Notes under the pieces: model-generated
The model's input: the letters and a program-made list of their open reading frames with translations, nothing else
Databases searched by the model: none
Told to the model about the DNA's origin: nothing
Part shown: one piece after another, positions 1 to 64,000 of the stretch
How positions within the stretch are numbered: the stretch's first letter is position 1
How the letters are laid out: every line of letters begins with the position of its first letter
Translations under genes and position numbers: made by a program
Assembly (NCBI GenBank): GCA_001784115.1
Contig: MFPD01000005.1
Location: forward strand, 7,074 to 71,073
Length of the DNA: 64,000 bases
DNA from: Candidatus Levybacteria bacterium RIFCSPLOWO2_02_FULL_37_18
Lineage (GTDB): Bacteria > Patescibacteriota > Microgenomatia > Levybacterales > UBA12049
Reading direction: 5' to 3'

Positions 1-207
1 CTGAAGACAAATGGTTGTCCACCAAAAGAGACCACGTCTCCAGCTTGTAATTCATTAAATTGAACATGAATAGTGCCGTCTGGATTGACTGATTCCTTCC
101 AGCGAGGTCCATCAGCTTGAGCAACTCCTGCTCCTGGTGTATGCAAAGCTGCTAATGTCGCGCCTACTGTTGCTGCTCTTATTAATCTTTCTTTAATTCC
201 TGCCATA
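1..207 (-). CDS. hypothetical protein, N-terminal part only (gene continues past window start); MAGIKERLIRAATVGATLAALHTPGAG...
   Basis: ATG at 205-207 on minus strand, AAGGGGGTG Shine-Dalgarno about 7 nt upstream; frame stays open to the window edge. Confidence 0.4.
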
Positions 208-352
208 TATTTCACCCCCTTTCATTCTAAAAATTCTAAATCCTAATATCGAAATCCGAAACAAATTCAAAATTCGAATTATCAAATGTTTAAAACATTT
301 TGTATTTTTAACATTTGATATTCTTTCGGATTTCGTGCTTTGGTATTCGGAT

Positions 353-1048
353 TTATGAATTCTTGTTTGTTTTCTTTCTTAATAGATATCCTGCCGCGCC
401 AAGAGGGAAGAGAGCGAGAAGGGACAGTGCCTCAGGTCCTGTTGGAGGAGTAACTTGTGCTTTGGGAAGAGGGAACACTTCTTTCCCTCCCTTGGTTTGA
501 GCCGGTAATACTTTTTTTTCGATACAAAATTGCGCGTTATCCTGGCTTGTTTGTCCTTCGGACGAAGCAGAAGTTTGGTTGACAACGCAGACTGTTCCTT
601 GGTCTTGCGGTAGTTGAGAAGCCGGCGCAATTTTTCCCTGAACCGGGAAGGTTTTGGATTCATTGGGATTTAAAGAGTCGATTTTAAAGCTAAGGGTTTT
701 TGTATTTTTGTCAAAGCTTCCCATGCCGGTGACAAATTGTACAAATTGAGGGAAAATATCTTTTACTTCTATATTAGAAAGTTTTGTCCCACCATTGTTG
801 GTAACTACTAATCGGAAAGGAACTACATTCTCGGGCGCATATTTTGGATCATTAACACCCAAAGAATCTACCATTTCGTTTGTTTTGGGATTTGCGACTG
901 TTTTATTAATGGCTAAATTTCCCGAGGTAACGCAGGTTTGTCCTCCGCCGTAGACCGGAGTACACGTAGTTGTGCCGGCTGCAAATGTAAAGCTTGTTGA
1001 TAAGAGAAATAAAGAAAGGAGACTGCCCGCGAAAAAATACTTTTTCAT
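353..1048 (-). CDS. secreted cell-surface protein; N-terminal signal peptide (MKKYFFAGSLLSLFLLSTSFTFAAG) and C-terminal sorting-signal-like tail (VTPPTG, hydrophobic stretch, RKK)
   Basis: ORF 353..1066; chose ATG at 1046-1048 (MKKYFF); the tail PPTGPEALSLLALFPLGAAGYLLRKK resembles an LPXTG-type anchor. Confidence 0.55.
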   Translation of the reverse strand: MKKYFFAGSLLSLFLLSTSFTFAAGTTTCTPVYGGGQTCVTSGNLAINKTVANPKTNEMVDSLGVNDPKYAPENVVPFRLVVTNNGGTKLSNIEVKDIFPQFVQFVTGMGSFDKNTKTLSFKIDSLNPNESKTFPVQGKIAPASQLPQDQGTVCVVNQTSASSEGQTSQDNAQFCIEKKVLPAQTKGGKEVFPLPKAQVTPPTGPEALSLLALFPLGAAGYLLRKKTNKNS

Positions 1049-1468
1049 AAAAAACAAGAACAACACAACTTATCGTTCTAGGAAATAGGCAGTTGAAATG
1101 CATTATATATATACTATATAAGCTATGTCAATACCTTTTTGTAGGCTCTTATAATTTCTTACAATTCTCTTACTCCAGAATAAATCAGCCTGTCGTAGTT
1201 AATGTCATTTGTATATGTACTATATATATAGGTTTTAAGTATTCTTTTATTGAGAAGCCGTTTTTAGATGTATTGGCTTTACCAAGTCTGACTTGGCTTC
1301 GCCGAGTTTACACTGAGCTTGTCGAACGTGCTCGCAATGACAATTCTAAGATTTAGTGTCCCACTACTAATTTGAGCCTATCCTAGTTAAGGTGTCCCAA
1401 GTCAGGAGATAATCTAGAATTCAGAGTTTAGAATTAAGAACTAAATGTATAATGTTGCATTCTTACGT

Positions 1469-1522
1469 GAATTTCGCGGTTGTCATTCTGGTAAGTCTCG
1501 CCGAAGGCGACGCAGAATGACA
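1469..1522. repeat. TGTCAT...ATGACA palindromic element (CATTCTG/CAGAATG variant) with extended gaatttcgcNgttgtcat arm
   Basis: inverted repeat ttgtcattctg...cagaatgacaa with an inner tcgccgaaggcga palindrome. Confidence 0.7.
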
Positions 1523-1688
1523 ATGGTATTTTAGTAATTTAGCTATATCATTTACTACTACGGTCGTATTAATTTGTGATATATATAAAAAGCGGATTTT
1601 AGATGATTTTATATTCAATTTATACTCAATTGTTTATTTGTTGTTTATTTGTCACGAGTTTCGCGCTTTGTCATAATACCACTTCCAT

Positions 1689-1716
1689 GTCATTCCCGCC
1701 TTCGCGGGGATGACAA
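1689..1716. repeat. TGTCAT...ATGACA palindromic element (gtcattcccgc...gcggggatgac)
   Basis: near-perfect inverted repeat, preceded by the tttcgcgctttgtcat arm motif. Confidence 0.6.
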
Positions 1717-1865
1717 AGGAGCCTAAGAGGTCAGTCTTCTAATATGATTATTTTTCGATCGACCCAGCTCAGCTGGGGAGTCGAGAAGTTCTCGACTTCA
1801 CTGCGTTACGCTCGAACAATACCATTTGTGTTAGAAGTGTGACCCGTTACCTTATTTTTTCCATA

Positions 1866-1894
1866 TTGACAAACACAGGGGAATGTGGTGTAAT
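1866..1894 (+). promoter_or_regulatory. sigma70-like promoter upstream of rho (TTGACA, 17 nt, TGTAAT)
   Basis: -35 TTGACA 1866-1871, 17-nt spacer, -10 TGTAAT 1889-1894, about 100 nt before the rho ATG. Confidence 0.45.
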
Positions 1895-1993
1895 ACACAC
1901 GGTTAAGCGCTTCTGGAGGAAAATTTCCACACTATTGATTCTAAAATATACATTATTTATTTCATGGTGAAATCTTCCTAACTCAAAACTCAC

Positions 1994-3319
1994 ATGTCAA
2001 AAATCAACCCCGATCAAATCGGGACCAAAACCAAACCAACAGAAAAAAATACAACTCCTTCCAAAGTAGAGAAGATTATTGGCGAACCAAAGGTACCACA
2101 AGAAGTAAGTTCGCAGCAGAGTTCAAAACAGAGTTCAAACGAAGATTTAGGTGATAGTTCGTATGGGAGAACACAAAATCGCATGTATTCCAATGATGTG
2201 TTATCAAGAGAGCAGAATACCGAGCCGGTTGTAGGTATTTTAGATATCCAGCCGGAAGGCCATGGATTTTTACGGCCTAAATTTATTCCTTCTTCAAGAG
2301 ACATTTACATTTCTCAGTCACAAATTAGAAGATTTTTGCTCCGTCCGGGAGACTCGGTAGCAGGAGTAGCAAGGCCACCCAAAGACACGGAAAGGTATTT
2401 TGGGCTTTTAAAGGTTGAGACAGTAAACGGAATTCCCGCAGATGACTCTTTTAAACGGCCTCACTTTGACGATCTGACGCCAATTTATCCAAAAGCTCAA
2501 GTTGTTTTAGCCACAGGCAAAACTCCTTTATCAACCAGAATTTTAGATTTAGTTTCTCCCATTGGATTTGGTCAAAGAGGCATGGTTGTGTCTCCGCCAA
2601 AAGCCGGTAAAACAACGATTTTAAAAGAAATCGCTGCCGGAATTTCCCAGAATTTTCCCAAAGCGCATTTAATGGCAGCATTAATAGGAGAGCGACCGGA
2701 AGAAGTAACCGACATCTCACAATCTGTCAAAGGAGACGTGGTAGCGTCTAATTTTGACGAGCCGCCGGAAAGTCAAACCAGGGTCGCGGAAATAACCTTG
2801 GACAGGGCCAAGAGACTGGTAGAAATGGGAATTGACGTGATTATCCTGCTTGATTCTATTACACGGCTTGCCCGGGCATATAATCTTTCCATTGCTCCTT
2901 CGGGTCGTACTTTGTCAGGCGGATTTGATCCTGCTGCGTTATGGCCGGCAAAGCGGTTTTTTGGCGCAGCCAGAAACTGTCAGGAAGGCGGATCTTTAAC
3001 TATTATCGGTACTGCTTTGGTTGAAACCGGTTCGCGCATGGATGATTTGATTTATGAAGAATTTAAAGGTACGGGAAACATGGAACTTCATTTGGACAGA
3101 AAACTGGCAGACAGAAGAATTTTCCCGGCAATTAATGTAGAAAGAAGCGGTACCAGACAGGAAGAATTAATTTTATCGGAAAAAGATTATAAGCGGATTG
3201 TAACCATGAGAAGAATGCTTGACATGCTGGGTTCGGACGAAAGGACGCAAATGTTAATTGACAGGCTTTCCAAAACAGCCACAAATGAGGAATTCCTCGA
3301 GGGACTTGGGAAAGAATAA
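1994..3319 (+). CDS. rho: transcription termination factor Rho (low-complexity N-terminal region, then cold-shock-like RNA-binding domain and RecA-like ATPase)
   Basis: DIYISQSQIRRFLLRPGD (Rho RNA-binding domain), Walker A SPPKAGKTTILKEIA, Rho C-terminal region. Confidence 0.9.
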   Translation: MSKINPDQIGTKTKPTEKNTTPSKVEKIIGEPKVPQEVSSQQSSKQSSNEDLGDSSYGRTQNRMYSNDVLSREQNTEPVVGILDIQPEGHGFLRPKFIPSSRDIYISQSQIRRFLLRPGDSVAGVARPPKDTERYFGLLKVETVNGIPADDSFKRPHFDDLTPIYPKAQVVLATGKTPLSTRILDLVSPIGFGQRGMVVSPPKAGKTTILKEIAAGISQNFPKAHLMAALIGERPEEVTDISQSVKGDVVASNFDEPPESQTRVAEITLDRAKRLVEMGIDVIILLDSITRLARAYNLSIAPSGRTLSGGFDPAALWPAKRFFGAARNCQEGGSLTIIGTALVETGSRMDDLIYEEFKGTGNMELHLDRKLADRRIFPAINVERSGTRQEELILSEKDYKRIVTMRRMLDMLGSDERTQMLIDRLSKTATNEEFLEGLGKE

Positions 3320-3387
3320 TATAAAATTTCTAAATCCTAAATCCTAATGTTCTAACGTGTAACTGTTCACGCTTCCGACACGATCTC

Positions 3388-3455
3388 GTCATCCTGAGCG
3401 TAGTAAAGGATCTATTCGGTAAAAGATTCTTCTGCTTTCAGTCTCAGAATGACAG
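3388..3455. repeat. TGTCAT...ATGACA palindromic element (gtcatcctgagcg...ctcagaatgacag) in the rho 3' intergenic region
   Basis: inverted-repeat termini GTCATCCTGAG / CTCAGAATGAC. Confidence 0.6.
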
Positions 3456-3536
3456 TTTTATGTTAGAACTGTGACCTGTTACTCTAACGTAATTTATTTG
3501 ACTTTCTTATCAAATCTTGCTACTCTTTAAGCTCCC

Positions 3537-4655
3537 ATGTTTTCCAAATTTAAACTTCCAAAGATTGAGTGGCCTGCTGTATTAAATGTATTGTCTCTCT
3601 TTTCAAGCTTTCTATTTTACTATTGGAAGAAAAGAGTCCTAACCGCTTCGATTGTTTTTGAGAAAAACAAAAACGTGGCGGTTAGGTTTTTTATCATGAA
3701 GCGGGGTCGGTACAACCGGCCGTTTTTGCATATTACCACCATGATTGTTTTGGCAATCGGCGTTTTTATTGCTCCTTTTTTAGCAGACACCTATCCGGTG
3801 TTTTCAACAGGTTCTTCAACGTTTGCGTTTTCAACATTAAATAAAGCAGAATCTATAACAGTTGATTCACAAGTTTTTTCAACCAATGTTTCGCAAAAAC
3901 CCAGGGATAAGATAGAAACGTATATAGTACAAAAAGGAGATACGCTTTCGACAATCGCCAAGAAATTTGATATATCGGTCGAAACGATTAAATGGGCAAA
4001 TGATTTAACAGATGATGACTTAACAGTAGGGGATACTTTAAAAATTTTGCCGGTTACAGGAATATCTCATAAGGTATCAAAAGGAGATACAGTATATACA
4101 ATTGCTAAAAAATATGACATAAATCCGCAGCTCATCGTTGATTTTCCATTTAATGAGTTCGCAAACCCGGAGACATTTTCTTTAGTAGAGGGGCAGATCG
4201 TTATAGTCCCGGAGGGAGTAAAGCCGTCAGAAAAGCCTGTATTCAGGAGACAAACGTATGTAGTCCAAGGACCAATATCAATCTCTTCTGCAGGATTTAC
4301 TTGGCCTTTGCGGGGAGAAATCAGCCAGTTTGCCGCGTGGTATCACATGGCTTTAGATATTACCTCACCTGTTGGTACGCCAATTGTTGCAGCTCAGGAT
4401 GGGAAGGTCGTTAAATCCTTAATTGGAGTATGGGATGGAGGATATGGGACAAGTGTTATGGTAGATAATGGAGAAGGGTATTCTTCTTTGTATGCGCACT
4501 TGTCAGGAGTTAGCGTAGATGTAGGAGATACCGTTGTAGCGGGAAAGACAGTTTTAGGCTGGGTTGGAATGACAGGGAGAACTACAGGTCCTCATGTCCA
4601 TTTCGAAATCAGCCGCAATGGAGTCTTAGTTAATCCAATGTCGTACCTACAGTAG
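3537..4655 (+). CDS. LysM-domain (x2) M23 family metallopeptidase (peptidoglycan hydrolase); alternative start ATG at 3696 (MKRGRYNR)
   Basis: two LysM motifs (YIVQKGDTLSTIAKKF, HKVSKGDTVYTIAKKY); M23 motifs HMALDI...GYGTSVMVDNGEGYSSLYAHL...GPHVHFEI. Confidence 0.85.
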   Translation: MFSKFKLPKIEWPAVLNVLSLFSSFLFYYWKKRVLTASIVFEKNKNVAVRFFIMKRGRYNRPFLHITTMIVLAIGVFIAPFLADTYPVFSTGSSTFAFSTLNKAESITVDSQVFSTNVSQKPRDKIETYIVQKGDTLSTIAKKFDISVETIKWANDLTDDDLTVGDTLKILPVTGISHKVSKGDTVYTIAKKYDINPQLIVDFPFNEFANPETFSLVEGQIVIVPEGVKPSEKPVFRRQTYVVQGPISISSAGFTWPLRGEISQFAAWYHMALDITSPVGTPIVAAQDGKVVKSLIGVWDGGYGTSVMVDNGEGYSSLYAHLSGVSVDVGDTVVAGKTVLGWVGMTGRTTGPHVHFEISRNGVLVNPMSYLQ

Positions 4656-4822
4656 CATACAGTATAGAGTATATGGTATTATAGTATATAGCAAATAAAA
4701 TCTTGTTCCCGAATACAATATACTTTATACCCGATACTCTATACTCGTTTGGGCCTGTAGGTAAACGGCATACCGATACATTCGCATTGTATAATTCCGA
4801 GTTCAATTCTCGGCAGGTCCAC

Positions 4823-4898
4823 GGGCCGTTAGCTCAGTTGGCAGAGCGTTCGCATGGCATGCGAAAGGTCACCAGTCCAAATCTGGTACGGTCCACCA
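4823..4898 (+). tRNA. tRNA-Ala (anticodon GGC), CCA encoded
   Basis: cloverleaf GGGCCGT / TAGCTCAGTTGGCAGAGCG / TTCGC-ATGGCAT-GCGAA / ACCAG-TCCAAAT-CTGGT / ACGGTCC-ACCA; G3:U70 Ala identity pair; anticodon loop aTGGCat. Confidence 0.8.
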
Positions 4899-5394
4899 TG
4901 TCATAATTCTTCTAGTATTTTCTTTAAGGCTTAATATGGAGTGAGGTAGGTTTTGTTAGATTTTCTTCTGTTTTCTCCATTCTCTGAGGCTAAATCACCC
5001 TGATGGACAGTATCTATCTTGATATACCCTGGACTTTTCCTCTTTCACCTTTCCTTAACTTTCTGAAATTAAACCTCACTAAAACTTCCTTAACCCATTC
5101 ATACTTTTGTTTCTTGGAACCTCCTGAAAACTTGACAGGAGGTATTCCATTTAAGAATTTCCCCAGAGCATTAAAGTCATTTAAGTTTGTATCAATCATA
5201 GTAATATTCATAACCTATGATTTTACAAGACCTTAGCTTCTACATGCTCATCTTGCATGAGACAAGACTTCTTCTTGCTATTTTCATTTTTATTATATAT
5301 AATACATTTTGGATGAACCAGCTTCTTTCGTCACCGCTCTGATTTTTGAGATGGTAGACCAAAAAGAGATATGGAATCAGAGGAGGTGAGAAAC

Positions 5395-5463
5395 TAATTT
5401 ACAATTTTCAATTTACAATTTTCAAATAAATTTTGAATTTTGCATTTTGAATTTTAAATTTAC
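5395..5463. repeat. heptamer-periodic AT-rich tandem repeats (caattta / caatttt / gaatttt)
   Basis: visible about 7-bp periodicity, directly upstream of CDS 5467. Confidence 0.6.
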
Positions 5464-5466
5464 TTC

Positions 5467-5748
5467 ATGGCTTTTCAAGATCAAACATTACAATGCCGAG
5501 ATTGCGGCAAACAATTTACCTGGACAGCTTCGGAACAAGAATTCTATCAGCAAAAAGGTTTTCAAAACGCTCCGGTCAGATGTCCTGATTGTAGAACTTT
5601 AAAAAAGGCTCGAATGAACAATCAAGACCGACCACGAGAAATGAATGAGATAACATGCGCGGAGTGCGGAAGAAAAGACACAGTACCGTTTGTACCGCGA
5701 GGTGACAGACCGGTACTTTGTCGAGATTGCTTTAGAAAAGGAAAATAA
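5467..5748 (+). CDS. double zinc-ribbon protein (four CxxC pairs), basic C-terminus
   Basis: CRDCG...CPDC and CAECG...CRDC motifs; 93 aa. Confidence 0.6.
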   Translation: MAFQDQTLQCRDCGKQFTWTASEQEFYQQKGFQNAPVRCPDCRTLKKARMNNQDRPREMNEITCAECGRKDTVPFVPRGDRPVLCRDCFRKGK

Positions 5749-5844
5749 AAAGGGTTTAATCGGATCCCGTTCTACATTGCAAGACCCGCTCAGCGAGTCT
5801 TGTTACTTTAGTTGAGAGTTTATTTTCTTTCGCTAAGTGAAAGT

Positions 5845-5898
5845 CGGCTCCGAATCTAAATAAATATTCAAGATTATACTGAGCCGACTTTCAATTGT
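5845..5898. terminator. long-stem hairpin (gaaagtcggctc...gagccgactttc) between convergent genes; possible bidirectional terminator
   Basis: 12-bp perfect inverted repeat with AT-rich loop, between the 3' ends of 5467..5748(+) and 5921..(-). Confidence 0.4.
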
Positions 5899-5920
5899 CT
5901 TGCAAGTGGAAACAGGATCC

Positions 5921-8062
5921 TTATTTATTTGTAGCGGATTTAGTAGACGTAAGAGCAGGAATGGCAATCGGAGGTTTTTTCTCCGGCAATTGAGTAGTTG
6001 GTTTGTTTATCCCCAGCTTGTCTGTTGGTTTCTCAGCTGCTTTTTTCGCTTCTTCTGCTTGAGTTTTTCCCGTTTGAATCTTTTTTTCTACGCTGTCAAT
6101 TTCCACTTGAATTTTGGAACTATTGGCAGTATCAGAGGCAACTAATGTCTTAACGGTTTTATATTGCGTTAAAGCTTCCTCTAAATCGCCTTTGCTTTCT
6201 AATGCATGGCCTAAATTGTAATAACCGTTTGGCAGGTCCGGTTTTAGAGAAATTGCGATTTGGAATTGTCTTTGGGCATTATCCCATTGTCCAAGCTGGT
6301 AATAGACTCCGCCAAGGTAGATATATTGCTGCGGGTTATTTGAATCTAAAGCTTGTGCTTGTTGAGAAGCGAGTATCGCAAAGTTTTCCGCGCTCTGACC
6401 AAAGCCGATTAGGCTTCTGTAGATAGAGGAAAGATTTTCCCAGTTTTGCGAAGTTTTGGGAGAAAGACTAGTTGCTGTTTTAGCCGATTCAATTGCCTGT
6501 TGGATGAGCCTGTAAATAGTAGCTTGGGTTTGCGTATTGTCACTGCTGCCTTTTTGCTGGTTAGCTATAAATGCCGCCACGGCTATATTGGTTTGCGAGA
6601 ATACCCGGTAGTATCCGTCTCTGTACGGAAAGAGTTTGATAGCACTGTTTTGATAATCATATGTTTGAGAACCGAGGTTTTTTGAAGCCGCAACGACCGA
6701 TTTCTGAAACAAAACATCCGAGGCAACATAGAGATAGGTATAATATCCAAGCGCCAACGAAACTCCTGCCAGCAGTAAAAAAAATACTGCCGGGAGGAAT
6801 TTTCCTCTTTCTTGCGGTTTTGAGTCCACGTTTTCGATAGCAAACATTCCCCTTTTTAAAGCTACAAAATATATTTCTATGTCAAAAATACTCTGAGGAT
6901 TTGTTCCTATTGCTGCTTCGGAAACGGCAAAAAGCCCCAAAATGACAAAAAAGAGCGTAATAATAGTCGGCGAAAACGGCAAGACAAGACTTGCCGCCAA
7001 TAAGAGAAGGAGAGACAAAGAATATGGATTTTTAGAATAATTTCCTCCGGTGAAATACCCAAGGGGATGTGTTGTCTTAATGACTTTTACGGCGATATAT
7101 AGAAATGATACAAGTCCTAATACTCCGGTAGTTGCTAAGAGTTCCAAGACAAAACTTGAGGACCGGTAAAACGTTAAAGACCACATATTTGGATTTAGAT
7201 TAAACTGTGCTTGTTTAAATTTGGTAAAAACGCTGGCAAACGTGCCGAATCCCGATCCGAATAAAAATCCTTGAAACAATCTTTGAGAATCCTGAGAAAT
7301 AGAAGCAAAAGCGGTCTGAAAACCGGTTGAGAAGGGAAGGATAAGTGCTTTTTGCGGGAAAGCCAAAGCATACAGCGTAACACTTGTCCCGATAAGCGTT
7401 AGAAGTGTAGTGATAGCCAGCAATAAAAATTGCGGATCTTTTATTTGCTTTTGGAGATTTTTGATGTTTGTCTTTCTTATTCCATCAGGAAAAAGCATGG
7501 GAAAGAAGAATATTCCCAAAGCCAAAGTAATTACTAAAAAGAGAGCCTGATCGATAAGTGATCCAAACGGGCTGAAAAACTGGGTTTTGGTGTAAGAAAG
7601 CGGCAGTATATAGATTTTAAAATAGGAAAACGTGATAATAACAGAAACAACGCTGCTTGCTGAAAGGAGTACTAAAATCGAAAAAATCGCGTCAAATTTA
7701 GTCCTGAGATGATTTACAATAGCAAAGAAAAGAAGGACTGAAAAAAGAAACGGAAACAGGCTAATAATAGAATCAATTCTATTGGGTGAGAAGAAAGCAG
7801 AAACGGCGACAAAAAGAGTAAAGAGTAAGACCGGTACGTCAAAAAATGTCCTTCGAATCCTTACTGTCCCATCCTGAATCGATTTTAGTCCGATAAGAAG
7901 AATTCCCAAAAGAGAAGCAAAAGCAAGGAGAGTTTGTTTTGGCACGCTAAAAATGTCTGTGGTTTGGTTGGTCAAAATAAGCGGAAAGCCGATTAAAAAT
8001 ATGCCTAAAACAGCCAAAGAAACAAGATGTAAAGTAGAAAAATTCTTTAGTTTTAATTTCAT
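5921..8062 (-). CDS. polytopic membrane protein (O-antigen ligase / Wzy-like region) with C-terminal TPR repeats and Lys/Pro-rich tail; ORF extends open to 8335, ATG (MKLKLKNF) at 8062 preferred
   Basis: many TM helices; TPR-like LGHALESKGDLEEALTQYK; classic basic-then-hydrophobic N-terminus at MKLKLKNFSTLHLVSLAVLGIFLIGF. Confidence 0.6.
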   Translation of the reverse strand: MKLKLKNFSTLHLVSLAVLGIFLIGFPLILTNQTTDIFSVPKQTLLAFASLLGILLIGLKSIQDGTVRIRRTFFDVPVLLFTLFVAVSAFFSPNRIDSIISLFPFLFSVLLFFAIVNHLRTKFDAIFSILVLLSASSVVSVIITFSYFKIYILPLSYTKTQFFSPFGSLIDQALFLVITLALGIFFFPMLFPDGIRKTNIKNLQKQIKDPQFLLLAITTLLTLIGTSVTLYALAFPQKALILPFSTGFQTAFASISQDSQRLFQGFLFGSGFGTFASVFTKFKQAQFNLNPNMWSLTFYRSSSFVLELLATTGVLGLVSFLYIAVKVIKTTHPLGYFTGGNYSKNPYSLSLLLLLAASLVLPFSPTIITLFFVILGLFAVSEAAIGTNPQSIFDIEIYFVALKRGMFAIENVDSKPQERGKFLPAVFFLLLAGVSLALGYYTYLYVASDVLFQKSVVAASKNLGSQTYDYQNSAIKLFPYRDGYYRVFSQTNIAVAAFIANQQKGSSDNTQTQATIYRLIQQAIESAKTATSLSPKTSQNWENLSSIYRSLIGFGQSAENFAILASQQAQALDSNNPQQYIYLGGVYYQLGQWDNAQRQFQIAISLKPDLPNGYYNLGHALESKGDLEEALTQYKTVKTLVASDTANSSKIQVEIDSVEKKIQTGKTQAEEAKKAAEKPTDKLGINKPTTQLPEKKPPIAIPALTSTKSATNK

Positions 8063-8458
8063 GTTTTTGAGTGTATATTTACTGTAACAACGAAAAAATA
8101 TCTTGTCAATAGATCGAAATATAACAAAGTTGTCATACCCGCTGACATTAAACAGGTTTAATCTATGCGCCAGGTAAAAAGCTGATAAGCATGTTCCGCC
8201 GGTTAAGAAAAATGAGCTAGCAAATGATGCACTAAAAAAAAGCTGTAAAATTGTAATCTGGTGTGGTAGCAAGATAGCCTTATTATTAAGGCTATACATG
8301 GTATCCCCAAACCTGTAATGCTCTATGCCAGGCATTTTTGACAGTTTTGGGCAGCGATAACTTAGGGAAATAACTAACGATTTCAGAAATTGTTAGGTAC
8401 TTAAAAATATCTTGGTAATGGGCATGGGTAAGTATACGGCCAATAATCCACCTTTTTT

Positions 8459-8797
8459 CTACTTCATTTTTGCCATTGAGGATGGCATGAATTTGTGCAT
8501 CGTTCCTTCCAGAATGACACTATACAAGTCTTTCCAATTCGGATTCATACCTTCAACTAACTGGTTTTTCTTCCTTCTAACAAGGTTTTTAATAGTTTTT
8601 TCTCTTGCAATGGCAATCATGGGATGTTCTGCTACTTCGTAGTAAACAAGCTTGTTAATATTGTATTTGCTGGTGAATCCATTTGCTACTTTATTTTTGT
8701 GTTGCCAAACGCGTTTTATAAGATTATCGGTCATTCCGTTATAAAGTGTGGTGTTTGTTTTGTTAGTCATAATATAAACATAATATTGTTTAGACAT
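8459..8797 (-). CDS. GIY-YIG nuclease superfamily protein (UPF0213-like)
   Basis: YVYIMTNKTNTTLYNGMTDNLIKRVWQHK...KLVYYE GIY-YIG motif. Confidence 0.75.
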   Translation of the reverse strand: MSKQYYVYIMTNKTNTTLYNGMTDNLIKRVWQHKNKVANGFTSKYNINKLVYYEVAEHPMIAIAREKTIKNLVRRKKNQLVEGMNPNWKDLYSVILEGTMHKFMPSSMAKMK

Positions 8798-8958
8798 ATG
8801 TTAGATTCTATCGTGGTCGTTGCCACTCCAGAATGACAAAAATATTAAGGCGCACCAGTAGATGGGCCAAATTCTGACAGCCCCCTCCTATATTAAACTC
8901 TAATCTCTAAACACTAAATTCTAAACAATATCTAAATTACAATTTTTAAAATACCAAA

Positions 8959-9318
8959 TTATTTTGATTTTTCTACAATTGAACCAAATATTTTCATCAA
9001 CTCTAATGATTCACTAATGAGATCTTCTTGTTCTTTTGCATTTTCTGATGAAGGTTCTGTTAATCTTAACCATAATCTAGATTCTTTAGTTTCTTTTTTA
9101 CAAATTTTTACTCTTAAAACAAAGTCTTTTTTACTTAAAGATTCATTTGCTTCTATATAGTTGGCAGCCTGAGAACCTGAAGATCTAGTGAGTTGTTTTC
9201 CATATTCTATGTTAGTCATTGTTCTAGGTAGTTTTTTAACATACTCCCGCACTCTGTGAGCGAACTTAAATGTCCTTTCTTCCAAATCATATGGTTTGTT
9301 ATTTATAGTTTGTGTCAT
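8959..9318 (-). CDS. four-helix-bundle protein (family typically encoded in 23S rRNA intervening sequences)
   Basis: FAHRVREYVKKLPR...YGKQLTRSSGSQAANYIEANES pattern of the four-helix-bundle family. Confidence 0.7.
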   Translation of the reverse strand: MTQTINNKPYDLEERTFKFAHRVREYVKKLPRTMTNIEYGKQLTRSSGSQAANYIEANESLSKKDFVLRVKICKKETKESRLWLRLTEPSSENAKEQEDLISESLELMKIFGSIVEKSK

Positions 9319-9363
9319 TAGTATTTGTTTCGTATTTAGATATTAGTATTTAGAATTTTCATC

Positions 9364-12300
9364 CTATGGAGCTCCTGTATTCGGGCCGAAGCGGACAGCA
9401 CCATCATTCATAAGGAGTTTTATTTGGGTTGCGGTGAGGGCATAGTTGTAGATTCTGGCATCATCAATCTGGCCACTCATATAGCTTGTGGTAGTAATAG
9501 TTCTTGCACCAATTAACAAGTTTCCTGTGTCTGAGGTGGGGACTGTTCCGCTAAAACTTGCTGAAGCGACTTGCTTTCCATCCAGAAAAACTTTTAGGGT
9601 TGACCCATCAAGAGTACATAGCCCATGATACCAAGTGTTGTTGGATGAAATTACTCCAGTGGCTGTCGCAGTAACATGAGCTGATCCATTAAATACCTGA
9701 CACACGAGATTATTAGTATTTACGTAAAGACGGTAGACGACTCCCCAATGTGGGCTAACGTTTCCTGCTGAATGTTGTTTGTTGAGGATCTGTTGATATG
9801 TGGTGGCATTTGTAGTCCTAAACCATGCTCCGTAACTAGTATTGTTTCCAGGATTTAAGATCGAAGCATTTGCCATACTCACATAATCGTCCGTCCCGTC
9901 AAAGTTTAAAGAATAATTTCTTTTGCCTGTTACACCATTGCCCCAGGCTGTGGAGGAGGTGGGGCAGTTACCAATTGTTGTCTCGCTGCCTCCAGAACCT
10001 ACTGTTAAAGTCCCGGTATTACTATTCCCTGAAGAATCATTAATAACAGTTCCCTGGCATTCATCCATTTTGTAGTAGGCAACAGGAGCCCCTCTATTAT
10101 AATCCCAGGCAACTTGGGCCGCGGAGCGGGCATAGTTATATACTCTTACCTCGTCAATCTGACCATTAACGAACCTGCCATTAGCAGATTCATTTCCAAT
10201 TCTGGTAGTGCCTGTATTGGGAGCATCTGTGGCTGTACCGTTATCATCCTGAACTCCGTTAATATATAGTTTGGTAGCTCCAGCGCCAGTTCCAGATTTA
10301 GTTACTGCTACATGAACCCAAACATTAAGAGGTGGGGCATTGGCTGAAATTATGGTTTTTGTGCCATTAGAATTAGTTTGGAGCTTCAATACTCCTTCAA
10401 CAAAAAAATCAGTAAGTCCCTGCGAGAAAAACGTTTGAATACTTGTGCTACTTATTTTTATCCACGATTCAATTGTAAAAGCAGAACCAAGCAAAGTGGT
10501 AGGTGTAATACTGACAAAATCATCAGTGCCGTTAAAATTGCCGGCTGAACCGTGTTTTCCAGGTTTCCAATGAGGAGTGCCTGTCCCATTCCAAGTTCCA
10601 GTGTAACCATTTCCGCTTGTATCTATGACACTACTGCCACTTTTTTCCTCAAAATCCCATCTGCCAACTGGGGCTGTACAAGTAGTTGAATCTCCAGGAA
10701 TACAATACTCCTGATTTGCTGCATTTGGTTGGTAGGTTGAATTATCTGATAGTGCTCCTAAAACCAGATTAGAACCTCTGTTGTATTCCAGCTTTACCTC
10801 ATCAGCTGTGAGGGGATATGAATATACTTTAAACTCATCAATCTTGCCATCAAAATTAGCTGTGGTAGTACCACCAATTAACAAATTATTAGTATCTGCT
10901 GCTGGCGCACCAGAGCCATCTGTTGAAGTTCCTCTCAAGATGCCATTAATATAAATACTAATCTCATCATCACTATCATCTTCATACACAAGTAATATAT
11001 GGTTCCAGGAAGCAGTAGTAATAGGAGCAGAGATATTTAAGGTGGCATCGGTTGTGGCAAGGTCAAAAGAGGCTTGCACATCTAAATTTGACCCTGATTG
11101 GGAATCTACCCGAAGATAGGTAGTAGTACCTTTTTGAAAGATTTGGCCCACATCCCCTTCGCCATCTGTATCTGTATTAACCCAGGCAGAAAAAGTATAA
11201 GCACTTGTAGTATTAAGATCTATTGCGCTAGAGTTTGTGATAGTTACCACATCATCAGAACCATCAAAGTCCAGGGCTTTATCAAACTTACCAGAGAGTG
11301 AACGGGAAGCTGTTGAGGTTCCATCCAATGTAGTCCCATTACTGCCAGAATTACACACATCATTTGTGCCTCCACTACATCTATTATCTGCTCCTTCGTC
11401 AAATTTCCAGTAGGCAACAGGTCCTCCCCTGGCTCCACCAGTTGTTGATCCTCCACTGCTTCCTGCATATACCCCAGGATGCCCTGCCCCCATGTCTTCT
11501 ATAACTTGTTTTTGGGTCCGGGCATAAGCATACATCTTAAAATCATCAATTTTGCCATCAAAGTTGTCAGTAGTAGTGCCTCCAATTAAAAGATTATTGG
11601 TATCTGCGGCAGGAGCCCCAGAACCGTCAGTACTTGAACCTCTATTTACCCCATCAATATAGATCGTAATCTCATCATCACTGTCATCTTCGTAGGTAAC
11701 TGCAATATGGTGCCAGGTGTTGGTAGTAATGGGGGCGGAGATATTTAAGGTAGCATCAGTTGTGGCAAGATCCAGCTGCGCTTCAACATCAAGGTTTGCG
11801 CCTGATAAGGTATCTACCCGTAGGAAAGTAGTGGCTCCTTTTTGATAGATCTGACCACCCGAACCTTCTCCTGCAGAATCTGCGTATACCCAGGCTTCAA
11901 AGGTATAGGCAGAGTTTGTATTAAGATCTATAGCAGAGGCATTGGTAATAGTATTGACATCATCAGTCCCGTCATAATCCAAGCTTGCGCCAAACTTTCC
12001 TGGTTTCCAGGTAGCACCAGTGATAGTCCCAGTGTTAGCATTTCCAGAAGAATCATTAGCAGAAGTACCAGTTTTTTCATCCATTTTCCAATATCCAACT
12101 GGCCCTGGGGCAAAGTTGTAGAGGGAAGTGCGTTCTGCAGCAGAAAGGACTTTTTTATAAAAACGGACTTCTTCAATTCTGCCGTTCCAAGGTTGTTGAG
12201 AAGTATTCAGTCCGCCAATTACAAAGGCCGAACCGCTGTCTCTTACTCCAGTAGTATGTGCCAGACTATCTACAGTGCCATTGTTGACTTGGATATTCAG

Positions 12301-14001
12301 TGTGTTATTAACCGAATCATGCCAAACCATAATAAAGTGCCAGGTAGATGTTGAAGGACTTCCAAAACTGCTTGCTTCTAAGTTGGTTTGCGATCCCCCA
12401 GAAGGAAAAACTACAAACCTGAAACGATCACTTGATTGAAGATATTGAATGGCAAAATCATAACCAGATCCCGTGTCATTCCACTTACCTACCGCAACAT
12501 GATCGGTTGATTTGGTATCCATATAAACCCATGCTGAAATTGTAAAATCGATATCTCCAGTTGATACAGTTGAATTATCAGCAATACTCAAAGTTTCAGT
12601 ATTTGCAGAAGTAAACTGACCAGCATTACCAAACTTGCCCGGATTAGCTGTGACAGTATTGTTGTCAGTAAGAGTATTACCGTTTCCTGAAGAATCAGAT
12701 CTATTTCCAGATGCTTCATCCATCTTCCAGTAGCCTACTAATCCATCAGAAAGACTAGATTGCTTCGCTCCGCTCGCAATGACGCCGCCGCCGGAGTTGA
12801 AAGAGGAGCCTTCATTATTTGCTCTTGAGTTATAATCAGCCTTGATCTGGTCAGCAGTACGGGCATAGGGGTAGATTTTAGGTTCGTCCACGAAGCCCTT
12901 AAATGGAAAGACTACATTCGAATCATTTTCATTACCATCATTTCGATTTGATCCAATACGTAGCTTACCATTGTTCGAAACGTTCCTAACTGTAAGCCCT
13001 GTCGATGTTTGTCGTAACTTTCCATCAAGGTAAATAAGTATGCTTGTTCCTGTGCGAACACCAGTAATTTGATGCCAATTCGAATCATTAACTGAGTTAG
13101 CACCAATACCAGAATAACTATCACTTACATTTGCTGTATATAAGATAATGTCATTGTTCGTATCGATATATACAGAGTAATCTCCGTTCGTATAAGAAGT
13201 AGTGTCTTTTTTATTAATAAGATCTTGTCTAGTGCCAAAGTTACCTGTTCTTCTAAACCAAAGTTGAATAGTGAAATCTCCAGTGCCAAGGTCTAGACTG
13301 TTCGCGTCATTTACCTTTACAAAATCATCCGTACCATCAAACAGTAAGCATTTACCAGAGATACACATATCCTCAGTCTGCCAGGTGGGACTATTAGTCA
13401 AGGTGCCGTCGTTGTTGTTAGTTGTTGAATCTTGGGCTGTTGTGCCGGTGCCGTCGTCAAACTTCCAGTAAGCTACAGGAGAAGTTGCTTTTTCTTCAGA
13501 TCCAGCAGAAGCTGCTCCACCTGAGGGGGTAGTGGTAGCATCTGAGAAATCTGCAGCTTGGGTGCCATTTGCAGCAGAAGGGTTACCATAATACATGTAG
13601 ATTAAATTAGAGCCATTAATAATTGATGGCATTAAAACATCAAAATCAGTTGAGGCATCGTCACAAGGTCCTGAGGCTGAGTCCAAGTAATATTTGAGTA
13701 TCTTACCATTAGGATCAGTAAATCTCACATCTCCACAATCATCCTGAAAAGTAGTTGGTGAACCAGTTGTATCAATATCAAACTCTACTTGAGTAGGTGT
13801 TGAAACAGCAGCATTATGAGTAAAAGTTACAGCTTTTCTAAAAGCCCAATTATCATCAAACCAGGCAGCAGAGACCTTTTTAGGATTTAAAAATATAAAC
13901 CCAATCCCAGTACCGGATAAAATAAGGAAACCAATTAAATAGGTAATGAGAGCTCTCTTGGTTAATTTAATGAAACCTTGTTGAAATTGCCTTTTTGTCA
14001 T
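9364..14001 (-). CDS. giant surface protein (about 1545 aa from ATG 14001; ORF open to 14166): N-terminal TM anchor then at least 6 LamG/Concanavalin-A-like lectin repeats; contains in-frame palindromic element and an internal tandem duplication
   Basis: repeated (A/G)YWK(M/F)DE...DSSGNGNTGT...W.PGKFG Laminin_G_3-type modules; TM LITYLIGFLILSGTGIGFIFL; ATGACA start lies inside a TGTCAT element. Confidence 0.8.
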   Translation of the reverse strand: MTKRQFQQGFIKLTKRALITYLIGFLILSGTGIGFIFLNPKKVSAAWFDDNWAFRKAVTFTHNAAVSTPTQVEFDIDTTGSPTTFQDDCGDVRFTDPNGKILKYYLDSASGPCDDASTDFDVLMPSIINGSNLIYMYYGNPSAANGTQAADFSDATTTPSGGAASAGSEEKATSPVAYWKFDDGTGTTAQDSTTNNNDGTLTNSPTWQTEDMCISGKCLLFDGTDDFVKVNDANSLDLGTGDFTIQLWFRRTGNFGTRQDLINKKDTTSYTNGDYSVYIDTNNDIILYTANVSDSYSGIGANSVNDSNWHQITGVRTGTSILIYLDGKLRQTSTGLTVRNVSNNGKLRIGSNRNDGNENDSNVVFPFKGFVDEPKIYPYARTADQIKADYNSRANNEGSSFNSGGGVIASGAKQSSLSDGLVGYWKMDEASGNRSDSSGNGNTLTDNNTVTANPGKFGNAGQFTSANTETLSIADNSTVSTGDIDFTISAWVYMDTKSTDHVAVGKWNDTGSGYDFAIQYLQSSDRFRFVVFPSGGSQTNLEASSFGSPSTSTWHFIMVWHDSVNNTLNIQVNNGTVDSLAHTTGVRDSGSAFVIGGLNTSQQPWNGRIEEVRFYKKVLSAAERTSLYNFAPGPVGYWKMDEKTGTSANDSSGNANTGTITGATWKPGKFGASLDYDGTDDVNTITNASAIDLNTNSAYTFEAWVYADSAGEGSGGQIYQKGATTFLRVDTLSGANLDVEAQLDLATTDATLNISAPITTNTWHHIAVTYEDDSDDEITIYIDGVNRGSSTDGSGAPAADTNNLLIGGTTTDNFDGKIDDFKMYAYARTQKQVIEDMGAGHPGVYAGSSGGSTTGGARGGPVAYWKFDEGADNRCSGGTNDVCNSGSNGTTLDGTSTASRSLSGKFDKALDFDGSDDVVTITNSSAIDLNTTSAYTFSAWVNTDTDGEGDVGQIFQKGTTTYLRVDSQSGSNLDVQASFDLATTDATLNISAPITTASWNHILLVYEDDSDDEISIYINGILRGTSTDGSGAPAADTNNLLIGGTTTANFDGKIDEFKVYSYPLTADEVKLEYNRGSNLVLGALSDNSTYQPNAANQEYCIPGDSTTCTAPVGRWDFEEKSGSSVIDTSGNGYTGTWNGTGTPHWKPGKHGSAGNFNGTDDFVSITPTTLLGSAFTIESWIKISSTSIQTFFSQGLTDFFVEGVLKLQTNSNGTKTIISANAPPLNVWVHVAVTKSGTGAGATKLYINGVQDDNGTATDAPNTGTTRIGNESANGRFVNGQIDEVRVYNYARSAAQVAWDYNRGAPVAYYKMDECQGTVINDSSGNSNTGTLTVGSGGSETTIGNCPTSSTAWGNGVTGKRNYSLNFDGTDDYVSMANASILNPGNNTSYGAWFRTTNATTYQQILNKQHSAGNVSPHWGVVYRLYVNTNNLVCQVFNGSAHVTATATGVISSNNTWYHGLCTLDGSTLKVFLDGKQVASASFSGTVPTSDTGNLLIGARTITTTSYMSGQIDDARIYNYALTATQIKLLMNDGAVRFGPNTGAP
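10830..11990. repeat. intragenic tandem duplication (two copies of about 700 bp, about 75% nt identity) inside the LamG giant gene
   Basis: 10830-11275 aligns with 11536-11985; encoded blocks YDGTDDVNTITNASAIDLNT...NLLIGGTTTDNFDGKIDDFK and FDGSDDVVTITNSSAIDLNT...NLLIGGTTTANFDGKIDEFK. Confidence 0.8.
12757..12783. repeat. half palindromic element (agattgcttcgctccgctcgcaatgac) in frame in the giant LamG gene (encodes VIASGAKQSS)
   Basis: CTCGCAATGAC terminus plus GATTGCTTCG inner arm. Confidence 0.7.
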
Positions 14002-14124
14002 TCCCGACCTGATCGGGAATCTATATAAATATTTGTATGGATTCCGTGTCAAGCACGGAATGACAAGGAATCTAGATTGCTTCGCTAGCGCTCGGAATGA
14101 CAGAAAGATTACTCGGAATGACAT
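13997..14124. repeat. cluster of 3-4 TGTCAT...ATGACA palindromic elements (CATTCCCG/CGGGAATG, CGGAATGAC variants) between giant genes; supplies the ATGACA start of the LamG gene
   Basis: gtcattcccgacctgatcgggaatc..., cggaatgacaag, gattgcttcgctagcgctcggaatgacag, ctcggaatgacatt. Confidence 0.7.
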
Positions 14125-14190
14125 TGTTTTAACCCTTGACAAAAGTTTGTTCATAAAATTGACCAATTTATATTGGTAGTTAAAATAGAA

Positions 14191-17100
14191 TTAATTCACT
14201 ATCCACCAATTAACTTTCAACTTTTCCTCAAGAGCTTCGGGGATGCGGATTTCGAAAGTGTTAGTATTTATTTTTTGGGTTGAAACTGCTGCTGGCGTTG
14301 TGTCGGGCGTGGCAAAAATTAGGGAGTTGGGAGTAAGAGCGGTTGTTTTGATTTGGACAGATGTAAGGCCTGCGCTAATGGTAGCAATTCCGGCGCTTGC
14401 AGAGAGAGCATCTGATGTATCAATCTGTATCTTTACAGTTGTTATAATACCTTTTGTGAACAGATTTCCATTGGTGTCAATAGCCAGGGTGTTAAGGGTT
14501 AAGGGTCCGGTAAGGGTAGATATATTTGCGTTTAGACCATCTATGGAAAGCAATCCTGCTTGAACTGTTCCTGTTATGCCAACATTTGAAAGAAGTGTCC
14601 TGCCCAAAACAGTCAGCGTACCGGAGAGGGTGGCAGATTCAGAAAACTCAGAACGACTCAGAAGGTCAGAAATATCTGATGATCTGATATTCAGACTACC
14701 TGATTCACTGGATATCTGAGTATTCCGAGTATTCTGAATTGCCGTAAGGCTTGCGACTTTTTCTTCCAGGCTTGCAAGGCGGACAAGCATACTGCTTATG
14801 TCATTGCGAGGAGCGGAAACACCTCCGAGGTGTGCTTCTGCTGGAACTTCACCTCGGAGGTGAGCGCTATTACTCGCAGTGACAGAGAAGGTGTCGGATA
14901 GTGCGATATCGAGATCCCCGCTTCCGGTGAATTGAATATTCGGATCATACCACGATACTCCCAAAAGCGTATTCACCCGATCTTTACCTTCCGAATCTTC
15001 CAGCGCTCTTCCCACCACCCATCCTTTTTTAGTGGCTTTTTTTGCAACTCCGGGTGTAGAACTATATGTCAAAAAATCTCTTGGTTTTAATGTTCCGGAC
15101 TGGGTTGATACTTTAACTCGTAATTGTCCTGTCAGCCCGACCAGAACATAATTATCATCATTTTCATGCCCGCCGGCTCCGACAAATCCGGCCTGGTCAG
15201 AAAAAATACCGAGTATTTGATTTTCTTTCTCCGAACACTTAACTGCCCCGCCATCTTCATCCAAGCAAATGAGATCCCCGGGACTCATATTTGTGTCAAT
15301 TAGTGTTCCATCGCTATTTGTGGTATTTCGTGTTTTTCTAAAGTATTCTGCAAAGTCTCCGCCGTTGGTGTCGTATGTCACACTATTTTGGGTTCCATTT
15401 CCCCGTATTTTTCCTGCGATACTGCTGTTGCCGGTTAAGAATGCCACAAAATAATTTGTGGTTGTTGGAGTAAGGGTTCCGACTTTAAGCGCTAAGACAT
15501 CCGCATCTGAATTAACAGAAGAATTGGAAATAAAAGCAGAAACAGTGGCATTATTTGTTCCTTCTGCCAAAATGGCATAATTGGTTGTCGCTCCGGAAGC
15601 AGAAGCGTACAAAGCAACATTAGTCGATGTCGTTCCAGTGTTTGTTACATCAGAGTAGAGGCCATAAGCGGTGTGGGAGGCATTAGCATTTGCACCAGAA
15701 CGAGATAGATTGATTAACTTTGAATTGCCTGATGCTCCTCCTGTTGTAGCAGTAGAGGCGATATCCAGTCCTGTTCCAGTGGTTAATCCATCAACAGATA
15801 AAGACATAGTATTAGCAGTGGATACTGAATCTGCAGTTAAACTCCAGGGAGAAGTAGTAGTACCTGTGAATGTTTGAGAATATGTTCCTTGTCCTGAGGT
15901 TAAAGCTACAGCTCCAATTGATAATAATCCATGGGTAGTGCCTGTTGCTCCAGTTAAAGCAGAAGTTGTTGAAGTATCAGACGCACCATTACCACCTCCA
16001 CCTCCGGATGCCACAGAAGCAGTATTTCCAGCTGAACCATTACCATTTCCACAGCCAGTTGTACCAGAACCAGCAGGATTACCAGCACCTCCACCACCAC
16101 CATAACTATAGGTAACACAACTACCACCATTACCTCCAGCTCCCACAGTGGTATTAGCACTGCCCCCTGTGACAGTCACAGTACCAGCAGTCACTGTACC
16201 CCCATTTAACCAAGCTGTGCCTCCAGCTCCTCCGCCTCCGGGAGCAGCCCCGGCTCCACCACCACCTTGGTTGACACCACCATCTCCAGCTCCTCCATCA
16301 CTACCGGCATTTCCTCCCACAGTCACGGTTCCTGAATTGGAGATAGTACCTGAGGTGTTTATCACAATAATACCTCCACCAGCTCCACCAGCACCACCTG
16401 TACCACCTGCGCCACCGGTTGAGCTGGCATAACCCTTACCCCCACCTGCGCCACCCCCACCCCCACCCCCACCAGATCCCATTACTATTCTTAAGGTAAT
16501 GGTGGGAGTGCCAATAGCTGAAGCTGCGCTACCTGCAGAGCCAATTGCTCCAGTGCCACCAGCAACAGCAGGAGAATTTCCTCCATTAACTGCACTTCCA
16601 GCACCCCCGTCTGTTCCAGCAGTAGCATTACCTCCGCCTGCTCCCATGCCGGCAGTTCCACCAGCACCTGATCCTCCAAGACCGCAGCCTCCTCCTGACC
16701 CTCCATCAATACCGCCGGCATTAGTGGCCACCCCACCTCCGCCTCCTGAAGCTGGTCCATTCCCACTGCTGCCGGCAGTTCCTGATCCGGCAGTTCTGCT
16801 CCCTCCGCACTCAGTTGTTCCTCCCGCTCCTCCGGCCCCGCCTGATCCTCCTGTATATCCTTTTCCAGCCATAGTGACAGTTCCGCCTGGGTTAATGGTA
16901 ACAGTGCCATTTGTCTCAAACCATAATATTCCTCCTACTCCTGTTGAGGTTGACCAGGCTGGGGCTGTTAATGTTCCAGTACCTGTGACTGTGACTGATG
17001 AATATTGAGGAACTCTGACTACCTGGAAACAGGCAGTATCAGAAGAGTTACATCTGTTAACTGTGGTTTGGGTATAGGTGTTATCTAAATTGCTGTCTAC

Positions 17101-20100
17101 TGTTATTTGAGTGGCGGAATCGACAGAGCTAATATACTTTTTATCGTATAATCCTACATTAGCAGTAGTTCCATGTTTCATCTGCATGATTAAGACTATG
17201 TCATTGGCAGTAAGTCCTGTGGTTGAGGCAACAGTCACTGCTTTTTGACCTGAGGAAACAGTCCCGGAAGTAGCTCCTGTGGTAGCTGTGGAATTAATAG
17301 TGGTTGACCCAGACACAGATAAGGCTCCATCAGAGTTGATCCCCGATGGAGGATCAGCTTCAGTTGTATCAATTCTTCCAACATTAGTTCCAGTTGAGTT
17401 TTGGAAATAGATTCCGGAATTATTACCATCACCAGAGGTAGAACCAGTTGCCCTGACATTCGTGTTGTTATTAATTCCAGCAAAGTAATTATTTGCTAAA
17501 AGCGCACCATTATTAGTAAGCCGAAGTTGTGTAACTCCTGATGAACTTGCTGTTAGTAAATCGCCTGTTGTATTGTCTATCTGAAAAGCTGCCCATGATG
17601 TTCGGGCAGAGATACTTGCAACAGGCTGGGTACCGGACTGAGCAGAACCGTACATGTGGAATGTTGCAGCTGAGGTTGATGTTCCGCCAATTAAAAGATC
17701 CTGGGTGACGATGCTAGGCGATAGAGTCCCGCTTGCTTGATTCCAAAGGTTTAATAATTGTGAACCATTGGAATAAATTGTCTGGCCGTAGATATTTCTA
17801 AATTGCACGCTTGAAGTTCCCAAATCAGTTACGTTGGTAGTATTGGGTCTGACAACTCCAGCTGCTCCAGCATTTGAGGGGTTAAAAAGTATATCACCGG
17901 TGGTTGAACCGCCAATGGTTAGGGTGTTGTTTGCTGTTGTCTGGATAGAACTTGCGCCTGTTCTAAAATTAAGACTTGATGAGACTGATGCAGCTCCGGC
18001 TACATCGAGTGCTGCTGTTGGAACTCCTGTCTGGATTCCTAAATTCCCTGCATTTGTCAAAACAAGCCGGGTTGTGCCAGAAGCTGAGGCTGTGAATATG
18101 TCTGTGCTTTCGGTCTGGTTAAAAATTGCCAAAGCTTTTCCTAACACGCCGCCTGCTTCATTAACACCTGAAGTTAAATAAAATGTGCCGATATTAGCAG
18201 GCGGGTAAGCGCCATTCCCGCCAACAACAAGTTGCGCAGCAATTGTTGCAGCTTTATTTATCACAAAACTTTCTGCACTTACGATTACACTGCCTTTATT
18301 GTAAGCAGCCAAAGTTAAATCAGTTGAATTAAATACTTCGCCTGCTTGGATATAAAGGGGTGCTTGGGATTTGATAAAATTAGAAGTTGGGTTTGTAAAT
18401 ACAAGATCATACGCAAGACTTACATCTCCGGGAGCTGTTTCAGATAATGGTAGGGAAGTGGTAATACCTGTTTCTGATATGGCAAAAATAGATGAGCCCG
18501 AATCCAGAATATTAAATAAGTTGCCTGTGGTTGTGCCATTTGAGCCAATATTTAAAGCAAACAAATCTCCGGTTGCAGTTGTTGAAGACCCCGGCGACCA
18601 GTCGATATTAACAAATGTTCCCACCCCTGCTGTTCCGGTAAGCGATGTAGCAGTTGAGCGAATATCAAGAAGGGTTCCTGTAGTTAAGGTATTTGAAGAG
18701 CCTGTTGAGAGCTGGGCAAGCTTGCCTGTGGTTAATGATGAAGAACTTTCGTAAATTCCTGTTCCTGATGTTAAGGAATTTCCGGTAAAGACCCATGAGC
18801 CTGAAGTGGTTGTTCCGGTTGCATTTGAGGAAGTAAATGTCTGAGCGCCTGTGCCTGATGTAAAATTCAAAGCAGTAGCAGAGGTTGAATTACCAATTGT
18901 AATATTTCTTTGCGTTGCATCATTGCCAATATTAATGGTGCCTGTTGTTGTACCGCCAATGGTAAGAGTATTCATCTGAGTGGTTTGAATGGTGCCTGTC
19001 CCATTTCTAAAGTTGAGTGAACTGGAAATGCTGGCTGTGCCTGCTACATCCAACATGGCAGTGGGAAGAGGTACATTTCCAATTCCAACATTTCCGTTGT
19101 TTCGGATAACAAACTGCGGGACACCGGATGAGGAAGCGGTAAAGAGTGGACCAACACCTCTGTTGTCAATTTGAAATCCTGCAAAAGAGGTATTGGCTGA
19201 TACAGAAGCTGCTGGTTGTGTGCCACTTTGAGCTACTCCATATACGTGGAATTGAGCGGATGAAGAGGAGGTTCCGCCAATTAATAAATCAAGAGTGTTA
19301 TTTCTTTGGTTTAAAGCGCCGCTTGTAATATCAAACACACCACCGCCGTAAGTTGGCGAAATAACGCTTCCTTGCCAGACGCCTGTACTAATTGTTCCAA
19401 CAGAAGTCAAGGATGAACTTACAACAGCAGTTCCCAAAGTAGTTGCAGAGAGAACATCAGTTGCGTTAATTTGATAGGTTTTGCCGGTTGATAAGTTCAT
19501 GGTGCCGGTATTTAGTACTGTTCCCGAACCATTTAAAGGAGAAAGGGTAATATTGCCGGTTGTACTTCCTCCAATAGTTAGAGTATTGTTTCTTACAGAT
19601 TGGATTGAACCATCTCCCGAAAGAACCAATGCCTGTCCTGAAGCGTTTTGTGCTGACACAGATGCGGTAGGAGTGCCTGTTCCATTAAGATTTAACACTG
19701 CAAATTTTGAAGAGGAAGTTGCATTGCTGCCAAGTAAAAGATCTGCGGTTGTTTGGGTGGTAAAAAGCGAGCCACTGCCAATTTGCCAAAATCCAACAGT
19801 TCCTGAAGGCCCGGAAATGAGATTACCATTCAAATACAGATTTCGCCACATTAAAGCAGATGAGCCAAGATCAACTGCATTATTGGTAGATGGTGCTACA
19901 AAAGAAGCTGAAGTGCCATTGGCAGGAGCAAGCAAAATATTTCCGGTTGAACCACCGCCAATGGTAAGGGTTTGATTTTTGGTTGTCTGGATATTTCCTG
20001 CTGCATTTAAGGTTAGATCTCCGGAAACAGATGCTGTGGGAGTGCCACTATTGACATTGATGAAAGCAAATTTTGCTGAAGATGAAGAAGTGCCGCCGAT

Positions 20101-21558
20101 TAACAGATCAACAGTAGTATTGATTTGGTAAATTGCTCCATTTGACTGAGTCCACCAATTGATACCTCCGGATGTTGAGCCAAGCTGTGTCCAGGAGGAG
20201 CCGTTGCAATAATAGTATTGGGTCATAGGCCCGTCATAATAGAATCTTCCGGCTGTAGAAGAAGAGCAAGTGCCGGCGTCAGATTGAATACTCGGAGCCA
20301 GAGAAAGAGTGGCAGAAATACTGGCTGATCCGGCGATGTCTAATTTAAAACTGGAATCTGCGGTTGATTTTCCTAAAGCCAGGTTGTCGGTTGAAGTGGT
20401 TAAGGCAACGGAAGTTCCATTGTCTGTAAATCCTGAAATATTTAAATCAGAACTGCTGGGAGTAAAGGTGAGTTTGTTATTGGAAGTATCAATTGCAATA
20501 GCCAAACCTGATCCTGCTGCAAACGTAATGGTGTCTTTTGAATTGCCTGCATCAAAACTTGAGGAGCCTACAGTAATGGTTTTAAATACTTTTAAAGAAG
20601 AGCCGGTATCGGCGTTGGTAATTTTTAATCCATCAACGGTGATTCCATCTCCTGCCTCAAGTTTTAAGTCTCCTGTTTTGCTGCCTAACGAGATTACTCC
20701 GGTATTAGTGATTTTAGGACTTTGTCCGGAAGAGATTGAGACGCCAGTGCCTGCAGTTAGACTGTAGATAATGTTACCCGCAGTGAGTTTGCCTGAACCC
20801 AGATTTATATCTTTGTTGTCAGTTGAAATATTGCTGTTAAACTTTGCTTCGCCTTCAACTGTGAGAGTGTCGGCTAAAACAGAAGGCACATTAACTTTGA
20901 AGGTGATATTTTTAGGAATATCGGTCGCAGCCAGGACCCCGCTTTTACGTTCCAAGGCCTGGTCTTGCGAGGCTAGACCAGGGTGAGATAGTTCGGGCAG
21001 CCCTACTTCCAAAACTCCGGCTCGGTTGAGTGCGCCAACAAGCGAGGTGGAAAAGAGGAGCACAGCAAAGCCCATGATTATTCTTTTCTGAATAACTGTC
21101 AACGCTATGTCATTGCGAGGAATCTTTATTATCGAATCAAGTGTGTTTGCAGTGAAAAGAGAAGATTTTTTGGCGAGATTTGATATGGTTTGATATTCTT
21201 TGGATATTCTTGGATAGAGATTTTTGAGAATCTGATGAATGTCATTTTTAACTTGTTTGAGAAACTTACTTCTTGATTCATTTCGTTCACTCGAAGAAGA
21301 ACTAGTGGTGATCTCTTGAGATTGCTTCACCCCTTCGGGGTTCGCAATTACAAGAGAGGGAGATGTAGTGACAGTTGTCCCCCCCCCCAAGCTATAAACA
21401 CCTGTGAACTCCTGTACTTGTTTTAATGAATACCGTCTTTGGTTTCCGGGAGTTCTCCTGGGTGTTAATACTCCGTTTTTATCATACCGCCTTAGCGTGG
21501 TAATGGATACCCGAAGTAATTTGGCAGCCTCTTGAATAGTTAGTAATGTGTCGTCCAT
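14191..21558 (-). CDS. giant surface protein (2455 aa as one ORF): N-terminal Xis/MerR-type HTH (aa 1-55), G9-encoded GGG, signal/TM (MGFAVLLFSTSLVGA at 21075), long beta-rich repeat region, Gly-rich block, conserved DFAEYFRK domain, C-terminal domain ending NWWIVN
   Basis: continuous ORF; HTH LTIQEAAKLLRVSITTLRRYDKNGVLTPRRTPGNQRRYS; repeats DLLIGGTSSSSA.F.V; paralogous blocks shared with 21676..26985. Confidence 0.75.
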   Translation of the reverse strand: MDDTLLTIQEAAKLLRVSITTLRRYDKNGVLTPRRTPGNQRRYSLKQVQEFTGVYSLGGGTTVTTSPSLVIANPEGVKQSQEITTSSSSSERNESRSKFLKQVKNDIHQILKNLYPRISKEYQTISNLAKKSSLFTANTLDSIIKIPRNDIALTVIQKRIIMGFAVLLFSTSLVGALNRAGVLEVGLPELSHPGLASQDQALERKSGVLAATDIPKNITFKVNVPSVLADTLTVEGEAKFNSNISTDNKDINLGSGKLTAGNIIYSLTAGTGVSISSGQSPKITNTGVISLGSKTGDLKLEAGDGITVDGLKITNADTGSSLKVFKTITVGSSSFDAGNSKDTITFAAGSGLAIAIDTSNNKLTFTPSSSDLNISGFTDNGTSVALTTSTDNLALGKSTADSSFKLDIAGSASISATLSLAPSIQSDAGTCSSSTAGRFYYDGPMTQYYYCNGSSWTQLGSTSGGINWWTQSNGAIYQINTTVDLLIGGTSSSSAKFAFINVNSGTPTASVSGDLTLNAAGNIQTTKNQTLTIGGGSTGNILLAPANGTSASFVAPSTNNAVDLGSSALMWRNLYLNGNLISGPSGTVGFWQIGSGSLFTTQTTADLLLGSNATSSSKFAVLNLNGTGTPTASVSAQNASGQALVLSGDGSIQSVRNNTLTIGGSTTGNITLSPLNGSGTVLNTGTMNLSTGKTYQINATDVLSATTLGTAVVSSSLTSVGTISTGVWQGSVISPTYGGGVFDITSGALNQRNNTLDLLIGGTSSSSAQFHVYGVAQSGTQPAASVSANTSFAGFQIDNRGVGPLFTASSSGVPQFVIRNNGNVGIGNVPLPTAMLDVAGTASISSSLNFRNGTGTIQTTQMNTLTIGGTTTGTINIGNDATQRNITIGNSTSATALNFTSGTGAQTFTSSNATGTTTSGSWVFTGNSLTSGTGIYESSSSLTTGKLAQLSTGSSNTLTTGTLLDIRSTATSLTGTAGVGTFVNIDWSPGSSTTATGDLFALNIGSNGTTTGNLFNILDSGSSIFAISETGITTSLPLSETAPGDVSLAYDLVFTNPTSNFIKSQAPLYIQAGEVFNSTDLTLAAYNKGSVIVSAESFVINKAATIAAQLVVGGNGAYPPANIGTFYLTSGVNEAGGVLGKALAIFNQTESTDIFTASASGTTRLVLTNAGNLGIQTGVPTAALDVAGAASVSSSLNFRTGASSIQTTANNTLTIGGSTTGDILFNPSNAGAAGVVRPNTTNVTDLGTSSVQFRNIYGQTIYSNGSQLLNLWNQASGTLSPSIVTQDLLIGGTSTSAATFHMYGSAQSGTQPVASISARTSWAAFQIDNTTGDLLTASSSGVTQLRLTNNGALLANNYFAGINNNTNVRATGSTSGDGNNSGIYFQNSTGTNVGRIDTTEADPPSGINSDGALSVSGSTTINSTATTGATSGTVSSGQKAVTVASTTGLTANDIVLIMQMKHGTTANVGLYDKKYISSVDSATQITVDSNLDNTYTQTTVNRCNSSDTACFQVVRVPQYSSVTVTGTGTLTAPAWSTSTGVGGILWFETNGTVTINPGGTVTMAGKGYTGGSGGAGGAGGTTECGGSRTAGSGTAGSSGNGPASGGGGGVATNAGGIDGGSGGGCGLGGSGAGGTAGMGAGGGNATAGTDGGAGSAVNGGNSPAVAGGTGAIGSAGSAASAIGTPTITLRIVMGSGGGGGGGGAGGGKGYASSTGGAGGTGGAGGAGGGIIVINTSGTISNSGTVTVGGNAGSDGGAGDGGVNQGGGGAGAAPGGGGAGGTAWLNGGTVTAGTVTVTGGSANTTVGAGGNGGSCVTYSYGGGGGAGNPAGSGTTGCGNGNGSAGNTASVASGGGGGNGASDTSTTSALTGATGTTHGLLSIGAVALTSGQGTYSQTFTGTTTSPWSLTADSVSTANTMSLSVDGLTTGTGLDIASTATTGGASGNSKLINLSRSGANANASHTAYGLYSDVTNTGTTSTNVALYASASGATTNYAILAEGTNNATVSAFISNSSVNSDADVLALKVGTLTPTTTNYFVAFLTGNSSIAGKIRGNGTQNSVTYDTNGGDFAEYFRKTRNTTNSDGTLIDTNMSPGDLICLDEDGGAVKCSEKENQILGIFSDQAGFVGAGGHENDDNYVLVGLTGQLRVKVSTQSGTLKPRDFLTYSSTPGVAKKATKKGWVVGRALEDSEGKDRVNTLLGVSWYDPNIQFTGSGDLDIALSDTFSVTASNSAHLRGEVPAEAHLGGVSAPRNDISSMLVRLASLEEKVASLTAIQNTRNTQISSESGSLNIRSSDISDLLSRSEFSESATLSGTLTVLGRTLLSNVGITGTVQAGLLSIDGLNANISTLTGPLTLNTLAIDTNGNLFTKGIITTVKIQIDTSDALSASAGIATISAGLTSVQIKTTALTPNSLIFATPDTTPAAVSTQKINTNTFEIRIPEALEEKLKVNWWIVN
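14800..14883. repeat. palindromic element (gtcattgcgag...ctcgcagtgac) in frame in giant gene 2 (encodes HLRGEVPAEAHLGGVSAPRND)
   Basis: GTCATTGCGAG terminus with inner cctccgagg / cctcggagg palindrome. Confidence 0.7.
16000..16950. repeat. Gly-rich low-complexity coding block (GGxGGxGG...) with local GC far above the window average, inside giant gene 2
   Basis: runs of ggtgg / ggagg / ccacc codons; plus-strand ORFs here (16148..16432, 16499..17008, Pro-rich) are mirror-strand artefacts. Confidence 0.7.
21379..21387. repeat. homopolymeric tract C9 (G9 on the coding strand) encoding GGG, at the 5' end of giant gene 2 between the HTH and the signal peptide
   Basis: gtccccccccaag on the plus strand. 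Confidence 0.9.
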
Positions 21559-21675
21559 TGGGCAGGATTGAACCTATTTGGATAGATCTGTATAGGTTTA
21601 CTATTAAACTATGAAGACTTTTCACAGACTTGTCAAGAGGCAAATAATCTTATCATAAACTTATCAGGAGATTAA

Positions 21676-24600
21676 TTAATTTACTATTAACCAATTAAAG
21701 GGAATATCAGTTTTGGGTTGGTTGTTTACTCCCACAGTAAATGATTCATTTGGTACTTGGCGAAGGAGATACAAAACTTCATTATTTGTGTTGCCGTTTG
21801 GCGTGATATAAATAAGTGATTTTTCCGTCACCAAACTATTTCTAATGGTGAGTTCGGATTGGTATGCACTTATGGTAGCAATTCCTGCAGAGCCTGTGGC
21901 AATGATTTCCGAACTTGACAGAGCTAAAGCTTTACTGATCGGGCTTAGATTAAGCTTAGAAAATGTGCCGGAGCCTGAGGCTACTACATTTCCTTGTTCA
22001 CTCACTGCAAAAACAGCAGAGCCGGAAGCATTGGTAACAGTAAGCGTTTTTTCAAATGTAGCATTGCCTTTTACTTGCATATTTCCTTCGATATCAAACG
22101 TAATTAATCCGCCAAGGAAGTTAATACCTCCTTGTCTTAGCGGTTGGATTTCCAGACTGCTATCTAGCACATTAATAGAGTTATCTGTTAAAACAAGGCC
22201 GGTATTTGGGCTGCCGATACTAACAGTTCCTGTAAACGAGGCATCGGTAAAGGTGGAGGGACCGAGAGAAATAAAGCCATAATTAAACTTCGGAAAACTC
22301 AGAATACTCGGAGAATCAGATGAATTCAGATTTTTCAGATAATCAGATACGCTAAGGTTGTCTGCAATAATTGTTCCGGCGCGTAGAACTCCTCCAATGC
22401 TTGCATTACCACTATTGTTAAATTGTTCTATTGTTAAATTGTTAAATTGTCCAGATTGAGCTGTAAGTTGGCCTGAGAACGAGGCGTTGCCTGTACTATC
22501 TATAGTAGCAACAGCGCTGCCGGAGGCGTTTTGGACCTCCACGATAATGTCATTGCGAGGAGACACGTCTGACGTGTTCGACGAAGCAATCCCTTGAGAT
22601 TGCTTCGCTCCGCTCGCAATGACGAGTCTTCCGTTCACCACTACCGAATCAGAAGACAAGGGAGAAATGGTATCGGTATGGATTTGGTCAACGTAAGCAA
22701 TGGGAGAAACAACCTTAGTATCTAGTATTAAGTATTTAGTATTTAGTATATTCGTATTAAGCGTATCAATAGTTCCATTGGCAGCAGTGAGTGTTTGAGT
22801 TGCGAGCTCGGAAGTTTTGATAGAGCCTTCTACTGCGAGTTCTTTGGCATGAATGTAGCCGGCTTCTAGATTTGCAATAACAGCCTTACTAAAAGTTCCA
22901 ATACGATTTATAAGTTGGTCTGTTGCCTTGTTGTTTAAAGAAAATGATATGGTTTGGTCCTGTTGTGTTATAGTTTGGGGAACAGAACCAAATGTCGGAT
23001 CAAGATCAATCGAGAGATTACCGGTGTCAGTAAGATAAACATCGGGGTCGTGAAATGAAGGCTGGAGGATCGTGTTCACGATGCAGATATTATTGTCATT
23101 GTGAGGAGTACCGAGCTTGTCGAAGGATGACGAAGCAATTCCATCTGAAGTAGATTGCTTCACTTCGTTCGCAATGACAGAACAAGAAGGTTCTGAAAGG
23201 GCTCGGCCCACCACTCTTCCTGCCCGGGTTGCTTTCATGGCAACTCCAGGAACAGAACTGTTAGTAAGATAGTCTCCGGGTTTTATGTCTCCGCTCTCGG
23301 TCGAAACTTTTAAAGGCAACTGGCCAAGGAGGCCGACTAAAACATAGTTTGGGTCATTGTCATGGTCGCTTCCGCCGACAAAACCGGCTCTGTCTGAGAC
23401 AATTCCGAGGATATTATTGTTTGTTTGATCACACTTACCAACACCGCCGTCTTCTGCCAGACAGACAAGGTCACCGGGTTCAAAAGATTGCTTCGTCCTC
23501 CACGCTTCGCTCTGAGTCCTCGCAATGACATTACTTTTTCTAAAGTATTCTGCAAAGTCAACGCCGGTTGTGGAGTATTTGACTCCCCCTCCAAAACTTT
23601 GGATTTTTCCCTGAATCTGGCCGTTTCCATCCAGAAACGTAGTAAAATAATTTGTGTTTGATCCTGTTGTAAAACCTAATTTTAAAGCCAAGGCAACAGA
23701 ATTAGCACCTGTATCGGTATTTTCAATCATGGCTACTGCAGTTGCAGATTGACTATCGGAAACATGCAGTTTATAGGCAGGATTTGTGGTACCAATTCCA
23801 ACATTGCCGGTTGTACCCGAGACTAAAAATTTAGCAGCAGCAGTTGAATTTCCGCCAACCAGCAGATCATCAGTTATATTTGTCGGCGCAACTGTTCCAA
23901 GTGATCGTAAAAACGGCGGAGTCTGCCAGGTTGGAACACCGCCTAAGACAGTCAAAACTTGATTTGACGAGCCAATACTTCTTTTTGAAAGCGAAGTGGG
24001 ATTGGAAGATGCGGCATATAAAATATCGCCGGTTGAGTAGGTGGTTAGACCTGTTCCGCCATAATTTGCTTTTATTGATGTTGCCTGCCATGTGCCTGTT
24101 GAAATAGTTCCAACTTGTGTTAGAGAAGAATTTACAACAGCAGTTCCCAAAGTAGTTGCAGAGAGAACATCAGTTGCGTTAATTTGATAGGTTTTGCCGG
24201 AAGACAAGTTCATTGTGCCGGTATTTAGCACAGTGCCCGAACCATTGAGAGGGGAAAGAGTAATATTTCCGGTTGTATTTCCGCCGATAGTTAGGCTATT
24301 ATTCCCTGTTGTTTGAATACTTCCTGCTCCGGTTCTAAAACTTAAAGAACCGGATACAGAGGCACTTCCTGCTATATCAAGAAATGCAGAAGGGGTAGAA
24401 GTGCCAAAACCAATATTTCCTCCTTGAGTAATAACAAGATAGGAATTGGGGTTTGGCGTTGTTCCATTTACGCCAATTTGCAAATTGCCGGAAGTTGTAG
24501 AAATAGAAACAGCATAATCGAGTGTTTGTCCGCAGCCATCAGTAGTTGTGCATTGAACATGCAAAGAAGAAGGACCTACATATAGACTTTTAAATCGGGC

Positions 24601-26985
24601 AGAAGAGGATGCGCCCAAGTCAGTAACATTATCGGTTTGCGGGCCAAAATAGCCTGTGGCTTGAGAGTTTTTGGGATTGACAAGAATATTGCCGGTATTT
24701 GTTCCGCCAAGTGTGAGCGTTTGGTTATTGGTAGTTTGAATAAGGCCAGATACGTTATCAAAGGTAAAGTTGCCTTTGGAAATAATATTGCCGGATAAAC
24801 CTTCGATTCTCAGTTTTGATGAGTCAGACGCGGTTCCTCCAAGTATAAGATCATCGGTTGAATTCAAAGGCGAAATTACCTGGCTGTTTCTTTGCCACCA
24901 GCCCTGGGTTCCGGAAATAAGAGTGGGAAATACATTTTGAGTATAAATATTTTTCCAAGAAGCAAGAGGAGAGCCGATAGTATAAAGTCCGGTGTCAACA
25001 GGCGTAATATTTCCTTTGATATCAAGCGCATTTTGGGGAGCTGCAGTACCAATGCCAACCCAGCCGTCGCTGTCAATAACAAACTTGGTTGCGCCTGAGC
25101 TTGAAGCGGTAATAAGATCACCGGAGCTATTATTATTCACAATAAAAGAGGCAACCGCTGATTCAGTCGCGTTGATAATTACTTTATCGTCTATTTCAAC
25201 TGCTCCAGGGTTAAATTCTCCATTCATGGAGCTATTTATAATTGGTTTTTGAATATCAACAGAGCCAAACCCGTCAGGAGAAAGCTCGATATTGCCATTT
25301 GAACCCGGCACCGTGTTGAGAATTACAGACTTTCCGGAAAGTGTGAAAGTGCCGCCTGTGGCTTGAAATGTGGGAGAAGCATTTTGTCCGATGACTAAAT
25401 TTCCCGATGAGTTAAGAGACAGAACAACATTTTTTGCATCACCTTGGGTAATGGGCGAAAGTCCATCAAGAGTAAGAGCGTTTTGAGAGAATTGGGTGGT
25501 TGGGATTTGCTGACGGGGAGATAATTCTTCATCCGAGCCGACCTGAATGCCTAAAAAAAGCTTTTCGTTTTCAGAAAAAATAGATTCGGAAAGAGGGTTA
25601 TTTATTCCAAGTACAACAGAAAATGTTCCGTCAGAATTGGGACTTATGGTATGAACTTCTTTCCAAATTAAAGAATTTGAGAAATTGGTTGGGTGATTAT
25701 ACAAAGAAAAAGTTACATCTTTTGGGGAATTGATTGGATTATTGAGCCGATCCAGGAGTTTGCCTGTAAAAAAAAGAGTTTTTGGAGAAATATGAGTAGA
25801 AAGAATGGCTTTTGGCGGCGAATGTAAAAAATCAGTCTTATCGAAAAAGAATAATGTGCCACTCGTAACAATAATTATTAAAATGGAAAAATGAATATAG
25901 CTTGAAATTGGTGAAGCATGATATTGTTTGTACCATTTTGGTCTTTTGTGTTTGAGAAAAACAATTAATTTTTTATGGAAAGGAAGATAAGAAGTAGAGA
26001 TGGGCGCGTAAAAACTTTTGGGAATATTAGGAATATATGAAGATGATTGTTTTTGAAACAGTTTTAGAAAAGAGCTTTGTTTTTTTGCTTGATTGGCTTT
26101 TGCGAATTTTATTTTTTTTCTTAAAAAAAGAGATTCTGTCTGATTCACTAAAGCAGCCAGAGGAATGATAAAAAGATATTCCAGTATATAGTTTGATGCT
26201 TTAAGTAGTTTTTGGAATAGGCGGATGGGAGGGAAGCGAGAAAATAAATTGTCATTGCGAGGGTTTGAAAAACCCGAAGCAATCTCGAGATTGCTTCTCT
26301 CACTTTGTTCGCTCGCAATGACAGTGGGTTTATATTTTACATTCGATTCTAGGTCATCTACAGGTTTGATTATGCCTTCTTTTTCTATCCAGGCAAGATA
26401 TTTTCTTAGTGATGAGAGTTTTCTGTTGATAGATTTTGGAGCAAGCTTGGCTTCGTGAAGCAGTCTGTATTTGTATTCGTTAAAAAGAGAAGAGTCAATT
26501 TTTCTTAAGACATCTTGTTCTTTTAGGTTCCATGCATGGATTGCGCCGGTTACACGCTCTGCCCATTTTAAAAACTGGAGCACATCGTTAGTATAGTTTT
26601 TTATAGTAAGATTTGATGCGTTATAGACATACAAGTAGTTTTTAAATTCTTTTATGTGCCATATGTCTTCCTTTTTTGGAGAGGCGGGTAGAGATTTGTT
26701 AAAAGGATCTTTTAGAACAAGTCCTTCTAGTTTTAAGAAGCGAAAAAAGCTTCTCAAGGAAGACATATGTCTTTTAACTGTTTTAGGCGAAAGAGAAGTT
26801 TTTTCTTTTTTATAGATTTCGATAATGTGAGGAGTTATTTCCGGGGGGTTGAAGGTTTTATGAAAGGACTCTTGAAACCAACGGATAAACTGTCCTACAT
26901 CTGCCTTATAGTTTTTGACAGTTATTTTTGAAGGCTGTTTTTTCTGAGACTTCAAGAAAAGAATAAACGGTTGTAATAGATTCAT
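21676..26985 (-). CDS. giant surface protein (1769 aa): two tandem phage-integrase N-terminal SAM-like (core-binding) domains, in-frame palindromic element, TM helix (YIHFSILIIIVTSGTLFFF), giant ectodomain, conserved DFAEYFRK domain, C-terminal domain ending NWLIVN
   Basis: SAM-like pattern ITVKNYKADVGQFIRWF...LSPKTVKRHMSSLRSFFRFLKLEGLV and LTIKNYTNDVLQFLKW...APKSINRKLSSLRKYLAWIEKEGII; no stop between these and the TM/ectodomain. Confidence 0.75.
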   Translation of the reverse strand: MNLLQPFILFLKSQKKQPSKITVKNYKADVGQFIRWFQESFHKTFNPPEITPHIIEIYKKEKTSLSPKTVKRHMSSLRSFFRFLKLEGLVLKDPFNKSLPASPKKEDIWHIKEFKNYLYVYNASNLTIKNYTNDVLQFLKWAERVTGAIHAWNLKEQDVLRKIDSSLFNEYKYRLLHEAKLAPKSINRKLSSLRKYLAWIEKEGIIKPVDDLESNVKYKPTVIASEQSERSNLEIASGFSNPRNDNLFSRFPPIRLFQKLLKASNYILEYLFIIPLAALVNQTESLFLRKKIKFAKANQAKKQSSFLKLFQKQSSSYIPNIPKSFYAPISTSYLPFHKKLIVFLKHKRPKWYKQYHASPISSYIHFSILIIIVTSGTLFFFDKTDFLHSPPKAILSTHISPKTLFFTGKLLDRLNNPINSPKDVTFSLYNHPTNFSNSLIWKEVHTISPNSDGTFSVVLGINNPLSESIFSENEKLFLGIQVGSDEELSPRQQIPTTQFSQNALTLDGLSPITQGDAKNVVLSLNSSGNLVIGQNASPTFQATGGTFTLSGKSVILNTVPGSNGNIELSPDGFGSVDIQKPIINSSMNGEFNPGAVEIDDKVIINATESAVASFIVNNNSSGDLITASSSGATKFVIDSDGWVGIGTAAPQNALDIKGNITPVDTGLYTIGSPLASWKNIYTQNVFPTLISGTQGWWQRNSQVISPLNSTDDLILGGTASDSSKLRIEGLSGNIISKGNFTFDNVSGLIQTTNNQTLTLGGTNTGNILVNPKNSQATGYFGPQTDNVTDLGASSSARFKSLYVGPSSLHVQCTTTDGCGQTLDYAVSISTTSGNLQIGVNGTTPNPNSYLVITQGGNIGFGTSTPSAFLDIAGSASVSGSLSFRTGAGSIQTTGNNSLTIGGNTTGNITLSPLNGSGTVLNTGTMNLSSGKTYQINATDVLSATTLGTAVVNSSLTQVGTISTGTWQATSIKANYGGTGLTTYSTGDILYAASSNPTSLSKRSIGSSNQVLTVLGGVPTWQTPPFLRSLGTVAPTNITDDLLVGGNSTAAAKFLVSGTTGNVGIGTTNPAYKLHVSDSQSATAVAMIENTDTGANSVALALKLGFTTGSNTNYFTTFLDGNGQIQGKIQSFGGGVKYSTTGVDFAEYFRKSNVIARTQSEAWRTKQSFEPGDLVCLAEDGGVGKCDQTNNNILGIVSDRAGFVGGSDHDNDPNYVLVGLLGQLPLKVSTESGDIKPGDYLTNSSVPGVAMKATRAGRVVGRALSEPSCSVIANEVKQSTSDGIASSSFDKLGTPHNDNNICIVNTILQPSFHDPDVYLTDTGNLSIDLDPTFGSVPQTITQQDQTISFSLNNKATDQLINRIGTFSKAVIANLEAGYIHAKELAVEGSIKTSELATQTLTAANGTIDTLNTNILNTKYLILDTKVVSPIAYVDQIHTDTISPLSSDSVVVNGRLVIASGAKQSQGIASSNTSDVSPRNDIIVEVQNASGSAVATIDSTGNASFSGQLTAQSGQFNNLTIEQFNNSGNASIGGVLRAGTIIADNLSVSDYLKNLNSSDSPSILSFPKFNYGFISLGPSTFTDASFTGTVSIGSPNTGLVLTDNSINVLDSSLEIQPLRQGGINFLGGLITFDIEGNMQVKGNATFEKTLTVTNASGSAVFAVSEQGNVVASGSGTFSKLNLSPISKALALSSSEIIATGSAGIATISAYQSELTIRNSLVTEKSLIYITPNGNTNNEVLYLLRQVPNESFTVGVNNQPKTDIPFNWLIVN
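22549..22623. repeat. palindromic element (gtcattgcgag...ctcgcaatgac) in frame in giant gene 3 (VIASGAKQSQGIASSNTSDVSPRND)
   Basis: both termini present, inner gaagcaatc / gattgcttc arms. Confidence 0.8.
23096..23179. repeat. palindromic element (gtcattgtgag...cgcaatgac) in frame in giant gene 3
   Basis: termini plus inner gaagcaatt / agattgcttc arms. Confidence 0.75.
23487..23529. repeat. half palindromic element (gattgcttcgtcctccacgcttcgctctgagtcctcgcaatgac), identical to the right half of the intergenic copy at 27646-27692
   Basis: exact 43-nt identity with 27646..27692. Confidence 0.8.
26252..26323. repeat. palindromic element in frame between the SAM-like domains and the TM of giant gene 3 (VIASEQSERSNLEIASGFSNPRND)
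   Basis: gtcattgcgag...gaagcaatctcgagattgcttc...ctcgcaatgac. Confidence 0.8.
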
Positions 26986-27580
26986 GTTTGTATAATCAAT
27001 GTCTTTTACTTTTGTCTCGGTAGAAGAGTTGTTTTTGTTGGGCCTCGAGATTATACGAATTATACGGGTGTTTAATGATAGAAATTAATAAACTGTCATT
27101 ATTAAGAGTAGACTTTATATATCAAATTGTCAATAACCTAGAGTAAGCTAAAATTGATATAATTTTATATCTTAATATATGGTAAAAATTTTCATATTTT
27201 TATATTCCGGAGTTTTTAGCTTTGTTACGTCTTTAATTATCTTCACAAATTTCAAGTTCGGTTTTTATTCCGAATATTTTCTTATTTTTTAACTATATAC
27301 AAATATAGCATAAGAATGAATGTGGAGAAGAGTTCTAATTTTATTTTTTGATGACTATGTCCTATAGCTAGTATTACGCATAATAAAATTATATGCTATT
27401 TTAGCAATCGAAGATAAAAAGTGCCACACTATTTTTATGAGGAGATTTGGTTATAGATGTAATAAAAATGCAGGAAAATGCTTCATATTATTTTTCATAA
27501 GACACGCTCAAATTGCTTAGAATCTAAGGCTGTTTAGGATAAAAAACAAAACTAATTATACGGCTAAATAGTACATCACA

Positions 27581-27706
27581 CGAATTTCGCAGTTGTCATT
27601 GCGAGCGACCAAGTCAGACTTGGGAAGCGTGGCAATCTCATTGATGGGAGATTGCTTCGTCCTCCACGCTTCGCTCTGAGTCCTCGCAATGACAACTGCG
27701 AAATTC
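27581..27706. repeat. full-length (about 126 bp) two-tier palindromic element with extended arms cgaatttcgcagttgtcattgcgag / ctcgcaatgacaactgcgaaattcg; likely the intact form of the family
   Basis: perfect 25-nt terminal inverted repeats plus inner gcaatctc / gattgc arms; intergenic, upstream of the giant-gene block. Confidence 0.85.
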
Positions 27707-27754
27707 GTAATTAGGTTGAGAAGTGGGATGGAGGATGGGGGAATGAGGGCAGTT

Positions 27755-28705
27755 TTATTGATGTTTTTTGATCCTTTTTATAACAAAAAGAATCAGAATA
27801 AAAATACCAACAATTTCTCCGGTTTCTTTTAAAGGCAAGACAACGAATTGGACGCTTCGGGTAAATGTAGGGCCATGTTTGGACAAGGCAAGGGTAAGAC
27901 GCGCCGTATACGGTCCCAGGAGAAAGCCGTTTTGCCAAGACAATTTTGTCAGGTCACCCTCTGTGACTAAAAGTTTTTCCGAGTCTATGAGAATAGGTGA
28001 TTGTTTGATTCCTATTGCTCCAACTGTTTGAGAAAACATATTTTTGATCGTGATTATACCTTGAGGAAGTATCGCGTGACTGCCCGTGTTTCTAACTCTG
28101 AGCGTAAACGGAATCGGGCCTTTCTGAGAGAAGAAAGGACCGGAAAACTCTTCTATGGTGCCTTTCGGAGAAGAAGAAATGTTTTGAATTGAAAGTAGTA
28201 TATGGCTTGCAATTATTACTTGTGCTTTTGTAATAGTTTCTTTTTTCTCAAAAGTACTCGGTTCTGGATTAGATATAAAAAGAATAGAAAAATAATAGTC
28301 TGATTCTGTTTGTTCGGTAGGAATGTGGAGGGAAAAGGTAAGCGTTTTCTTTTGAAACGGTCCGAGTAATATCTTGTTGGTTGGCTCGTCGTCTTCTAAA
28401 ATGGTAACTTTTTTTAGAATATCCGGGTCTGGCTTTTTGTCAAAGTTCTCAAGATAGGATACATTTCCTTGACTGTCTTTGGCCCGAAATGGTTTGAGAA
28501 GAATTTCAAATTCCATTGGCTGCTCGGTACGGTTTTCTATACTAAGAGGCGTTTTGATAGTGTTGGGTGCTTTGGTTTGAATGGTAATAGAAGGCGGAGA
28601 AACTCTGAGCGATACCGAAGTTGCATATGCCTTGTTTAAAGGCAAAAGTGACATCCATGTCATTCCGAGCAAAGCGAAGAATCTTTTTAAATTTAAATTT
28701 TTCAT
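27755..28705 (-). CDS. secreted protein with N-terminal signal peptide and C-terminal TM anchor (IVGIFILILFVIKRIKKHQ); possible surface-assembly accessory protein
   Basis: signal MKNLNLKRFFALLGMTWMSLLPLNKAYA; part of the signal (RFFALLGMT) is encoded by a TGTCAT half-element at 28659-28683. Confidence 0.6.
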   Translation of the reverse strand: MKNLNLKRFFALLGMTWMSLLPLNKAYATSVSLRVSPPSITIQTKAPNTIKTPLSIENRTEQPMEFEILLKPFRAKDSQGNVSYLENFDKKPDPDILKKVTILEDDEPTNKILLGPFQKKTLTFSLHIPTEQTESDYYFSILFISNPEPSTFEKKETITKAQVIIASHILLSIQNISSSPKGTIEEFSGPFFSQKGPIPFTLRVRNTGSHAILPQGIITIKNMFSQTVGAIGIKQSPILIDSEKLLVTEGDLTKLSWQNGFLLGPYTARLTLALSKHGPTFTRSVQFVVLPLKETGEIVGIFILILFVIKRIKKHQ

Positions 28706-28709
28706 AAAT

Positions 28710-28857
28710 CTATTTGCTCGGGTCGATACAGAAAATTTCTTCGCGCCCGGCTTGGTTCAACTTTTACGTCTTCTGATCCACGTTACGGCTGTATTCCTTG
28801 GATGAATTACAGTTTATTCGCACATGCAAAATTTTGTATCTCCCCTCGCCTTAAACA
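28710..28857. repeat. 148-bp element, copy A (about 85% identical to 33748..33894)
   Basis: shared blocks ttcgcgcccggcttggttcaa, cttctgatccacgt, ttattcgcacatgc.aaatttt. Confidence 0.8.
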
Positions 28858-28868
28858 GTATAACAATT

Positions 28869-29606
28869 TTAATATGTCGGTACTGCGATATAAGTAACTG
28901 TGTTCGAGTACTGATTTGGTTTGAAGGTATTTGATATGTTTATTTTATAGATAATTTCTGATTTGCCGGTGGTTGTGTTAGCTGTTGCTCTTAGAACAGT
29001 TTGAGGAGATTGCTGTTTGGAATTATTGGCAAAATGCTTAAAGGTCTCGGGAATTAAAAAGTCATCCGCGCAATCCGAAGATATAAGATTGTCACAGCGG
29101 TAGCCGAATCCATACGTCAAAATATTTGACCACGTTGAGGCAATATCTTCTTTGCAAAAGCCGTCGTCGCAGGTAGTATCCGGAATTATGTCCGGGCTTA
29201 CCGCATTAATAAGTTCGTGGTTTTCATAAGCCGTAACAAAGTACCCAATAGATTTTGACCGGTTGGTAGAAAGAGTCGTGGTGCGGATGATAGGATTCGT
29301 TGGGGTAAGCATGCCAAAGTTGATTGTTGTATCGGAAACGGAAAATTCAAAGAAATCATCCGTGGTTATTATTGAAAAGGTTTTTTCTCCCTCCGGGGGA
29401 GGGGTAATAACCGGAATTTTTTGAGTTTGTTCTGCGGTTTGTTTGAGCTCAATTGTGTAATTGTCAGAAGACATGCTTTCAGCTCCTACAGAGCTGGAAA
29501 ATAATCCAATAAACGAATAAACGAATAATTCAATAAATAGCACAAGAATTTTTAATTTGAAATTTTTAATTTGAAATGAATTTTTAAAATTTAATTTTTT
29601 AAACAT
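28869..29606 (-). CDS. secreted beta-rich protein with signal peptide, 4 Cys, C-terminal YSNTVTYIAVPTY; hypothetical cell-surface component
   Basis: N-terminal hydrophobic signal KLKILVLFIELFVYSFIGLFSSSVGA; lies upstream of the giant-gene block on the same strand. Confidence 0.5.
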   Translation of the reverse strand: MFKKLNFKNSFQIKNFKLKILVLFIELFVYSFIGLFSSSVGAESMSSDNYTIELKQTAEQTQKIPVITPPPEGEKTFSIITTDDFFEFSVSDTTINFGMLTPTNPIIRTTTLSTNRSKSIGYFVTAYENHELINAVSPDIIPDTTCDDGFCKEDIASTWSNILTYGFGYRCDNLISSDCADDFLIPETFKHFANNSKQQSPQTVLRATANTTTGKSEIIYKINISNTFKPNQYSNTVTYIAVPTY

Positions 29607-29674
29607 TTTAATTTTATTGTCTTGCGAAGTAATATCCTGCTTCGCAGGAAAAATTGTAAATTTAAAATTAAAAA

Positions 29675-30130
29675 TTAATTCTTGGTTCCTTGTATTTCCT
29701 TGCTGTGTTCTCGGCCAAAAAAGAATGCTAAGGGTGAGACAAGAACAATTGATCCTACCTTTGCAATGTTTTCATATACAGCATTTGAAAGAATTTCCGG
29801 AAGAAATATAGCCACAATTCCCAGTACAAATACAAAAACAGTTGTCGGTTCAAAGACAAATACCAACCCAAACGTGATAAAATAAAGAAGAAAAAATAAG
29901 CCGGATGACAATTTACCGGTTATAAAAACAAAAAAAAGCACAATGGTAATAACGCCAAAAATAGCCAAGGGTTCTGGAATATGTTTTTTTCGAAACAAAA
30001 GAAATGCATATAATCCTGCCGCGATTATTCCCAGGATGAGATATATTGCATTAGAAAAAGGAAGAATATCGCGGACAAAAACAATTGCACAGGCTGTCAA
30101 AATAAGGAAGGATTGGTATAACAATTTCAT
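29675..30130 (-). CDS. small integral membrane protein (4 predicted TM helices), hypothetical
   Basis: hydrophobic segments throughout; 151 aa. Confidence 0.5.
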   Translation of the reverse strand: MKLLYQSFLILTACAIVFVRDILPFSNAIYLILGIIAAGLYAFLLFRKKHIPEPLAIFGVITIVLFFVFITGKLSSGLFFLLYFITFGLVFVFEPTTVFVFVLGIVAIFLPEILSNAVYENIAKVGSIVLVSPLAFFFGREHSKEIQGTKN

Positions 30131-30185
30131 GCTTGTAAGGGAAAACTATAACTATTATACTTAATATACCTATTATAACGATTAT

Positions 30186-33002
30186 ATGAAAGACTACAAG
30201 CCTTTGGAAATTGAGGTTAAGTGGAAAAAAATGTGGGACGAGAAAAAAATATACAGCCCTGATTTGGACAGCGTAAAAAGGCCATTTTATAACCTGATGA
30301 TGTTTCCCTATCCGTCTGCGGAAGGACTTCACGTAGGCTCGGTCTTTACATTCACCGGCGTTGATACATACGGAAGATTTAAACGCATGCAGGGATTTGA
30401 TGTCTTCGAACCCATGGGACTTGACGGGTTTGGAATTCACAGTGAAAACTATGCCTTAAAAGTGGGCCGCCATCCAAAAGAACAGGCAAAACGATCAGAA
30501 GAGAACTTTTATCGACAGCTTTCTTCTATTGGAAATGGGTTTGACTGGAGCAGAAAACTAGAAACATATGATCCAAACTATTACAAATGGACTCAATGGA
30601 TCTTTATACAGCTCTTTAAAAGAGGACTTGCATACAGAAAAAAAGCTCCGGTAAACTTCTGTCCTTCATGTAAAACAGTTCTTTCGGATGAGCAGGTCAT
30701 TGATGGGAAATGCGAGAGGTGTGGTTCGGTTGTCGAAAAAAGAGAGCTTGAACAATGGTTCTTTAAAATCACTGACTATGCAGAGCGACTTTTGAATAAT
30801 ATCCCAAAGTTGAACTGGACAGAAAAAGTTAAGATTGCCCAAAGGGATTGGATCGGAAAGCGGGAAGGAACCACAATCCGCTTTGTCATTGCGAGGACCC
30901 AGAACGAAGTGAAGGGGACGAAGAAATCTCAAAAAGATCAGATTATCATGGGTTCTGCGAACCCTCGCAATGACAGTCAATATATTGAGGTTTTTACCAC
31001 ACGGGGCGATACGCTGTATGGGGCGACGTTTATTGTTTTGGCACCCGAGCACCCGGTCGTCGCTTCGCTCCTCCGGAATTCAGAATTAGAAAAGATACGA
31101 AAGTACGTTGAGGAGGTCAAAAAGAAAACGGAGATTGAAAGGGGAGCACAAGGGAAAGAGAAGACAGGGGTATTTACCGGTTTATACGCGATCAATCCGA
31201 TTAATAATGAATCAATTCCTGTATGGATTGCAGATTACGCGTTGATGGGTTATGGCACAGGAGCATTATTTGGAGATGCGCATGACGAGCGGGACGTAGC
31301 GTTTGCTAAAAAATATGGAATTCCTCTAAAAGCAACTCTTATTACAGGAGACAAAGAAAGAGACGAGCGTATTCTAAAGCTTGAAGAATGTTTTACCGGA
31401 GACGGGACATTGGTTGATTCGGGGGAATTTTCAAGGTTGTCTTCACAGCAAGCACGGGAAAGAGTAGCAGAATGGCTCGAAAAGAATAAAAAAGGAGGCA
31501 GAAAAGTAACGTATCATCTTCGCGACTGGCTTATTAGCAGGCAGAGATACTGGGGGCCGCCGATACCGATGATCTACTGTCAAAGTTGTGCAGGTAAAGG
31601 CAGATCTTGGTTTAATTCCATTGACAGTAAAGAAGAGAATGTATCAAGTATTAAGTATAAGGTATCAAGCAAGGACGGGAAATTTCTTAATACTAAATAC
31701 GTAATACATACTACTGATGACATGGTAGGATGGTATCCAATTCCCGAGGAAGACCTGCCTGTCATCCTGCCCGATGTCCAAGATTGGAGGCCTGAAGGAA
31801 CCGGAGTCTCGCCCTTGGCAAATCATCCGGAATTTTATAAAACAACGTGTCCTAGTTGCGGTGGAAAAGCAAGGCGGGAAACAGACGTCTCGGATACATT
31901 TTTAGATTCTGCTTGGTACTTTTTTAGGTATTTAGCAACGGAGATACATGATGTGCCGTTTCCTTCGGAAGGGTTCATAAATTCCAAATCAACAAATCAA
32001 CAAATCAACAAATCAACAAATTTGATGATTGGAAATTGGAAATTGGAAATTGGAAATTTCGCGAAGCGAGTAAAGTGGCTTCCCGTAACTATGTACATTG
32101 GCGGAGCAGAACATTCGGTTCTCCACCTATTATACTCCAGGTTTATTACTATGGCGTTTAAGGATTTGGGTTTGATTGATTTTGAAGAGCCGTTTGCTCG
32201 GTTTTACGCACATGGACTTATTATTAAAGATAGAGCGAAAATGAGCAAAAGCAAAGGCAATGTCATAAATCCGGACGAGTATTTGGCAAAATACGGCGCA
32301 GATGTTTTACGGGCGTATTTAAGGTTTGTAGGGCCATTTGATATGGGAGGCGATTTTAGGGACAGCGGAATTGAGGGAATGCAGAGATTTTTGAAACGAG
32401 TTTGGAGATTGGTTAATGATGTCATCGCGAGCGAAGCGAAGCAATCTTCTGACCCGAAAGAGATTGCTTCGCCCTCCTTTGGCGAGGCTCGCAATGACAA
32501 TGAGGGAAAACGAGTAATGAATAGGATAATCAAGGGAGTAACAGATGATCTGGAGGCTCTGCGATTTAATACTGCCATGGCAAAGCTGATGACGTGGTAT
32601 AACTATCTTTCTCAGCAAAAAAATGTAAGTAAAAAAGAGCTTGAGACATTTTTAAAGCTTCTGGCGCCTATTGCGCCTTTTATAACCGAGGAATTATATC
32701 AAAATGTCATTGCGAGTCCGGAGGGCGCTGCAATCTCAGATGACGGAAGTTTTCGATCTGTTCATCTTCAACCGTGGCCGTCATACGAGCCTAAGATGCT
32801 GGAAGAAGGAGAAGTAACAATTGTGGTTCAGGTGAATGGGAAAGTTCGTGATTCGTTCACAGTTCATAGTTTACAGTTCACAGAACAAAGCAAAGTTGAA
32901 AAGAAAGCAAAAGAGAGTTCAAAGATAAAAAAGTATATAGAGGGGAAAAAGATTAAGAAAGTCATTTATGTTGAGGGGAAAATTATCAATTTTGTCGTCT
33001 AA
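30186..33002 (+). CDS. leuS: leucyl-tRNA synthetase, carrying three in-frame palindromic-element insertions and one heptamer-repeat insertion
   Basis: LeuS N-terminus MKDYKPLEIEVKWKKMW...FPYPSAEGLHVGSVFTF; KMSKSKGN motif; VKWLPVTMYIGGAEHSVLHLLYSRF. Confidence 0.9.
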   Translation: MKDYKPLEIEVKWKKMWDEKKIYSPDLDSVKRPFYNLMMFPYPSAEGLHVGSVFTFTGVDTYGRFKRMQGFDVFEPMGLDGFGIHSENYALKVGRHPKEQAKRSEENFYRQLSSIGNGFDWSRKLETYDPNYYKWTQWIFIQLFKRGLAYRKKAPVNFCPSCKTVLSDEQVIDGKCERCGSVVEKRELEQWFFKITDYAERLLNNIPKLNWTEKVKIAQRDWIGKREGTTIRFVIARTQNEVKGTKKSQKDQIIMGSANPRNDSQYIEVFTTRGDTLYGATFIVLAPEHPVVASLLRNSELEKIRKYVEEVKKKTEIERGAQGKEKTGVFTGLYAINPINNESIPVWIADYALMGYGTGALFGDAHDERDVAFAKKYGIPLKATLITGDKERDERILKLEECFTGDGTLVDSGEFSRLSSQQARERVAEWLEKNKKGGRKVTYHLRDWLISRQRYWGPPIPMIYCQSCAGKGRSWFNSIDSKEENVSSIKYKVSSKDGKFLNTKYVIHTTDDMVGWYPIPEEDLPVILPDVQDWRPEGTGVSPLANHPEFYKTTCPSCGGKARRETDVSDTFLDSAWYFFRYLATEIHDVPFPSEGFINSKSTNQQINKSTNLMIGNWKLEIGNFAKRVKWLPVTMYIGGAEHSVLHLLYSRFITMAFKDLGLIDFEEPFARFYAHGLIIKDRAKMSKSKGNVINPDEYLAKYGADVLRAYLRFVGPFDMGGDFRDSGIEGMQRFLKRVWRLVNDVIASEAKQSSDPKEIASPSFGEARNDNEGKRVMNRIIKGVTDDLEALRFNTAMAKLMTWYNYLSQQKNVSKKELETFLKLLAPIAPFITEELYQNVIASPEGAAISDDGSFRSVHLQPWPSYEPKMLEEGEVTIVVQVNGKVRDSFTVHSLQFTEQSKVEKKAKESSKIKKYIEGKKIKKVIYVEGKIINFVV
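30885..30974. repeat. palindromic element (90 bp, 30 aa, in frame) inside leuS: VIARTQNEVKGTKKSQKDQIIMGSANPRNDSQ
   Basis: gtcattgcgag...ctcgcaatgac termini. Confidence 0.8.
31985..32060. repeat. heptamer tandem repeats (caaatca x4 then ggaaatt x4) in frame inside leuS (KSTNQQINKSTNLMIGNWKLEIGNF)
   Basis: direct 7-bp repeats visible in sequence. Confidence 0.85.
32422..32499. repeat. palindromic element (78 bp, 26 aa, in frame) inside leuS: VIASEAKQSSDPKEIASPSFGEARND
   Basis: gtcatcgcgagcgaagcgaagcaatc...gattgcttcgcc...ctcgcaatgac. Confidence 0.85.
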
Positions 33003-33074
33003 ATTTAGCAATCATTTCGATTGAATGCCAGTGAGTATTTTTTATAAGATTAGATTGTAAAATATTGCCAAACC

Positions 33075-33734
33075 ATGAATTTTAGCCTCAATAATACCTT
33101 TTTTAAGGAATTTAGCTTCGAGCATCTTCGCTCTACTTATCCTATAATCATTAAAAAATACCGTTTTTCGCTCCTGCTTGGCATAGCAGGTCTGATATTC
33201 TTTGGATATGGTTTGATTACTTTATTAAGTTCGAGTAATTCTGATGATGAGATTGAGTATAAACCTGTTGTTGCTAACCAAACGAACGAAAATAAAGGGA
33301 CTATGGTTGTTGATGTCAGCGGAGCTGTGGTTAATCCCGGCGTGTATAAACTGAGTATTGATTCACGGGTTTGGGACGGCTTAATAAAAGCAGGAGGTTT
33401 ATCAAGCGGAGCAAACAGGGAATGGGTATCTAAGAATTTAAATTTAGCCGCAAAGCTTTCTGACGGAGGCAAAATATACATACCAACAGGGCAAACAGGC
33501 ATCACGAGCACCATGGGCAGCATAAAAGGAGAGAACTTAGGTTCGGTTGAGGGATTTATAGATATTAACACGGCAAGTGAAGGAGAGCTGGATTCGCTGC
33601 CGGGTATAGGGCCTGTAACCGCGCAAAAAATCATTCAAAACAGGCCATACAGTGCCACAGAAGACCTTATTTCAAAAAAAGTTGTTACAGGTAAAGTGTT
33701 TGAGAAGATTAAAGGGAAAATATCAGTGTACTAG
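33075..33734 (+). CDS. comEA: competence protein ComEA (SLBB domain plus helix-hairpin-helix DNA-binding)
   Basis: MVVDVSGAVVNPGVYKL...; C-terminal DINTASEGELDSLPGIGPVTAQKIIQNRPY HhH motif. Confidence 0.85.
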   Translation: MNFSLNNTFFKEFSFEHLRSTYPIIIKKYRFSLLLGIAGLIFFGYGLITLLSSSNSDDEIEYKPVVANQTNENKGTMVVDVSGAVVNPGVYKLSIDSRVWDGLIKAGGLSSGANREWVSKNLNLAAKLSDGGKIYIPTGQTGITSTMGSIKGENLGSVEGFIDINTASEGELDSLPGIGPVTAQKIIQNRPYSATEDLISKKVVTGKVFEKIKGKISVY

Positions 33735-33747
33735 TGTACTAAATATG

Positions 33748-33894
33748 CTTATTCGCTCGGTTCGATATAGAAAATTTCTTCGCGCCCGGCTTGGTTCAAT
33801 TTCTATGTCTTCTGATCCACGTAACGGCTTTACTCCTTGGCTGTTGGTGCAATTTATTCGCACATGCGAAATTTTATATCTCACCTCGCTTTAA
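33748..33894. repeat. 147-bp element, copy B (about 85% identical to 28710..28857), directly upstream of the comEC start
   Basis: aligned by eye over its whole length to copy A. Confidence 0.8.
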
Positions 33895-33897
33895 AAT

Positions 33898-35208
33898 ATG
33901 AACAAAGTTCAGATCGCAGTTGCAGTATTTTTATTTATTGCACTTTTGTTGAGGTTCTATTTCTACTTCCATAATCAAATTCCTTATCAAGACGGGGAGA
34001 AAGTAGAACTGGAAACCACGCTTTTTTCCCAACCAACCGTAGGCAGATTTAATCAAAAACTATTTATCCAAACCAAGCGGGGTCGAGTTTGGGTCATACT
34101 ACCTACGTATCCTCAGTATCATTACGGAGATATTATCCAAATTTCAGGCTCAATAAAATTAAAATCAAGCACTCAGAATAGTGGAATGCTAAGGAAAGAA
34201 AGGGTTATTCCGGTAATCTATTTTCCCGAAGTTGCGCCTGGAAAAAATGATAAAAATTTTGGGTTAGCCCCGATTCAATCGGGGTTAGCAATTGCTTCTT
34301 TCTTTCGCCAAAAAATGATTACGCTTTTTCAAAATTCTCTCTCTTCACCTTCGTCCAGTCTTTTGCTGGGAATTGTTTTTGGGATTAAAGAGTCCGTGGG
34401 TACGCAATTTACCTATCATTTACGAGTGTCGGGGGTTATGCACGTGGTGGCTGCGTCAGGAATGAATGTGACCATGGTAATTGCTTTTTTAACGCCGATT
34501 TTTTTATTAATCTTTCGGCGCCAAATAGCATTACTGCTTGTTGGTGTATGTATCCTATTTTACGCGTTTGTTTCAGGGCTCCAGGCATCGATTGTGCGGG
34601 CAAGCATTATGGGAATGTTTGTTTTAGCAGCTCAAGTCACGGGCAGGCAAACATGGCCTCTCTATGGGCTTTGTATGGCCGGATTTTTAATGCTTTTTAT
34701 AAGTCCTCAAACACTTTTTGACATAGGGTTCCAACTTTCGTTTATATCAACACTCGGATTATTGTTTATTCGACCGCTTATTGGTTTTAAAAATGTATTA
34801 GGAGATGATATGGCAACAACTATCTCTGCTCAAATCGCGACACTTCCCATACTCCTTGGGAATTTTGGCAGTTATTCAGCAGTTTCTGTGGTTGTAAATG
34901 GGTTGGTATTATGGACAGTACCAATTCTAATGATTATTGGAGGAATTGGGGGGCTGATTGGCCTTGTATTTGAACCACTAGGTAAACTTCTCCTTTTTGT
35001 CTCCCTCCCTTTTTTGATATATTTTGAGATGGTAGTGTCATGGTTTGGAGAGCATTCGGGGACAATCTCAGTATCTTCTTTTCCGTGGGAACTTGGAGCG
35101 GGGTATTATTTGATACTTAGTTCCTTTGTTCTCTATTTCCAGAAAACTCGGAATACTCGGAAAATCAGTAATTCAGCACATCAGAAAGCCAGAAAATCAG
35201 AACAATGA
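33898..35208 (+). CDS. comEC: ComEC/Rec2 competence channel, membrane portion (DUF4131 plus Competence domain)
   Basis: LRVSGVMHVVAASGMNVTMVIAF ComEC signature; polytopic. Confidence 0.8.
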   Translation: MNKVQIAVAVFLFIALLLRFYFYFHNQIPYQDGEKVELETTLFSQPTVGRFNQKLFIQTKRGRVWVILPTYPQYHYGDIIQISGSIKLKSSTQNSGMLRKERVIPVIYFPEVAPGKNDKNFGLAPIQSGLAIASFFRQKMITLFQNSLSSPSSSLLLGIVFGIKESVGTQFTYHLRVSGVMHVVAASGMNVTMVIAFLTPIFLLIFRRQIALLLVGVCILFYAFVSGLQASIVRASIMGMFVLAAQVTGRQTWPLYGLCMAGFLMLFISPQTLFDIGFQLSFISTLGLLFIRPLIGFKNVLGDDMATTISAQIATLPILLGNFGSYSAVSVVVNGLVLWTVPILMIIGGIGGLIGLVFEPLGKLLLFVSLPFLIYFEMVVSWFGEHSGTISVSSFPWELGAGYYLILSSFVLYFQKTRNTRKISNSAHQKARKSEQ

Positions 35209-36071
35209 AGAAGCATCTACTTATTATTTGTCTTTCTCTTTTAGCTTTAGCGGGGTTGATCTTGTATCAGCGTTTTATATTTTTTGATGGTAAACTACAT
35301 CTGGTTTTTTGTGATGTGGGCCAGGGAGACGGAATATTTATTCGCACACCGAATGGAAAAAATATTATTGTAGACGGAGGGCCGGATGACAAGATTGTAT
35401 CGTGTTTGTCTTCTCACATGCCGTTTTGGGAGAAAATTATACACATGGTTATACTCACTCATCCCCACGCGGATCACCTAAACGGCCTAATTCCTGTAAT
35501 AAAACGATATACTGTTTTATCTTTTGATACTGAAAAAATCGAAAATAAAACAGGAGGGTTTTTGCAGTTAACGCAAGTAATTCAAAAAAAGAAAATACCA
35601 ATGAGGTTTCTTTGGCAAGGAGACACTTTTGGCATAAAAGACGGAGTTACGCTTACTATTGCCGGCCCAAGTAAAGAGTTTTTGGATGAGACGAGTCCTG
35701 GAGGAACAATCGGAGAGACAAAAGAATTCGGCTCCGTCCAAACACTTGTTTCGTATGGTTCTTTTAGAATACTTCTTACAGGTGATAGTCAGGCACAAGA
35801 ATTAGAAGATGCGCTAAAAAGTGGTATTTTGAATACTATTGATGTATTCCAGATACCACATCATGGTTCGAAAACGGGAGTTAATCGGGAAATAATCGAA
35901 AAGCTTAATCCGAAATTAGTAGTGATTTCTGTAGGAAAAAACAACTACGGCCACCCAAGTCCGGAGGTTGGGGAGTTATTAAGAAATAAAGAGATTAAAG
36001 TGCTAAGGACAGATAAAAATGGAAGTATAGAGATTATAAGCGACGGGAGGAAATTTGAAATTAAAAAATAA
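35205..36071 (+). CDS. ComEC C-terminal metallo-beta-lactamase domain as a separate, overlapping ORF
   Basis: HPHADH motif (VILTHPHADHLNGL), IPHHGS; 4-nt overlap ATGA with the upstream ORF. Confidence 0.75.
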   Translation: MKKHLLIICLSLLALAGLILYQRFIFFDGKLHLVFCDVGQGDGIFIRTPNGKNIIVDGGPDDKIVSCLSSHMPFWEKIIHMVILTHPHADHLNGLIPVIKRYTVLSFDTEKIENKTGGFLQLTQVIQKKKIPMRFLWQGDTFGIKDGVTLTIAGPSKEFLDETSPGGTIGETKEFGSVQTLVSYGSFRILLTGDSQAQELEDALKSGILNTIDVFQIPHHGSKTGVNREIIEKLNPKLVVISVGKNNYGHPSPEVGELLRNKEIKVLRTDKNGSIEIISDGRKFEIKK

Positions 36072-36918
36072 TATTCTCAGATTCGTCTTCTAAGATAACA
36101 TCTTGAATTTGGTCAAAATCGTCGTTTTCGTTTACAAAAGACTCGTAAGAAAGTTGGGGATTGGTTTTAGAAAAATAACTTAATACTTCATCCGGTTGCG
36201 TCCATTCCGTTGTTCTCTGCCCAATATATTCAGGATACGAAGATGGTTGTCCCCAGCTTCGCAAGGCGTGGCCTTGCGAAGCTAAAGCTTGTTTATGAAT
36301 ATAGCGTGATAAATGAAGAAATTGTTCTTCCGTTAGAACAGAAACCCCTTTATACGTATCTTGATATAATGATCCCGTTCTCTTGTATTTCTTATTAAAG
36401 TACATAGTATATCGTGTGCATAATGAATTCATAAATTTATCTATCGAAAGTGCATTTTTTTGCTTGACAAAAAAATGAAAATGATTTGGCATTAAGCAAT
36501 AGGCAAGTAAGGTAATTTCGTCCGCAAAATTATTAAGTCGCAACGCTTTTAGAATTTTATATTTTTCTCTAGAAGATATGTTGGGATCAGCAAGTTGTGT
36601 CCTAAGACCTATTTCGTCTTTCGGAAGTAAATATTCCTCAAGATAACTTAAAAACACAGCATAATCTTGCATGTCTAAAAATATTAATCTTTTTTCAACC
36701 CCTCGATTATAAAGATGATAGTAGCCATTTTCTAAATATTGTTTGACTCTGTTTTTAGCAGGCATATAAAAAGTGTAAAGTTTGCAAAGTTTTTTGTCAA
36801 GAGGTAATTGAGTTCCAAGGCGTGGCCTTGCGAAGCTAGCACTTGCGAAGCTAGCACTTGCGAAGCTAGCAAAACGGGTACCAAGGGTACCAATACGGTA
36901 AAAACCCGTCAAGGTCAA
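36061..36918 (-). CDS. REP-associated tyrosine transposase (RAYT) / IS200-IS605-like HuH Y1 transposase; likely true start near 36765 (MPAKNRVKQY); upstream in-frame part is 15-bp tandem repeats
   Basis: YHLYNRG...NHFHFFV (HuH) ...SRYIHKQALA (catalytic Tyr region), the Y1_Tnp pattern of RayT-like proteins. Confidence 0.65.
   Translation of the reverse strand: MTLTGFYRIGTLGTRFASFASASFASASFARPRLGTQLPLDKKLCKLYTFYMPAKNRVKQYLENGYYHLYNRGVEKRLIFLDMQDYAVFLSYLEEYLLPKDEIGLRTQLADPNISSREKYKILKALRLNNFADEITLLAYCLMPNHFHFFVKQKNALSIDKFMNSLCTRYTMYFNKKYKRTGSLYQDTYKGVSVLTEEQFLHLSRYIHKQALASQGHALRSWGQPSSYPEYIGQRTTEWTQPDEVLSYFSKTNPQLSYESFVNENDDFDQIQDVILEDESENIIF
36826..36870. repeat. 15-bp tandem repeat x3 (cttgcgaagctagca) at the 5' end of the RAYT ORF, plus the palindrome aaggcgtggccttgcgaag also present at 36262-36284
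   Basis: direct repeats; encoded peptide ASFASASFASASFA. Confidence 0.8.
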
Positions 36919-36927
36919 GCTCGAAGA

Positions 36928-38151
36928 CTAAATCGGGATGGAGAAGGTGATGGTGGTGCCCTTGCCAGGCTCGGAATCTAATGTAATAATTCCGCCGTGG
37001 GCATCTATAATTTGTTTGGAAATAAACAACCCAAGTCCGGTGCCTGCAACGTGATTTTTTATTTCGCCTGCGTTTTTGCCGCTATCAATTTGATAAAACT
37101 TGGAAAACAATTCTCCTTGTTGTTCTTTAGGAATGCCAATTCCCGTGTCAGCCACAGAAACAGTAAGCTTTTTTGTTCCGCTTTGTATTAGCTGCGCGCT
37201 AACAGTTATCTTGCCTTTTTCTTGAGTAAATTTAACGCTGTTTGAAATTAAGTTGTTTAACACTTGTCCAATGCGGATTGGGTCAAGCATGACTTCTTTT
37301 GGCACGCTTTTGTCAATTTTAGCCAAAAGTTCAATCTTTTTATTCTTAGCTTGCACAGAAAATACCTCAACAACTTGCTCGATTAATTTTTTTATATCAC
37401 TAGGAGTTTTTTGGATGGTAAACTTGGAAGCTTGGATTTTTGCCAGGTCTAAAAGCGATGATATTTGATCCAAGATTCGTTTGGATTGATCATGTATTAA
37501 CGTAAGCATTTTTTCTCGTTCTTCTCTGCTCAATTTTTTGTTGGTAACCAGTATTTTGGACGCGCCTTTGACAGCGGTAATGGGAGCTCTGAGTTCGTGA
37601 ATCATCATGTTGACAAAATCATCTTTGACAATTGACAAAGAATTGTCAAATGTAACGTCTTTGATGACAAGACAGACAAGGGAGATTCTGGACTCCTCAC
37701 TTCGTTCGTCTCCAGAATGACGAAGAATGATCGGAGCAAGGTTCACTTTGAGAGTTTTTTCTTCTAATTTAATTTCCTGTTCTTCCAGAGCTTTGTTTTC
37801 CGTCAAAGTTTGTTCAACCATTTTCTTTAAATCAAATGTAGGAGGCAGGCTATTGACAATATCAGCCAGTTTTGGCTTGTTTGCCTTTATGCGTAGAATC
37901 TTTTTCGCGGAGGCATTGACAAACGGCAGTTCGTTAACACCGTCAATCATAATGATGCCGTCGGCTAAGTTTTCTAATACATTTTGAGCTATTTGTTCAT
38001 GTATTGATATGGTTTCGAAATCTTTTTTTGACACTCTTTCTTTTTTTAGTTTTTGTTCTTCAATAAATAATCCTAAGGCAGCAACTCCAAGGCAAATGGC
38101 GGCAAGACTCGGAAGAATAACAGGTAAATTAAGCAGGATTTGTAGATTCAC
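36928..38151 (-). CDS. sensor histidine kinase (N-terminal TM, HisKA plus HATPase_c), carrying an in-frame palindromic element (37683-37730)
   Basis: H-box MIHELRAPITAV; G-boxes GTGLGLFISKQIIDAHGG. Confidence 0.85.
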   Translation of the reverse strand: MNLQILLNLPVILPSLAAICLGVAALGLFIEEQKLKKERVSKKDFETISIHEQIAQNVLENLADGIIMIDGVNELPFVNASAKKILRIKANKPKLADIVNSLPPTFDLKKMVEQTLTENKALEEQEIKLEEKTLKVNLAPIILRHSGDERSEESRISLVCLVIKDVTFDNSLSIVKDDFVNMMIHELRAPITAVKGASKILVTNKKLSREEREKMLTLIHDQSKRILDQISSLLDLAKIQASKFTIQKTPSDIKKLIEQVVEVFSVQAKNKKIELLAKIDKSVPKEVMLDPIRIGQVLNNLISNSVKFTQEKGKITVSAQLIQSGTKKLTVSVADTGIGIPKEQQGELFSKFYQIDSGKNAGEIKNHVAGTGLGLFISKQIIDAHGGIITLDSEPGKGTTITFSIPI

Positions 38152-38157
38152 AGGTCA

Positions 38158-38529
38158 TTATTTTTCTTTGAGCAAACTTTTGGCTTTACTCACAACGTCT
38201 TGGGGCTCGACCTGGTATTTTAAAATGTAATCGGCAGCGCCTGCGTTAATCGCGCCTTTAATCAACTGGTCCTGGCCAAAATTGGAAAGCATGGAGACGA
38301 CAATTTTTTTGGTATCCGGATCACTTTTTAAGGTTTTTAGCACTTCCGATCCTTCGATGTCAGGCAAAACTTGGTCAAGGAGAATGATGTCCGGTTTTTC
38401 TGATTTGGCTTTGGCCAGGCCTGATTTTCCGTCGTAAGCAACTACTGTCTGAAAGCCGGCGTTTTTTAACGCGGTTTGGAAAACCGTTGCCAGTGCCTGG
38501 TCATCATCGACTAAAAGGATTTTCGCCAT
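38158..38529 (-). CDS. single-domain response regulator (CheY-like receiver)
   Basis: MAKILLVDDDQALATVF...DIILLDQVLPDIEGSEVLKTLK. Confidence 0.85.
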   Translation of the reverse strand: MAKILLVDDDQALATVFQTALKNAGFQTVVAYDGKSGLAKAKSEKPDIILLDQVLPDIEGSEVLKTLKSDPDTKKIVVSMLSNFGQDQLIKGAINAGAADYILKYQVEPQDVVSKAKSLLKEK

Positions 38530-38598
38530 AAACTTAAAGTATCAGGTAGAAGCAGCATTGTCAATAGGCTGAAAATTGGATTTTAGGCAGTTTATCAG

Positions 38599-39431
38599 TT
38601 ATCTCGTAAAGACTACTGTTTCTTGGGTCTTTTGGGTGGGTATAACGTGTTGTCTTAATTTGGTAATTGCATGTGTATGAATTTGACAAACGCGACTCTC
38701 AGAGACTTCAAATATTCGAGCAATTTCGGCAAATGTAAGACCTAATGTATAATAAAGGGAAAGTGTTAGTTTTTCCCTATGGTTAAAACTTTCCATAGCT
38801 CCTTGCTATAGTTGTTATAACTTCCTGTTTTAAAACATGCTCTTTAGGGCTTATTTCACTGCTTGGCAAGGTATCCTTTAAAGTTTGCTTGTTGTCTCTG
38901 TCATCTTCAAGATGCAGCTGCTTTTCCTAGAGAAATAAAAGAAATGCGGCCATTATTTTCTACAATTTTTAATTGCTCTTGTGATAAGCCGGTTATAGTT
39001 ATACAAGAGAGTTCTTCCATAGTAGGCTGCCTTTCGTTTGCATTCATAAAAAGCGCAACGGCATCTTTTACACTATTAAGTCTTTTTCTGGCATTGCGTG
39101 GAAGATCGTCAAATGCTCTTAGCTGGTCAGCAACAGCTCCACTAATTCTTTTCTGAGCATACGACCCAAATGGAATATCATAACTTCCATCAAAAGAAAT
39201 AGCTGTTTGGACAAGTCCTTCAAAAGCAGCAGCAATAAAATCATCCTGTTCCAATACCCGGTCATCAGGAGACAGACTTTTATGTTTTTGATATGCTTTT
39301 AATCCTAAAAATGCAGCTAAGCGGGTATTTCCGACAATTCGTTGTTCTATTTCCTGGGATAATGTGGCAGGAGAAGGTTCTGGTGATACTTCTGCTCCTT
39401 TTACTGGAATTGCCAATTCCGCTATTGCCAT
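38599..39431 (-). pseudogene. FliA/sigma-28-like sigma factor split into two ORFs in different frames (regions 2-3: 38907..39431; region 4: 38599..38796)
   Basis: region 2/3 IPFGSYAQKRISGAV...DLPRNARKR; region 4 LSLYYTLGLTFAEIARIFEVSESRVCQIHTHAITKLR; 110-nt gap and a frame change between them. Confidence 0.6.
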
Positions 39432-39450
39432 ACAGGGGGAGTATACATTA

Positions 39451-39483
39451 CCAATTTACAATTTACAATTTACAATTTACAAT
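39451..39483. repeat. heptamer tandem repeat (caattta x4.5) immediately upstream of the argS start
   Basis: ccaatttacaatttacaatttacaatttacaatg. Confidence 0.85.
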
Positions 39484-39489
39484 GAAAGA

Positions 39490-41385
39490 ATGAAACATGT
39501 TATTCGCAAAGAGATCGAAAGAGTTCTTAAGGACATGGGACTGGTTCGTGTCGAGTTTACGATAGAGCATCCGGGGGAAAGTTCGCATGGAGACTACTCG
39601 TCAAATATAGCGTTGGTTGTGTTTGGTGAATTCGAAGCACGAAACTCGAAAATCGAAACAAATTCAAAAAATATAAAACTCAAAACACCCTTGGAATTAG
39701 CACAGGAAATAGTAAAAAATTTCAAATTTCGGATTTCATCCATTCAACAAGTTCAGGACAAGAATTTCAAATTTATTGACCGGGTGGAAGTGGCGGGGCC
39801 TGGGTTTATAAATTTCTGGTTGACAAAGGAGTATTTGTTTGATTCGATGATTCGAATCATTAAAGCAAAAGAAGAGTTTGGGAAAGGAGGTGGTTTAAAA
39901 AATAAAAAAGTTATGGTTGAATACACAGATCCCAATCCGTTTAAAGAGTTTCATATAGGACACTTATATAGCAACGCGGTTGGAGAGTCATTAAGCAGGC
40001 TTTTTGAAGCACAAGGGGCAGAAGTCAGAAGGGCCAATTATCAAGGAGATGTGGGAATGCACGTTGCAAAATCCCTGTACGGGATTTTGCAACAATTCAG
40101 AATTCACAATTCACAATTCAGAATTGGCGAAGAATTACAGAAACTCGAGAAAGAATCACTCAATGAACGGATTGAGTTTTTGGGGCAGGCGTATGTATTG
40201 GGAGCAAAAGCTTATGAAGAAGACGAAAAGGTCAAGCAAGAGATACATGTCTTAAATAAGCAAATTTACGAACTTGATCCAAAAATTAAAGACATCTATT
40301 TACAAGGAAGACAATGGAGTCTGGATTATTTTGAGACAATTTACAAGCGCTTGGGTACAAAATTTGATGGTTATTATTTTGAAAGTGAAGCAGGAGAAAT
40401 TGGTTTACAACTTGTTTATGAATATCAAAAAAAGGGAGTTTTTGCAGAAAGCGAAGGTGCTGTAATTTTTCCCGGAGAAAAATATAATCTCCATAACAGG
40501 GTGTTTGTAAATTCCTTGGGATTGCCAACGTACGAAGCCAAAGAACTAGGGCTGAATAAAAAAAAGTATGAAGATTATCCTTTTGATGCGTCTGTTATCG
40601 TAACAGGAAATGAAATCAACGAGTATTTTAAAGTGCTTCTTTGCGCGATGGAACAAGTAATCCCCGAAGTTGCCCAAAAAACCAAACATATTGGTCATGG
40701 CATGGTACGTCTTCCACAGGGAAAAATGTCGTCAAGGACTGGCAATGTAATAACAGGCGAGTGGCTTTTGGATGAAGCAAAGCGGAGAATTAGTTCAAAA
40801 TTTTCGGAAATGGCGGACAAGACAGCAGAAATGGTAGCGGTAGGAGCGGTAAAGTATGCGCTTTTAAAATCCGGAATAGGGAGGGATATTGAATTTAGTT
40901 TTGACGAGTCGATAAGTTTGGAAGGAAACTCAGGGTCGTACCTCCAATACACGTACGTGAGGACGCAGAGTGTACTCTCTAAATTTCAAATAAATACCAA
41001 TAACCAAAAAGATTTAAAATTGGAAATTGGAAATTGGAAATTGGAAATTGAAGAAGAAAATATTCTTCGACTATTGTATCGGTTTCCGGAAGTGGTGGAA
41101 GAAGCAAGCGGGCACTTGGCGCCGAATTATATTTGCAGTTACTTGTTTGAGCTGGCTCAGGCCTTTAATCTGTTTTACCAAAAACACAAGATCCTAGATC
41201 AAAACGTCATCCCGAACTTGTTTCGGGATCCCCAACATTCTGATAATGAGATGCTGAATCGAGTTCAGCATGACAAGAATAAGGATGATACAAAAAGGTT
41301 CAGAATACTGCTTACTGCATCAGTGGGGCAGGTATTATACAATGGATTATACATGCTGGGTATTGCGGTTCCGGAGAGAATGTGA
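39490..41385 (+). CDS. argS: arginyl-tRNA synthetase (start MKHVIRKE at 39490), with two in-frame heptamer-repeat inserts and one in-frame palindromic element
   Basis: HPGESSHGDYSSNIAL, FHIGHLYSNAVGESL (HIGH-like), C-terminal DALR anticodon-binding region ending PERM. Confidence 0.9.
   Translation: MKHVIRKEIERVLKDMGLVRVEFTIEHPGESSHGDYSSNIALVVFGEFEARNSKIETNSKNIKLKTPLELAQEIVKNFKFRISSIQQVQDKNFKFIDRVEVAGPGFINFWLTKEYLFDSMIRIIKAKEEFGKGGGLKNKKVMVEYTDPNPFKEFHIGHLYSNAVGESLSRLFEAQGAEVRRANYQGDVGMHVAKSLYGILQQFRIHNSQFRIGEELQKLEKESLNERIEFLGQAYVLGAKAYEEDEKVKQEIHVLNKQIYELDPKIKDIYLQGRQWSLDYFETIYKRLGTKFDGYYFESEAGEIGLQLVYEYQKKGVFAESEGAVIFPGEKYNLHNRVFVNSLGLPTYEAKELGLNKKKYEDYPFDASVIVTGNEINEYFKVLLCAMEQVIPEVAQKTKHIGHGMVRLPQGKMSSRTGNVITGEWLLDEAKRRISSKFSEMADKTAEMVAVGAVKYALLKSGIGRDIEFSFDESISLEGNSGSYLQYTYVRTQSVLSKFQINTNNQKDLKLEIGNWKLEIEEENILRLLYRFPEVVEEASGHLAPNYICSYLFELAQAFNLFYQKHKILDQNVIPNLFRDPQHSDNEMLNRVQHDKNKDDTKRFRILLTASVGQVLYNGLYMLGIAVPERM
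41015..41050. repeat. heptamer tandem repeat (ggaaatt x4) in frame in argS (LKLEIGNWKLEIEEE); a second tract (ttcacaa / ttcagaa) lies at 40093-40126
   Basis: direct 7-bp repeats. Confidence 0.85.
41206..41274. repeat. palindromic element (gtcatcccgaacttgtttcgggatcc...gctgaatcgagttcagcatgac) in frame near the argS C-terminus
   Basis: TGTCAT-type termini with two internal hairpins; encodes VIPNLFRDPQHSDNEMLNRVQHDK. Confidence 0.75.
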
Positions 41386-41444
41386 GATAATAACCAAACT
41401 CAAAAGTCAAAGGTCAAAAGTTCAGGTCAAAAGTAAAAAGTATT

Positions 41445-41490
41445 GTCATGCCGAACTTGTTTCGGGATCCTGAAATAAATTCAGGATGAC
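41445..41490. repeat. palindromic element (gtcatgccgaacttgtttcgggatcctgaaataaattcaggatgac), intergenic
   Basis: inverted termini GTCATGCCGAAC / TTCAGGATGAC. Confidence 0.7.
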
Positions 41491-41523
41491 TTTTCGTCAA
41501 TTTTGCCTTTTGCATTTTGATTT

Positions 41524-42834
41524 TTGAATTTTATTACCATGCAATACCAGCGGAGTGTTTTTCCCAATGGTCTTCGCGTACTCACCATCCCCATGCCTTC
41601 GTTTGAGAGCGCTACGGTTTTGGTAATGGTGAGAGCTGGCTCTCGGTACGAAACAAGAAGAAATAACGGCATTTCCCATTTTTTAGAGCACATGGCGTTT
41701 AAAGGGACCTCAAGGCGGCCTTCTGCTTTGGAAATTTCTTCTTTAGTCGACGGAATCGGCGGAGAAGTAAATGCATTCACCGGCAAAGAAACCACGGGCT
41801 ATTACATAAAATCCCAGGCAACACATATTGATTTGTCTTTGGATATTTTGTCAGACATGCTGCAGAATTCCTTGTTTAAGACCGAAGAAATTGACAAAGA
41901 GCGGGGAGTAATTTTGGAAGAAATAAATTTATACGAAGATACGCCGGCTCGAAAAATCGGCGACGTGTATGAAAAACTTTTGTACCAAGATACGCCAATG
42001 GGTTGGGATATTGCCGGAGAAAAAGACGTGATTAAAAGCATTACCCGGGAAGATTTTGTACAGTACATGGAGAGTTTGTACAGCGCGGATAACATTACTG
42101 TTGTTGTTGCGGGCGGAGTTGACAGCAAAAAAGCAGAAGAGTTAGTGGAAAAATACTTCGGGAAAATGCATGCTTTTGACATACAAAGTTATATAAAAGT
42201 ACTAGAAAAACAAGACAAGCCCGAGGTTTTGATTAAGCATAAAAAAACAGAGCAGGTACACATTGCTTTGGGTGTGAGGACTGTTTCGATAAATCATCAT
42301 CACAAGTATCCGCTCTTAGTTCTTTCAGCTATTTTAGGTGGGGGAATGAGCAGCAGGTTGTTTTGTGAAGTCAGGGAAAAAAGAGGACTGGCCTATTATG
42401 TTCGTTCGAGTTCGGATCATTATCAAGACTGCGGAAGCTTAGTAACGACAGCAGGAGTTGATGCCAAACGGGTCGAGCAGGCGATAGAAGTAGTCGTTCA
42501 AGAGTACAATAAAATCTCAAATCAACAAATCAACAAATCAACAAATCAACAAATTTCAAAGGAAGAATTGAAGAAAGCCAAGGAGTATTTGAAGGGGCAT
42601 ATGGTGTTAGAGCTCGAAGACAGCAGGTCGGTGGCTGGATTTTTTGCTTCGCAGGAGTTACTCGAAGAAGGAATTAAAGCACCGGAGGATATATTGCACG
42701 CCATAGACAGAATTACCTTAGAAGACATAAAGCTGGTAGCAAAGACGTATCTTGTTGCGGAAAAACTGAATCTGGCGGTGATTGGTGATTTTGAGGACAA
42801 GGATCGGTTCGAATCCCTCTTGCAATTACAATGA
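41524..42834 (+). CDS. M16 family (insulinase-like) zinc peptidase, with an in-frame heptamer repeat insertion (42519-42555)
   Basis: HFLEHMAFKGT inverted zincin motif (HxxEH); 436 aa. Confidence 0.85.
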   Translation: MNFITMQYQRSVFPNGLRVLTIPMPSFESATVLVMVRAGSRYETRRNNGISHFLEHMAFKGTSRRPSALEISSLVDGIGGEVNAFTGKETTGYYIKSQATHIDLSLDILSDMLQNSLFKTEEIDKERGVILEEINLYEDTPARKIGDVYEKLLYQDTPMGWDIAGEKDVIKSITREDFVQYMESLYSADNITVVVAGGVDSKKAEELVEKYFGKMHAFDIQSYIKVLEKQDKPEVLIKHKKTEQVHIALGVRTVSINHHHKYPLLVLSAILGGGMSSRLFCEVREKRGLAYYVRSSSDHYQDCGSLVTTAGVDAKRVEQAIEVVVQEYNKISNQQINKSTNQQISKEELKKAKEYLKGHMVLELEDSRSVAGFFASQELLEEGIKAPEDILHAIDRITLEDIKLVAKTYLVAEKLNLAVIGDFEDKDRFESLLQLQ

Positions 42835-42856
42835 TTATAAATGTTATAATATCAAT

Positions 42857-42902
42857 GTCATCCTGAATTTATTTCTGGATGCCGAAACAAGTTCGGCATG
42901 AC
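42857..42902. repeat. palindromic element (gtcatcctgaatttatttctggatgccgaaacaagttcggcatgac), intergenic before ndk
   Basis: same family as 41445..41490 (shared arms in a different order). Confidence 0.7.
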
Positions 42903-42913
42903 AAGGAGAACAT

Positions 42914-43378
42914 ATGGAAAGAAGCGTAATACTAGTCAAGCCGGACGGAGTGCAAAGGGGATTGATTGGCGAGATTATTCGTCGATTCGAAAGAAAAGGT
43001 CTCCGACTGGCCGGCTTAAAAATGATTAGTCTTGATGATGCGCTTTTGGATGAATGGTACGCGCATCACAAAGATAAGCCATTTTTTGGGAAGTTAAAGG
43101 CGTACATGAAATCATATCCGGTTGTGGCAATGCTTTTAGAAGGGTTGGATGTTGTTGTAACGATTCGAAAAATGATTGGAATTACAAAAGCCAGAGAAGC
43201 AGAACCGGGGACAATACGAGGTGATTTTGCCATGAGCCAGCAATACAATTTAATTCACGCCTCGGAAAATGCTGAAATTGCCAAACGGGAAGAGGAATTA
43301 CTGTTTGACAAACGTGAAATTTTTGAATGGAAAAAGCTTGATTACGATCACATTTACCTCGAAGACGAGCGATTATAG
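42914..43378 (+). CDS. ndk: nucleoside diphosphate kinase
   Basis: ERSVILVKPDGVQRGLIGEIIRRFE, GTIRGDFA, NLIHASEN. Confidence 0.85.
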   Translation: MERSVILVKPDGVQRGLIGEIIRRFERKGLRLAGLKMISLDDALLDEWYAHHKDKPFFGKLKAYMKSYPVVAMLLEGLDVVVTIRKMIGITKAREAEPGTIRGDFAMSQQYNLIHASENAEIAKREEELLFDKREIFEWKKLDYDHIYLEDERL

Positions 43379-43393
43379 AAAGTAGTTTACCTC

Positions 43394-44593
43394 TTGACAA
43401 ATCCCATACTTAATATTAATATTAGGAATATGATCCCAAGATTAATTGAAGATTTAGTATTATCAAGCTTAAAATCATCCGGGAAAGTGATTCTCGTGCT
43501 TGGGGCAAGACAGGTAGGAAAAACCACTTTAGTCAAAGACATTGGCAAAAAATTAGAAGAAGAGGGAAGCAGGGTAGTATATCTTAATTGTGACTTATCT
43601 GAGGATATATCAGCCATTAATACCATCTCAAAGACTATTTTAGAAAGGTTATTGGCACATACAGATATTATTCTTATTGATGAGGCACAAAGGTTAGATA
43701 ATCCTGGACTTACATTAAAAATTATTTACGATAACTTCAAACAGGTTAAGGTTCTGGCTACAGGTTCGTCTAGTTTTGACCTGAAAAACAAACTTAGTGA
43801 TCCTTTGACCGGACGTTACCTTGATTTTACACTTCATCCTTTGTCGTTTACTGAGATTTTAGGTGAGCAGGCCCAGACAAACGAAGCAATCTTAAAGGGT
43901 AAAGCAGATGCACTTTTGTCTCAAGCCATGCTTTATGGGCTATACCCGGAAGTTTATTTAGAAAACAGACCGGAGCAGAAACAGGTCTTACTTGAGCGAA
44001 TAGTAGAAAGCTATCTATATAGAGATATTTTAACTTTTGGGCGGATTAAAAATTCCCAGGCAATAAAAGACTTAGCTAAGGCGCTGGCTTATCAAATTGG
44101 CTCAGAAGTTAACGAAAATGAGCTTTCCAACAGGCTAAAAATTGACAGGAAAACAGTTGTTTCATATCTTGATATTTTGGAAAAATCTTATGTAATAGTT
44201 GGTGTTCACCCTTATTCGAAAAACCCCAGAAGGGAGATTGGCAGCCAGTATAAAGTATACTTTGTTGATTTGGGAATTAGAAATGCTTTAATTGGCGACT
44301 TTAATCCAATTAATCTAAGAGCTGATGCCGGATTTTTATGGGAGAATTTTCTTTTTATTGAGAGACGGAAAAAGTTTGCCAATGCCTCAAAAAGTATTAC
44401 TTCTAACTTTTGGAGAAGCTATTCAGGTGCTGAGGTGGATTATATAGAGAAAACTACTAATGAGAAACTTAGGGCGTTTGAATTTAAATACGGTAGAACC
44501 TCTTTAAGCAGAGGTGCACACTCTTTTACGAACGATTATGGAATAACAGTAGAGCTGATTAACCACGGAAACTATGTGGGATTTATCTGTTGA
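43394..44593 (+). CDS. AAA-family ATPase with DUF4143 C-terminal domain (COG1373-like)
   Basis: Walker A GARQVGKTTLVKDI; DEAQR Walker B-like. Confidence 0.7.
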   Translation: MTNPILNINIRNMIPRLIEDLVLSSLKSSGKVILVLGARQVGKTTLVKDIGKKLEEEGSRVVYLNCDLSEDISAINTISKTILERLLAHTDIILIDEAQRLDNPGLTLKIIYDNFKQVKVLATGSSSFDLKNKLSDPLTGRYLDFTLHPLSFTEILGEQAQTNEAILKGKADALLSQAMLYGLYPEVYLENRPEQKQVLLERIVESYLYRDILTFGRIKNSQAIKDLAKALAYQIGSEVNENELSNRLKIDRKTVVSYLDILEKSYVIVGVHPYSKNPRREIGSQYKVYFVDLGIRNALIGDFNPINLRADAGFLWENFLFIERRKKFANASKSITSNFWRSYSGAEVDYIEKTTNEKLRAFEFKYGRTSLSRGAHSFTNDYGITVELINHGNYVGFIC

Positions 44594-44599
44594 TGTTAT

Positions 44600-46680
44600 C
44601 TGTCGAGCTTTACGTAAAAGTTAGAACTTCCTTTTTACGTTAATATGGTAGTCGGCGTCTGTGGACGCCTCCTGATCTTCCTATCGCTCGGCCTTCGGCC
44701 TCGCTCTATGTATTTTTTGCGCGCGTTTTCCCGTTGGGACGGGATACGATTTTGATTATAGCAGATTCCGTATCAACCCACCCTCCCGACAAAAGGAAGC
44801 GGCACCCCCGCTTTTGGGCGAGAGGTCGCCACTAGGGCCTTTTCATTACCCATAAGTTTGTAATTTAGGCTCAAGTATGTATATACTGAAAGTGTATGAA
44901 TACAACTGCTCTGTTCCCTGTTGATCTGGGTGACAAAAGACTGGACAACCGGTGTAACAAGCTGATTGAACAATTAATGGCCAAACCTTCCTCTAGTATT
45001 CCTCAAGCCTGTATGAGCTGGAAAGATACCAAAGCAGCTTACCGGTTCTTTGCCAATGACGAGATTGATCCTGAGGATATTTTTGAGGCTCACTACAAAG
45101 AAACGGTGAGAAGAATACAAAAGACTGATGGAGTCATCCTTGTTCCGCAGGATACCACAGATTTAAGTTATACCACACACAAGAAAACCACAGGACTTGG
45201 TAGCATGGGTAGCTTTAAAAACTTGTATGGTATGCATGTCCATTCTGCACTGGCTGCAACAGAGGCTGGTATACCCCTGGGACTTTTGTCCCAGTACCGC
45301 TGTGCCCGTGATCCAAAACAGTTTGGGAAGAAAACCAAAGACAGAAACAAAACCTACATGCTTCCCATTGAGCAGAAGGAAAGCATTAAATGGATTAAAA
45401 CCGTTGAAGCAGTTGAACAGGCCATACCAGAGGGTAAAACCGTAGTTGTCATTGGGGATCGGGAATCAGATATCTACCCACTGTTTGCTCACAAAAGAAA
45501 GGAAAATGTTCACCTGCTTGTCCGTGCCTCATCCAATCGTGGGGTGGACAGTGAGGAAGGGAAGTTGTTTGCAACAATGGAGGCATTACCAAAGAAAGGA
45601 ACCATCGCCATCCAGCTTTCTAAAACACCTGTGCGTAAACCAAGACAAGCAACCCTGACCATCAAATACACGGAGGTTACACTGAAGTCCCCAAACGTAG
45701 GCAAAGGACGGGCAAAAGGCAGAGTTTCTCTTTTCTGTGTATCCAGGCCAAAGAGGAACACCCACCAAAAGGAGAACAGGCTGTTTCCTGGACCCTTTTG
45801 ACAACATACCCTGTCCACAGTTTTGCTGATGCAGTCGTCATCACCACCTGGTATACCAGAAGATGGCTGATTGAAAGATTCCACTTTGCCTTAAAAAGTG
45901 GCTGCAAGATTGAAGAATTACAACTCCACGAGAGAACAAGACTGGAGCGTGCGTTGGCTCTGTACTCAGTCGTTGCCTGGCAACTGCTTTGGATGACCTA
46001 TGAGGCCAGAGAACATTCCACTGATCCTTGTACCAAAATTCTCTCCACCCATGAATGGCAGGCTCTAGTGAGCATGAGTGAAGGCAGAAAAACCAGAAGA
46101 ACCAAACCACCCACCATGCAGGAAGCAGTTCACCTGATTGCTAAACTGGGAGGCTTCTTGGGAAGAAAAGGAGACAAAGAACCTGGAGTTAAAACCCTTT
46201 GGGTAGGTCTTTCGCAGACTGTCAGATATTGCTGCCACCTGGCAATTACTGCTTCGTGTTGATGAAGATGTGGGTAAGGGATAGGCCTTGGGGAAGCCTC
46301 GCCAATGTTTTCTCATTTTTATTAAATACAGTATCTTACGAGCTTTTAATCTAATTTAGTTTCGCTGCGCCGTCGGCGGGGTGGATCCGCTGTTCGCCCC
46401 CGCCTTTATTATTTTACCCCTTCCTGTTCATGAAGCTTCGGTCGCATCGGCGACCTTGTGGTAACTCGGTTGGCTCGCCCCGTTTTCTTTTAAATAAAAA
46501 ATGATTTCTCACGGGGCTCGCTTTTGTCGGGCTACCTATCCAAAATATATCTTAAGTTAAAGTTTCCCTGACGGTAGCCCTCCTTTTAGCAGAGACTCCA
46601 TGATGGAGCGGGGGCGGCGGACCGCCACCAAAACCAATCGGCCGAAATGGGATAAATTGGCCGACTTTGTGTTAGACTTA
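44600..46680. mobile_element. high-GC segment (visibly higher GC than flanks) with hairpin-rich ends, containing an IS4/Tn5-like transposase gene; foreign origin suspected
   Basis: compositional contrast visible in sequence; GC-rich hairpins at 44640-44860 and 46330-46640, including a GC hairpin plus T-run at 46375-46420. Confidence 0.5.
44896..46262 (+). pseudogene. IS4-family (IS50/Tn5-like) DDE transposase, frameshifted near 45725-45800 (ORFs 44896..45801 and 45798..46262)
   Basis: N-terminal AAYRFF...DTTDLSY and C-terminal AKEEHPPKGEQAVSWTLLTTYPV...YTRRWLIERFH...IAKLGGFLGRKGD align with the Tn5 transposase pattern; the continuation is in the -1 frame after a ttttct run. Confidence 0.75.
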
Positions 46681-46685
46681 GACAT

Positions 46686-47513
46686 ATGGTCGATACCAAA
46701 ATTGCCATTTTTAAGGGTAAAGAGATTAGAAAAACTATTTATAACAATGAGTGGTGGTTTTCGGTTATTGATGTAGTAAAAGTATTAACAGGCACTGATA
46801 GACAGAGGAAATATTGGAATGACTTAAAAGTTAAGCTTGTTAAAGAGGGTTACGTTGAGTTGTCCGAAAAAATCGGACAACTGAAATTAGAATCGTCTGA
46901 TGGGAAAAAATACTTAACAGATTGTGCAAGCACTGAAACAATATTTCGTATCATTCAAGCAATTCCTTCTCCAAAAGCAGAACCCCTTAAAAGGTGGCTT
47001 GCCAGAATTGGGTATGAAAGGATACGAGAAATTGAAGATCCAGAACTTGCAACAAAAAGAACCAGAGCTTTGTATAAAGCAAAAGGTTATCCCGATGACT
47101 GGGTAGAAAAACGAATGAGAGGTATCGCCATCCGTGAGGAGCTTACCGACGAGTGGGATAAACGAGGAGCTAAGATGCAAAAAGATTATGAAATTCTGAC
47201 AGCTGAGATTTCCAAAGCAACTTTTGGTGTTACTCCAAGCCAGTACAAAAAGTTAAAAAGTCTAAAGCGCGAAAACCTGCGTGATCACATGGATGATTTC
47301 GAACTCATTTTTACCATGCTTGGGGAAAGGGCCACTACTGAAATTCATCGCAACGAGAATTCAAAAGGAGTTCCGAAGCTAAGAAGTGATGCAAAAGCCG
47401 GCGGTGATATTGCCGGAGGAGCAAGAAAAAAACTTGAGAAACGGCTTAAAAGATCAATTGTCTCAAGAGAAAACTACCTACCTAAAAAAAGAAAGGTCAA
47501 ACAACTGACATGA
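46686..47513 (+). CDS. DinD-like DNA-damage-inducible protein (Bro-N domain at N-terminus)
   Basis: KGKEIRKTIYNNEWWFSVIDVVKVLTG Bro-N-like motif; C-terminal part resembles E. coli DinD. Confidence 0.6.
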   Translation: MVDTKIAIFKGKEIRKTIYNNEWWFSVIDVVKVLTGTDRQRKYWNDLKVKLVKEGYVELSEKIGQLKLESSDGKKYLTDCASTETIFRIIQAIPSPKAEPLKRWLARIGYERIREIEDPELATKRTRALYKAKGYPDDWVEKRMRGIAIREELTDEWDKRGAKMQKDYEILTAEISKATFGVTPSQYKKLKSLKRENLRDHMDDFELIFTMLGERATTEIHRNENSKGVPKLRSDAKAGGDIAGGARKKLEKRLKRSIVSRENYLPKKRKVKQLT

Positions 47514-47581
47514 TGTCTGATATCATTGCTGATAAAGAATGGAGAGCATCGTTGTTGGCAGGATACGTGGTACAGATTGGT

Positions 47582-47803
47582 TTATATAGATTTAAATAGT
47601 TCTGACAGAGATACTTTTAGGATTTGAGCAATCTTAATAAGTTTTTTCAGAGTAGGATTTTTCTCCCCTCTTTCTACAAATCCCATATAGCTTCTGTCGA
47701 CTCCAACTTTAAATGCTAAGTCTTCTTGTGTCATTTCGTTTTCTTTTCGTAACTCCTTAATTCTTTGCCCCAATCTTTTGTGAGTAGCTGATAAAGACTC
47801 CAT
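47582..47803 (-). CDS. XRE-family HTH transcriptional regulator (Cro/CI-type)
   Basis: LGQRIKELRKENEMTQEDLAFKVGVDRSYMGFVERGEKNPTLKKLIKIAQILKVSLSELF. Confidence 0.8.
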   Translation of the reverse strand: MESLSATHKRLGQRIKELRKENEMTQEDLAFKVGVDRSYMGFVERGEKNPTLKKLIKIAQILKVSLSELFKSI

Positions 47804-47927
47804 ATGCTACCCAAGATTAAGTCAAAAGGGACTATCAGACCAGCTTCTGCTTGTAGCTTTATTATTAAATTTTTTGATATATTGGGACTATAGGTAGCGT
47901 AAAAGTGCATCTTTATGACGGCTATTT

Positions 47928-48620
47928 TTGATGTTTCATTTTGGCTATATTTCCTTTTTTTTCTTTATTGCTATTTTTTTAGCCTTCTTTGTTCCAGGAG
48001 ATCTTGCTTTAAGAAGATTACAACTTTCCTCTTTTCAGAGATTCGTTTTAGGAACAATTTTAGGTATGGTTCTATGGGGCTGGCAAGGTTTTATATTTGG
48101 TTATCTTGGGTTAAGATGGTTATCGTACCCATATCTCTTGATAGCTTTTACTTTTTGGGTAAAAACCTATATTAAGGGTAATAGAATTAATCCATTTGAA
48201 AAACTCAGAAGTAGAAAAATAAATTTATTATTGCTTGCTCTCATTCTGACTGGTAGTTTAATACAACTTACCAGGGTTTGGTTTACTGGCACTCTTTATT
48301 CTAATGGGCTTTATTTTTGCTGTGGCAACACAAGCGATAGTCTTTTTCATATAGCGTTAACAAATCAAATAGTAAAAACATTTCCCCCTTTTCAGCCTGG
48401 TATGTTTGGCGTTATAGTTCATAATTATCATTATTGGAGCAATCTTGTTATTGCAGAACTTATAAGAGTTTTTCACTTGCCCTTAATAGCTACTCAATAC
48501 CAGTATTCAACCTTACTTATATCAACATTTTTGGGTCTTTCAGCTCTTGTATTCGGTCAAGTAATCAAGCTTGGTAAATCTTTTGTTTTGTGGCTGATGA
48601 TTTTCTTCAAGCTTTTCTGA
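47928..48620 (+). CDS. polytopic membrane protein, probably 3'-truncated (possible ArnT/PMT-like glycosyltransferase N-terminal region); its 3' end overlaps an IS fragment
   Basis: about 7 hydrophobic helices; ends abruptly where the minus-strand transposase fragment begins. Confidence 0.4.
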   Translation: MMFHFGYISFFFFIAIFLAFFVPGDLALRRLQLSSFQRFVLGTILGMVLWGWQGFIFGYLGLRWLSYPYLLIAFTFWVKTYIKGNRINPFEKLRSRKINLLLLALILTGSLIQLTRVWFTGTLYSNGLYFCCGNTSDSLFHIALTNQIVKTFPPFQPGMFGVIVHNYHYWSNLVIAELIRVFHLPLIATQYQYSTLLISTFLGLSALVFGQVIKLGKSFVLWLMIFFKLF

Positions 48621-48890
48621 TGCAAACTTAGGTTTAAAATCTGAGTACTCTTCCTTAACTTTCTTCAAAGCTTCGTTTCTGATAGCCTCATCAATATGGT
48701 GATTGCTGACTCTGTCTTTAAGCTGATGAATTAAAGCTTCATAACCTCTTTCCCTAACAGCTTTTTTGAGCCTTTTGATTTGTCTTAAAGACAGTTTTAA
48801 TGTTGTGGCTGCTTGGCCATTAGTAATCTTCCCTTGAAGTAAAGTTGTCATTACAGTAATCTTTTCCTGCTCTCTTGTAGTAGAAGACAT
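48540..48890 (-). pseudogene. N-terminal HTH fragment (116 aa) of an rve/DDE transposase of the IS481/ISNCY type; catalytic domain absent
   Basis: TTLLQGKITNGQAATTLKLSLRQIKRLKKAVRERGYEALIHQLKDR matches the N-terminal HTH of integrase-core transposases. Confidence 0.55.
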
Positions 48891-49045
48891 AAAAACCCAT
48901 GGTAGGAATAATACTCCATCAGTGTGGGTATTTTAAGGTGACATTTCTAAATTGGTGGGGGTGACGTTTCTAAATAAAGATAAGAATAGATTTCCAGAAG
49001 TTGCCAACTTGCTTAGCGGATAGTATAATAAAAAGCACATTAACT

Positions 49046-49118
49046 GCTGAGGTAGCCAAGGTGGTCAAGGCACCTGTCTGAAGAACAGGCTATGTCAGTT
49101 CGACTCTGACCCTCAGCA
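49046..49118 (+). tRNA. tRNA-Phe (anticodon GAA)
   Basis: GCTGAGG acceptor / CCTGT-CTGAAGA-ACAGG anticodon arm / GTCAG-TTCGACT-CTGAC T-arm / CCTCAGC-A. Confidence 0.75.
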
Positions 49119-49149
49119 CCCTTCGATAATTCAGCATAAACTGTAAACT

Positions 49150-49821
49150 CTAAAACTTGTCTCCTCCAAAAATTAAATCCGTTGTAGTGCCGGTTACGCC
49201 GATTCCAACATGACTCCAGGCAGAATTGAGTTGGTTATCATTATGCGGTTTATCTCCAGCGTATACCCATTCAATTAAATGAACCCCTAATAATTGAAAG
49301 CCTATGCTTGAGTTTTCTCCAAGACTTCTAAATCCAAGTTTTTTATAGTTATTTTCGTCTTTAAGGTAATTATTAAACCCTTCGTGTTTGTCTGTGTTTC
49401 CATTTTTTGCAAAAAAATCACTCCTGCTTTGCGCATATTCAGCAAGAGTTTGATTCCATTCCAGCCTTCCTCTTCCGTTTCTTTCCCTATATACATTTAA
49501 GGCGTCGAGAATTTCCTGAGGAGTCCCCATTCTTTCGTCTTTACCTACTTTCATAGTCCAGGTATATTTGTCTAATTGTTTGGCAATTCCCCATGGCTCT
49601 GAGTCTTCTGAAAAGGTATTAATTTTAGGCTCGGGGCGGAGTTTTGGAGTTGGAATGAAAGTGGGTCGAGGGGATATAACTGGTTTAATAACTTGAATAG
49701 ATTTGTCTTGAACTTTTCGCGATAAAGATTGAATCCTGCTATTTATAAAAATATTTGCGTCGATGGTTAAAACAAGAAGAAATATTACTAAGATAAATTG
49801 GACGTTTTTCGAAAATCTCAT
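49150..49821 (-). CDS. secreted CAP/SCP/PR-1-like domain protein
   Basis: signal-anchor N-terminus; CAP motifs LGENSSIGF and NSAWSHVGIGV. Confidence 0.65.
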   Translation of the reverse strand: MRFSKNVQFILVIFLLVLTIDANIFINSRIQSLSRKVQDKSIQVIKPVISPRPTFIPTPKLRPEPKINTFSEDSEPWGIAKQLDKYTWTMKVGKDERMGTPQEILDALNVYRERNGRGRLEWNQTLAEYAQSRSDFFAKNGNTDKHEGFNNYLKDENNYKKLGFRSLGENSSIGFQLLGVHLIEWVYAGDKPHNDNQLNSAWSHVGIGVTGTTTDLIFGGDKF

Positions 49822-49822
49822 G

Positions 49823-49896
49823 TGGGCCCGAGAAGAGTCGAACTTCTGACCTTTGCAATGTCAATGCAACGCTCTAACCAACTGAGCTACGAGCCC
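49823..49896 (-). tRNA. tRNA-Val (anticodon GAC)
   Basis: minus strand: GGGCTCG / TAGCTCAGTTGGTTAGAGCG / TTGCA-TTGACAT-TGCAA / AGAAG-TTCGACT-CTTCT / CGGGCCC-A. Confidence 0.85.
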
Positions 49897-49958
49897 TAGG
49901 CTTATATTCTACCAATGGTGTACTATTCTGTAAAGTCAAACCTGCTATAATTTAAACA

Positions 49959-50537
49959 ATGAATCGAAAACAAGCATACGAGCTTCTTATCAAATATCTA
50001 TATAATAAAAACTTATTAAAACATAGCTTGGCAGCGGAGGCTTCCATGAAAACAATCTACAAACATCTGCATGGTGAAGATCTTAATGAGATTGAACAGG
50101 AGAAATGGGGAATAGCAGGACTATTGCATGATATAGATTACCAGCTTGCCCAAGAAACAAATCAACTTGACAAACACGGACTTTTGATTTTTGAAAAAGA
50201 ACCTGGCGTGATTCCAGAAGATATTGCGCATGCAATAAGAACGCATAACTTCGAAAACACCAAAGAAACGCCTGTAACCGATATTGCCTGGGCAATAGCG
50301 TGCGCTGACCAATTAACAGGCTTTATTGTCGCAGCAGCCTTAGTTCATCCTGATAAAAAATTAGAGCCTTTAACTAGTGAATTTATTAAAAATCGAATGA
50401 AAGAAAAATCATTTGCCAAAGGCGCAAACAGAGAATCTATACTTTTATGCGAAGAAAAATTAGGTATTCCGCTTAATACATTTATCGAACTTATCCTTTC
50501 GTCAATGAAATCTATTAGCAACCAGCTAGAACTATGA
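49959..50537 (+). CDS. HD-domain phosphohydrolase
   Basis: H...HD motif (LKHSLAAEASMK...GLLHDIDY). Confidence 0.7.
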   Translation: MNRKQAYELLIKYLYNKNLLKHSLAAEASMKTIYKHLHGEDLNEIEQEKWGIAGLLHDIDYQLAQETNQLDKHGLLIFEKEPGVIPEDIAHAIRTHNFENTKETPVTDIAWAIACADQLTGFIVAAALVHPDKKLEPLTSEFIKNRMKEKSFAKGANRESILLCEEKLGIPLNTFIELILSSMKSISNQLEL

Positions 50538-50718
50538 GCTCCGCAGGTGTAAGCGTATACCACCCCAAGGGTGTAATTCTCTAACACGAAAAACGGCTCA
50601 AAAGACTCGAGCAAACTAATCATGCAGGTTAAGAAGATATAAAGAACCGGTTGGAAATCAAAGGTGGCTTCAAAAAACTTCTCTTTATAAAAAGTCATCT
50701 ATCTGATATAGTTATGCT

Positions 50719-52503
50719 ATGGATAATGATAAAGAATATCTAAACAATCTAAGACACTCCTGCGCGCATTTACTTGCTGCAGCTGTTCGAAGTTTGTGGC
50801 CAGAGACAAAAAATGCCATTGGTCCGGCAATTGAGAATGGATTTTATCAGGATTTTGATCTGGGAGACGTAAAACTGCCTGAAACTGATTTTGAGAAAAT
50901 CGAAAGCAAAATGCATGAAATTGCTTCTTTATGGCATGAATTCGAGACTAAAGAAGTTTCAGCCGAACAAGCAAGAAAAGATTTTGCCTGGAATCCATAC
51001 AAACTTGAACTTATCGAAGAATTTGCAAGCGGTGGTAAAAAAATTATGGAAAATAACCCAGGTAATTTTCTTGACCTGTGCAAAGGAGGGCATACCGATA
51101 ATCTAAAAGAAGAACTCAAACACTTTAAATTACTTTCTGTTGCCGGAGCATATTGGAGGGGAAACGAAAAAAATAAAATGCTTACACGAATTTATGGTAC
51201 TGCTTTTGCGACAAAAGAAGCATTAGATGAGCATTTGCACATGCTTGAAGAAGCAAAAAAAAGAGACCATAGAAAAATTGGCAAAGAGCTTGGGCTTTTT
51301 GTGTTTTCTGATTTGGTTGGTCCCGGACTTCCGCTATTTACCCCGAAAGGCTCAACCATTCGACGCATACTGGAGAGATTTATCGTGGATGAAGAACTTA
51401 AAAGAGGATATATGCACGTATATACGCCTCCTCTTGCAAAAACCGATTTATATAAAACGTCCGGCCATTACCCGTATTACAAAGATACAATGTACCCGCA
51501 CATGCAAGTTGATGAAGACGAGCTTATTTTGCGTCCTATGACGTGTCCACATCACTTTATGCTGTATAAATCAACTCCTCACAGTTATAAAGAACTTCCT
51601 GTCAGACTTGCAGAAATTTCTCCTCAATTTCGGTATGAAAAAAGCGGTGAGCTAACAGGGCTTATGCGGGTGAGAATGTTTACGCTTTCGGACGCACACA
51701 TTATAGCCCGGCCCGATCAGGCAGAAGAAGAAATAAACAATGTTTTAGATTTAATTGAGTCTGTAAATAGCAAGTTTGGGCTTGTGAAGGGAAAAGATTA
51801 TAAATATCGTCTTTCTTTGGGAGACAGAAACGACGAAAAAAAATATTATAAAGATGATGCTTTGTGGAATAAAGCAGAAGATATTTTAAGAAAAGTCTTA
51901 ACCAAGCGTAGCGCTCCCTTTTATGAAGCAGAGGCAGAAGCTGCATTTTATGGCCCAAAAATTGACGTGCAAATGAAGAATGTATCGGGTAAAGAAGAAA
52001 CCGCGTGTACCGTCCAATATGACTTCGTTATGCCAAAGCGTTTTAACTTAACATATATTGACTCAGATGGCAAAGAAAAGGAACCGATTGTAATTCACCG
52101 AGCATCAATTGGTGCAATAGAGCGCACCATGGCATTTTTAATAGAAAAGTTTGGGGGGGCATTGCCCCTTTGGCTTTCGCCTGTTCAAATAGTATTGATT
52201 CCTATAGCTGACCGGCATATTCAACATGTCCATACTGTAAACAATACACTCATAACTAATAACATCCGATCATCTATTGATGATCGTTCTGAGGGCATGC
52301 AAGCTAAAATTCGCGATGCTACTTTACAAAAAGTGCCTTATATGGGTATAATAGGAGATAAGGAAGTTGAAAGTTCGAAGTTGAAAGTTCAAAGTGACGA
52401 ACCAATGATTTCCGTAAGAACCAGGGATGGAAAAGACCACGGACGTGTAAAACTGTCCGATTTTATTAAACAGGTTCAAGACGAAATTGATAAAAAAACA
52501 TAA
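50719..52503 (+). CDS. thrS: threonyl-tRNA synthetase (begins at the second additional domain; no TGS domain), with an in-frame 16-bp tandem repeat near the C-terminus (52362-52395)
   Basis: HSCAHLLAAAV, RDHRKIGKELGLF, class II motifs; anticodon-binding C-terminus. Confidence 0.9.
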   Translation: MDNDKEYLNNLRHSCAHLLAAAVRSLWPETKNAIGPAIENGFYQDFDLGDVKLPETDFEKIESKMHEIASLWHEFETKEVSAEQARKDFAWNPYKLELIEEFASGGKKIMENNPGNFLDLCKGGHTDNLKEELKHFKLLSVAGAYWRGNEKNKMLTRIYGTAFATKEALDEHLHMLEEAKKRDHRKIGKELGLFVFSDLVGPGLPLFTPKGSTIRRILERFIVDEELKRGYMHVYTPPLAKTDLYKTSGHYPYYKDTMYPHMQVDEDELILRPMTCPHHFMLYKSTPHSYKELPVRLAEISPQFRYEKSGELTGLMRVRMFTLSDAHIIARPDQAEEEINNVLDLIESVNSKFGLVKGKDYKYRLSLGDRNDEKKYYKDDALWNKAEDILRKVLTKRSAPFYEAEAEAAFYGPKIDVQMKNVSGKEETACTVQYDFVMPKRFNLTYIDSDGKEKEPIVIHRASIGAIERTMAFLIEKFGGALPLWLSPVQIVLIPIADRHIQHVHTVNNTLITNNIRSSIDDRSEGMQAKIRDATLQKVPYMGIIGDKEVESSKLKVQSDEPMISVRTRDGKDHGRVKLSDFIKQVQDEIDKKT

Positions 52504-53083
52504 GAAAAGACAAGAACACAGAAGATTTTACCGGGTAAACGAGCGCATTTTTGCTAATCAGCTTCGTGTATTAGGAAGCGATGGCAAGCAAATTGGAATA
52601 CTTTCAAAGTATGAAGCGCTACAAAAAGCCCGACAAGAAGAACTTGATTTGGTCGAGGTGGCACCAACAGCTAAACCGCCGGTTGCAAAAATTATTGATT
52701 TCAAAAAATTCCTGTACCAAGAGGAAAAAAAGAAAAAGGAAGAAAAGAAAAAGGCAAAAGTTTCCGAGACAAAAGAAGTACGTCTTGGACCGTTTATGGA
52801 TGATCATGACTTACAAGTCATGATACGACGAGGAAGAGAATTTTTAGAAGACGGAAATAAAGTAAAGCTCGTTTTAAAATTTATCGGAAGACAAATAGCA
52901 CACCCTGAATTTGGTCAAGAAATAGTCAAAAAAGTAATAACAGATCTTTCGGACATTTCCAAAGTAGATAGAGTTGCCCATTTTGAAGGAAAACAACTCA
53001 TCGCTCTTCTGTCGCCGGAAAGGAAAAAACAATATGTTTACGGCAAAGTTGAAAACCAAAAAGTCAGCACTCAAACGGTTTAA
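52487..53083 (+). CDS. infC: translation initiation factor IF-3 (start uncertain; overlaps the thrS 3' end)
   Basis: INERIFANQLRVLGSDGKQIGILSKYEALQKARQEELDLVEV...KVKLVLKFIGRQIAHPEFG. Confidence 0.85.
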   Translation: MIKKHKKRQEHRRFYRVNERIFANQLRVLGSDGKQIGILSKYEALQKARQEELDLVEVAPTAKPPVAKIIDFKKFLYQEEKKKKEEKKKAKVSETKEVRLGPFMDDHDLQVMIRRGREFLEDGNKVKLVLKFIGRQIAHPEFGQEIVKKVITDLSDISKVDRVAHFEGKQLIALLSPERKKQYVYGKVENQKVSTQTV

Positions 53084-53237
53084 AGTTACCAAAACAGGTA
53101 AGGTTATTTTTAGGGGGCAATACCAAGGACATTTAATGCGTAAAAAATCTTCCAGGCGCAAGAGGAGACTTGCCGAACCACGCGTTTTACAAGGAACATT
53201 TGCCAAAAAAATCAAGAAAATACTTAACTTAAGTTAA
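53034..53237 (+). CDS. rpmI: 50S ribosomal protein L35 (start MFTAKLKTKKSALKRF at 53034, AGGA SD 9 nt upstream)
   Basis: KLKTKKSALKRFKVTKTGKV L35 signature. Confidence 0.85.
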   Translation: MFTAKLKTKKSALKRFKVTKTGKVIFRGQYQGHLMRKKSSRRKRRLAEPRVLQGTFAKKIKKILNLS

Positions 53238-53246
53238 GTATTTTCG

Positions 53247-53298
53247 CAGTCCTAAACTTGATTCAGAATCCTAGATGCTGAATCAAGTTTAGCATGAT
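53247..53298. repeat. palindromic element (ctaaacttgattcagaatcctagatgctgaatcaagtttag) between rpmI and rplT
   Basis: perfect 15-nt inverted arms. Confidence 0.7.
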
Positions 53299-53345
53299 AT
53301 TATTTTAAACTGTAATTTTGAATTTTGATTTTTTAATTTTATAGT

Positions 53346-53696
53346 ATGGCTAGAGTAAAAAGAGGAATAGTTTCCAGACGAAAACATAAAAAGTTACTCT
53401 CTAAAACTAAAGGCTATCGAGGCACAAAAAACCGGCTTGTCAAAGTGGCAAAAGAAGCCTCTCTCCACGCCGGAGCGTATGCTTTTCATGGCAGAAAACT
53501 AAGAAAACGAGATTTTAGGAGTCTTTGGATCACCCGAATCGGAGAAGCAGTACAAAAAGAAGGACTTTCATATTCCGTATTTATGAACAAGCTTAAAAAA
53601 GCAAATATTATGCTTGATCGAAAAATGCTTAATGAATTGTTATCCGAAGATCCTGCTTCCTTTAAAGGGATAGTCAAAAGTGTCAGTAAAAATTAA
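53346..53696 (+). CDS. rplT: 50S ribosomal protein L20
   Basis: MARVKRGIVSRRKHKKLLSKTKGYRGTKNRL. Confidence 0.9.
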   Translation: MARVKRGIVSRRKHKKLLSKTKGYRGTKNRLVKVAKEASLHAGAYAFHGRKLRKRDFRSLWITRIGEAVQKEGLSYSVFMNKLKKANIMLDRKMLNELLSEDPASFKGIVKSVSKN

Positions 53697-53764
53697 TTTT
53701 CCTCAATTTTAACTCAATCTCGAATCTCTCATCATTTTATGCTATTCTTACAGTATACGAACGT

Positions 53765-53832
53765 GTCATCCTGAATTTATTTCAGGATATCGTTCTTCAA
53801 GGATTAAGATTCCGAAACAAGTTCGGAATGAC
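53765..53832. repeat. palindromic element (gtcatcctgaatttatttcaggat...ccgaaacaagttcggaatgac) between rplT and pheS
   Basis: TGTCAT / ATGACA termini with two internal hairpins. Confidence 0.75.
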
Positions 53833-53846
53833 AAAAGAAAACTTTT

Positions 53847-54881
53847 ATGGAAGAAGCGCTTATAAATATTAAAAATACTGCCCTTTCTTTTATACTGGAA
53901 ACCGACGATCCTAAAAATCTTGAGGAAATTAAACTGCAGTTTTTAGGCAGAGGAGGTAAATTGACCCTTGCAATAAAAGAAATAACAAGACTTCCCCAAG
54001 AAAAAAGAAGAGAAGTAGGAATGCTTGCCAATGAGGTTAAACAGACAATAGAAAATACAATCTCAGAGCGCTTGCAAAAGTTAACCCAAAAAAAACATAT
54101 AAGCCTTTCAAAAAAACTTGACGTAACAAATCCTGGTGCAAAACCTCCTTTGGGCCATTTACATTTAGTTACCCAAGCCATCGAAGAAATAACCTACATT
54201 TTTGAGCATATTGGGTTTAGTCGCGTTAGATATCCTGAGATCGAATGGGATTATTATGCCTTTACGGCGCTTAATTTCCCAAAAGACCACCCGGCCCGCG
54301 ACGATTGGGAAACTTTTTTTATAAAAGAAGAAACAAACCCTAAGATGGGAGAGATACTATTAACGCCTCATACCTCCTCAGGACAAGTCAGGGAAATGCA
54401 AAAAAAACAATTGCCCATAAAAATGCTTAATATTGCCAAATGTTATAGAAGACAATCCGACGTATCCCACACACCTATGTTTCATCAATTTGAAGGATTA
54501 GTAATGGGAAAAGATATTTCTATTTCACATTTGAAAGGAACATTAGACTATTTTGTCAAATCTTATTTTGGAGAAAAACGCCAGTTCCGTATTAGACCGT
54601 ATCATTTTCAGTTTACAGAACCATCATTTGAGGTTGATGTAACGTGTGGCGTTTGTCTTGGAAAAGGGTGTAAGCTTTGTAAAGCTGGATGGTTGGAAAT
54701 GGGAGGAGCAGGAATGGTTCATCCAAACGTTTTAAAATTTGGAGGAATTGATTCCAAGGAATTCACCGGATTTGCATTCGGTTGGGGAGTTGAAAGAGTA
54801 CTTATGATGAAAGAAGGAATTGAAATAGATGACTTACGATTACTGTATTCAAATAAACTTGAATTTTTAGAACAATTCTAA
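53847..54881 (+). CDS. pheS: phenylalanyl-tRNA synthetase alpha subunit
   Basis: FHQFEGLVMG, IRPYHFQFTEPSFEVDV, GWGVERVLM. Confidence 0.9.
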   Translation: MEEALINIKNTALSFILETDDPKNLEEIKLQFLGRGGKLTLAIKEITRLPQEKRREVGMLANEVKQTIENTISERLQKLTQKKHISLSKKLDVTNPGAKPPLGHLHLVTQAIEEITYIFEHIGFSRVRYPEIEWDYYAFTALNFPKDHPARDDWETFFIKEETNPKMGEILLTPHTSSGQVREMQKKQLPIKMLNIAKCYRRQSDVSHTPMFHQFEGLVMGKDISISHLKGTLDYFVKSYFGEKRQFRIRPYHFQFTEPSFEVDVTCGVCLGKGCKLCKAGWLEMGGAGMVHPNVLKFGGIDSKEFTGFAFGWGVERVLMMKEGIEIDDLRLLYSNKLEFLEQF

Positions 54882-54884
54882 GCT

Positions 54885-56837
54885 ATGAATATAAAAATAT
54901 TAGACAGCTGGTTACGCGAATTTTTACAAGCAAAAGCAACTCCAAAACAAATTTCTCAAAATTTGTCTCTAACAAGTGTTTCCATTGAAAGAATACAAGC
55001 GTATAAAAAAGATTTTATATATGATATTGAGGTCACAACCAATAGACCTGATCTTGCGAGTGTTAGTGGAATTGCAAGAGAAGCTTCTGCTGTTTTACCT
55101 CAATTCGGTATTGATGCGAAATATACCCCTCCTTCTTTGTCAAAACCTAAAGACATAAAAGAGAAAACAAAAGTTACTATTGTTAATGATAAAACTATTG
55201 TAAATAGAGTATGCGCAGTCGCAATGGAAGTAACCGTAAAACCGCCTCCTGATAAAATTACGGAAAGGCTCCTTACTTCAGACATTAGGAGTCTAAACAA
55301 TCTCATCGATATAACAAACTATGTTATGAGAACCATCGGACATCCGACGCATGTATTTGATCTTGATAAAATCGGCAAACAAACAGTTATTATCAGACCA
55401 TCTAAAAAAGGGGAGAAAATTAAAACTCTGGATAAAAAAGAGTACATTCTGCCCGGAGGGGATATTATTGCAGAAGACGGAAATGGAGAAATTATTGATC
55501 TTCTGGGAATTATGGGACTTGCCAACAGTGTGGTTTCGGAAAGTACGAAAAGAATTTTATTTTTTCTTGACAATAATAACCCCAGTCATCTTAGAAAAAC
55601 GTCTATGACTCTTGGCATTCGCTCGGACGCTGTTGCCTTAAATGAAAAAGGAGTAGACCCCGAGCTTGCCATGGATGCGTTTTTATTCGGTATTGATCTG
55701 TATAAAAAATTTGCTGATGCAAAAATAATTTCTGAAATTATTGACATTTATCCAAATAAACCAAGATTAAAAACAATCTCTGTTTCAAAAGAAAAAATTG
55801 ATGCTGTTATTGGAATTCCCGTCTCTCTAAAAACTTCTTTAGAAATTTTAGGCAATCTTGGTTTTAAAACAAAAACAAGTGGAAAAAATATATTTGTTAT
55901 CGTTCCATCATATAGAGAAAAAGACATTGCTATAGAGGAGGACCTTATTGAAGAAATTGCAAGAGTGTATGGATACCATAATATTCCGTCGGTTCTTCCG
56001 AAAATTTCGGTTCCCAAAACTCCCGCACTTGAAAAAAATGAATTTTTTTGGGAACGCCGTTTTAAAGAAGCATTAAAATACTGGGGATTTACAGAAACAT
56101 ATACGTATTCTATGGTTTCTGAGGATTTATACGAAGGTCCAATTGAGCAAGCGGTCACGATTAAAAATCCGCTTTCAACCGATTGGATATATATGAGAAA
56201 AACCCTTGTTCCCAGTTTACTCTCTGTTTTAAAAGAAAATTCAAATAGAGATGAGGTAAAATTATTCGAACTGGCAAATGTCTATACGAAAAAGGAACAT
56301 GACCTCCCTAAAGAGACGCTAAGCTTAGCTGGCGTAATTAGAAAACCTTCACTTTCTTTTTTTGAAGTAAAAGGAATAATTGAACAATTACTTCACAACG
56401 CAGGTATTGATAATCTTTCATTTAAAAAAAGTGACTCCGTGCCTGGTGCTGATATTTTGATAGGTACAGCACATACCGGATCAATAGAAGTGCTGGATGA
56501 TGAGGTTGTTAATTTTGAACTTAACTTTGAAGAAATAGTAACACATGCAACGCTCAAAAAAATCTATAAACCGATTTATAAATACCCGCCAGTTATAGAG
56601 GATATTGCAATTATTATCTCGGAAGATGTCCCAACAAACGAAATCAGAGAAGAGATCCTAAAACAAAGTAGTCTTATTGAAGATGTAAGTTTACTTGATA
56701 CTTTCGAGAATACACGCACATTTCACATTCTATACCAAAATCCGGAAAAAAATTTAACGTCAAAGGATATCGAACCGATTAGGACAAAGATTCTTGCGGC
56801 TCTTACAGAAAAATTCGGAGCGAAATTAAAGGAATAA
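54885..56837 (+). CDS. pheT: phenylalanyl-tRNA synthetase beta subunit (short form)
   Basis: B3/4 and B5 domains plus C-terminal FDX-ACB; immediately follows pheS. Confidence 0.85.
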   Translation: MNIKILDSWLREFLQAKATPKQISQNLSLTSVSIERIQAYKKDFIYDIEVTTNRPDLASVSGIAREASAVLPQFGIDAKYTPPSLSKPKDIKEKTKVTIVNDKTIVNRVCAVAMEVTVKPPPDKITERLLTSDIRSLNNLIDITNYVMRTIGHPTHVFDLDKIGKQTVIIRPSKKGEKIKTLDKKEYILPGGDIIAEDGNGEIIDLLGIMGLANSVVSESTKRILFFLDNNNPSHLRKTSMTLGIRSDAVALNEKGVDPELAMDAFLFGIDLYKKFADAKIISEIIDIYPNKPRLKTISVSKEKIDAVIGIPVSLKTSLEILGNLGFKTKTSGKNIFVIVPSYREKDIAIEEDLIEEIARVYGYHNIPSVLPKISVPKTPALEKNEFFWERRFKEALKYWGFTETYTYSMVSEDLYEGPIEQAVTIKNPLSTDWIYMRKTLVPSLLSVLKENSNRDEVKLFELANVYTKKEHDLPKETLSLAGVIRKPSLSFFEVKGIIEQLLHNAGIDNLSFKKSDSVPGADILIGTAHTGSIEVLDDEVVNFELNFEEIVTHATLKKIYKPIYKYPPVIEDIAIIISEDVPTNEIREEILKQSSLIEDVSLLDTFENTRTFHILYQNPEKNLTSKDIEPIRTKILAALTEKFGAKLKE

Positions 56838-56839
56838 TT

Positions 56840-57163
56840 ATGCATACTGCCTACCTTGTTTTAATTTCGATTCTTTTTGCAATTACCATAATCGTTGACC
56901 GATTCTACGCAAAAGTTTCAAACCGTTATCTCTCTAAACTTTTCATAGCAATTCTATTTAATTTCAGCATCTTTTTCTTTCTGGTATATGTTGGCATCCA
57001 CATGAATATTTGGTATTACAACAACCAAGGAATATTGGGAATGTATTATCTTTCGATTCCGTTTGAAGAATATCTGTATATGATATTTGCTCCCTACTCC
57101 TCAATTGTATTATGGGAAAGCTTTCATAAAACAATAAAAAGAAACGTTAAGAAAAAAAGATAA
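56840..57163 (+). CDS. lycopene-cyclase-domain (CrtYc/Yd-type) small membrane protein
   Basis: about 107 aa, 3 TM, PhEE motif (SIPFEEYLYMIF). Confidence 0.45.
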   Translation: MHTAYLVLISILFAITIIVDRFYAKVSNRYLSKLFIAILFNFSIFFFLVYVGIHMNIWYYNNQGILGMYYLSIPFEEYLYMIFAPYSSIVLWESFHKTIKRNVKKKR

Positions 57164-57165
57164 TT

Positions 57166-57465
57166 ATGAATTTTACATTTTTCTTCTACCTTTTATTTTT
57201 TCTGCCTTTGTTAATCTTTTTTGTATGGGTCACAAAAGAAAAAGTTTTAAAAGATGAACCAATATTTTGGGAATATACGGCAGGCATAGTTTTTCTACTT
57301 ATTATCCTTGGAGACATTGCCATAAATACTCAACAATGGTTTTGGACACGATCATCAACAATGGGAATATATATTGGCAATCACCCAATTGAAGCTATTA
57401 TTCAAGCATCTATTACTCCTCTATTTATCATCTCCGTTTGGGAATTCATAAAAAGGCAAAAATAA
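57166..57465 (+). CDS. second lycopene-cyclase-domain-like small membrane protein (partner of 56840..57163)
   Basis: 99 aa, 3 TM, degenerate motif NHPIEAII; adjacent gene pair layout. Confidence 0.4.
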   Translation: MNFTFFFYLLFFLPLLIFFVWVTKEKVLKDEPIFWEYTAGIVFLLIILGDIAINTQQWFWTRSSTMGIYIGNHPIEAIIQASITPLFIISVWEFIKRQK

Positions 57466-57472
57466 TAATTCC

Positions 57473-59818
57473 TTATTCTACGGGAGTAGATGTTGGGGTA
57501 GGGGAAGGAGTTGATGTTGGAATATTTGTTGGGGCAGGAGTGGGAGTGTCAGAAACAACTCGAGTAGATTTTTCGGTTGGTGGATGATATAAAGGATCGT
57601 CTTTATAGGTTTCATTAACCCATTTATCAATTCCTTCCTGCCATCTGTTTTTTCCATCTCCGGAAACAGGATCATCTTCGTGTAAAACGATAAACTTTTT
57701 TGTTTCATATTCGTTTTTTGCTATTTCGCTGTCGCTTGCCAATTTTTTTGAATCTGCTTTAGAAATTTTAAGCGTTTTATAAATTTCTGACTGTCCCTGG
57801 GGTTGAGTTCCTTTTATAAAATATTCTGCTCTCGTTGGTTTTCCTTCAACCGGAAGACCTCCTCCTAATGAATCTATCGTTACTGCTTCAACGTTTTCTG
57901 GTGGTTCAAAATCACCGCTTGGATGAGTTTTAAGCGCTTCTAAAATAATTCTTCGCCAAATTGGGGCCGCGCCTGTTACACCAGAGGCGACATTTCCCAT
58001 AGGACTATTGTCATTATTACCAACCCAGGTTGTCACCAAAACACTTGGCGTCCAACCGATTGTCCAGTTGTCCCGCTTGTCATCTGTTGTGCCGGTTTTA
58101 ACAGCAATAGTTCTTCCTCTAACATGTAAATAGCTGTTTTCCCCAAAGGTTATAAGTCTGGCATTATTATCCGAAAGTATATGGGAAATAATAAAGGCAA
58201 CTTCAGGACTTATCACCCGTTTTGGAGCTGTTTTTTTATACTCGTATAATACTTTTCCTTTTCTATCCGTAACCTTTAAGATTGTAATTGGATCAACTTT
58301 GTATCCACCATTAGCAAACGCGCTGTATGCTCCTGCGATTTCAATAATTCTGACTTCTCCTCCTCCCAAAGTAATGGACAACCCAAACCGTTTTATATTC
58401 TCATTGGTTGGAGCAAGTGTTAATATTCCCATACTATTTGCCGTGGTTAACATATTTTTTACCCCAACCAAAGACAGCATTTTTACCGCTGGAACATTTA
58501 AAGACGAGCCTAACGTAAACCGCATTTGTACAGGACCGTGATATTTTCTGTCGTAATTTTCCGGCTCGTAGTCTTTTTCTTGCCCTGGGTTAGGAAATAC
58601 GGTTTTTGTATCCAAAAAAAGTGTTGACGCAGTATATCCTTTTTCCAGAGCTGTTGCGTACGTAATTGGTTTTATGGCCGAGCCGGGTTGCCTAAGACCA
58701 TCAACTACAACATTAAACTGCCCGCTGAATTTTTCATCTTTTTTCTCATTTTCTTCCATGCCTTCAAAAAAGTTTTTGCTGCCAACCATTGCCAATACTT
58801 CACCTGTTTTAGGATCAACTGCTATACTTGCACCATTGCCGACTTTTAAAGATTTTGCTGATTCGACTTCTTCTTTGACAATTTTTTCCGCTTGTTCTTG
58901 TAATTTGTAATCCAAGGTTGTGGTAACCTGTAATCCGCCGCTTTCGACAACATTTTCGCCAAATTGTTTAATCAATAAATCTTTAACATAAAAAGAAAAA
59001 TGCGGTGCTTTTATAGATGAATCGTTGGATTGAAATTGAATGGAAGGAAGCGCTTTTACACTGTCCAGCTCTTGCTTACGAGTAATATATCCGTCTTCTC
59101 TCATGCGGCGCAATACATCCGTAGTCCTCGCAATATATGCTTTTGGATACTTGCCATTTGGGGAATAATACGAAGGCCGTTGGGGAAATCCTGCTAAAAC
59201 CGCAGACTCAACCAAATTTAGTTCTTTAGCTTTTTTACCAAAATACCGCTGCGACGCAGCTTCTACACCAACCGCAGTTCCACCATAAGGAGCAACGTTT
59301 AAATAGAGCTCCAATATCTGGTCTTTAGAATATTTTTTTTCTACTTCAATCGATAGAATAAATTCCTTAATTTTTCGAGGCAATGTCCTTTCGGAAGAAA
59401 GCAAGGCATTTTTTACTAATTGTTGAGTTAGAGTAGAACCCCCGGTTACACCCCGAAAAAGAAGAGTATCTTTTATTACCCGCAAATACCCCAAGACAGA
59501 AAAACCTTGGTTTGTGTAAAAATCTTTGTTTTCTATGGCAATGGTTGCTTGTTGAAAAATTTTGGGAATACCCGAAAGAGAAACGTACGTCCTGTCTTGC
59601 TCTTTAAACACGTCGTACAAAACTACTCCATTTCTGTCTAAAATCTTTGTGGACTCAGATAAGTTGCTTGCGGATAATTTTCCCGGAGTCGGTAAATCTC
59701 TTGAATACCACAGGAATAATAAAAATGTAATAACGACAAATGTTATAAGGCCATAAAACGAAAAGGTAACCAACGTATGAACAAAAAAAATATTACTTCT
59801 TCTTTGCCGTCGCCTCAT
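57473..59818 (-). CDS. class A penicillin-binding protein (PBP1A: transglycosylase plus transpeptidase) with Pro/Thr-rich C-terminal tail
   Basis: GT51 motifs RGVTGGSTLTQQLVKN; transpeptidase KTGTT; N-terminal TM. Confidence 0.9.
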   Translation of the reverse strand: MRRRQRRSNIFFVHTLVTFSFYGLITFVVITFLLFLWYSRDLPTPGKLSASNLSESTKILDRNGVVLYDVFKEQDRTYVSLSGIPKIFQQATIAIENKDFYTNQGFSVLGYLRVIKDTLLFRGVTGGSTLTQQLVKNALLSSERTLPRKIKEFILSIEVEKKYSKDQILELYLNVAPYGGTAVGVEAASQRYFGKKAKELNLVESAVLAGFPQRPSYYSPNGKYPKAYIARTTDVLRRMREDGYITRKQELDSVKALPSIQFQSNDSSIKAPHFSFYVKDLLIKQFGENVVESGGLQVTTTLDYKLQEQAEKIVKEEVESAKSLKVGNGASIAVDPKTGEVLAMVGSKNFFEGMEENEKKDEKFSGQFNVVVDGLRQPGSAIKPITYATALEKGYTASTLFLDTKTVFPNPGQEKDYEPENYDRKYHGPVQMRFTLGSSLNVPAVKMLSLVGVKNMLTTANSMGILTLAPTNENIKRFGLSITLGGGEVRIIEIAGAYSAFANGGYKVDPITILKVTDRKGKVLYEYKKTAPKRVISPEVAFIISHILSDNNARLITFGENSYLHVRGRTIAVKTGTTDDKRDNWTIGWTPSVLVTTWVGNNDNSPMGNVASGVTGAAPIWRRIILEALKTHPSGDFEPPENVEAVTIDSLGGGLPVEGKPTRAEYFIKGTQPQGQSEIYKTLKISKADSKKLASDSEIAKNEYETKKFIVLHEDDPVSGDGKNRWQEGIDKWVNETYKDDPLYHPPTEKSTRVVSDTPTPAPTNIPTSTPSPTPTSTPVE

Positions 59819-59857
59819 TATTTAATTATAATCGCTCCTTAGAAAATATGCTATACT

Positions 59858-61045
59858 TTGAGCATGGATAAGATTGAAGAATTATTAACAAGAGGTGTGG
59901 ATAGTATTTATCCTACCAAAGAAGAACTGGAAAAAGTCTTGCGTTCTGGAAAGAAGTTAAAACTGTATCAAGGTTTTGATCCAACCGGAACAAATCTTCA
60001 TATAGGACACATGGTGGGTTTTAGGAAACTACGAGCATGGCAGGATTTGGGTCACCATGTTATTTTTTTAATTGGCGATGGCACAGGCCAGGCAGGAGAC
60101 CCGTCTGGCAAAACAAAGGCTCGCGAAAAATTCTTTACCCGAGAAGAACTAAGAGCAAACGCTGTTGACTATGTAAAACAAGCCGGCAAAATAGTGCGAT
60201 TCGAAGGGGAAAATCCTGTCGAAATTTTGTTCAACGGTGATTGGCTAAACGAACTAAAACTGGTTGAAATTTTAAATATTATGGATCATGTATCGTTCCA
60301 ACAAATATTGGAACGGGATTTATTTCAGGAAAGATTAAAACTGGGCGAAGAAATCAAATATCGAGAATTTTTTTATCCGCTGCTTCAAGGGTATGATTCG
60401 GTAGCTATGGAGGTTGATCTTGAACTTGGAGGTTCCGATCAAACATTCAACATGTTAGTAGGAAGAAAGCTGGTCAAAGAAATGTTAAAAAAAGAGAAAT
60501 TTGTGATGACAACTCCACTTCTTACCGATTCAGAAGGAAGAAAGATTGGAAAAACAGAAGGCAATGTAATAGCTCTTACCGATAATCCAAATGATTTGTA
60601 CGGGAAAATCATGGGATTGCCAGATGACGTCATTATAAAAGGATCCGAATATCTTACCGATGTTTCCATTGATCAAATCAGGAAATTCAAACAACAAGAC
60701 CCACTGAATGCTAAAAAACAATTGGCATTTGAGATTGTTAAACAACTACATAGTCAAAAAGATGCTCAAGAAGCAGAAGAACAGTTTGAAAAAACAGTTC
60801 AAAAACACGAAATTCCGCAGGATGTTCCGGAAGTAGAACTAAAAAAAGAAACTCCTGTAAATGAAGACTTACTTGTTACATTGGGCTTTGCAACGTCAAA
60901 ATCAGAAGCTAGAAGACTTTTTGAACAAGGTGGAGTAGAAATAGATGGAGAAAGAATGAGTGAGCCTCCAAATAATCCCGTTAAAGAAGGAATGATTCTT
61001 AAAGTTGGCAAGCGAAAATTTGCAAAAATAAAGATTAAAGGTTAA
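59858..61045 (+). CDS. tyrS: tyrosyl-tRNA synthetase (with C-terminal S4 domain)
   Basis: HIGH (LHIGHMVG), KIGKT (KMSKS-like), C-terminal S4-like domain. Confidence 0.85.
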   Translation: MSMDKIEELLTRGVDSIYPTKEELEKVLRSGKKLKLYQGFDPTGTNLHIGHMVGFRKLRAWQDLGHHVIFLIGDGTGQAGDPSGKTKAREKFFTREELRANAVDYVKQAGKIVRFEGENPVEILFNGDWLNELKLVEILNIMDHVSFQQILERDLFQERLKLGEEIKYREFFYPLLQGYDSVAMEVDLELGGSDQTFNMLVGRKLVKEMLKKEKFVMTTPLLTDSEGRKIGKTEGNVIALTDNPNDLYGKIMGLPDDVIIKGSEYLTDVSIDQIRKFKQQDPLNAKKQLAFEIVKQLHSQKDAQEAEEQFEKTVQKHEIPQDVPEVELKKETPVNEDLLVTLGFATSKSEARRLFEQGGVEIDGERMSEPPNNPVKEGMILKVGKRKFAKIKIKG

Positions 61046-61066
61046 AATACTGCCGCATGGTGTTGT

Positions 61067-61093
61067 GTCATCCTGAACTTGATTCAGAACGAC
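61067..61093. repeat. palindromic element (gtcatcctgaacttgattcagaacgac) between tyrS and purH
   Basis: GTCATCCTGAA / TTCAGAACGAC imperfect inverted repeat. Confidence 0.6.
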
Positions 61094-61094
61094 A

Positions 61095-62747
61095 ATGAAT
61101 ATGCGAACAAAAATTCAAAAGTATGCTTTAATTAGTGTCTTTGATAAAAAAGGTATTGCAATTTTGGCAAAAAAACTTCATGAACTTGGGTACAAAATTA
61201 TTTCAACCGGTGGCACTGCAAAATACCTTACTCAAAATCGAATACCAAATATACCCGTTAGCACCGTCACTCATAAACCCGAATGCTTTGACGGTAGGAT
61301 TAAAACAATCAGCTTTGAAATTGAAGGTGGAATATTATTCGACCGGACAAATCCCGATCACGTTGACCAAGCAAAAAAGTTTAAAATCAAACCAATTGAT
61401 ATTGTTGTATGCAATTTATATCCTTTCGAACAAACTTCTGCAAAGCAGAATACAACACTTGAGGAGGTTGTGGAGCACATTGATGTTGGCGGTCCAACGA
61501 TAATCCGAGCAGCAGCGAAAAACTATAAAAACGTGTTGATTGTGGTGGATCAGAATGATTATGATAGCGTGGAAACGTACCTCGAGAGTCGTCATTCTGG
61601 CAAGGTCGCTTCAACGACCGCATCCAGAATCTTCCAAGGCAATGAGAGATCCTGGACAGAGAGTTCAGCTCTCACAAGCCAGGATGACGAAGGATTTAGA
61701 AAACCATTAGCTGCCAAAGCGTTTGCCCATTTATCGGTTTATGATTCCCAAATAGCCTCGTTTTTATCAGCTGAGCTATTCCCCAAAGAAATTACTATTC
61801 CCGGCAGACTCCAAACTCACCTTCGCTACGGAGAAAACCCGCATCAGCAAGCAAGCTTATATGTGATCCCAAACCAAACCTCAATATTAAAAAACTTAGA
61901 GCAACTTTCAGGAAGAAAATTATCTGCAACAAATGTGGAAGACATAAATGCCGGAATTGAATCAGTCAGATTTTTTAAAAAACCCTGTGCTGTTGTGATA
62001 AAACATAATAATCCCTGCGGAATCTCTCTTGGCGAGACGTCAAAACAGGCACTTCAAAGATCCATACTTGCAGATGCAGAGTCAGCATTTGGAGGCGTAA
62101 TTGTGTTAAATAAACCGCTTGATGTTGGGGCCGCAAAAGTTATTGCAGATTTTAAAGACGAAAAAAGAAGTAATATAGACATTGTTGCCTCTCCTTCAAT
62201 TGAAAAAAGAGCCTTGGAATTATTAAAAACTGTAAGAAAATCAATGGGCGTATACGAATTTGGTGATATACAAAAAATCAACCCCCTGCAAATAAAAGCG
62301 CTCGATGGAACTTTTATTCTCCAAACTACCGATGCAGTCGACGAACAAAGTTTTAACTCCTGGAAAGTTGTCACCACAACAAAACCAACCAAAATACAAC
62401 TGGAACAAGCCAAACTTGCTTGGAGATTTATCTCTCGTATTCGATCAAACGCAATCGTGATAGTTGACAAATCCCTGCCAATGACAAGGGGAATCGGCAC
62501 GGGTCAAACCTCACGGATTAGATCGGTAAAAATCGCCCTTGAGCAAGCAGGCGGGTATGCCAAAGATGCAATTTTAGCAAGTGATAGTTTTTTCCCTTTT
62601 GATGACGTAATTAAACTCGCTTCCGAGTACAAAATAGGTACAATTATCCAGCAAGGCGGATCTATCAACGACAAAGCTTCAATTGATGCTTGTAACAAAA
62701 CCTGTATTCCCATGATTTTTACCCATAGACGTGCTTTCTGGCACTAA
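61095..62747 (+). CDS. purH: bifunctional AICAR transformylase / IMP cyclohydrolase
   Basis: N-terminal MGS-like ALISVFDKKGI...STGGTAKYL; C-terminal GIGTGQTSRIRSVKIA. Confidence 0.85.
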   Translation: MNMRTKIQKYALISVFDKKGIAILAKKLHELGYKIISTGGTAKYLTQNRIPNIPVSTVTHKPECFDGRIKTISFEIEGGILFDRTNPDHVDQAKKFKIKPIDIVVCNLYPFEQTSAKQNTTLEEVVEHIDVGGPTIIRAAAKNYKNVLIVVDQNDYDSVETYLESRHSGKVASTTASRIFQGNERSWTESSALTSQDDEGFRKPLAAKAFAHLSVYDSQIASFLSAELFPKEITIPGRLQTHLRYGENPHQQASLYVIPNQTSILKNLEQLSGRKLSATNVEDINAGIESVRFFKKPCAVVIKHNNPCGISLGETSKQALQRSILADAESAFGGVIVLNKPLDVGAAKVIADFKDEKRSNIDIVASPSIEKRALELLKTVRKSMGVYEFGDIQKINPLQIKALDGTFILQTTDAVDEQSFNSWKVVTTTKPTKIQLEQAKLAWRFISRIRSNAIVIVDKSLPMTRGIGTGQTSRIRSVKIALEQAGGYAKDAILASDSFFPFDDVIKLASEYKIGTIIQQGGSINDKASIDACNKTCIPMIFTHRRAFWH

Positions 62748-62789
62748 AAAGTTAAAAATTCAAAATTCAAAATTACAGTTTAAAATAAT

Positions 62790-62841
62790 GTCATGCTGAA
62801 CTGGATTCAGCATCTAGGACACTGAAACAAGTTCGGGGTGA
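62790..62841. repeat. palindromic element (gtcatgctgaactggattcagcat...ctgaaacaagttcggggtgac) between purH and purD
   Basis: TGTCAT-type termini, internal hairpins shared with 41445.. and 53765.. copies. Confidence 0.7.
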
Positions 62842-62893
62842 CCTTTGGTCAATTTTTCACTTTTAACTTTGAACTTTTAATTTGATACTCACC

Positions 62894-64000
62894 ATGAGAA
62901 TTAAAAAGCAAAATACAGTTCTTGTAGTTGACGGAGGGGGAAGAGGAGCAGCTTTGGTTGATGCGTACGCAAAAAGTAAGCATGTTTCCCTGCTTTTGGC
63001 TATTCCGGGAAATGACCTCATGCGAATAAATACAAAAAAACCTGTCAAGATTTTTACTCATCTCAAAACCACAAGTATTAAAAAAATTTTAGAAATTTGT
63101 AAAAAGGAACATGTAGATTTAGTTGACGTTGCACAAGATAATGCTGTGGAGTCGGGATTAGTTGATGAACTTGAAAAAATTGAAATTTCCGCTTTTGGAC
63201 CCACCAGGCTTGCAGGACAGATTGAATGGGATAAAGCCTGGGCAAGAAAATTCATGAAGACTTATAATCTCCCAACCCCATCATATAAAATTTTTAAAAG
63301 CCGGCAGGACGGAATTGACTTTGTTAAAAAGCAAAAAGATCAAAAATGGTTTGTGAAAGCGTATGGACTCGTAGAAGGAAAAGGAGCGCTTCCGGCCGAA
63401 AACAACCAACAAGCTATAGAAAGAATCAAAGAAATGAAACGATTTGGAAAAGCCGGAGAAGTATTTCTACTTGAGCAGTGGCTTGTCGGAGAGGAATTTT
63501 CCTCATTTATCCTTGCGGACGGTAAAAGCTTTCAGCTTATAGGATCTGCTCAGGATCATAAACGTGTATTTGACGGGGATTTGGGAAAAAACACCGGAGG
63601 CATGGGTTGTTCGACACCTCCTCTTGTCTTAACAGCAAAAATCCTAAAACAAGTTGAAAACATTTTTAAAAAAACGCTCATTGGCCTTCAAAAGGAAGAA
63701 AGGATATACAAAGGAATTCTTTACCTGGGAGGAATTATAGTCAAAGGAAATGTGTATATTATTGAATTTAACGCGCGCTGGGGAGATCCGGAAGCAGAAG
63801 TTATTATCCCGGGTATTAAAAATGATCTGTTTGAGATATCAACTGCTGTGATTAACGGTACGCTAAACACAATTAAAGTCGACTTTGATAACAAAGCCAG
63901 AATTGCTGTTGCCGGTGCGTCAAAAGGATACCCGGAAGACTACTCAGCTGTCAAAGGAAAAGAAATAATAGGTTTGGAAAAGGCTCAAAAAATTCCGGAA
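62894..64000 (+). CDS. purD: phosphoribosylamine-glycine ligase, 3'-truncated by window end
   Basis: MRIKKQNTVLVVDGGGRGAALVDAY...ATP-grasp region EFNARWGDPEAEV. Confidence 0.85.
   Translation, partial: MRIKKQNTVLVVDGGGRGAALVDAYAKSKHVSLLLAIPGNDLMRINTKKPVKIFTHLKTTSIKKILEICKKEHVDLVDVAQDNAVESGLVDELEKIEISAFGPTRLAGQIEWDKAWARKFMKTYNLPTPSYKIFKSRQDGIDFVKKQKDQKWFVKAYGLVEGKGALPAENNQQAIERIKEMKRFGKAGEVFLLEQWLVGEEFSSFILADGKSFQLIGSAQDHKRVFDGDLGKNTGGMGCSTPPLVLTAKILKQVENIFKKTLIGLQKEERIYKGILYLGGIIVKGNVYIIEFNARWGDPEAEVIIPGIKNDLFEISTAVINGTLNTIKVDFDNKARIAVAGASKGYPEDYSAVKGKEIIGLEKAQKIPE

Follow-up and report, generated by a model that had tools for sequence, protein, structure and literature searches.

A ~146-nt hairpin-forming repeat inserted between genes at two sites of a Levybacteria genome, one of them the comEA-comEC spacer

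The window analysed here, by which we mean the whole 64-kb stretch of DNA from an uncultured bacterium of groundwater, carries the DNA-uptake genes comEA (33075-33734), with SLBB and HHH_3 domains, and comEC (33898-35208), with a Competence domain, the latter followed by a separate metallo-beta-lactamase ORF. A ~146-nt repeat lies in the spacer between them, and a second copy on the same strand lies between two minus-strand ORFs, one of 245 aa (28869-29606) and one of 316 aa (27755-28705) with a weak WxLIP_PGBD match, whose start is placed at 28663 instead (302 aa) by the gene callers in four of six assemblies. Copy A (28711-28855, plus strand) sits between the stop of the 245-aa ORF and the start of the 316-aa ORF, comes within 5 nt of the ATG at 28705 and is antisense to its neighbours. 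Copy B (33750-33895, plus strand) sits in the sense direction between the comEA stop (33734) and the comEC ATG (33898), its 3' end 2 nt short of that ATG. The orientation of the element is, in other words, unrelated to gene direction. Between the copies are leuS, comEA and two ORFs for membrane or surface proteins. Phage_int_SAM_1 domains occur in a giant ORF near the copies, and the gene of an IS200-like Y1 transposase (Y1_Tnp), flanked by the palindrome CAAGGCGTGGCCTTGCGAAGCT, lies 2.2 kb downstream of copy B. Among the proteins encoded nearby, none showed a catalytic integrase domain, and a Pfam scan of the neighbouring ORFs gave no reverse-transcriptase domain. Adjoining copy A is a REP-like short hairpin (GTCATTCCGAGCAAAGCGAAGAATC, 28659-28683, no strand assigned), a separate and unrelated second insertion in the same spacer or in the 5' end of the gene. 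Hairpins of the form GTCATTSC...GSAATGAC are abundant in the window, and the arms of the element do not match them.

We aligned the two copies and found them to be 86.3% identical over 146 columns (blastn, E 4.5e-45), with 19 substitutions (12 transitions and 7 transversions) and one 1-nt indel. This confirms the two same-orientation copies of about 150 bp and ~85% identity described in the initial annotation, whose coordinates were right within 1-2 nt. The likeness ends at the base of a terminal stem, and its extension into the flanks is not significant (P 0.13 on the right, 0.86 on the left). Three conserved blocks had also been singled out, and they are present; however, the longest identical run, 31 nt, is what random placement of 20 differences readily gives (P = 0.12), so the blocks are by themselves uninformative.

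How widespread is the element? Searches of the 64-kb window with blastn, with nhmmer and with a covariance model of A and B gave no third copy, and neither did nhmmer and the covariance model when ~8 kb past the left end of the window and five relatives were added. The same-genome sequence searched in this way amounts to ~72 kb, or ~7% of a roughly 1-Mb genome, and the copy count is accordingly two in ~72 kb of the source genome. Both copies recur at 100% identity to the window on six contigs from different samples. The ComEA of the window is encoded identically on Rifle groundwater assembly contigs, including those of GCA_001782355.1 and GCA_001783775.1, and the ComEC protein is listed by NCBI under Candidatus Levybacteria bacterium RIFCSPHIGHO2_12_FULL. 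Among 185,579 GTDB species genomes a two-block pattern gave 5 matches, close to the estimated chance number as judged by count alone, and an 18-mer scan of JGI metagenomes gave 13, all of them in unrelated high-GC coding DNA; the source genome is absent from both collections, and these scans say nothing on the rest of it. In IMG/VR, one scan returned four short matches and another none, with no copy of the element, and the plasmid and phage collections held no match by blastn in distant mode. Close relatives of the species are absent from the databases: apart from one protein of 77% identity that is listed with no contig, the nearest other ComEC is 60% identical, and the best other homologue of the 245-aa protein at site A is 42% identical, so that site A has no close relatives in the database.

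The spacers of more distant Levybacteria are nevertheless informative. The comEA-comEC gap measures 12, 41, 21 and 10 nt in four of them (L013, L014, L033 and L034, respectively), and the gap at site A measures 1 nt in L014, 1 nt in L033 and 7 nt in L034. Judged by these sequences, both copies are insertions into short spacers between co-directional genes. The genes between the copies keep the same order in relatives that are devoid of the repeats; thus, the 5-kb interval holds its ancestral gene order and is not an att-bounded island. At copy B, the 7-nt direct repeat AAATATG flanks the insert (33741-33747 and 33894-33900, plus strand, the right member including the comEC start codon), and taking out the insert together with one AAATATG would restore a 10-nt spacer, as in relatives (empty junction …GTACTAAATATGAACAAAG…). 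The repeat is a possible target-site duplication, as read from the sequence of copy B; the flanks of copy A have no equivalent. Because copy B is sense and copy A antisense, and because both sites are empty in relatives, a shared cis-regulatory role as promoter or leader is unlikely, a point on which we agree with the initial annotation.

What structure does the element adopt? Folded separately, and on either strand, the two copies are each predicted to form a closing stem, P1. It pairs GC-uc-GGG-uc-GAUACAGAA with UUUUGUAUC-uc-CCC-uc-GC, that is, 14 pairs interrupted by two symmetric and conserved UC/UC internal loops (2x2), and the ends of the element accordingly bear terminal inverted repeats of the form GCnnGGNnnGATAYA. 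In copy A the 5' and 3' arms of P1 lie at 28716-28733 and 28832-28849 (plus strand). In copy B the 5' arm reads GC-uc-GGU-uc-GAUAUAGAA (33755-33772, plus strand) and the 3' arm UUUUAUAUC-uc-ACC-uc-GC (33872-33889, plus strand), the former carrying one side of two compensatory changes and the latter their partners. Indeed, only four substitutions fall in the 28 positions of P1, and together they make up two compensatory pairs, GGG/CCC to GGU/ACC and GAUACA/UGUAUC to GAUAUA/UAUAUC, so that pairing is kept and none of the 14 pairs is broken. When 19 substitutions were placed at random in a simulation, the probability of at least two compensatory pairs in P1 was 0.004, and 0.0008 with no pair broken. 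Such an outcome is improbable under random placement, which argues that pairing of the element ends is under constraint; since P1 forms on both strands, RNA and single-stranded DNA are not told apart as the level of that constraint. An internal hairpin, P2, is predicted at 28745-28789 in copy A and at 33784-33828 in copy B (plus strand in both); its paired positions are identical between the copies and the substitutions lie in its 14-nt loop. A variable segment follows P2, and the interior is not a full-length palindrome. The stem-loop has a predicted stability of -31 to -39 kcal/mol in either orientation, and the folding z-scores of the copies are modest (-1.6 to -2.75). The initial annotation had held that its proposal would suffer if only two copies existed and no conserved secondary structure or expression was found; two copies are indeed all that we found, yet a conserved secondary structure is present.

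The comEA-comEC spacer holds other inserts elsewhere in the lineage. In the closest relative with data (L012, ComEC 60% identical), it contains a 138-nt GC-rich long hairpin (z = -5), the last 24 nt of which match the 3' arm of the element at 18 of 24 positions (shuffle P ~0.002-0.004) and the stem of which has a similar layout (GC, GGGG:CCCC, A-U-rich). The interior of this insert is not alignable to the element, and the covariance model of A and B, which scores the spacer at 5 bits (E 3.7), lends no support to homology. In a further relative (L035, 50% identical), the spacer is 160 nt long and is built from two REP-like hairpins, GTCATTCC...GGAATGAC, in inverted arrangement (z = -8). As both spacers contain long hairpin inserts, such inserts are common in the lineage and this spacer has been struck repeatedly. 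The comEA-comEC spacer appears to have received its inserts independently in three Levybacteria lineages.

Several known kinds of sequence were considered and set aside. The pair is not the template and variable repeat of a diversity-generating retroelement (DGR), as the 19 substitutions affect all bases, with no restriction to adenines, and the neighbours scanned contain no reverse-transcriptase domain. Neither is it an integron attC site: the RYYYAAC and GTTRRRY cores are absent from both ends and the flanking genes are syntenic housekeeping genes. We also rejected a REPIN of the neighbouring Y1_Tnp, because the arms of the element differ from the unrelated palindrome that flanks that gene. 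A parent insertion sequence with the same ends was sought, and the arms occur nowhere else in the window or the related loci (~7% of the genome).

Comparison with characterised families places the element in familiar company while setting it apart from each of them. ERIC (IRU) elements of enterobacteria are imperfect palindromes of ~127 bp, palindromic along most of their length and present in tens to hundreds of copies. The element resembles them in size, in being non-coding, in its hairpin fold and in occupying transcribed spacers within operons in either orientation to transcription; it differs in sharing no sequence similarity with them, in that just the terminal 14-20 bp pair strongly and in that two copies are known. 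Correia (NEMIS) elements of Neisseria are MITEs of 100-155 bp with 26-bp terminal inverted repeats, a TA target duplication and hundreds of copies. They too have terminal inverted repeats and insert between genes, and Correia elements are co-transcribed and form an RNA hairpin; by contrast, the arms of the present element have conserved internal mismatches, only one of the copies shows a duplication, of 7 nt, and copies are few. PATEs, derived from IS200/IS605, are characterised by hairpin-dependent recognition, a target duplication that is not obligatory and strand-specific insertion. Both copies of the element are likewise on the same strand, an arrangement that two copies would show half the time by chance, but no conserved tetra- or pentanucleotide target stands 5' of them and a search for a cognate TnpA with matching ends gave none. 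REPINs, finally, are inverted REP doublets mobilised by RAYT Y1 transposases. Like these, the element is a hairpin unit of ~100-150 nt with compensatory changes, a Y1_Tnp gene lies 2.2 kb from copy B and the L035 insert is a REP-like doublet; unlike REPs, the arms are not themselves palindromic, and they match neither the palindrome of Y1_Tnp nor the GTCATTSC...GSAATGAC hairpins. Compensatory changes across the hairpin have been documented in REPINs (PMC3116915).

What, then, is the element? The initial annotation had proposed a small structured RNA, a MITE or a recombination site, and the MITE-like option fits best because the insertions are precise, the boundaries fall at the base of the terminal stem and the stem is kept by compensatory changes. 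We put at roughly one in two the probability that the element is a low-copy, non-coding, non-autonomous palindromic insertion element of the MITE, ERIC, Correia or REPIN kind. Counting against this reading are the two copies in ~72 kb, the lack of an autonomous element with matching ends in the window, the AAATATG duplication seen at B and not at A, the different palindrome of Y1_Tnp, the interior that is not fully palindromic and the modest z-scores. Some of the same facts would suit a neutral, one-off ectopic duplication of a hairpin-containing spacer, for example by template switching or repair synthesis, with neither a mobility mechanism nor a function: just two copies were found, which share an orientation and lie 5 kb from each other, no transposase with matching ends turned up as a partner, and the substitution spectrum looks like ordinary drift. 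We nonetheless consider such an accident unlikely, since both ends of the segment coincide with the stem base, the copy landed exactly between tightly spaced genes, and two compensatory pairs with none broken are improbable under drift (P ~0.001-0.004). A site-specific recombination site (att, dif or integron attC-like), or direct repeats bounding a mobile 5-kb segment, is very improbable and finds no support beyond the bracketing of 5 kb by direct repeats and the nearby giant ORF with Phage_int_SAM_1 domains; the enclosed gene order is the same in relatives without the repeats, the RYYYAAC/GTTRRRY cores and a catalytic integrase domain are missing from the ends and the neighbours, respectively, and, at 86% identity, A and B are too divergent for a freshly made attL/attR pair.

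The possibility of a function selected by the host deserves more weight. The element could be a structured RNA, either an intercistronic stem-loop or a small RNA, that tunes comEA and comEC, with B as the old functional copy and A as a recent ectopic duplicate. The compensatory changes that keep P1 and the confinement of the P2 substitutions to loops are what one would expect of such an RNA, as is the 138-nt hairpin of L012 in the same spacer, with its similar 3' end (18/24) and stem layout; the hairpin insert of a third lineage, L035, points the same way. Yet the covariance search that the initial annotation had suggested gave no Rfam family for the element, with no match at the gathering score in the whole window and just spurious short matches at E<=10 for both copies, and no promoter-like or terminator-like site is common to A and B. 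Moreover, four other relatives lack the insert, the L012 spacer reaches just 5 bits (E 3.7) under the covariance model, copy A would be transcribed antisense and the z-scores are modest. We rate a host-selected RNA as possible though doubtful, and clearly behind an insertion element. More speculative still, and to be entertained with considerable reserve, is that Levybacteria (CPR) possess an undescribed structured RNA, with a UC/UC-loop closing stem and a three-way-junction interior, that has occupied the comEA-comEC spacer since before the split from L012 and sets how strongly the DNA-uptake genes are expressed relative to each other, with copy A as a recent mobile duplicate. That copy B is instead a small protein gene is barely credible: it does contain a 51-codon ORF with an ATG start (33745-33897), but copy A has no such start codon and is shifted in frame by the indel, and a search of 5.8e9 protein clusters with the six-frame translation of both copies (concatenated) returned nothing.

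How might a palindromic insertion element have reached its two sites? One copy would be the source of the other, at a distance of 5 kb, through a process in which the hairpin is recognised or required, and the copying agent could be a transposase acting in trans or, alternatively, a single-stranded hairpin intermediate. Dependence on pairing, at the DNA or the RNA level, would then be what preserves the stem. As the two insertions are internal to apparent operons, a stable stem-loop presumably now separates cistrons in both transcripts. Going by REP, ERIC and Correia elements (PMC2229807, PMC3184786, PMC3116915), such a stem-loop could change how the mRNA is processed or how stable it is between cistrons. 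It could serve as a barrier to exonucleases or as a site for RNase III or RNase E, and it could uncouple the expression of the flanking genes, for instance of comEA versus comEC.

In practical terms, neither an ORF nor a regulatory leader should be annotated for the element. It opens no long-standing question, and may offer a natural case of intercistronic hairpins modulating competence genes. If the insertion-element reading is true, it would add one more family of small palindromic insertion elements, in a CPR bacterium whose mobile DNA is barely catalogued, and it would mean that tiny, tightly packed genomes tolerate 150-bp hairpin inserts within operons, including the comEA-comEC operon for DNA uptake.

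Short REP-like hairpins, with the sequences GTCATTGCGAGCGAAGCGAAGCAATCT and GTCATCCCGAACTTGTTTCGGGATCC and variants of these, form an abundant family across the window (12757-12784, 22597-22624, 23485-23530, 27649-27694, 28659-28683, 30883-30944, 32421-32447, 41206-41276, 42857-42904, 53246-53300, 62790-62844 and further members). Several of them lie inside ORFs and keep the reading frame, a likeness to the Rickettsia palindromic elements that is seen, for example, in leuS. Sequence comparison showed that leuS segment 30927-30980 is missing in three orthologues, and LeuRS is 938 aa long in the window versus 822-904 aa in relatives. The gene also contains tandem microsatellites, built from the 8-mer AAATCAAC and the 7-mer GGAAATT, which code for STNQQINKSTNL, an insertion that the orthologues do not have. 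Microsatellites of this type reappear 10 kb from leuS, and the tandem arrays map to 31971-32058, 42504-42564 and 41002-41063. REP-like hairpins together with short AT-rich tandem repeats also make up a 91-nt inverted repeat pair (53255-53345 and 62743-62833, 90% complementary, 9.4 kb apart), which represents a further family of composite repeats (D6-D8).

Elsewhere in the window, two tRNA-Ala genes (4751-4898, anticodons CGC and GGC) stand side by side with zero spacer. Near window ~4-5 kb, one assembly of the same population, L037, carries a different gene set: beyond the downstream side of the gene for the LysM/M23 peptidase, its segment 12165-20470 differs from two other assemblies (L036 and L038). 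The difference is a rearrangement or replacement at strain level. A minus-strand ORF of 1769 aa (21676-26985) has two Phage_int_SAM_1 domains at its N-terminus and no recognisable integrase catalytic domain; 238-nt repeats (19368-19605 and 24081-24318) were described as internal to it, and a similar giant gene occupies the syntenic position in L033, a locus of another Levybacteria lineage.

ComEC is encoded by two ORFs (33898-36071) that overlap by 4 nt; one, of 436 aa, carries the Competence domain, and the other, of 288 aa, the metallo-beta-lactamase domain. Most relatives examined share this split, so it is a trait of the lineage rather than an artefact of a frameshift; in the Levybacteria locus L035, an additional ORF lies between the two parts. 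Immediately after the comEC/MBL genes, and adjoining them, is an IS200-like, RAYT-like Y1 transposase gene (36061-36918, minus strand). The palindrome CAAGGCGTGGCCTTGCGAAGCT is present in tandem copies upstream of this gene and once more within its own ORF, and may be the cognate REP of the transposase; the repeats listed with the gene lie at 36262-36291, 36816-36860 and 20953-20982.

What occupies the comEA-comEC spacer in other lineages? Long hairpins are inserted there in L035 (239-398, 160 nt, z = -8) and in a further Levybacteria locus, L012 (112-249, 138 nt, z = -5), and these inserts are unrelated or barely related in sequence. The spacer is only 10-41 nt in four other Levybacteria lineages. 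These comparisons suggest that the comEA-comEC spacer is an insertion hot spot for hairpins, or that there is selection for a stem-loop at this site.

What the first reader, a model, noticed from the sequence alone, without database searches (positions are those of the whole stretch)
30885..32760. RPE-like palindromic elements inserted in frame into essential genes (leuS x3, argS, the histidine kinase, the giant adhesins)
The TGTCATTGCGAG...GAAGCAATC..GATTGCTTC...CTCGCAATGACA element occurs intact in intergenic DNA (27581-27706). It also occurs as in-frame inserts whose length is a multiple of 3, read as V-I-A...K-Q-S...P-R-N-D. Examples are leuS 30885-30974 (30 aa), 32422-32499 (26 aa) and 32706-32760. 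Further in-frame copies are at 12757, 14800, 22549, 23096, 23487, 26252 and 37683, and a GTCATCC variant sits in argS at 41206-41274. This mirrors Rickettsia palindromic elements, which insert in frame into protein-coding genes. The terminal ATGACA also supplies the start codon of the LamG giant gene (14001) and part of a signal peptide (28659-28683). The family has many subvariants (CATTCTG, CATTCCCG, CATCCTGAA, CATGCCGAAC) that all keep TGTCAT ends.
Basis: seen in the sequence. Interest (0 to 1): 0.8.

Follow-up and report, generated by a model that had tools for sequence, protein, structure and literature searches.

The report
Hairpin repeats inserted in-frame into genes
A Levybacteria (candidate-phyla-radiation) genome is peppered with short GTC-tagged hairpin repeats, many sitting in frame inside essential genes such as leuS and argS, and these repeats belong to the same superfamily as some Rickettsia palindromic elements and are the gene-less form of a small GIY-YIG nuclease cassette.

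Summary
GTCATTGCGAG (≤1 mismatch) occurs 22 times against 0.67 expected. About 43 GTC-tagged hairpin units lie in the 64 kb.

In-gene inverted pairs are multiples of 3 nt (75, 72, 84, 84, 90, 78, 39, 69). They are always read GTC = Val … AAT GAC = Asn-Asp. The one exception is purH, at 98 nt tag to tag.

The LeuS, ArgS and PurH inserts are missing from the closest orthologues and from solved structures. In an AlphaFold model of LeuS, the only segments with pLDDT < 50 are the lineage-specific inserts.

The "RPE-like" interpretation holds at superfamily level. The units fit the CGTC/TGTC-tagged REP superfamily (Di Nocera 2013), which includes R. conorii RPE-4 and RPE-6. They keep the GTC and the post-palindrome C that matter for the Neisseria SsnA nuclease (Chenal 2025).

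The likely partner is a GIY-YIG gene, not a RAYT:
- The window encodes a 112-aa GIY-YIG gene (8459-8797) preceded by a unit.
- In 36 of 68 metagenome loci, homologous about 95-aa ORFs sit inside such a palindrome, 24 of them with GTCATTGCGAG ends.

So the short palindromes look like ORF-less derivatives of an Ssn-type cassette. This is a new member of a known kind. The new points are the CPR host, the density in essential genes and the explicit link to the GIY-YIG cassette.

The parts
30885..30974 (.). Inverted pair of ATTGCGAG-type units in leuS (90 nt). It encodes LeuS aa 234-263, VIARTQNEVKGTKKSQKDQIIMGSANPRND.
   Evidence: Absent from P0002/P0003 and most orthologues. Absent from T. thermophilus LeuRS, where query 237-266 is unaligned. 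pLDDT < 50 for aa 247-263, between strands E225-236 and E266-271.
32421..32498 (.). Inverted pair in leuS (78 nt). It encodes aa 746-771, VIASEAKQSSDPKEIASPSFGEARND.
   Evidence: DNA fold has a terminal stem plus an inner GAAGCAATC/GATTGCTTC stem, z = -3.4. pLDDT < 50 at aa 761-769, between helices H726-754 and H771-790.
32706..32744 (.). Truncated element in leuS (39 nt). It encodes aa 841-853, VIASPEGAAISDD.
   Evidence: Other orthologues carry full elements of several variants at the same site (P0020, P0021, P0026, P0027).
41206..41274 (.). Pair of 8-9-bp-stem units (ATCCCGAA + ATGCTGAA) in argS (69 nt). It encodes aa 615-637, VIPNLFRDPQHSDNEMLNRVQHD.
   Evidence: Folds as two side-by-side hairpins. 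Absent from yeast ArgRS 1BS2. Occupancy 0.09 in 51 orthologues, and P0259 carries a different variant at the same site.
61591..61688 (.). Pair of ATTCTGG/ATCCTGG units in purH (98 nt tag to tag, 33 codons). It encodes aa 166-198, in the linker between the MGS-like and AICARFT domains.
   Evidence: Absent from PurH 4EHI, where query 162-194 is unaligned.
37684..37721 (-). Single ATTCTGGA unit (9-bp stem) inside the histidine kinase gene, aa 144-164, between the PAS and HisKA domains.
   Evidence: Not checked against orthologues.
22549..22623 (.). Inverted pair (75 nt) in giant ORF 21676-26985. It encodes VIASGAKQSQGIASSNTSDVSPRND.
   Evidence: DNA fold z = -8.0.
23095..23178 (.). Inverted pair (84 nt) in the same giant ORF. 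It encodes VIANEVKQSTSDGIASSSFDKLGTPHND.
23486..23529 (-). Single unit in the giant ORF, 44/44 identical to the unit at 27650-27693.
   Evidence: The identity of two dispersed copies argues for recent copying.
26251..26322 (.). Inverted pair (72 nt) in the giant ORF. It encodes VIASEQSERSNLEIASGFSNPRND.
   Evidence: z = -5.95.
14800..14883 (.). Inverted pair (84 nt) in giant ORF 14191-21558. It encodes VTASNSAHLRGEVPAEAHLGGVSAPRND.
12758..12783 (-). Single ATTGCGAG unit in the LamG giant gene (VIASGAKQS…).
13997..14122 (-). Cluster of four units at the 5' end of the LamG gene. The last one (…CGGGAATGACA) contains the candidate start codon at 14001.
   Evidence: Use as a start codon is inferred, not shown.
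27580..27708 (.). Intergenic full element. The core pair is 27595-27693 (99 nt), and 15 further nt on each side are complementary (GAATTTCGCAGTT flank).
   Evidence: 26-nt arms, 100% complementary. (-52.4 kcal/mol, z = -12.8). The flank motif recurs at 1469.
28659..28683 (+). Unit-like sequence (GTCATTCCGAGCAAAGCGAAGAATC) read on the minus strand as KRFFALLGMT, in the signal-peptide-like N-terminus of ORF 27755-28705.
41445..41490 (.). Intergenic 46-nt pair (ATGCCGAA + ATCCTGAA) between argS and the M16 peptidase gene.
   Evidence: 44/46 identical, in inverted orientation, to 42857-42902 on the other side of the M16 gene.
42857..42902 (.). Intergenic 46-nt pair between the M16 peptidase gene and ndk.
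53765..53832 (.). Intergenic 68-nt pair, 15 nt upstream of pheS.
3388..3453 (.). Intergenic 66-nt pair downstream of rho.
1482..1521 (.). Single hairpin tagged GTC…GAC on both sides, preceded by GAATTTCGCGGTT. A similar 26-nt hairpin lies at 1689-1714 (GTCATTCCCGCCTTCGCGGGGATGAC, NTS-like stem).
8459..8797 (-). Single-domain GIY-YIG nuclease gene (112 aa; homologues are about 95 aa). It is the candidate Ssn-type partner of the repeats.
   Evidence: PF01541, E = 6e-12. 1220 homologues at 60-84% identity across phyla. The Tyr8/Tyr19/Glu66 spacing equals the Y6/Y17/E64 of N. meningitidis SsnA.
8804..8837 (-). Unit GTCATTCTGGAGTGGCAACGACCACGATAGAATC, ending a few nt before the GIY-YIG start codon. 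A second unit in the same orientation starts at 8518 and supplies the extended C-terminus.
   Evidence: The same arrangement occurs in L202 (84% identical protein). The inverted arrangement occurs in L201 and L121.

Best explanation
What the repeats are. The basic unit is a short DNA hairpin: an unpaired tag (T/C)GTC, a stem that begins with AT, a loop, the complementary stem, and then a C. Two units in inverted orientation, tags outward, make the 46-99-nt 'palindromes'. They belong to the CGTC/TGTC-tagged REP superfamily. That superfamily also contains Neisseria dRS3/NTS and Rickettsia RPE-4 and RPE-6.

How they relate to a gene. The short pairs are ORF-less relatives of a selfish cassette. 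In that cassette the same two units bracket an about 95-aa single-domain GIY-YIG nuclease gene of the Ssn type.

Inferred mechanism. The nuclease recognises the hairpin in single-stranded DNA through the stem sequence and the C after it. It nicks a few nucleotides 5' of the GTC tag. Repair or copying of such intermediates spreads the units.

Why so many sit in genes. This compact genome has little intergenic space, so many copies landed in genes. Only copies meeting three conditions survived: a length that is a multiple of three, a position in the one frame that is always open and hydrophilic (GTC ATT GCG … AAT GAC = VIA…ND), and a location in a tolerant surface loop. Those copies are translated as 13-33-aa loop insertions in LeuRS (three), ArgRS, PurH, a histidine kinase and giant surface proteins.

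Shown: the anatomy, the over-representation, the in-frame and 3n property, absence from orthologues, loop location, and the GIY-YIG-inside-palindrome architecture. Inferred: mobilisation by the GIY-YIG enzyme, translation of the inserts, and the direction of derivation (ORF loss).
For: - Over-representation: 22 hits against 0.67 expected.
- Modular units: at least 10 different stem sequences all keep complementarity, for example ATTGC/GCAAT, ATCCTGAA/TTCAGGAT, ATGCCGAA/TTCGGCAT, ATTCCGTG/CACGGAAT and ATTCTGGA/TCCAGAAT. The predicted folds agree.
- Length: 12 of 13 in-gene pairs in the window, L203 and L204 are 3n. Cross-phylum pairs of the same family split 44/44/37 by length mod 3.
- Frame: the CHCE frame is always closed by the TGA in ATGAC. 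The SLR…LAMT frame is open in only about half and is more hydrophobic. The VIA/VIL frame is always open.
- Inserts are absent from close orthologues and from solved structures.
- Different variants occupy the same sites in other lineages. A related Levybacteria leuS (L203) carries three other in-frame pairs, and P0003's gene carries none.
- In the AlphaFold model, the only segments with pLDDT < 50 are the inserts.
- Recent copying: two dispersed units are 44/44 identical.
- GIY-YIG link, window: gene at 8459-8797 with a unit abutting its start.
- GIY-YIG link, metagenomes: 36 of 68 loci have ≥10/12 identical inverted terminal 12-mers bracketing the ORF, 24 of them GTCATTGCGAG.
- The protein's nearest neighbour shares its flank type in 55 of 64 cases, against 33.5 expected.
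- L159's homologue is flanked by a 27/28 match to the NTS consensus.
- The conserved GTC and post-palindrome C are the positions found critical for SsnA cleavage and binding.
- The literature places RPE-4/6 and dRS3 in this superfamily and reports intragenic copies encoding 20-30 aa.
Against: - The published SRM search motif finds nothing in the window.
- Homology of the window's GIY-YIG protein to N. meningitidis SsnA / cd10448 could not be tested directly.
- The dominant coding variant (ATTGCGAG) is not the variant flanking the window's own GIY-YIG gene (ATTCTGG). No ATTGCGAG-flanked nuclease gene is visible in these 64 kb.
- None of 120 loci chosen by the ATTGCGAG pair alone contains a GIY-YIG ORF.
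- SsnA has been shown to be a nuclease that modulates transformation, not a transposase. One cut per strand does not by itself explain excision or insertion.
- No target-site duplication was found.
- No presence/absence polymorphism among close strains was found, so no insertion event is directly observed.
- Translation of the inserts is inferred only from the 3n and open-frame constraint.
Confidence: 0.7

Rival explanations
1. The units are REP/REPIN-type elements mobilised by a RAYT (IS200-like Y1 tyrosine transposase).
For: A Y1_Tnp-like gene is present at 36061-36765 (PF01797, E = 2.4e-12; NCBIfam REP_Tyr_transpos, 35 bits) with HUH-like (HFHFF) and RYIHK motifs. REPs in other bacteria are mobilised this way.
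Against: - The units carry a GTC tag, not the GTAG tag that goes with RAYTs.
- The Y1 gene is not flanked by GTC units. Its own repeat (AGCTTCGCAAG…) is confined to that gene.
- The NCBIfam score is far below the cut-off of 80.
- No Y1 homologue occurs in 1.16 Mb of loci collected around the pairs and the GIY-YIG genes.
Confidence: 0.06
2. The units are host-maintained structural or regulatory REPs (terminators, mRNA stabilisers, recombination or transformation signals). On this view they spread by recombination or replication slippage without a dedicated enzyme. The GIY-YIG gene only uses them as recognition sites, for example to restrict incoming ssDNA, and the coding copies are accidental.
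For: - Intergenic copies sit in short spacers just after or before genes: 41445, 42857, 53765, 3388 and 62790.
- In Neisseria, SsnA/NTS modulates natural transformation rather than transposition.
- comEA and comEC lie next to leuS in this window.
- No target-site duplication was found.
Against: - This view does not explain why near-identical 11-nt termini occur in Proteobacteria, Bacteroidota, Chloroflexi, Planctomycetota, Cyanobacteria and Patescibacteria.
- It does not explain why the nuclease ORF sits exactly inside the pair in about half the loci.
- It does not explain why different variants occupy the same protein loops in different lineages.
Confidence: 0.17
3. The segments are native, conserved parts of the proteins (or ordinary low-complexity drift) that merely resemble a repeat.
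For: None beyond their being in frame.
Against: - They are absent from the closest orthologues and from solved structures.
- The same DNA occurs intergenically and in unrelated genes on both strands.
- The DNA shows palindromic symmetry.
Confidence: 0.02
4. The in-gene elements are removed before translation (intron-like RNA excision, or protein splicing), so the mature enzymes lack them.
For: CPR bacteria are known for insertions in rRNA genes that are removed (my own knowledge). The elements fold into strong hairpins.
Against: If they were excised, nothing would select for 3n length, for the absence of stop codons, or for the hydrophilic frame. Yet 12 of 13 in-gene pairs are 3n and all are open in one frame, while intergenic and cross-phylum copies are not. 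There is no Rfam intron match.
Confidence: 0.03

Closest known systems
CGTC-tagged REPs (families CGTC-1 to -4; Di Nocera, De Gregorio & Rocco 2013, PMC3733652)
   Same: - Unpaired CGTC or TGTC tag.
- Stem starting with AT.
- For the ATCCTGAA, ATGCCGAA, ATTCCGTG and ATTCCCGA units: 8-9-bp stems and 4-5-nt loops.
- A short C-rich tail.
- Organisation as inverted dimers that can fold separately or as one hairpin.
- Heterodimers are common.
- Intragenic copies encode 20-30 aa, including in tRNA synthetase genes.
   Different: - The host phylum (Patescibacteria/Levybacteria) is not among the five phyla reported.
- The dominant ATTGCGAG unit has only a 5-bp outer stem, around a variable 12-30-nt insert that often forms its own hairpin.
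- The proportion of copies inside genes is far higher here.
- That paper found no dedicated enzyme.
Rickettsia palindromic elements (RPE; Ogata et al. 2000, 2002), especially RPE-4 and RPE-6
   Same: - Palindromic repeats inserted in frame into unrelated housekeeping genes, and tolerated as extra peptide segments.
- RPE-6 and RPE-4 are CGTC-1 and CGTC-4 REPs.
- Their peptides (VIPAKAGI, SFPRKRES…DSRFRGND, VIPWLDHGIQ…GMT) are the counterparts of VIA…PRND and VIP…VQHD here.
   Different: - There is no sequence match of the inserted peptides to any Pfam or NCBIfam model.
- The stems differ.
- The host is a free-living or episymbiotic CPR bacterium, not Rickettsia.
- RPE-1 (about 150 bp) is a longer, different element.
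- Only one reading frame is used here, whereas all three are seen in R. conorii.
NTS/dRS3 and Ssn-related motifs (SRM) with the SsnA GIY-YIG ssDNA nuclease (Chenal et al. 2025, PMC11893778)
   Same: - The anatomy (C)GTC + AT-stem hairpin + C.
- Repeats flank an about 94-aa single-domain GIY-YIG gene in an IS-like arrangement.
- There are many co-varying repeat/protein pairs.
- Enrichment in symbionts.
- The window's protein has the same Tyr-11-Tyr-47-Glu spacing as SsnA Y6/Y17/E64.
   Different: - The published SRM motif does not match these units.
- That work does not describe coding, in-frame copies or CPR hosts.
- The function shown there is restriction of transforming ssDNA, not mobility.
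REPINs / REP-RAYT systems and classical MITEs
   Same: - Short inverted-repeat doublets present in many copies.
- They are related to a single-gene 'autonomous' unit bracketed by the same repeats.
- They have terminal inverted repeats of 11-12 nt.
   Different: - The tag is GTC, not GTAG.
- The associated gene is a GIY-YIG nuclease, not a Y1 or DDE transposase.
- There is no target-site duplication.

Membership tests
CGTC-tagged REP superfamily | Unpaired terminal tag CGTC (TGTC or CCTC allowed) | tested here: met
   Window units are preceded by T (TGTCAT). The same ATTGCGAG pairs in other phyla are preceded by C in 71 of 125 cases, and mostly by T otherwise.
CGTC-tagged REP superfamily | Stem of 8-9 bp starting with AT, and a loop of 4-5 nt | tested here: inconclusive
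   Met by the ATCCTGAA, ATGCCGAA, ATCCCGAA, ATGCTGAA, ATTCCGAA, ATTCCGTG and ATTCCCGA units. The ATTGCGAG units start with AT but have a 5-bp outer stem and a 12-30-nt interior.
CGTC-tagged REP superfamily | Units commonly paired in opposite orientation; intragenic copies encode about 20-30 aa | tested here: met
Rickettsia palindromic elements (RPE) | Palindromic repeat inserted in frame in protein-coding genes, at positions compatible with the fold | tested here: met
   Orthologue and PDB alignments. The AlphaFold low-confidence loops coincide with the inserts.
Rickettsia palindromic elements (RPE) | Sequence membership in a named RPE family (peptide or domain models) | tested here: not met
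   Nine inserted peptides gave no hit in NCBIfam or Pfam at E ≤ 10. I did not verify which RPE models the library holds.
Ssn-related motifs (SRM/NTS) with Ssn GIY-YIG nuclease | Match to the published degenerate SRM motif HGTCWYN(0-2)YYVSBRHN(0-5)WNVSBRGN(0-2)RNCYNB | tested here: not met
   0 matches in the window, against 0.11 in random sequence. The motif is tuned to CCCGCG-type stems.
Ssn-related motifs (SRM/NTS) with Ssn GIY-YIG nuclease | Hairpin repeats flank a small single-domain GIY-YIG gene | tested here: met
   Window gene 8459-8797 with units at 8837 and 8518. 36 of 68 metagenome loci have matched inverted termini around the ORF. L201 and L202 show the same.
Ssn-related motifs (SRM/NTS) with Ssn GIY-YIG nuclease | GTC immediately 5' of the palindrome and C immediately 3' of it (cleavage and binding determinants) | tested here: met
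   Nearly all bona fide units read GTC-AT…AT-C.
Ssn-related motifs (SRM/NTS) with Ssn GIY-YIG nuclease | The protein is a homologue of N. meningitidis SsnA / CDD cd10448 | not testable with these tools
   Neither the SsnA sequence nor CDD was available. Indirect support: the homologues' length (about 95 aa) is like SsnA's 94 aa, the catalytic spacing is identical, and a 57%-identical homologue (L159) is flanked by a 27/28 match to NTS.
Ssn-related motifs (SRM/NTS) with Ssn GIY-YIG nuclease | Site-specific cleavage of ssDNA only | not testable with these tools
   Needs biochemistry.
REP/REPIN-RAYT | GTAG tag and flanking of a Y1 (RAYT) gene by the repeats | tested here: not met
   The tag is GTC. 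The Y1-like gene at 36061-36765 is not flanked by units. There is no Y1 homologue in 1.16 Mb of related loci.
Classical MITE | Terminal inverted repeats plus a target-site duplication; derived from an IS with a transposase | tested here: not met
   TIR-like ends are present, but 116 of 125 pairs have no flanking direct repeat. The related ORF-bearing element encodes a nuclease, not a transposase.

The most novel reading that the evidence does not exclude
The GIY-YIG (Ssn-type) gene bracketed by two GTC-tagged hairpins is a genuine, phylum-crossing class of mobile element, and RPE-like 'coding palindromes' are its gene-less offspring. In CPR bacteria, which have almost no intergenic space, these offspring would be a main source of the lineage-specific peptide insertions that decorate housekeeping enzymes. 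One LeuRS here carries three such inserts, plus two more from other repeat families. They are occasionally co-opted as start codons or signal-peptide segments. This would generalise the Rickettsia phenomenon and give it an enzyme.
Probability: 0.4. Interest if true: 0.65.

Novelty: new member of a known kind. Interest (0 to 1): 0.5.

Why it matters
In-frame 'selfish' palindromes in proteins were long treated as a Rickettsia curiosity, and CGTC-tagged REPs as repeats without an enzyme. This window does three things:

- It shows the same superfamily at very high density inside essential genes of a candidate-phyla-radiation bacterium.
- It shows that lengths and frame are filtered by translation.
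- Together with the metagenome loci, it ties the coding palindromes directly to the Ssn-type GIY-YIG cassette that was characterised biochemically in 2025.

This has practical consequences too. The inserts make orthologue lengths vary by more than 200 aa. They may also confuse annotation: this LeuRS is deposited as 'hypothetical protein'.

It also gives a testable route to ask whether Ssn nucleases mobilise their repeats.

Tried and rejected
- **Published SRM regex:** 0 hits in the window. I took this as a limitation of the motif, not as evidence against relatedness.
- **Pfam and NCBIfam scans of nine inserted peptides:** nothing.
- **Rfam at gathering thresholds:** only four tRNAs.
- **phmmer for GIY-YIG ORFs in 120 loci picked by the ATTGCGAG pair:** none. 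Dispersed copies are therefore not usually next to the gene.
- **RAYT hypothesis:** a Y1-like gene was found, but it is not associated with the units.
- **Search for strain-level indel polymorphism in LeuS:** all five cluster members are 938 aa.
- **Target-site duplication and palindromic-target analysis of 125 pairs:** no TSD, and only 1-2 nt of extra complementarity as a rule.
- **Test whether the family is intrinsically 'coding-ready':** frame 0 is no more often open than the other frames across phyla. The frame bias in this genome is therefore post-insertion selection.
- **Papers:** Ogata 2002 (PMC186582) is not held. The Ssn paper's supplements are not held.
- **** (GTAG counted in all loci) was a mis-specified, uninformative search.
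- **Exact insertion junction:** the closest empty-site orthologues are only 61-67% identical, too diverged to define it.

Full report
**1. Source and observation**

The window has 39.5% G+C. Its LeuS is identical to a protein of Candidatus Levybacteria bacterium RIFCSPHIGHO2_01_FULL (Microgenomates, candidate phyla radiation).

GTCATTGCGAG with up to one mismatch occurs 22 times, against 0.67 expected. No shuffle reaches that count.

Pairs with complementary 14-nt ends, measured from GTCAT to ATGAC:

| Coordinates | Length (nt) |
|---|---|
| 3388-3453 | 66 |
| 22549-22623 | 75 |
| 26251-26322 | 72 |
| 27595-27693 | 99 |
| 30885-30974 | 90 |
| 32421-32498 | 78 |
| 41206-41274 | 69 |
| 41445-41490 | 46 |
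| 42857-42902 | 46 |
| 53765-53832 | 68 |
| 61591-61688 | 98 |

Pairs at 14800-14883 and 23095-23178 (84 nt each) have one diverged end.

All coordinates in the finding are right within a base, with one exception. The third leuS copy is a truncated 39-nt element, 32706-32744.

By eye, from the full list of GTCAT sites, there are about 43 units in 64 kb.

**2. Anatomy**

The repeat is modular. Each unit reads (T)GTC, then a stem that begins with AT, a loop, the complementary stem ending in AT, and then C.

At least ten stem sequences occur, and each keeps its own complement:
- ATTGC/GCAAT
- ATCCTGAA/TTCAGGAT
- ATGCCGAA/TTCGGCAT
- ATCCCGAA/TTCGGGAT
- ATGCTGAA/TTCAGCAT
- ATTCCGAA/TTCGGAAT
- ATTCCCGA/TCGGGAAT
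- ATTCCGTG/CACGGAAT
- ATTCTGGA/TCCAGAAT
- ATTCCCGC/GCGGGGAT

The 'palindromes' are two units in inverted orientation with the tags outward, often with different interiors. Folded as single-stranded DNA, two patterns appear:
- The ATTGCGAG type gives one long hairpin, with a terminal 11-12-bp stem and an inner GAAGCAATC/GATTGCTTC stem (z from -3.4 to -12.8).
- The 8-bp-stem types give two hairpins side by side.

Rfam has no family for them.

**3. In-frame insertion**

Every ATTGCGAG-type copy inside an ORF is read GTC ATT GCG … CGC AAT GAC = V-I-A … R-N-D, whichever strand carries the gene. This holds for LeuS ×3, the 1769-aa ORF ×4, the 2455-aa ORF ×2 and the LamG protein ×1.

*Lengths.* In-gene pairs measure 75, 84, 72, 84, 90, 78, 39 and 69 nt in the window. 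In related leuS genes they measure 87, 69, 69 (L203) and 60 (L204). Twelve of thirteen are multiples of three. The purH pair is 98 nt tag to tag but spans exactly 33 codons. Intergenic pairs include lengths of 46, 46, 68 and 80 nt. The same family in other phyla splits 44/44/37 by length mod 3.

*Frames*:
- The C-H-C-E frame is always closed by the TGA inside ATGAC.
- The S-L-R…L-A-M-T frame is closed in all ATCCTGAA-type pairs, open in only about half of the ATTGCGAG pairs, and more hydrophobic.
- The V-I-A frame is always open and hydrophilic (GRAVY -0.4 to -1.1).

Across phyla, frame 0 is not preferentially open (52/125, against 64 and 57 for the other two). The bias is therefore a filter after insertion, not a built-in property. 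The same filter argues that the inserts are translated rather than removed.

**4. The inserts are lineage-specific and lie in loops**

*LeuS* (47 orthologues):
- At aa 234-263, P0003 (63% identity) has ...IKFQISNNKSQYIDVF where the window has ...IRF[30 aa]SQYIEVF.
- Other orthologues carry other variants at the same three sites. Examples: VILNSFQDP…IRHD; VIAKSED…IASGTRND; CHPEF…LNQVQHD; VTASEAKQSQEIASSQAPRND; VILRAKSEGPKEILRYAQND.

*DNA of three orthologous genes*:
- L203 has three in-frame ATCCTGAA/ATGCCGAA pairs in leuS, plus one just after the stop codon.
- L204 has one pair.
- L205 (P0003, 810 aa) has none.

*Solved structures.* T. thermophilus LeuRS (1H3N), yeast ArgRS (1BS2) and PurH (4EHI) lack the segments.

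*ArgS.* Among 51 ArgS orthologues the 21 central residues have occupancy 0.09. P0249 (61% identity) goes straight from …KHKIIES to ETKEFR….

*AlphaFold2.* The LeuS model (72-sequence alignment) has mean pLDDT 82.5 and pTM 0.80. Its only segments below pLDDT 50 are 247-263, 486-508, 597-622 and 761-769. Two of these are GTC-element inserts and two are inserts from other repeat families. Each lies between confidently predicted strands or helices.

*Not an artefact.* The 938-aa protein recurs unchanged in five cluster members on 17 contigs.

**5. What the repeats are related to**

A full-text search for the sequence found Chenal et al. 2025 (PMC11893778). That paper defines:
- the Neisseria NTS, CGTCATTCCCGCGMAVGCGGGAATCYRG, which contains dRS3;
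- the broader 'Ssn-related motifs';
- SsnA, a 94-aa single-domain GIY-YIG nuclease that binds the hairpin only as ssDNA and cuts a few nucleotides upstream.

The three bases before the palindrome (GTC) are critical for cleavage. The C just after the palindrome is critical for binding. These are exactly the positions conserved across all variants here.

Di Nocera et al. 2013 (PMC3733652) had earlier defined CGTC-tagged REPs. Their features are a CGTC or TGTC tag, 8-9-bp stems starting with AT, 4-5-nt loops, inverted dimers, and intragenic copies encoding 20-30 aa, including in tRNA synthetase genes. They equated Neisseria dRS3 and R. conorii RPE-6 with family CGTC-1, and RPE-4 with CGTC-4. [quoted passage not shown] Their supplement lists the Rickettsia peptides VIPAKAGI, SFPRKRES…DSRFRGND and VIPWLDHGIQ…GMT, which are the counterparts of the peptides here.

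The inserted peptides themselves hit no Pfam or NCBIfam model. The published SRM regular expression finds nothing in the window.

**6. The GIY-YIG link**

*In the window.* The window encodes a GIY-YIG protein at 8797→8459 (112 aa; PF01541, E = 6e-12). A unit, GTCATTCTGGAGTGGCAACGACCACGATAGAATC, ends just before its ATG. A second unit supplies its extended C-terminus.

*The protein family.* It has 1220 homologues of about 95 aa at 60-84% identity in many phyla. Its Tyr8, Tyr19 and Glu66 have the same spacing as the SsnA residues Y6, Y17 and E64.

*In metagenome loci* (80 loci). The ORF typically sits inside a palindrome: TGTCATTGCGAG…GAAGCAATC, 5-30 nt, ATG…ORF…TGA, GATTGC…CTCGCAATGACA.
- Of 68 loci with both flanks available, 36 have ≥10/12 identical terminal 12-mers in inverted orientation.
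- 24 of those are GTCATTGCGAG. The rest are ATTCTGG, ATTCTGA, ATTCCGAG, ATTCTCCG and one NTS-like ATTCCCGCG, which matches the NTS consensus at 27 of 28 positions.

*Co-variation.* Proteins group by flank type: the nearest neighbour shares the type in 55 of 64 cases, against 33.5 expected.

*Related Levybacteria.* L201 and L202 show the same cassette.

The hosts include Bradyrhizobium, sphingomonads, Mucilaginibacter/Pedobacter, Chloroflexi, Planctomycetota, Microcoleus, Rickettsiales, Patescibacteria and Berkelbacteria.

I read the short pairs as ORF-less relatives of this cassette. The direction of derivation, and mobilisation by the nuclease, are inferences.

**7. Evidence bearing on mobility**

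For mobility:
- The unit at 23486-23529 is 44/44 identical to the unit at 27650-27693.
- The same protein loops hold different variants in different lineages.
- The termini are near-identical across phyla.

Against, or missing:
- No target-site duplication.
- No strain-level presence/absence polymorphism.
- No GIY-YIG gene in the 8-kb neighbourhoods of 120 dispersed pairs.
- The window's own nuclease gene is flanked by the ATTCTGG variant, not by the ATTGCGAG variant that dominates the coding inserts.
- SsnA is so far known only as a nuclease that limits transformation.

**8. Rivals**

- *RAYT.* A RAYT-like Y1 gene does exist at 36061-36765. Its flanks carry a different, private repeat. No Y1 homologue occurs in 1.16 Mb of related loci.
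- *Native conserved sequence.* Refuted by the alignments.
- *Excision before translation.* Hard to reconcile with the 3n and open-frame filter.
- *Host-function REP without a dedicated mobilising enzyme.* This remains the main alternative for how the units spread.

**9. Verdict**

The elements are best filed as new members of the CGTC/TGTC-tagged REP (SRM) superfamily, which already includes RPE-4/6 and dRS3/NTS.

Three things appear to be undescribed. Searches of the held library for CPR/Patescibacteria with MITE, palindromic or in-frame terms found nothing relevant.
- The CPR host.
- The density in essential genes: eight or more proteins in 64 kb, with three copies in one LeuRS.
- The explicit demonstration that RPE-like coding palindromes share their ends with an Ssn-type GIY-YIG cassette.

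Noticed in passing
window 31985-32058 (leuS); 39452-39483, 40092-40125, 41017-41050 (argS); 42518-42554 (M16 peptidase); 22414-22450, 22715-22758 (giant ORF): A second kind of coding insert. These are perfect tandem arrays of 7- or 8-nt units (CAAATCAA, ATTGGAA, CAATTTA, ACAATTC, TTAGTAT), 4.4-6 copies each, inside essential genes. They give peptides such as STNQQINKSTN…IGNWKLEIGN. The same peptide motif recurs at the homologous LeuS site in P0008, P0011 and P0018, and also in ArgS. In LeuS the segment (aa 597-622) has pLDDT < 50 and is absent from most orthologues.
   Followed up: partly
window about 31593-31727 (LeuS aa 470-514): A further lineage-variable insert (…VSSIKYKVSSKDGKF…NTKYVIHTTD) lies inside the CxxC…WxPVP zinc module of LeuRS. 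It is shared in diverged form with P0007, P0020 and P0035, and is absent from P0003 and T. thermophilus LeuRS. pLDDT is < 50 for aa 486-508.
   Followed up: partly
window 36061-36918 (-): An IS200/RAYT-like Y1 transposase gene (PF01797, E = 2.4e-12) lies next to the histidine kinase gene. It carries its own in-frame palindrome, AGCTTCGCAAGGCCACGCCTTGCGAAGCT (36255-36283, read as LASQGHALRSW). It is preceded by three perfect 15-nt tandem copies of a related sequence (36827-36871). This repeat is confined to that locus.
   Followed up: partly
window 41445-41490 and 42857-42902: The M16 peptidase gene (41524-42834) is bracketed by two 46-nt unit pairs that are 44/46 identical in inverted orientation. 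This repeat-gene-repeat layout resembles the 'NTS-gene-NTS' arrangement described for Neisseria.
   Followed up: no
window 1469-1486, 27582-27599, 27689-27706: A conserved 13-nt flank, GAATTTCGC(A/G)GTT, precedes the GTCAT tag at three intergenic ends belonging to two different stem variants. It lies where SsnA-type cleavage would be expected, just 5' of the tag.
   Followed up: no
window 33075-36071: Competence genes lie directly downstream of leuS: comEA-like (SLBB + HHH) and comEC-like (Competence + metallo-beta-lactamase). This is of interest because SsnA/NTS acts on incoming single-stranded transforming DNA in Neisseria.
   Followed up: no
window 21676-26985 (-) and 14191-21558 (-): The giant ORFs, as delimited by stop codons, begin with fragments of unrelated domains. 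These are the Phage_int_SAM N-terminal domain (aa 7-88) and a MerR HTH (aa 5-55). They may be read-through fusions with upstream gene remnants, or mis-placed starts.
   Followed up: no
window 30186-33002: This LeuRS is deposited in NCBI as 'hypothetical protein' (OGH18920.1 and relatives), although the Pfam domains are clear. Compared with T. thermophilus LeuRS it also lacks the leucine-specific domain (Tth residues about 578-634).
   Followed up: no
window 44896-46262 and 8959-9318: A Tn5-like DDE transposase is split into two ORFs (Tnp_DNA_bind, then DDE/Dimer_Tnp_Tn5). A 23S rRNA intervening-sequence protein gene lies immediately upstream of the GIY-YIG cassette.
   Followed up: no

What the first reader, a model, noticed from the sequence alone, without database searches (positions are those of the whole stretch)
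31985..32060. Heptamer-periodic microsatellites inserted in frame into aminoacyl-tRNA synthetase and peptidase genes
Tandem 7-mers are seen in leuS (caaatca x4 then ggaaatt x4, giving KSTNQQINKSTNLMIGNWKLEIGNF), argS (40093-40126 QQFRIHNSQFRIGEE; 41015-41050 LKLEIGNWKLEIEEE), the M16 peptidase (42519-42555 ISNQQINKSTNQQISKEE) and thrS (52362-52395). They also occur in 5' leaders (5395-5463, 39451-39483). Related periodic low-complexity tracts (tcagaaN, agtattt) are inside the giant genes and the comEC 3' end. A 7-bp unit keeps the frame only in blocks of three, yet every coding copy preserves the frame. That implies selection after insertion. I do not recognise a described repeat family matching this.
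Basis: seen in the sequence. Interest (0 to 1): 0.65.

Follow-up and report, generated by a model that had tools for sequence, protein, structure and literature searches.

The report
Seven-base repeat arrays inside essential genes
Short runs of four to five copies of a 7-base (sometimes 8-base) unit sit in frame in loops of essential genes of a Levybacteria (CPR) genome; the same arrays recur at the same protein sites across the CPR, often next to a small hairpin copied from the neighbouring gene sequence, which looks undescribed.

Summary
The repeats are real and far beyond chance: period-7 tandem repeats number 25 against 1.2 in shuffles. They are present in several independent assemblies. 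Two quoted "heptamers" (leuS 31985-32021, M16 42518-42554) are actually identical 8-mers.

The window is a Candidatus Levybacteria (CPR) genome. Arrays are 30-37 nt (4-5 units) and lie in three settings:
- 6-14 nt upstream of start codons;
- just after stop codons, as arms of hairpins;
- in frame in poorly modelled loops and linkers of LeuRS, ArgRS, M16 and ThrRS.

(GGAAATT)4 occurs in at least 120 genome stretches. Most are CPR; some are Nitrospirae, Planctomycetes and cyanobacteria. About 79% lie inside ORFs, in both orientations, at recurrent sites in orthologues. A GC-rich hairpin often follows, and its inner arm can be an inverted copy of conserved flanking codons.

Orthologues differ by exactly 7 aa (3 units). 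One argS array has a -7 nt frameshift allele in two assemblies.

Best reading: STRR-like heptanucleotide repeats made by slippage and template switching, filtered by selection for frame and absence of stops. A tiny mobile element is not excluded. This is a new variant of known kinds.

The parts
31985..32021 (+). (CAAATCAA)x4.6 octamer array in leuS, encoding SKSTNQQINKSTN
   Evidence: TRF 100% matches. In frame. Identical 37-nt array plus TT in the M16 gene.
32028..32058 (+). (ATTGGAA)x4.4 heptamer array in leuS, encoding IGNWKLEIGNF. This is the same 31-nt array as in many other genomes.
   Evidence: Same array at the same LeuRS site in L123, L124, L095 and L128-L140.
32059..32069 (+). Short hairpin TCGC-GAA-GCGA directly after the array. 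It is weak here (4 bp) but much stronger in orthologous copies.
   Evidence: Not significant on its own in the window (P = 0.4). In 8 of 12 LeuRS-site copies the arm starts 0-1 nt after the array; 7 of the 12 have a perfect stem of at least 6 bp.
31641..31715 (+). Inverted pair of imperfect heptamer arrays (GTATCAA-type, with the complement downstream) in frame in leuS (VSSIKYKVSS...NTKYVIHTT)
   Evidence: TRF. Fold z = -2.3. No counterpart in T. thermophilus LeuRS. pLDDT below 50 at residues 492-504.
32855..32883 (+). (GTTCACA)x4.1 imperfect array in leuS (SFTVHSLQFTE)
39452..39483 (+). (CAATTTA)x4.6 array ending 6 nt before the argS ATG. It contains a promoter-like TTTACA-17-TACAAT.
39632..39738 (+). 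Two imperfect heptamer arrays (TCGAAAC x4.0, AAATTTC x3.1) in the argS N-terminal domain
   Evidence: The region is variable among orthologues.
40092..40125 (+). (ACAATTC/AGAATTC)x4.9 array in argS (QQFRIHNSQFRI). In orthologues the same site holds other arrays or palindromic cores.
41017..41050 (+). (AAATTGG)x4.9 array in the argS linker before the DALR domain. A -7 nt (3.9-copy) frameshift allele exists in two other assemblies.
   Evidence: Same ArgRS site in the opposite orientation in L114.
41396..41532 (+). Intergenic composite: heptamer array, then palindromic core (GTCATGCCGAAC...CAGGATGAC), then inverted heptamer array. It folds as one long hairpin between the argS stop and the M16 start.
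   Evidence: Fold z = -3.8. Position relative to the stop and start codons.
42518..42554 (+). (CAAATCAA)x4.6 octamer array in the M16 peptidase gene (SNQQINKSTNQQI)
   Evidence: The loop is 7-aa periodic in 78 of 120 orthologues, and the window copy is 6 aa longer.
52363..52395 (+). (GAAGTTGAAAGTTC)x2.4 array in thrS, an expansion of native codons for EVES
   Evidence: That EVES is conserved in ThrRS is from my own knowledge of E. coli ThrRS.
5396..5461 (+). Two abutting heptamer arrays (AATTTAC/AATTTTC, then AATTTTG) ending 6 nt before a start codon
   Evidence: Fold z = -4.0.
4653..4746 (+). Inverted pair of heptamer arrays (TAGTATA ... TATACTC) between a stop codon and tRNA-Ala
53314..53340 (+). 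(AATTTTG)x3.9 array ending 6 nt before a start codon (MARVKRG...), next to a palindromic core
62746..62885 (+). Intergenic array, palindromic core, inverted array composite between the purH stop and the next start codon
   Evidence: Fold z = -2.9.
22414..22450 (-). Octamer array in the 1769-aa giant gene, mutated in exactly the copy where TAA would be in frame
22715..22758 (-). (TTAGTAT)x6.1 array in the giant gene. TAC TAA is replaced by TAC TTA where the stop would be in frame.
35140..35202 (+). Imperfect 8/16-mer array (CAGAAAAT) at the 3' end of comEC

Best explanation
These are the CPR form of the heptanucleotide simple-sequence repeats long known from cyanobacteria (STRR), Xanthomonas and Beggiatoaceae. 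They are AT-rich arrays of 4-5 units (30-37 nt).

They are not genes or RNAs. I infer that they are products of a replication or repair bias. In this model, strand slippage favours a 7-nt step. Fold-back template switching builds a short hairpin from an inverted copy of the adjacent sequence. Arrays with the same unit are then kept perfect and alike by slippage and, probably, short-patch gene conversion.

Selection then decides where arrays persist. In intergenic DNA they abut start and stop codons. In coding DNA only arrays with no stop codon in the gene's orientation and a total length that keeps the frame survive. They therefore accumulate at a few permissive loops and inter-domain linkers of conserved proteins, where I infer they are translated into 7-residue-periodic, probably disordered peptides.

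Shown: the non-random period and length; the location in loops; the recurrence at orthologous sites; 7-aa (21-nt) differences between orthologues; a single-unit slippage allele; stop avoidance; and the polar association with flank-derived hairpins.

Inferred: the slippage and template-switch mechanism; gene conversion between loci; and the lack of any function for the peptides.
For: Period and length
- Period 7 is 20-fold over-represented in the window.
- In 0.83 Mb of other loci, 285 period-7 TRF rows include 92 different units.
- In about 0.9 Mb (those loci plus the window), exact period-7 runs other than GGAAATT show a hump at 30-34 nt and none longer than 34 nt.

Evidence of slippage
- The argS array has 3.9 copies instead of 4.9 in two independent assemblies that are 99.6-99.9% identical over 7.5 kb. 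Other assemblies made with the same assembler keep 4.9 copies.
- LeuRS orthologues differ by exactly 7 aa inside the array: KEIEN[FKLKIEN]S against KEIENS, giving length classes of 50 and 43 aa.
- The thrS array is an expansion of native codons.

Evidence of selection
- Stop-codon avoidance.
- Inserts fall in regions with pLDDT below 50 that are absent from T. thermophilus LeuRS.

Homogenisation between loci
- An identical 39-nt octamer array occurs in leuS and M16, and the same GGAAATT unit occurs in leuS and argS.

Hairpins
- Of 122 (GGAAATT)n arrays, 29% have a 3' flank with MFE of -7 or lower. The figure is 6% for 5' flanks and 12% for controls.
- Perfect stems of at least 6 bp follow 24% of arrays, against 2.3% of controls.
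- In L140 the inner arm is the exact inverted copy of conserved WLPV codons. In L095 it copies MPV. In L123 and L125 it copies RSE. The same holds in LepA (L028, L108).

Literature
- Heptamer SSRs are over-represented in many bacteria, and a polymerase-slippage cause has been proposed (PMC4692102, citing Mrazek 2007).
Against: - Simple one-unit slippage cannot take an array from about 1.4 to 4.4 copies inside an essential gene without passing through frameshifted states.
- The sharp upper limit near 5 units, in coding and non-coding arrays alike, is not predicted by open-ended slippage.
- The identical 31-nt (GGAAATT)4.4 occurs at the same LeuRS site in Microgenomates and Parcubacteria, and in both orientations at the ArgRS and LeuRS sites. 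This is hard to explain by vertical descent plus local slippage alone.
- GGAAATT arrays also occur in GC-rich genomes of other phyla.
- Within the sampled population most arrays show no length variation.
- For units other than GGAAATT the hairpin enrichment is weak.
Confidence: 0.5

Rival explanations
1. A tiny non-autonomous mobile element, comparable to Rickettsia palindromic elements. A pre-formed module of about 30-100 nt (one or two heptamer arrays, sometimes with a palindromic core) is inserted by a host or element enzyme, for example an HUH/Y1 transposase or a fold-back repair pathway. The insertion copies a few bases of the target in inverted orientation. Copies survive only where they are in frame and lie in a permissive loop.
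For: - (GGAAATT)n arrays cluster at 30-32 nt (67 of 122), and 74 of 122 end in the same phase.
- 79% lie inside ORFs, in both orientations, in unrelated proteins.
- The same site is filled in opposite orientations in ArgRS (window against L114) and in LeuRS (window and L095 against L071 and L076).
- Identical 39-nt arrays occur in two genes of this genome.
- Intergenic copies have an array-core-array foldback architecture.
- The polar, flank-derived hairpin looks like an insertion scar.
- A palindromic-core fragment is nested inside an array in P0064.
- A RAYT-like Y1 transposase gene lies in the window.
- The arrays occur across phyla, including GC-rich genomes.
Against: - No conserved termini, target motif or target-site duplication was seen.
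- More than 90 different units share only period and length, unlike copies of one transposon.
- No clean filled-versus-empty pair was found.
- The thrS array derives from native sequence.
- The Y1 gene scores only 35 bits against a cutoff of 80 for the RAYT model and is not flanked by repeats.
- Arrays at the M16 and ArgRS sites look ancient and continuously remodelled.
Confidence: 0.3
2. The arrays are functional. In leaders they act as promoter or translation-initiation elements of largely Shine-Dalgarno-less, possibly leaderless genes. In coding regions they act as flexible linkers or as phase-variable switches that can split or silence a gene.
For: - Six intergenic arrays end 6-14 nt before start codons.
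- (CAATTTA)n forms a 10-of-12 promoter match 6 nt before the argS ATG.
- Only 1 of about 37 genes has a Shine-Dalgarno-like motif.
- TAACTGA heptamer repeats sit similarly upstream of start codons in Beggiatoaceae (PMC4679880).
- The -7 allele leaves a DALR-domain ORF open through the array, with a TTG codon inside it.
- Hairpin stems differ in sequence between the LeuRS-site copies while pairing is retained.
Against: - Both orientations occur at the same protein sites, giving unrelated peptides (NFQFPIS against GNWKLEI).
- Many orthologues lack any insert: 51 of 111 LeuRS.
- Promoter-like matches in the scanned regions do not exceed shuffles, and were found for only one array.
- The genes concerned are essential housekeeping genes, not contingency loci.
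- The coding solo arrays show no significant fold.
Confidence: 0.12
3. An assembly or sequencing artefact, such as collapsed or chimeric low-complexity sequence.
For: All data are metagenome assemblies. One array differs in copy number between assemblies.
Against: - The arrays (31-37 nt) are far shorter than reads and than the k = 141 seen in the contig names.
- Identical inserts were recovered in several independent MAGs and assemblies and in more than 120 genomes from many projects and assemblers.
- They keep long ORFs of conserved proteins intact.
Confidence: 0.01

Closest known systems
Heptanucleotide simple-sequence repeats: STRR of heterocystous cyanobacteria, GGGAATC of Xanthomonas, GGGGA(C/T)T of Nostoc, and the long SSRs of Mrazek et al. 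2007 (PMC4692102; STRR and Mrazek from that paper's text and my own knowledge)
   Same: - Tandem 7-nt units, strongly over-represented compared with other periods.
- Many different units per genome.
- Often arranged as inverted pairs.
- Enriched in intergenic DNA.
- Units of the form G(n)A(n)T(n).
- GGAAATT arrays are also present in Microcoleus and Anabaena.
   Different: - More than half of the arrays here lie inside genes, in frame, including aminoacyl-tRNA synthetases.
- Array length is capped near 5 units.
- A flank-derived hairpin follows many arrays.
- The host is a CPR bacterium with a small genome.
Rickettsia palindromic elements (Ogata et al. 2000; summarised in PMC10969869)
   Same: - Repeated DNA inserted in frame into many unrelated, often essential genes.
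- Tolerated because it lands in surface-exposed parts of the proteins.
- Found in a reduced genome.
   Different: - RPEs are palindromic elements of about 100-150 bp with family consensus sequences.
- The arrays here are 30-37 nt tandem repeats with more than 90 units and no consensus beyond period and length.
- The true RPE analogues in this window are the GTCATTGCGAG...CTCGCAATGAC and GTCATGCTGAA...TTCAGCATGAC palindromes, which occupy the same protein sites.
TAACTGA direct repeats of Beggiatoaceae, cyanobacteria and Bacteroidetes (PMC4679880)
   Same: - One specific heptamer in 2-6 tandem copies.
- Found across distant phyla with no known transfer mechanism.
- Mostly a few nucleotides upstream of start codons, as for six intergenic arrays here.
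   Different: - A different unit.
- TAACTGA contains stop codons and is essentially intergenic.
- Here the units are stop-free and mostly intragenic.
Tandem repeats of Borg elements that create disordered protein regions (PMC9879509)
   Same: - Perfect nucleotide tandem repeats inside ORFs that never break the frame and add low-complexity, disordered peptide.
- Slippage is discussed as the cause there too.
   Different: - In Borgs, the repeats inside ORFs have unit lengths divisible by three and are unique to each locus.
- Here the unit is 7 (or 8) nt, so the frame is kept only by total length, and the same units recur at many loci and in many genomes.
Small dispersed repeats inserted into heptamer arrays in Nostoc (Elhai et al. 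2008, Genome Res 18:1484; from memory, paper not held)
   Same: Very small repeats nested within tandem heptamer arrays and within genes. Compare P0064, where a palindromic fragment interrupts IGNWKL|...|EIGNS, and the M16 orthologues with ITHSA... inserted in the array loop.
   Different: Those elements are fixed 21-27 nt sequences. Here the arrays themselves are the recurrent entity.
Quasi-palindrome template-switch mutagenesis and fold-back (snap-back) repair synthesis (own knowledge: Ripley's model; work from the Lovett laboratory)
   Same: It produces perfect inverted repeats by copying the adjacent sequence in inverted orientation, which is exactly the structure of the hairpins next to the arrays.
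   Different: It is known as a point-mutation or short-patch process in model bacteria. It has not been described in association with tandem heptamer arrays or with recurrent insertions in coding loops.

Membership tests
Heptanucleotide SSR / STRR-type repeats | Head-to-tail tandem copies of a 7-nt unit | tested here: met
   TRF. Exact arrays at 32028, 39452 and 41017. Exception: the tracts at 31985 and 42518 are 8-mers.
Heptanucleotide SSR / STRR-type repeats | Period 7 over-represented relative to other periods and to chance | tested here: met
   25 rows against 1.2 in shuffles. 285 period-7 rows against about 20 for each neighbouring period in 0.83 Mb of other loci. Run-length distribution.
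Heptanucleotide SSR / STRR-type repeats | Mainly intergenic location | tested here: inconclusive
   15 of 35 arrays lie in the 12% of the window that is non-coding, so they are enriched there, but 20 of 35 are coding. 79% of GGAAATT arrays elsewhere lie in ORFs.
Heptanucleotide SSR / STRR-type repeats | Copy-number variation between strains (microsatellite behaviour) | tested here: met
   One case: argS has 4.9 or 3.9 copies. Differences of 7 aa occur between orthologues. Most arrays were invariant in the sampled population.
RPE-like / MITE selfish DNA in coding genes | In-frame presence in many unrelated conserved genes at permissive sites | tested here: met
RPE-like / MITE selfish DNA in coding genes | Copies share a family consensus sequence with terminal inverted repeats | tested here: not met
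   92 different units. Coding solo arrays are not palindromic. No conserved termini.
RPE-like / MITE selfish DNA in coding genes | Target-site duplication or a filled-versus-empty site polymorphism | tested here: inconclusive
   No direct duplications were seen. Orthologues without an insert exist, but they are too diverged for base-level comparison.
REP / REPIN mobilised by RAYT | Conserved GC-rich palindrome with a GTAG or CGTC tag, and a RAYT gene flanked by REPs | tested here: not met
   The hairpins next to arrays differ in every locus and derive from flanks. The Y1 gene at 36061-36765 has no flanking repeats and scores 35 bits against a cutoff of 80.
Phase-variation contingency locus | An SSR whose unit changes switch a surface or variable gene on and off | tested here: not met
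   A frameshift allele exists, but the genes are essential housekeeping enzymes and most arrays are invariant.
Leader heptamer repeats of the TAACTGA type | Arrays of 2-6 units within a few nucleotides upstream of start codons | tested here: met
   Arrays at 5396, 9328, 39452, 41500, 53314 and 62854 end 6-14 nt before start codons. The unit differs from TAACTGA.
Borg-type amino-acid tandem repeats | Repeat unit length divisible by three | tested here: not met
   Units are 7 or 8 nt.
Known structured RNA family | Match to an Rfam covariance model | tested here: not met
   Nothing but tRNAs at the gathering threshold. No hits at E <= 1 in 39300-42950 or 30800-32900.

The most novel reading that the evidence does not exclude
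The unit made of a heptamer array of 4-5 copies plus a hairpin built from an inverted copy of the target flank is the footprint of an undescribed insertion process. This could be a minimal, coding-compatible mobile element or a dedicated fold-back, reiterative-synthesis repair pathway. It would seed the same 30-35 nt arrays, in either orientation, at fixed permissive sites of essential genes throughout the CPR and in several other phyla.
Probability: 0.25. Interest if true: 0.8.

Novelty: new variant of a known kind. Interest (0 to 1): 0.6.

Why it matters
- Explaining protein length variation. If the reading is right, a simple mutational process, not gene content, accounts for much of the puzzling length variation of conserved CPR proteins. 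LeuRS ranges from 810 to over 1,100 aa among close relatives.
- Annotation and phylogeny. It provides a marker for alignment masking and phylogenetics, and warns annotators about spurious ORF extensions through six-frame-open arrays.
- Slippage in essential genes. Non-triplet microsatellites can live inside essential genes. Single-unit slippage then produces frameshifted aaRS alleles at detectable frequency, which bears on the mutation load, ploidy or split-protein tolerance of these ultrasmall bacteria.
- A testable old question. The polar, flank-derived hairpin and the cap at about 5 units are concrete signatures of whatever makes heptamer repeats. That question has been open since the STRR repeats were described in 1990, and these signatures could make it testable.

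Tried and rejected
1. RNA family. Rfam gave nothing at gathering or E-value thresholds.
2. Pairing of the two leuS arrays. The 8-mer and 7-mer arrays do not fold beyond shuffles (z = -1.4 on both strands), so this was rejected.
3. Arrays as obligatory flanks of the GTCATGCTGAA palindromic core. Several cores lack arrays (42857, 53765, 61067), so this was rejected.
4. Coding frame constraint as the only cause of the fixed length of about 31 nt. This is partly rejected. Coding arrays are more sharply peaked, but non-coding arrays and other units also stop at 34 nt or less.
5. Promoter function for all leader arrays. Only (CAATTTA)n gives a good match, and counts do not exceed shuffles.
6. Hairpin association for all units. 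It is only weakly enriched outside GGAAATT.
7. RAYT/REP explanation. The Y1 gene is a weak match and has no flanking repeats.
8. Literature. No paper mentions GGAAATT arrays, the peptide GNWKLEIGN, or heptamer repeats in Patescibacteria. Mrazek 2007 and Elhai 2008 are not held in the library.
9. Population polymorphism of the leuS, M16 and thrS arrays. None was found.


Full report
**Source and observation**

The window comes from a Candidatus Levybacteria (CPR/Microgenomates) genome from the Rifle aquifer. Its LeuRS is 100% identical to OGH18920.1.

They lie in frame in genes confirmed as leuS, argS, an M16 peptidase and thrS.

They are far from chance:
- TRF finds 25 period-7 rows against 1.2 in dinucleotide shuffles.
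- It finds 11 period-8 rows against 1.55, and 7 period-14 rows against 0.25.
- Exact arrays of at least 3 copies never occurred in 30 shuffles.

Two details are wrong. The first leuS tract (31985-32021) and the M16 tract (42518-42554) are octamers, (CAAATCAA)x4.6, and are identical over 39 nt. The thrS tract is a 14/7-mer that duplicates native codons (GAAGTTGAAAGT).

**Not an artefact, not local**

The same insert sequences are found in 5 LeuRS, 6 M16 and 2 ThrRS protein variants from many contigs of independent MAGs and assemblies.

Most are Patescibacteria of every major class. Twenty loci have 50% GC or more. These include Nitrospirae, Planctomycetes, Verrucomicrobia, Chloroflexi, Acidobacteriota, Methylomirabilota and Gemmatimonadota. 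The cyanobacteria Microcoleus and Anabaena also carry the array.

**Anatomy in the window**

There are 35 period-7 or period-8 arrays. Twenty are coding. Fifteen lie in the 12% of the window that is non-coding.

Intergenic arrays sit against gene ends:
- Six end 6-14 nt before a start codon (5396, 9328, 39452, 41500, 53314, 62854).
- Others start 6-33 nt after a stop codon.

Several form inverted pairs that fold as long hairpins, sometimes around a palindromic core of the form GTCATGCYGAAC...ATGAC. These are 41396-41532 (z = -3.8), 62746-62885 (z = -2.9) and 5396-5461 (z = -4.0).

The coding solo arrays of the finding do not fold beyond shuffles, and no Rfam family matches.

The (CAATTTA)n array contains TTTACA-17-TACAAT ending 6 nt before the argS ATG. 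The genome is almost free of Shine-Dalgarno motifs.

**Insertions in loops**

Against T. thermophilus LeuRS, residues 237-266, 470-514 and 595-627 (the finding) have no counterpart. An AlphaFold model gives pLDDT below 50 for 239-262, 492-504, 582-633 and 757-770.

Orthologue alignments show that these are hot spots, not one-off events.

- LeuRS, site before WLPVxMYIGGAEH. Of 111 relatives, 51 have the 23-aa base form. The others carry +12 to +45 aa. Many have ...EI(G/E)N(W/L/F)KL(K/E)I(G/E)NS..R..WLPV, and others have palindromic elements.
- ArgRS. The site after HVAKALYG and the linker before the DALR domain hold heptamer-periodic peptides or palindromic cores in most Microgenomates.
- M16. 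In 78 of 120 orthologues the loop already reads ISNFKFPISNE or VQNSKFKIQSS, which is 7-aa periodic. The window copy is 6 aa longer.

**The (GGAAATT)n family elsewhere**

Of 122 arrays, 96 lie in ORFs of at least 200 aa. Of these, 72 are antisense (NFQFPIS) and 24 are sense (GNWKLEI).

They recur at the same sites of orthologous proteins:
- the LeuRS editing-domain hairpin (L049, L057, L070, L088);
- the LeuRS site of the finding (L071, L076, L095);
- the ArgRS linker (L114, in the opposite orientation to the window);
- MnmA, PolA, LepA, RluD and PheS.

Array length is not geometric. It peaks at 30-32 nt (67 of 122), and 74 of 122 arrays end in the same phase. Exact period-7 runs other than GGAAATT, out of 92 units in all, show the same hump at 30-34 nt and none longer than 34 nt.

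**The hairpin**

Immediately 3' of (GGAAATT)n there is often a GC-rich hairpin.
- Perfect stems of at least 6 bp follow 24% of arrays, against 2.3% of controls.
- MFE of -7 or lower occurs in 29% of 3' flanks, 6% of 5' flanks and 12% of controls.

The association is therefore polar.

At the LeuRS site, twelve different copies were compared: the window, L123, L124, L125, L095 and L128-L140. In 8 of the 12 the 5' arm of the best stem starts 0-1 nt after the array. Seven of the 12 have a perfect stem of at least 6 bp. The stem sequences differ between copies. The window's own copy is weak (4 bp).

In several cases the outer arm is conserved native coding sequence and the inner arm is its inverted copy:
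- L140: ACAGGAAGCCA...TGGCTTCCTGT (WLPV);
- L095: CAGGCAT-ttc-ATGCCTG (MPV);
- L123 and L125: CGATCCGAG (RSE)-loop-CTCGGATCG-(AAAATTC)4.4;
- LepA: L028 and L108.

For units other than GGAAATT the enrichment is only weak overall.

**Dynamics**

- One-unit slippage. The argS array has 3.9 copies instead of 4.9 in two independent assemblies (ERZ4903070 and ERZ4903072) that are 99.6-99.9% identical to the window over 7.5 kb. This frameshifts ArgRS before its DALR domain. Other MEGAHIT assemblies keep 4.9 copies. In the -7 allele the DALR frame stays open through the array and contains a TTG codon. Whether a split enzyme is made is unknown.
- Three-unit steps. Orthologues differ by exactly 7 aa inside the array, giving length classes of 50 and 43 aa.
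- Selection. Arrays in the giant gene are mutated in exactly the copy where TAA would be in frame. Units of the other coding arrays have no stop in the gene's orientation. GGAAATT is open in all six frames, as are only 15% of AT-rich heptamers.
- Homogenisation between loci. This is suggested by the identical octamer arrays in leuS and M16.

**Interpretation**

The best-supported account has these parts:
1. These are STRR-like heptanucleotide repeats.
2. They are generated by slippage and fold-back template switching.
3. They are kept uniform by slippage and gene conversion.
4. They are retained only where frame, absence of stops and protein structure allow.

This account fits the period bias known in other bacteria (PMC4692102). 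It also fits the slippage allele, the 21-nt steps, the native seed in thrS, the stop avoidance and the loop locations.

It does not easily explain three observations:
- the cap at about 5 units;
- the identical 31-nt array at one site in deeply diverged CPR classes and in both orientations;
- how 4-5 units arise in an essential gene without lethal intermediates.

A minimal mobile or repair-insertion module therefore remains a serious rival (about 0.3). A functional role is plausible only for some leader arrays.

**Comparison with what is known**

- Heptamer SSRs (STRR, GGGAATC, TAACTGA) share the period, the diversity of units, the inverted pairs and the positions in leaders. They are described as essentially intergenic.
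- Rickettsia palindromic elements share in-frame residence in essential genes, but they are long consensus palindromes. Their analogues here are the GTCATTGCGAG...CTCGCAATGAC elements.
- Borg tandem repeats inside ORFs keep the frame through units divisible by three.

No paper in the held library describes heptamer arrays in Patescibacteria, their in-frame recurrence in aaRS genes, or the flank-derived hairpin.

**Verdict:** a new variant of known kinds, with an unexplained and testable mechanistic signature.

Noticed in passing
window 41017-41050; L121 4527-4553; L122: One-unit (-7 nt) deletion allele of the argS array in two independent assemblies. It frameshifts ArgRS to 566 aa without its DALR domain. 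The DALR frame stays open through the array and has a TTG codon inside it, so a split ArgRS is conceivable.
   Followed up: partly
window 36061-36765 (-) and 36766-36927: A RAYT-like Y1 (IS200-like) transposase gene: Pfam Y1_Tnp, plus a weak NCBIfam REP_Tyr_transpos hit. Upstream is a 15-mer tandem repeat (36827-36871) that has 3 copies here and 2 in L121. The promoter-like TTGACA...TACACT ends just before the ATG.
   Followed up: partly
window 22549-22623, 23095-23178, 26251-26322, 27595-27693, 30885-30974, 32421-32498 and other partial copies: At least 10 copies of a 72-99 nt palindromic element, GTCATTGCGAG...CTCGCAATGAC. They are in frame in the giant gene and three times in leuS (VIARTQNEVK..NPRND, VIASEAKQS..GEARND, VIASPEGAAISDD). 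These are the true RPE-like elements of this genome.
   Followed up: partly
window 41213-41274, 41445-41490, 42857-42903, 53765-53835, 61067-61090, 62790-62842: A second palindromic family with double hairpins, GTCAT(G/C)C(T/C)GAA...TTC(A/G)G(C/G)ATGAC. It is mostly intergenic next to start codons, and once in frame at the argS C-terminus (NLFRDPQHSDNEMLNRVQHD). Orthologues of ArgRS and LeuRS carry it at other sites.
   Followed up: partly
window, upstream of about 37 genes: Almost no Shine-Dalgarno motifs (1 of about 37). Many genes have -10-like hexamers 6-8 nt before the ATG, which suggests widespread leaderless or very short-leader mRNAs.
   Followed up: no
window 4751-4898: Two tRNA-Ala genes (CGC and GGC anticodons) abut with no spacer, directly after an inverted pair of heptamer arrays.
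   Followed up: no
LeuRS homologues P0005, P0029, P0040, P0044, P0049 and others: LeuRS length among close CPR relatives ranges from 810 to 1167 aa. Some carry fused NUDIX (PF00293) or alpha/beta-hydrolase (PF00561, PF06821) domains.
   Followed up: no
L025 ~58-140 and L100 ~4066-4190: Two contigs of one MAG (isolate Yes70-08) share a conserved segment of about 55 nt (ccgcaatcgtaacattctcgcggacaacgcaaatgttgcggggtaatattata) next to GGAAATT arrays. Coverage is very high (227x and 761x). Its nature is unknown.
   Followed up: no
L019 1810-1886 (Gemmatimonadota); L100; L065: In GC-rich genomes outside the CPR, the GGAAATT arrays occur as inverted pairs around spacers of about 17-31 nt. This is the foldback architecture seen in the window's intergenic composites.
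   Followed up: no
window 9364-26985 (-): Three consecutive giant genes (1600, 2455 and 1769 aa). The first has six Laminin_G_3 domains. They also hold repeat arrays and palindromic elements in frame.
   Followed up: no
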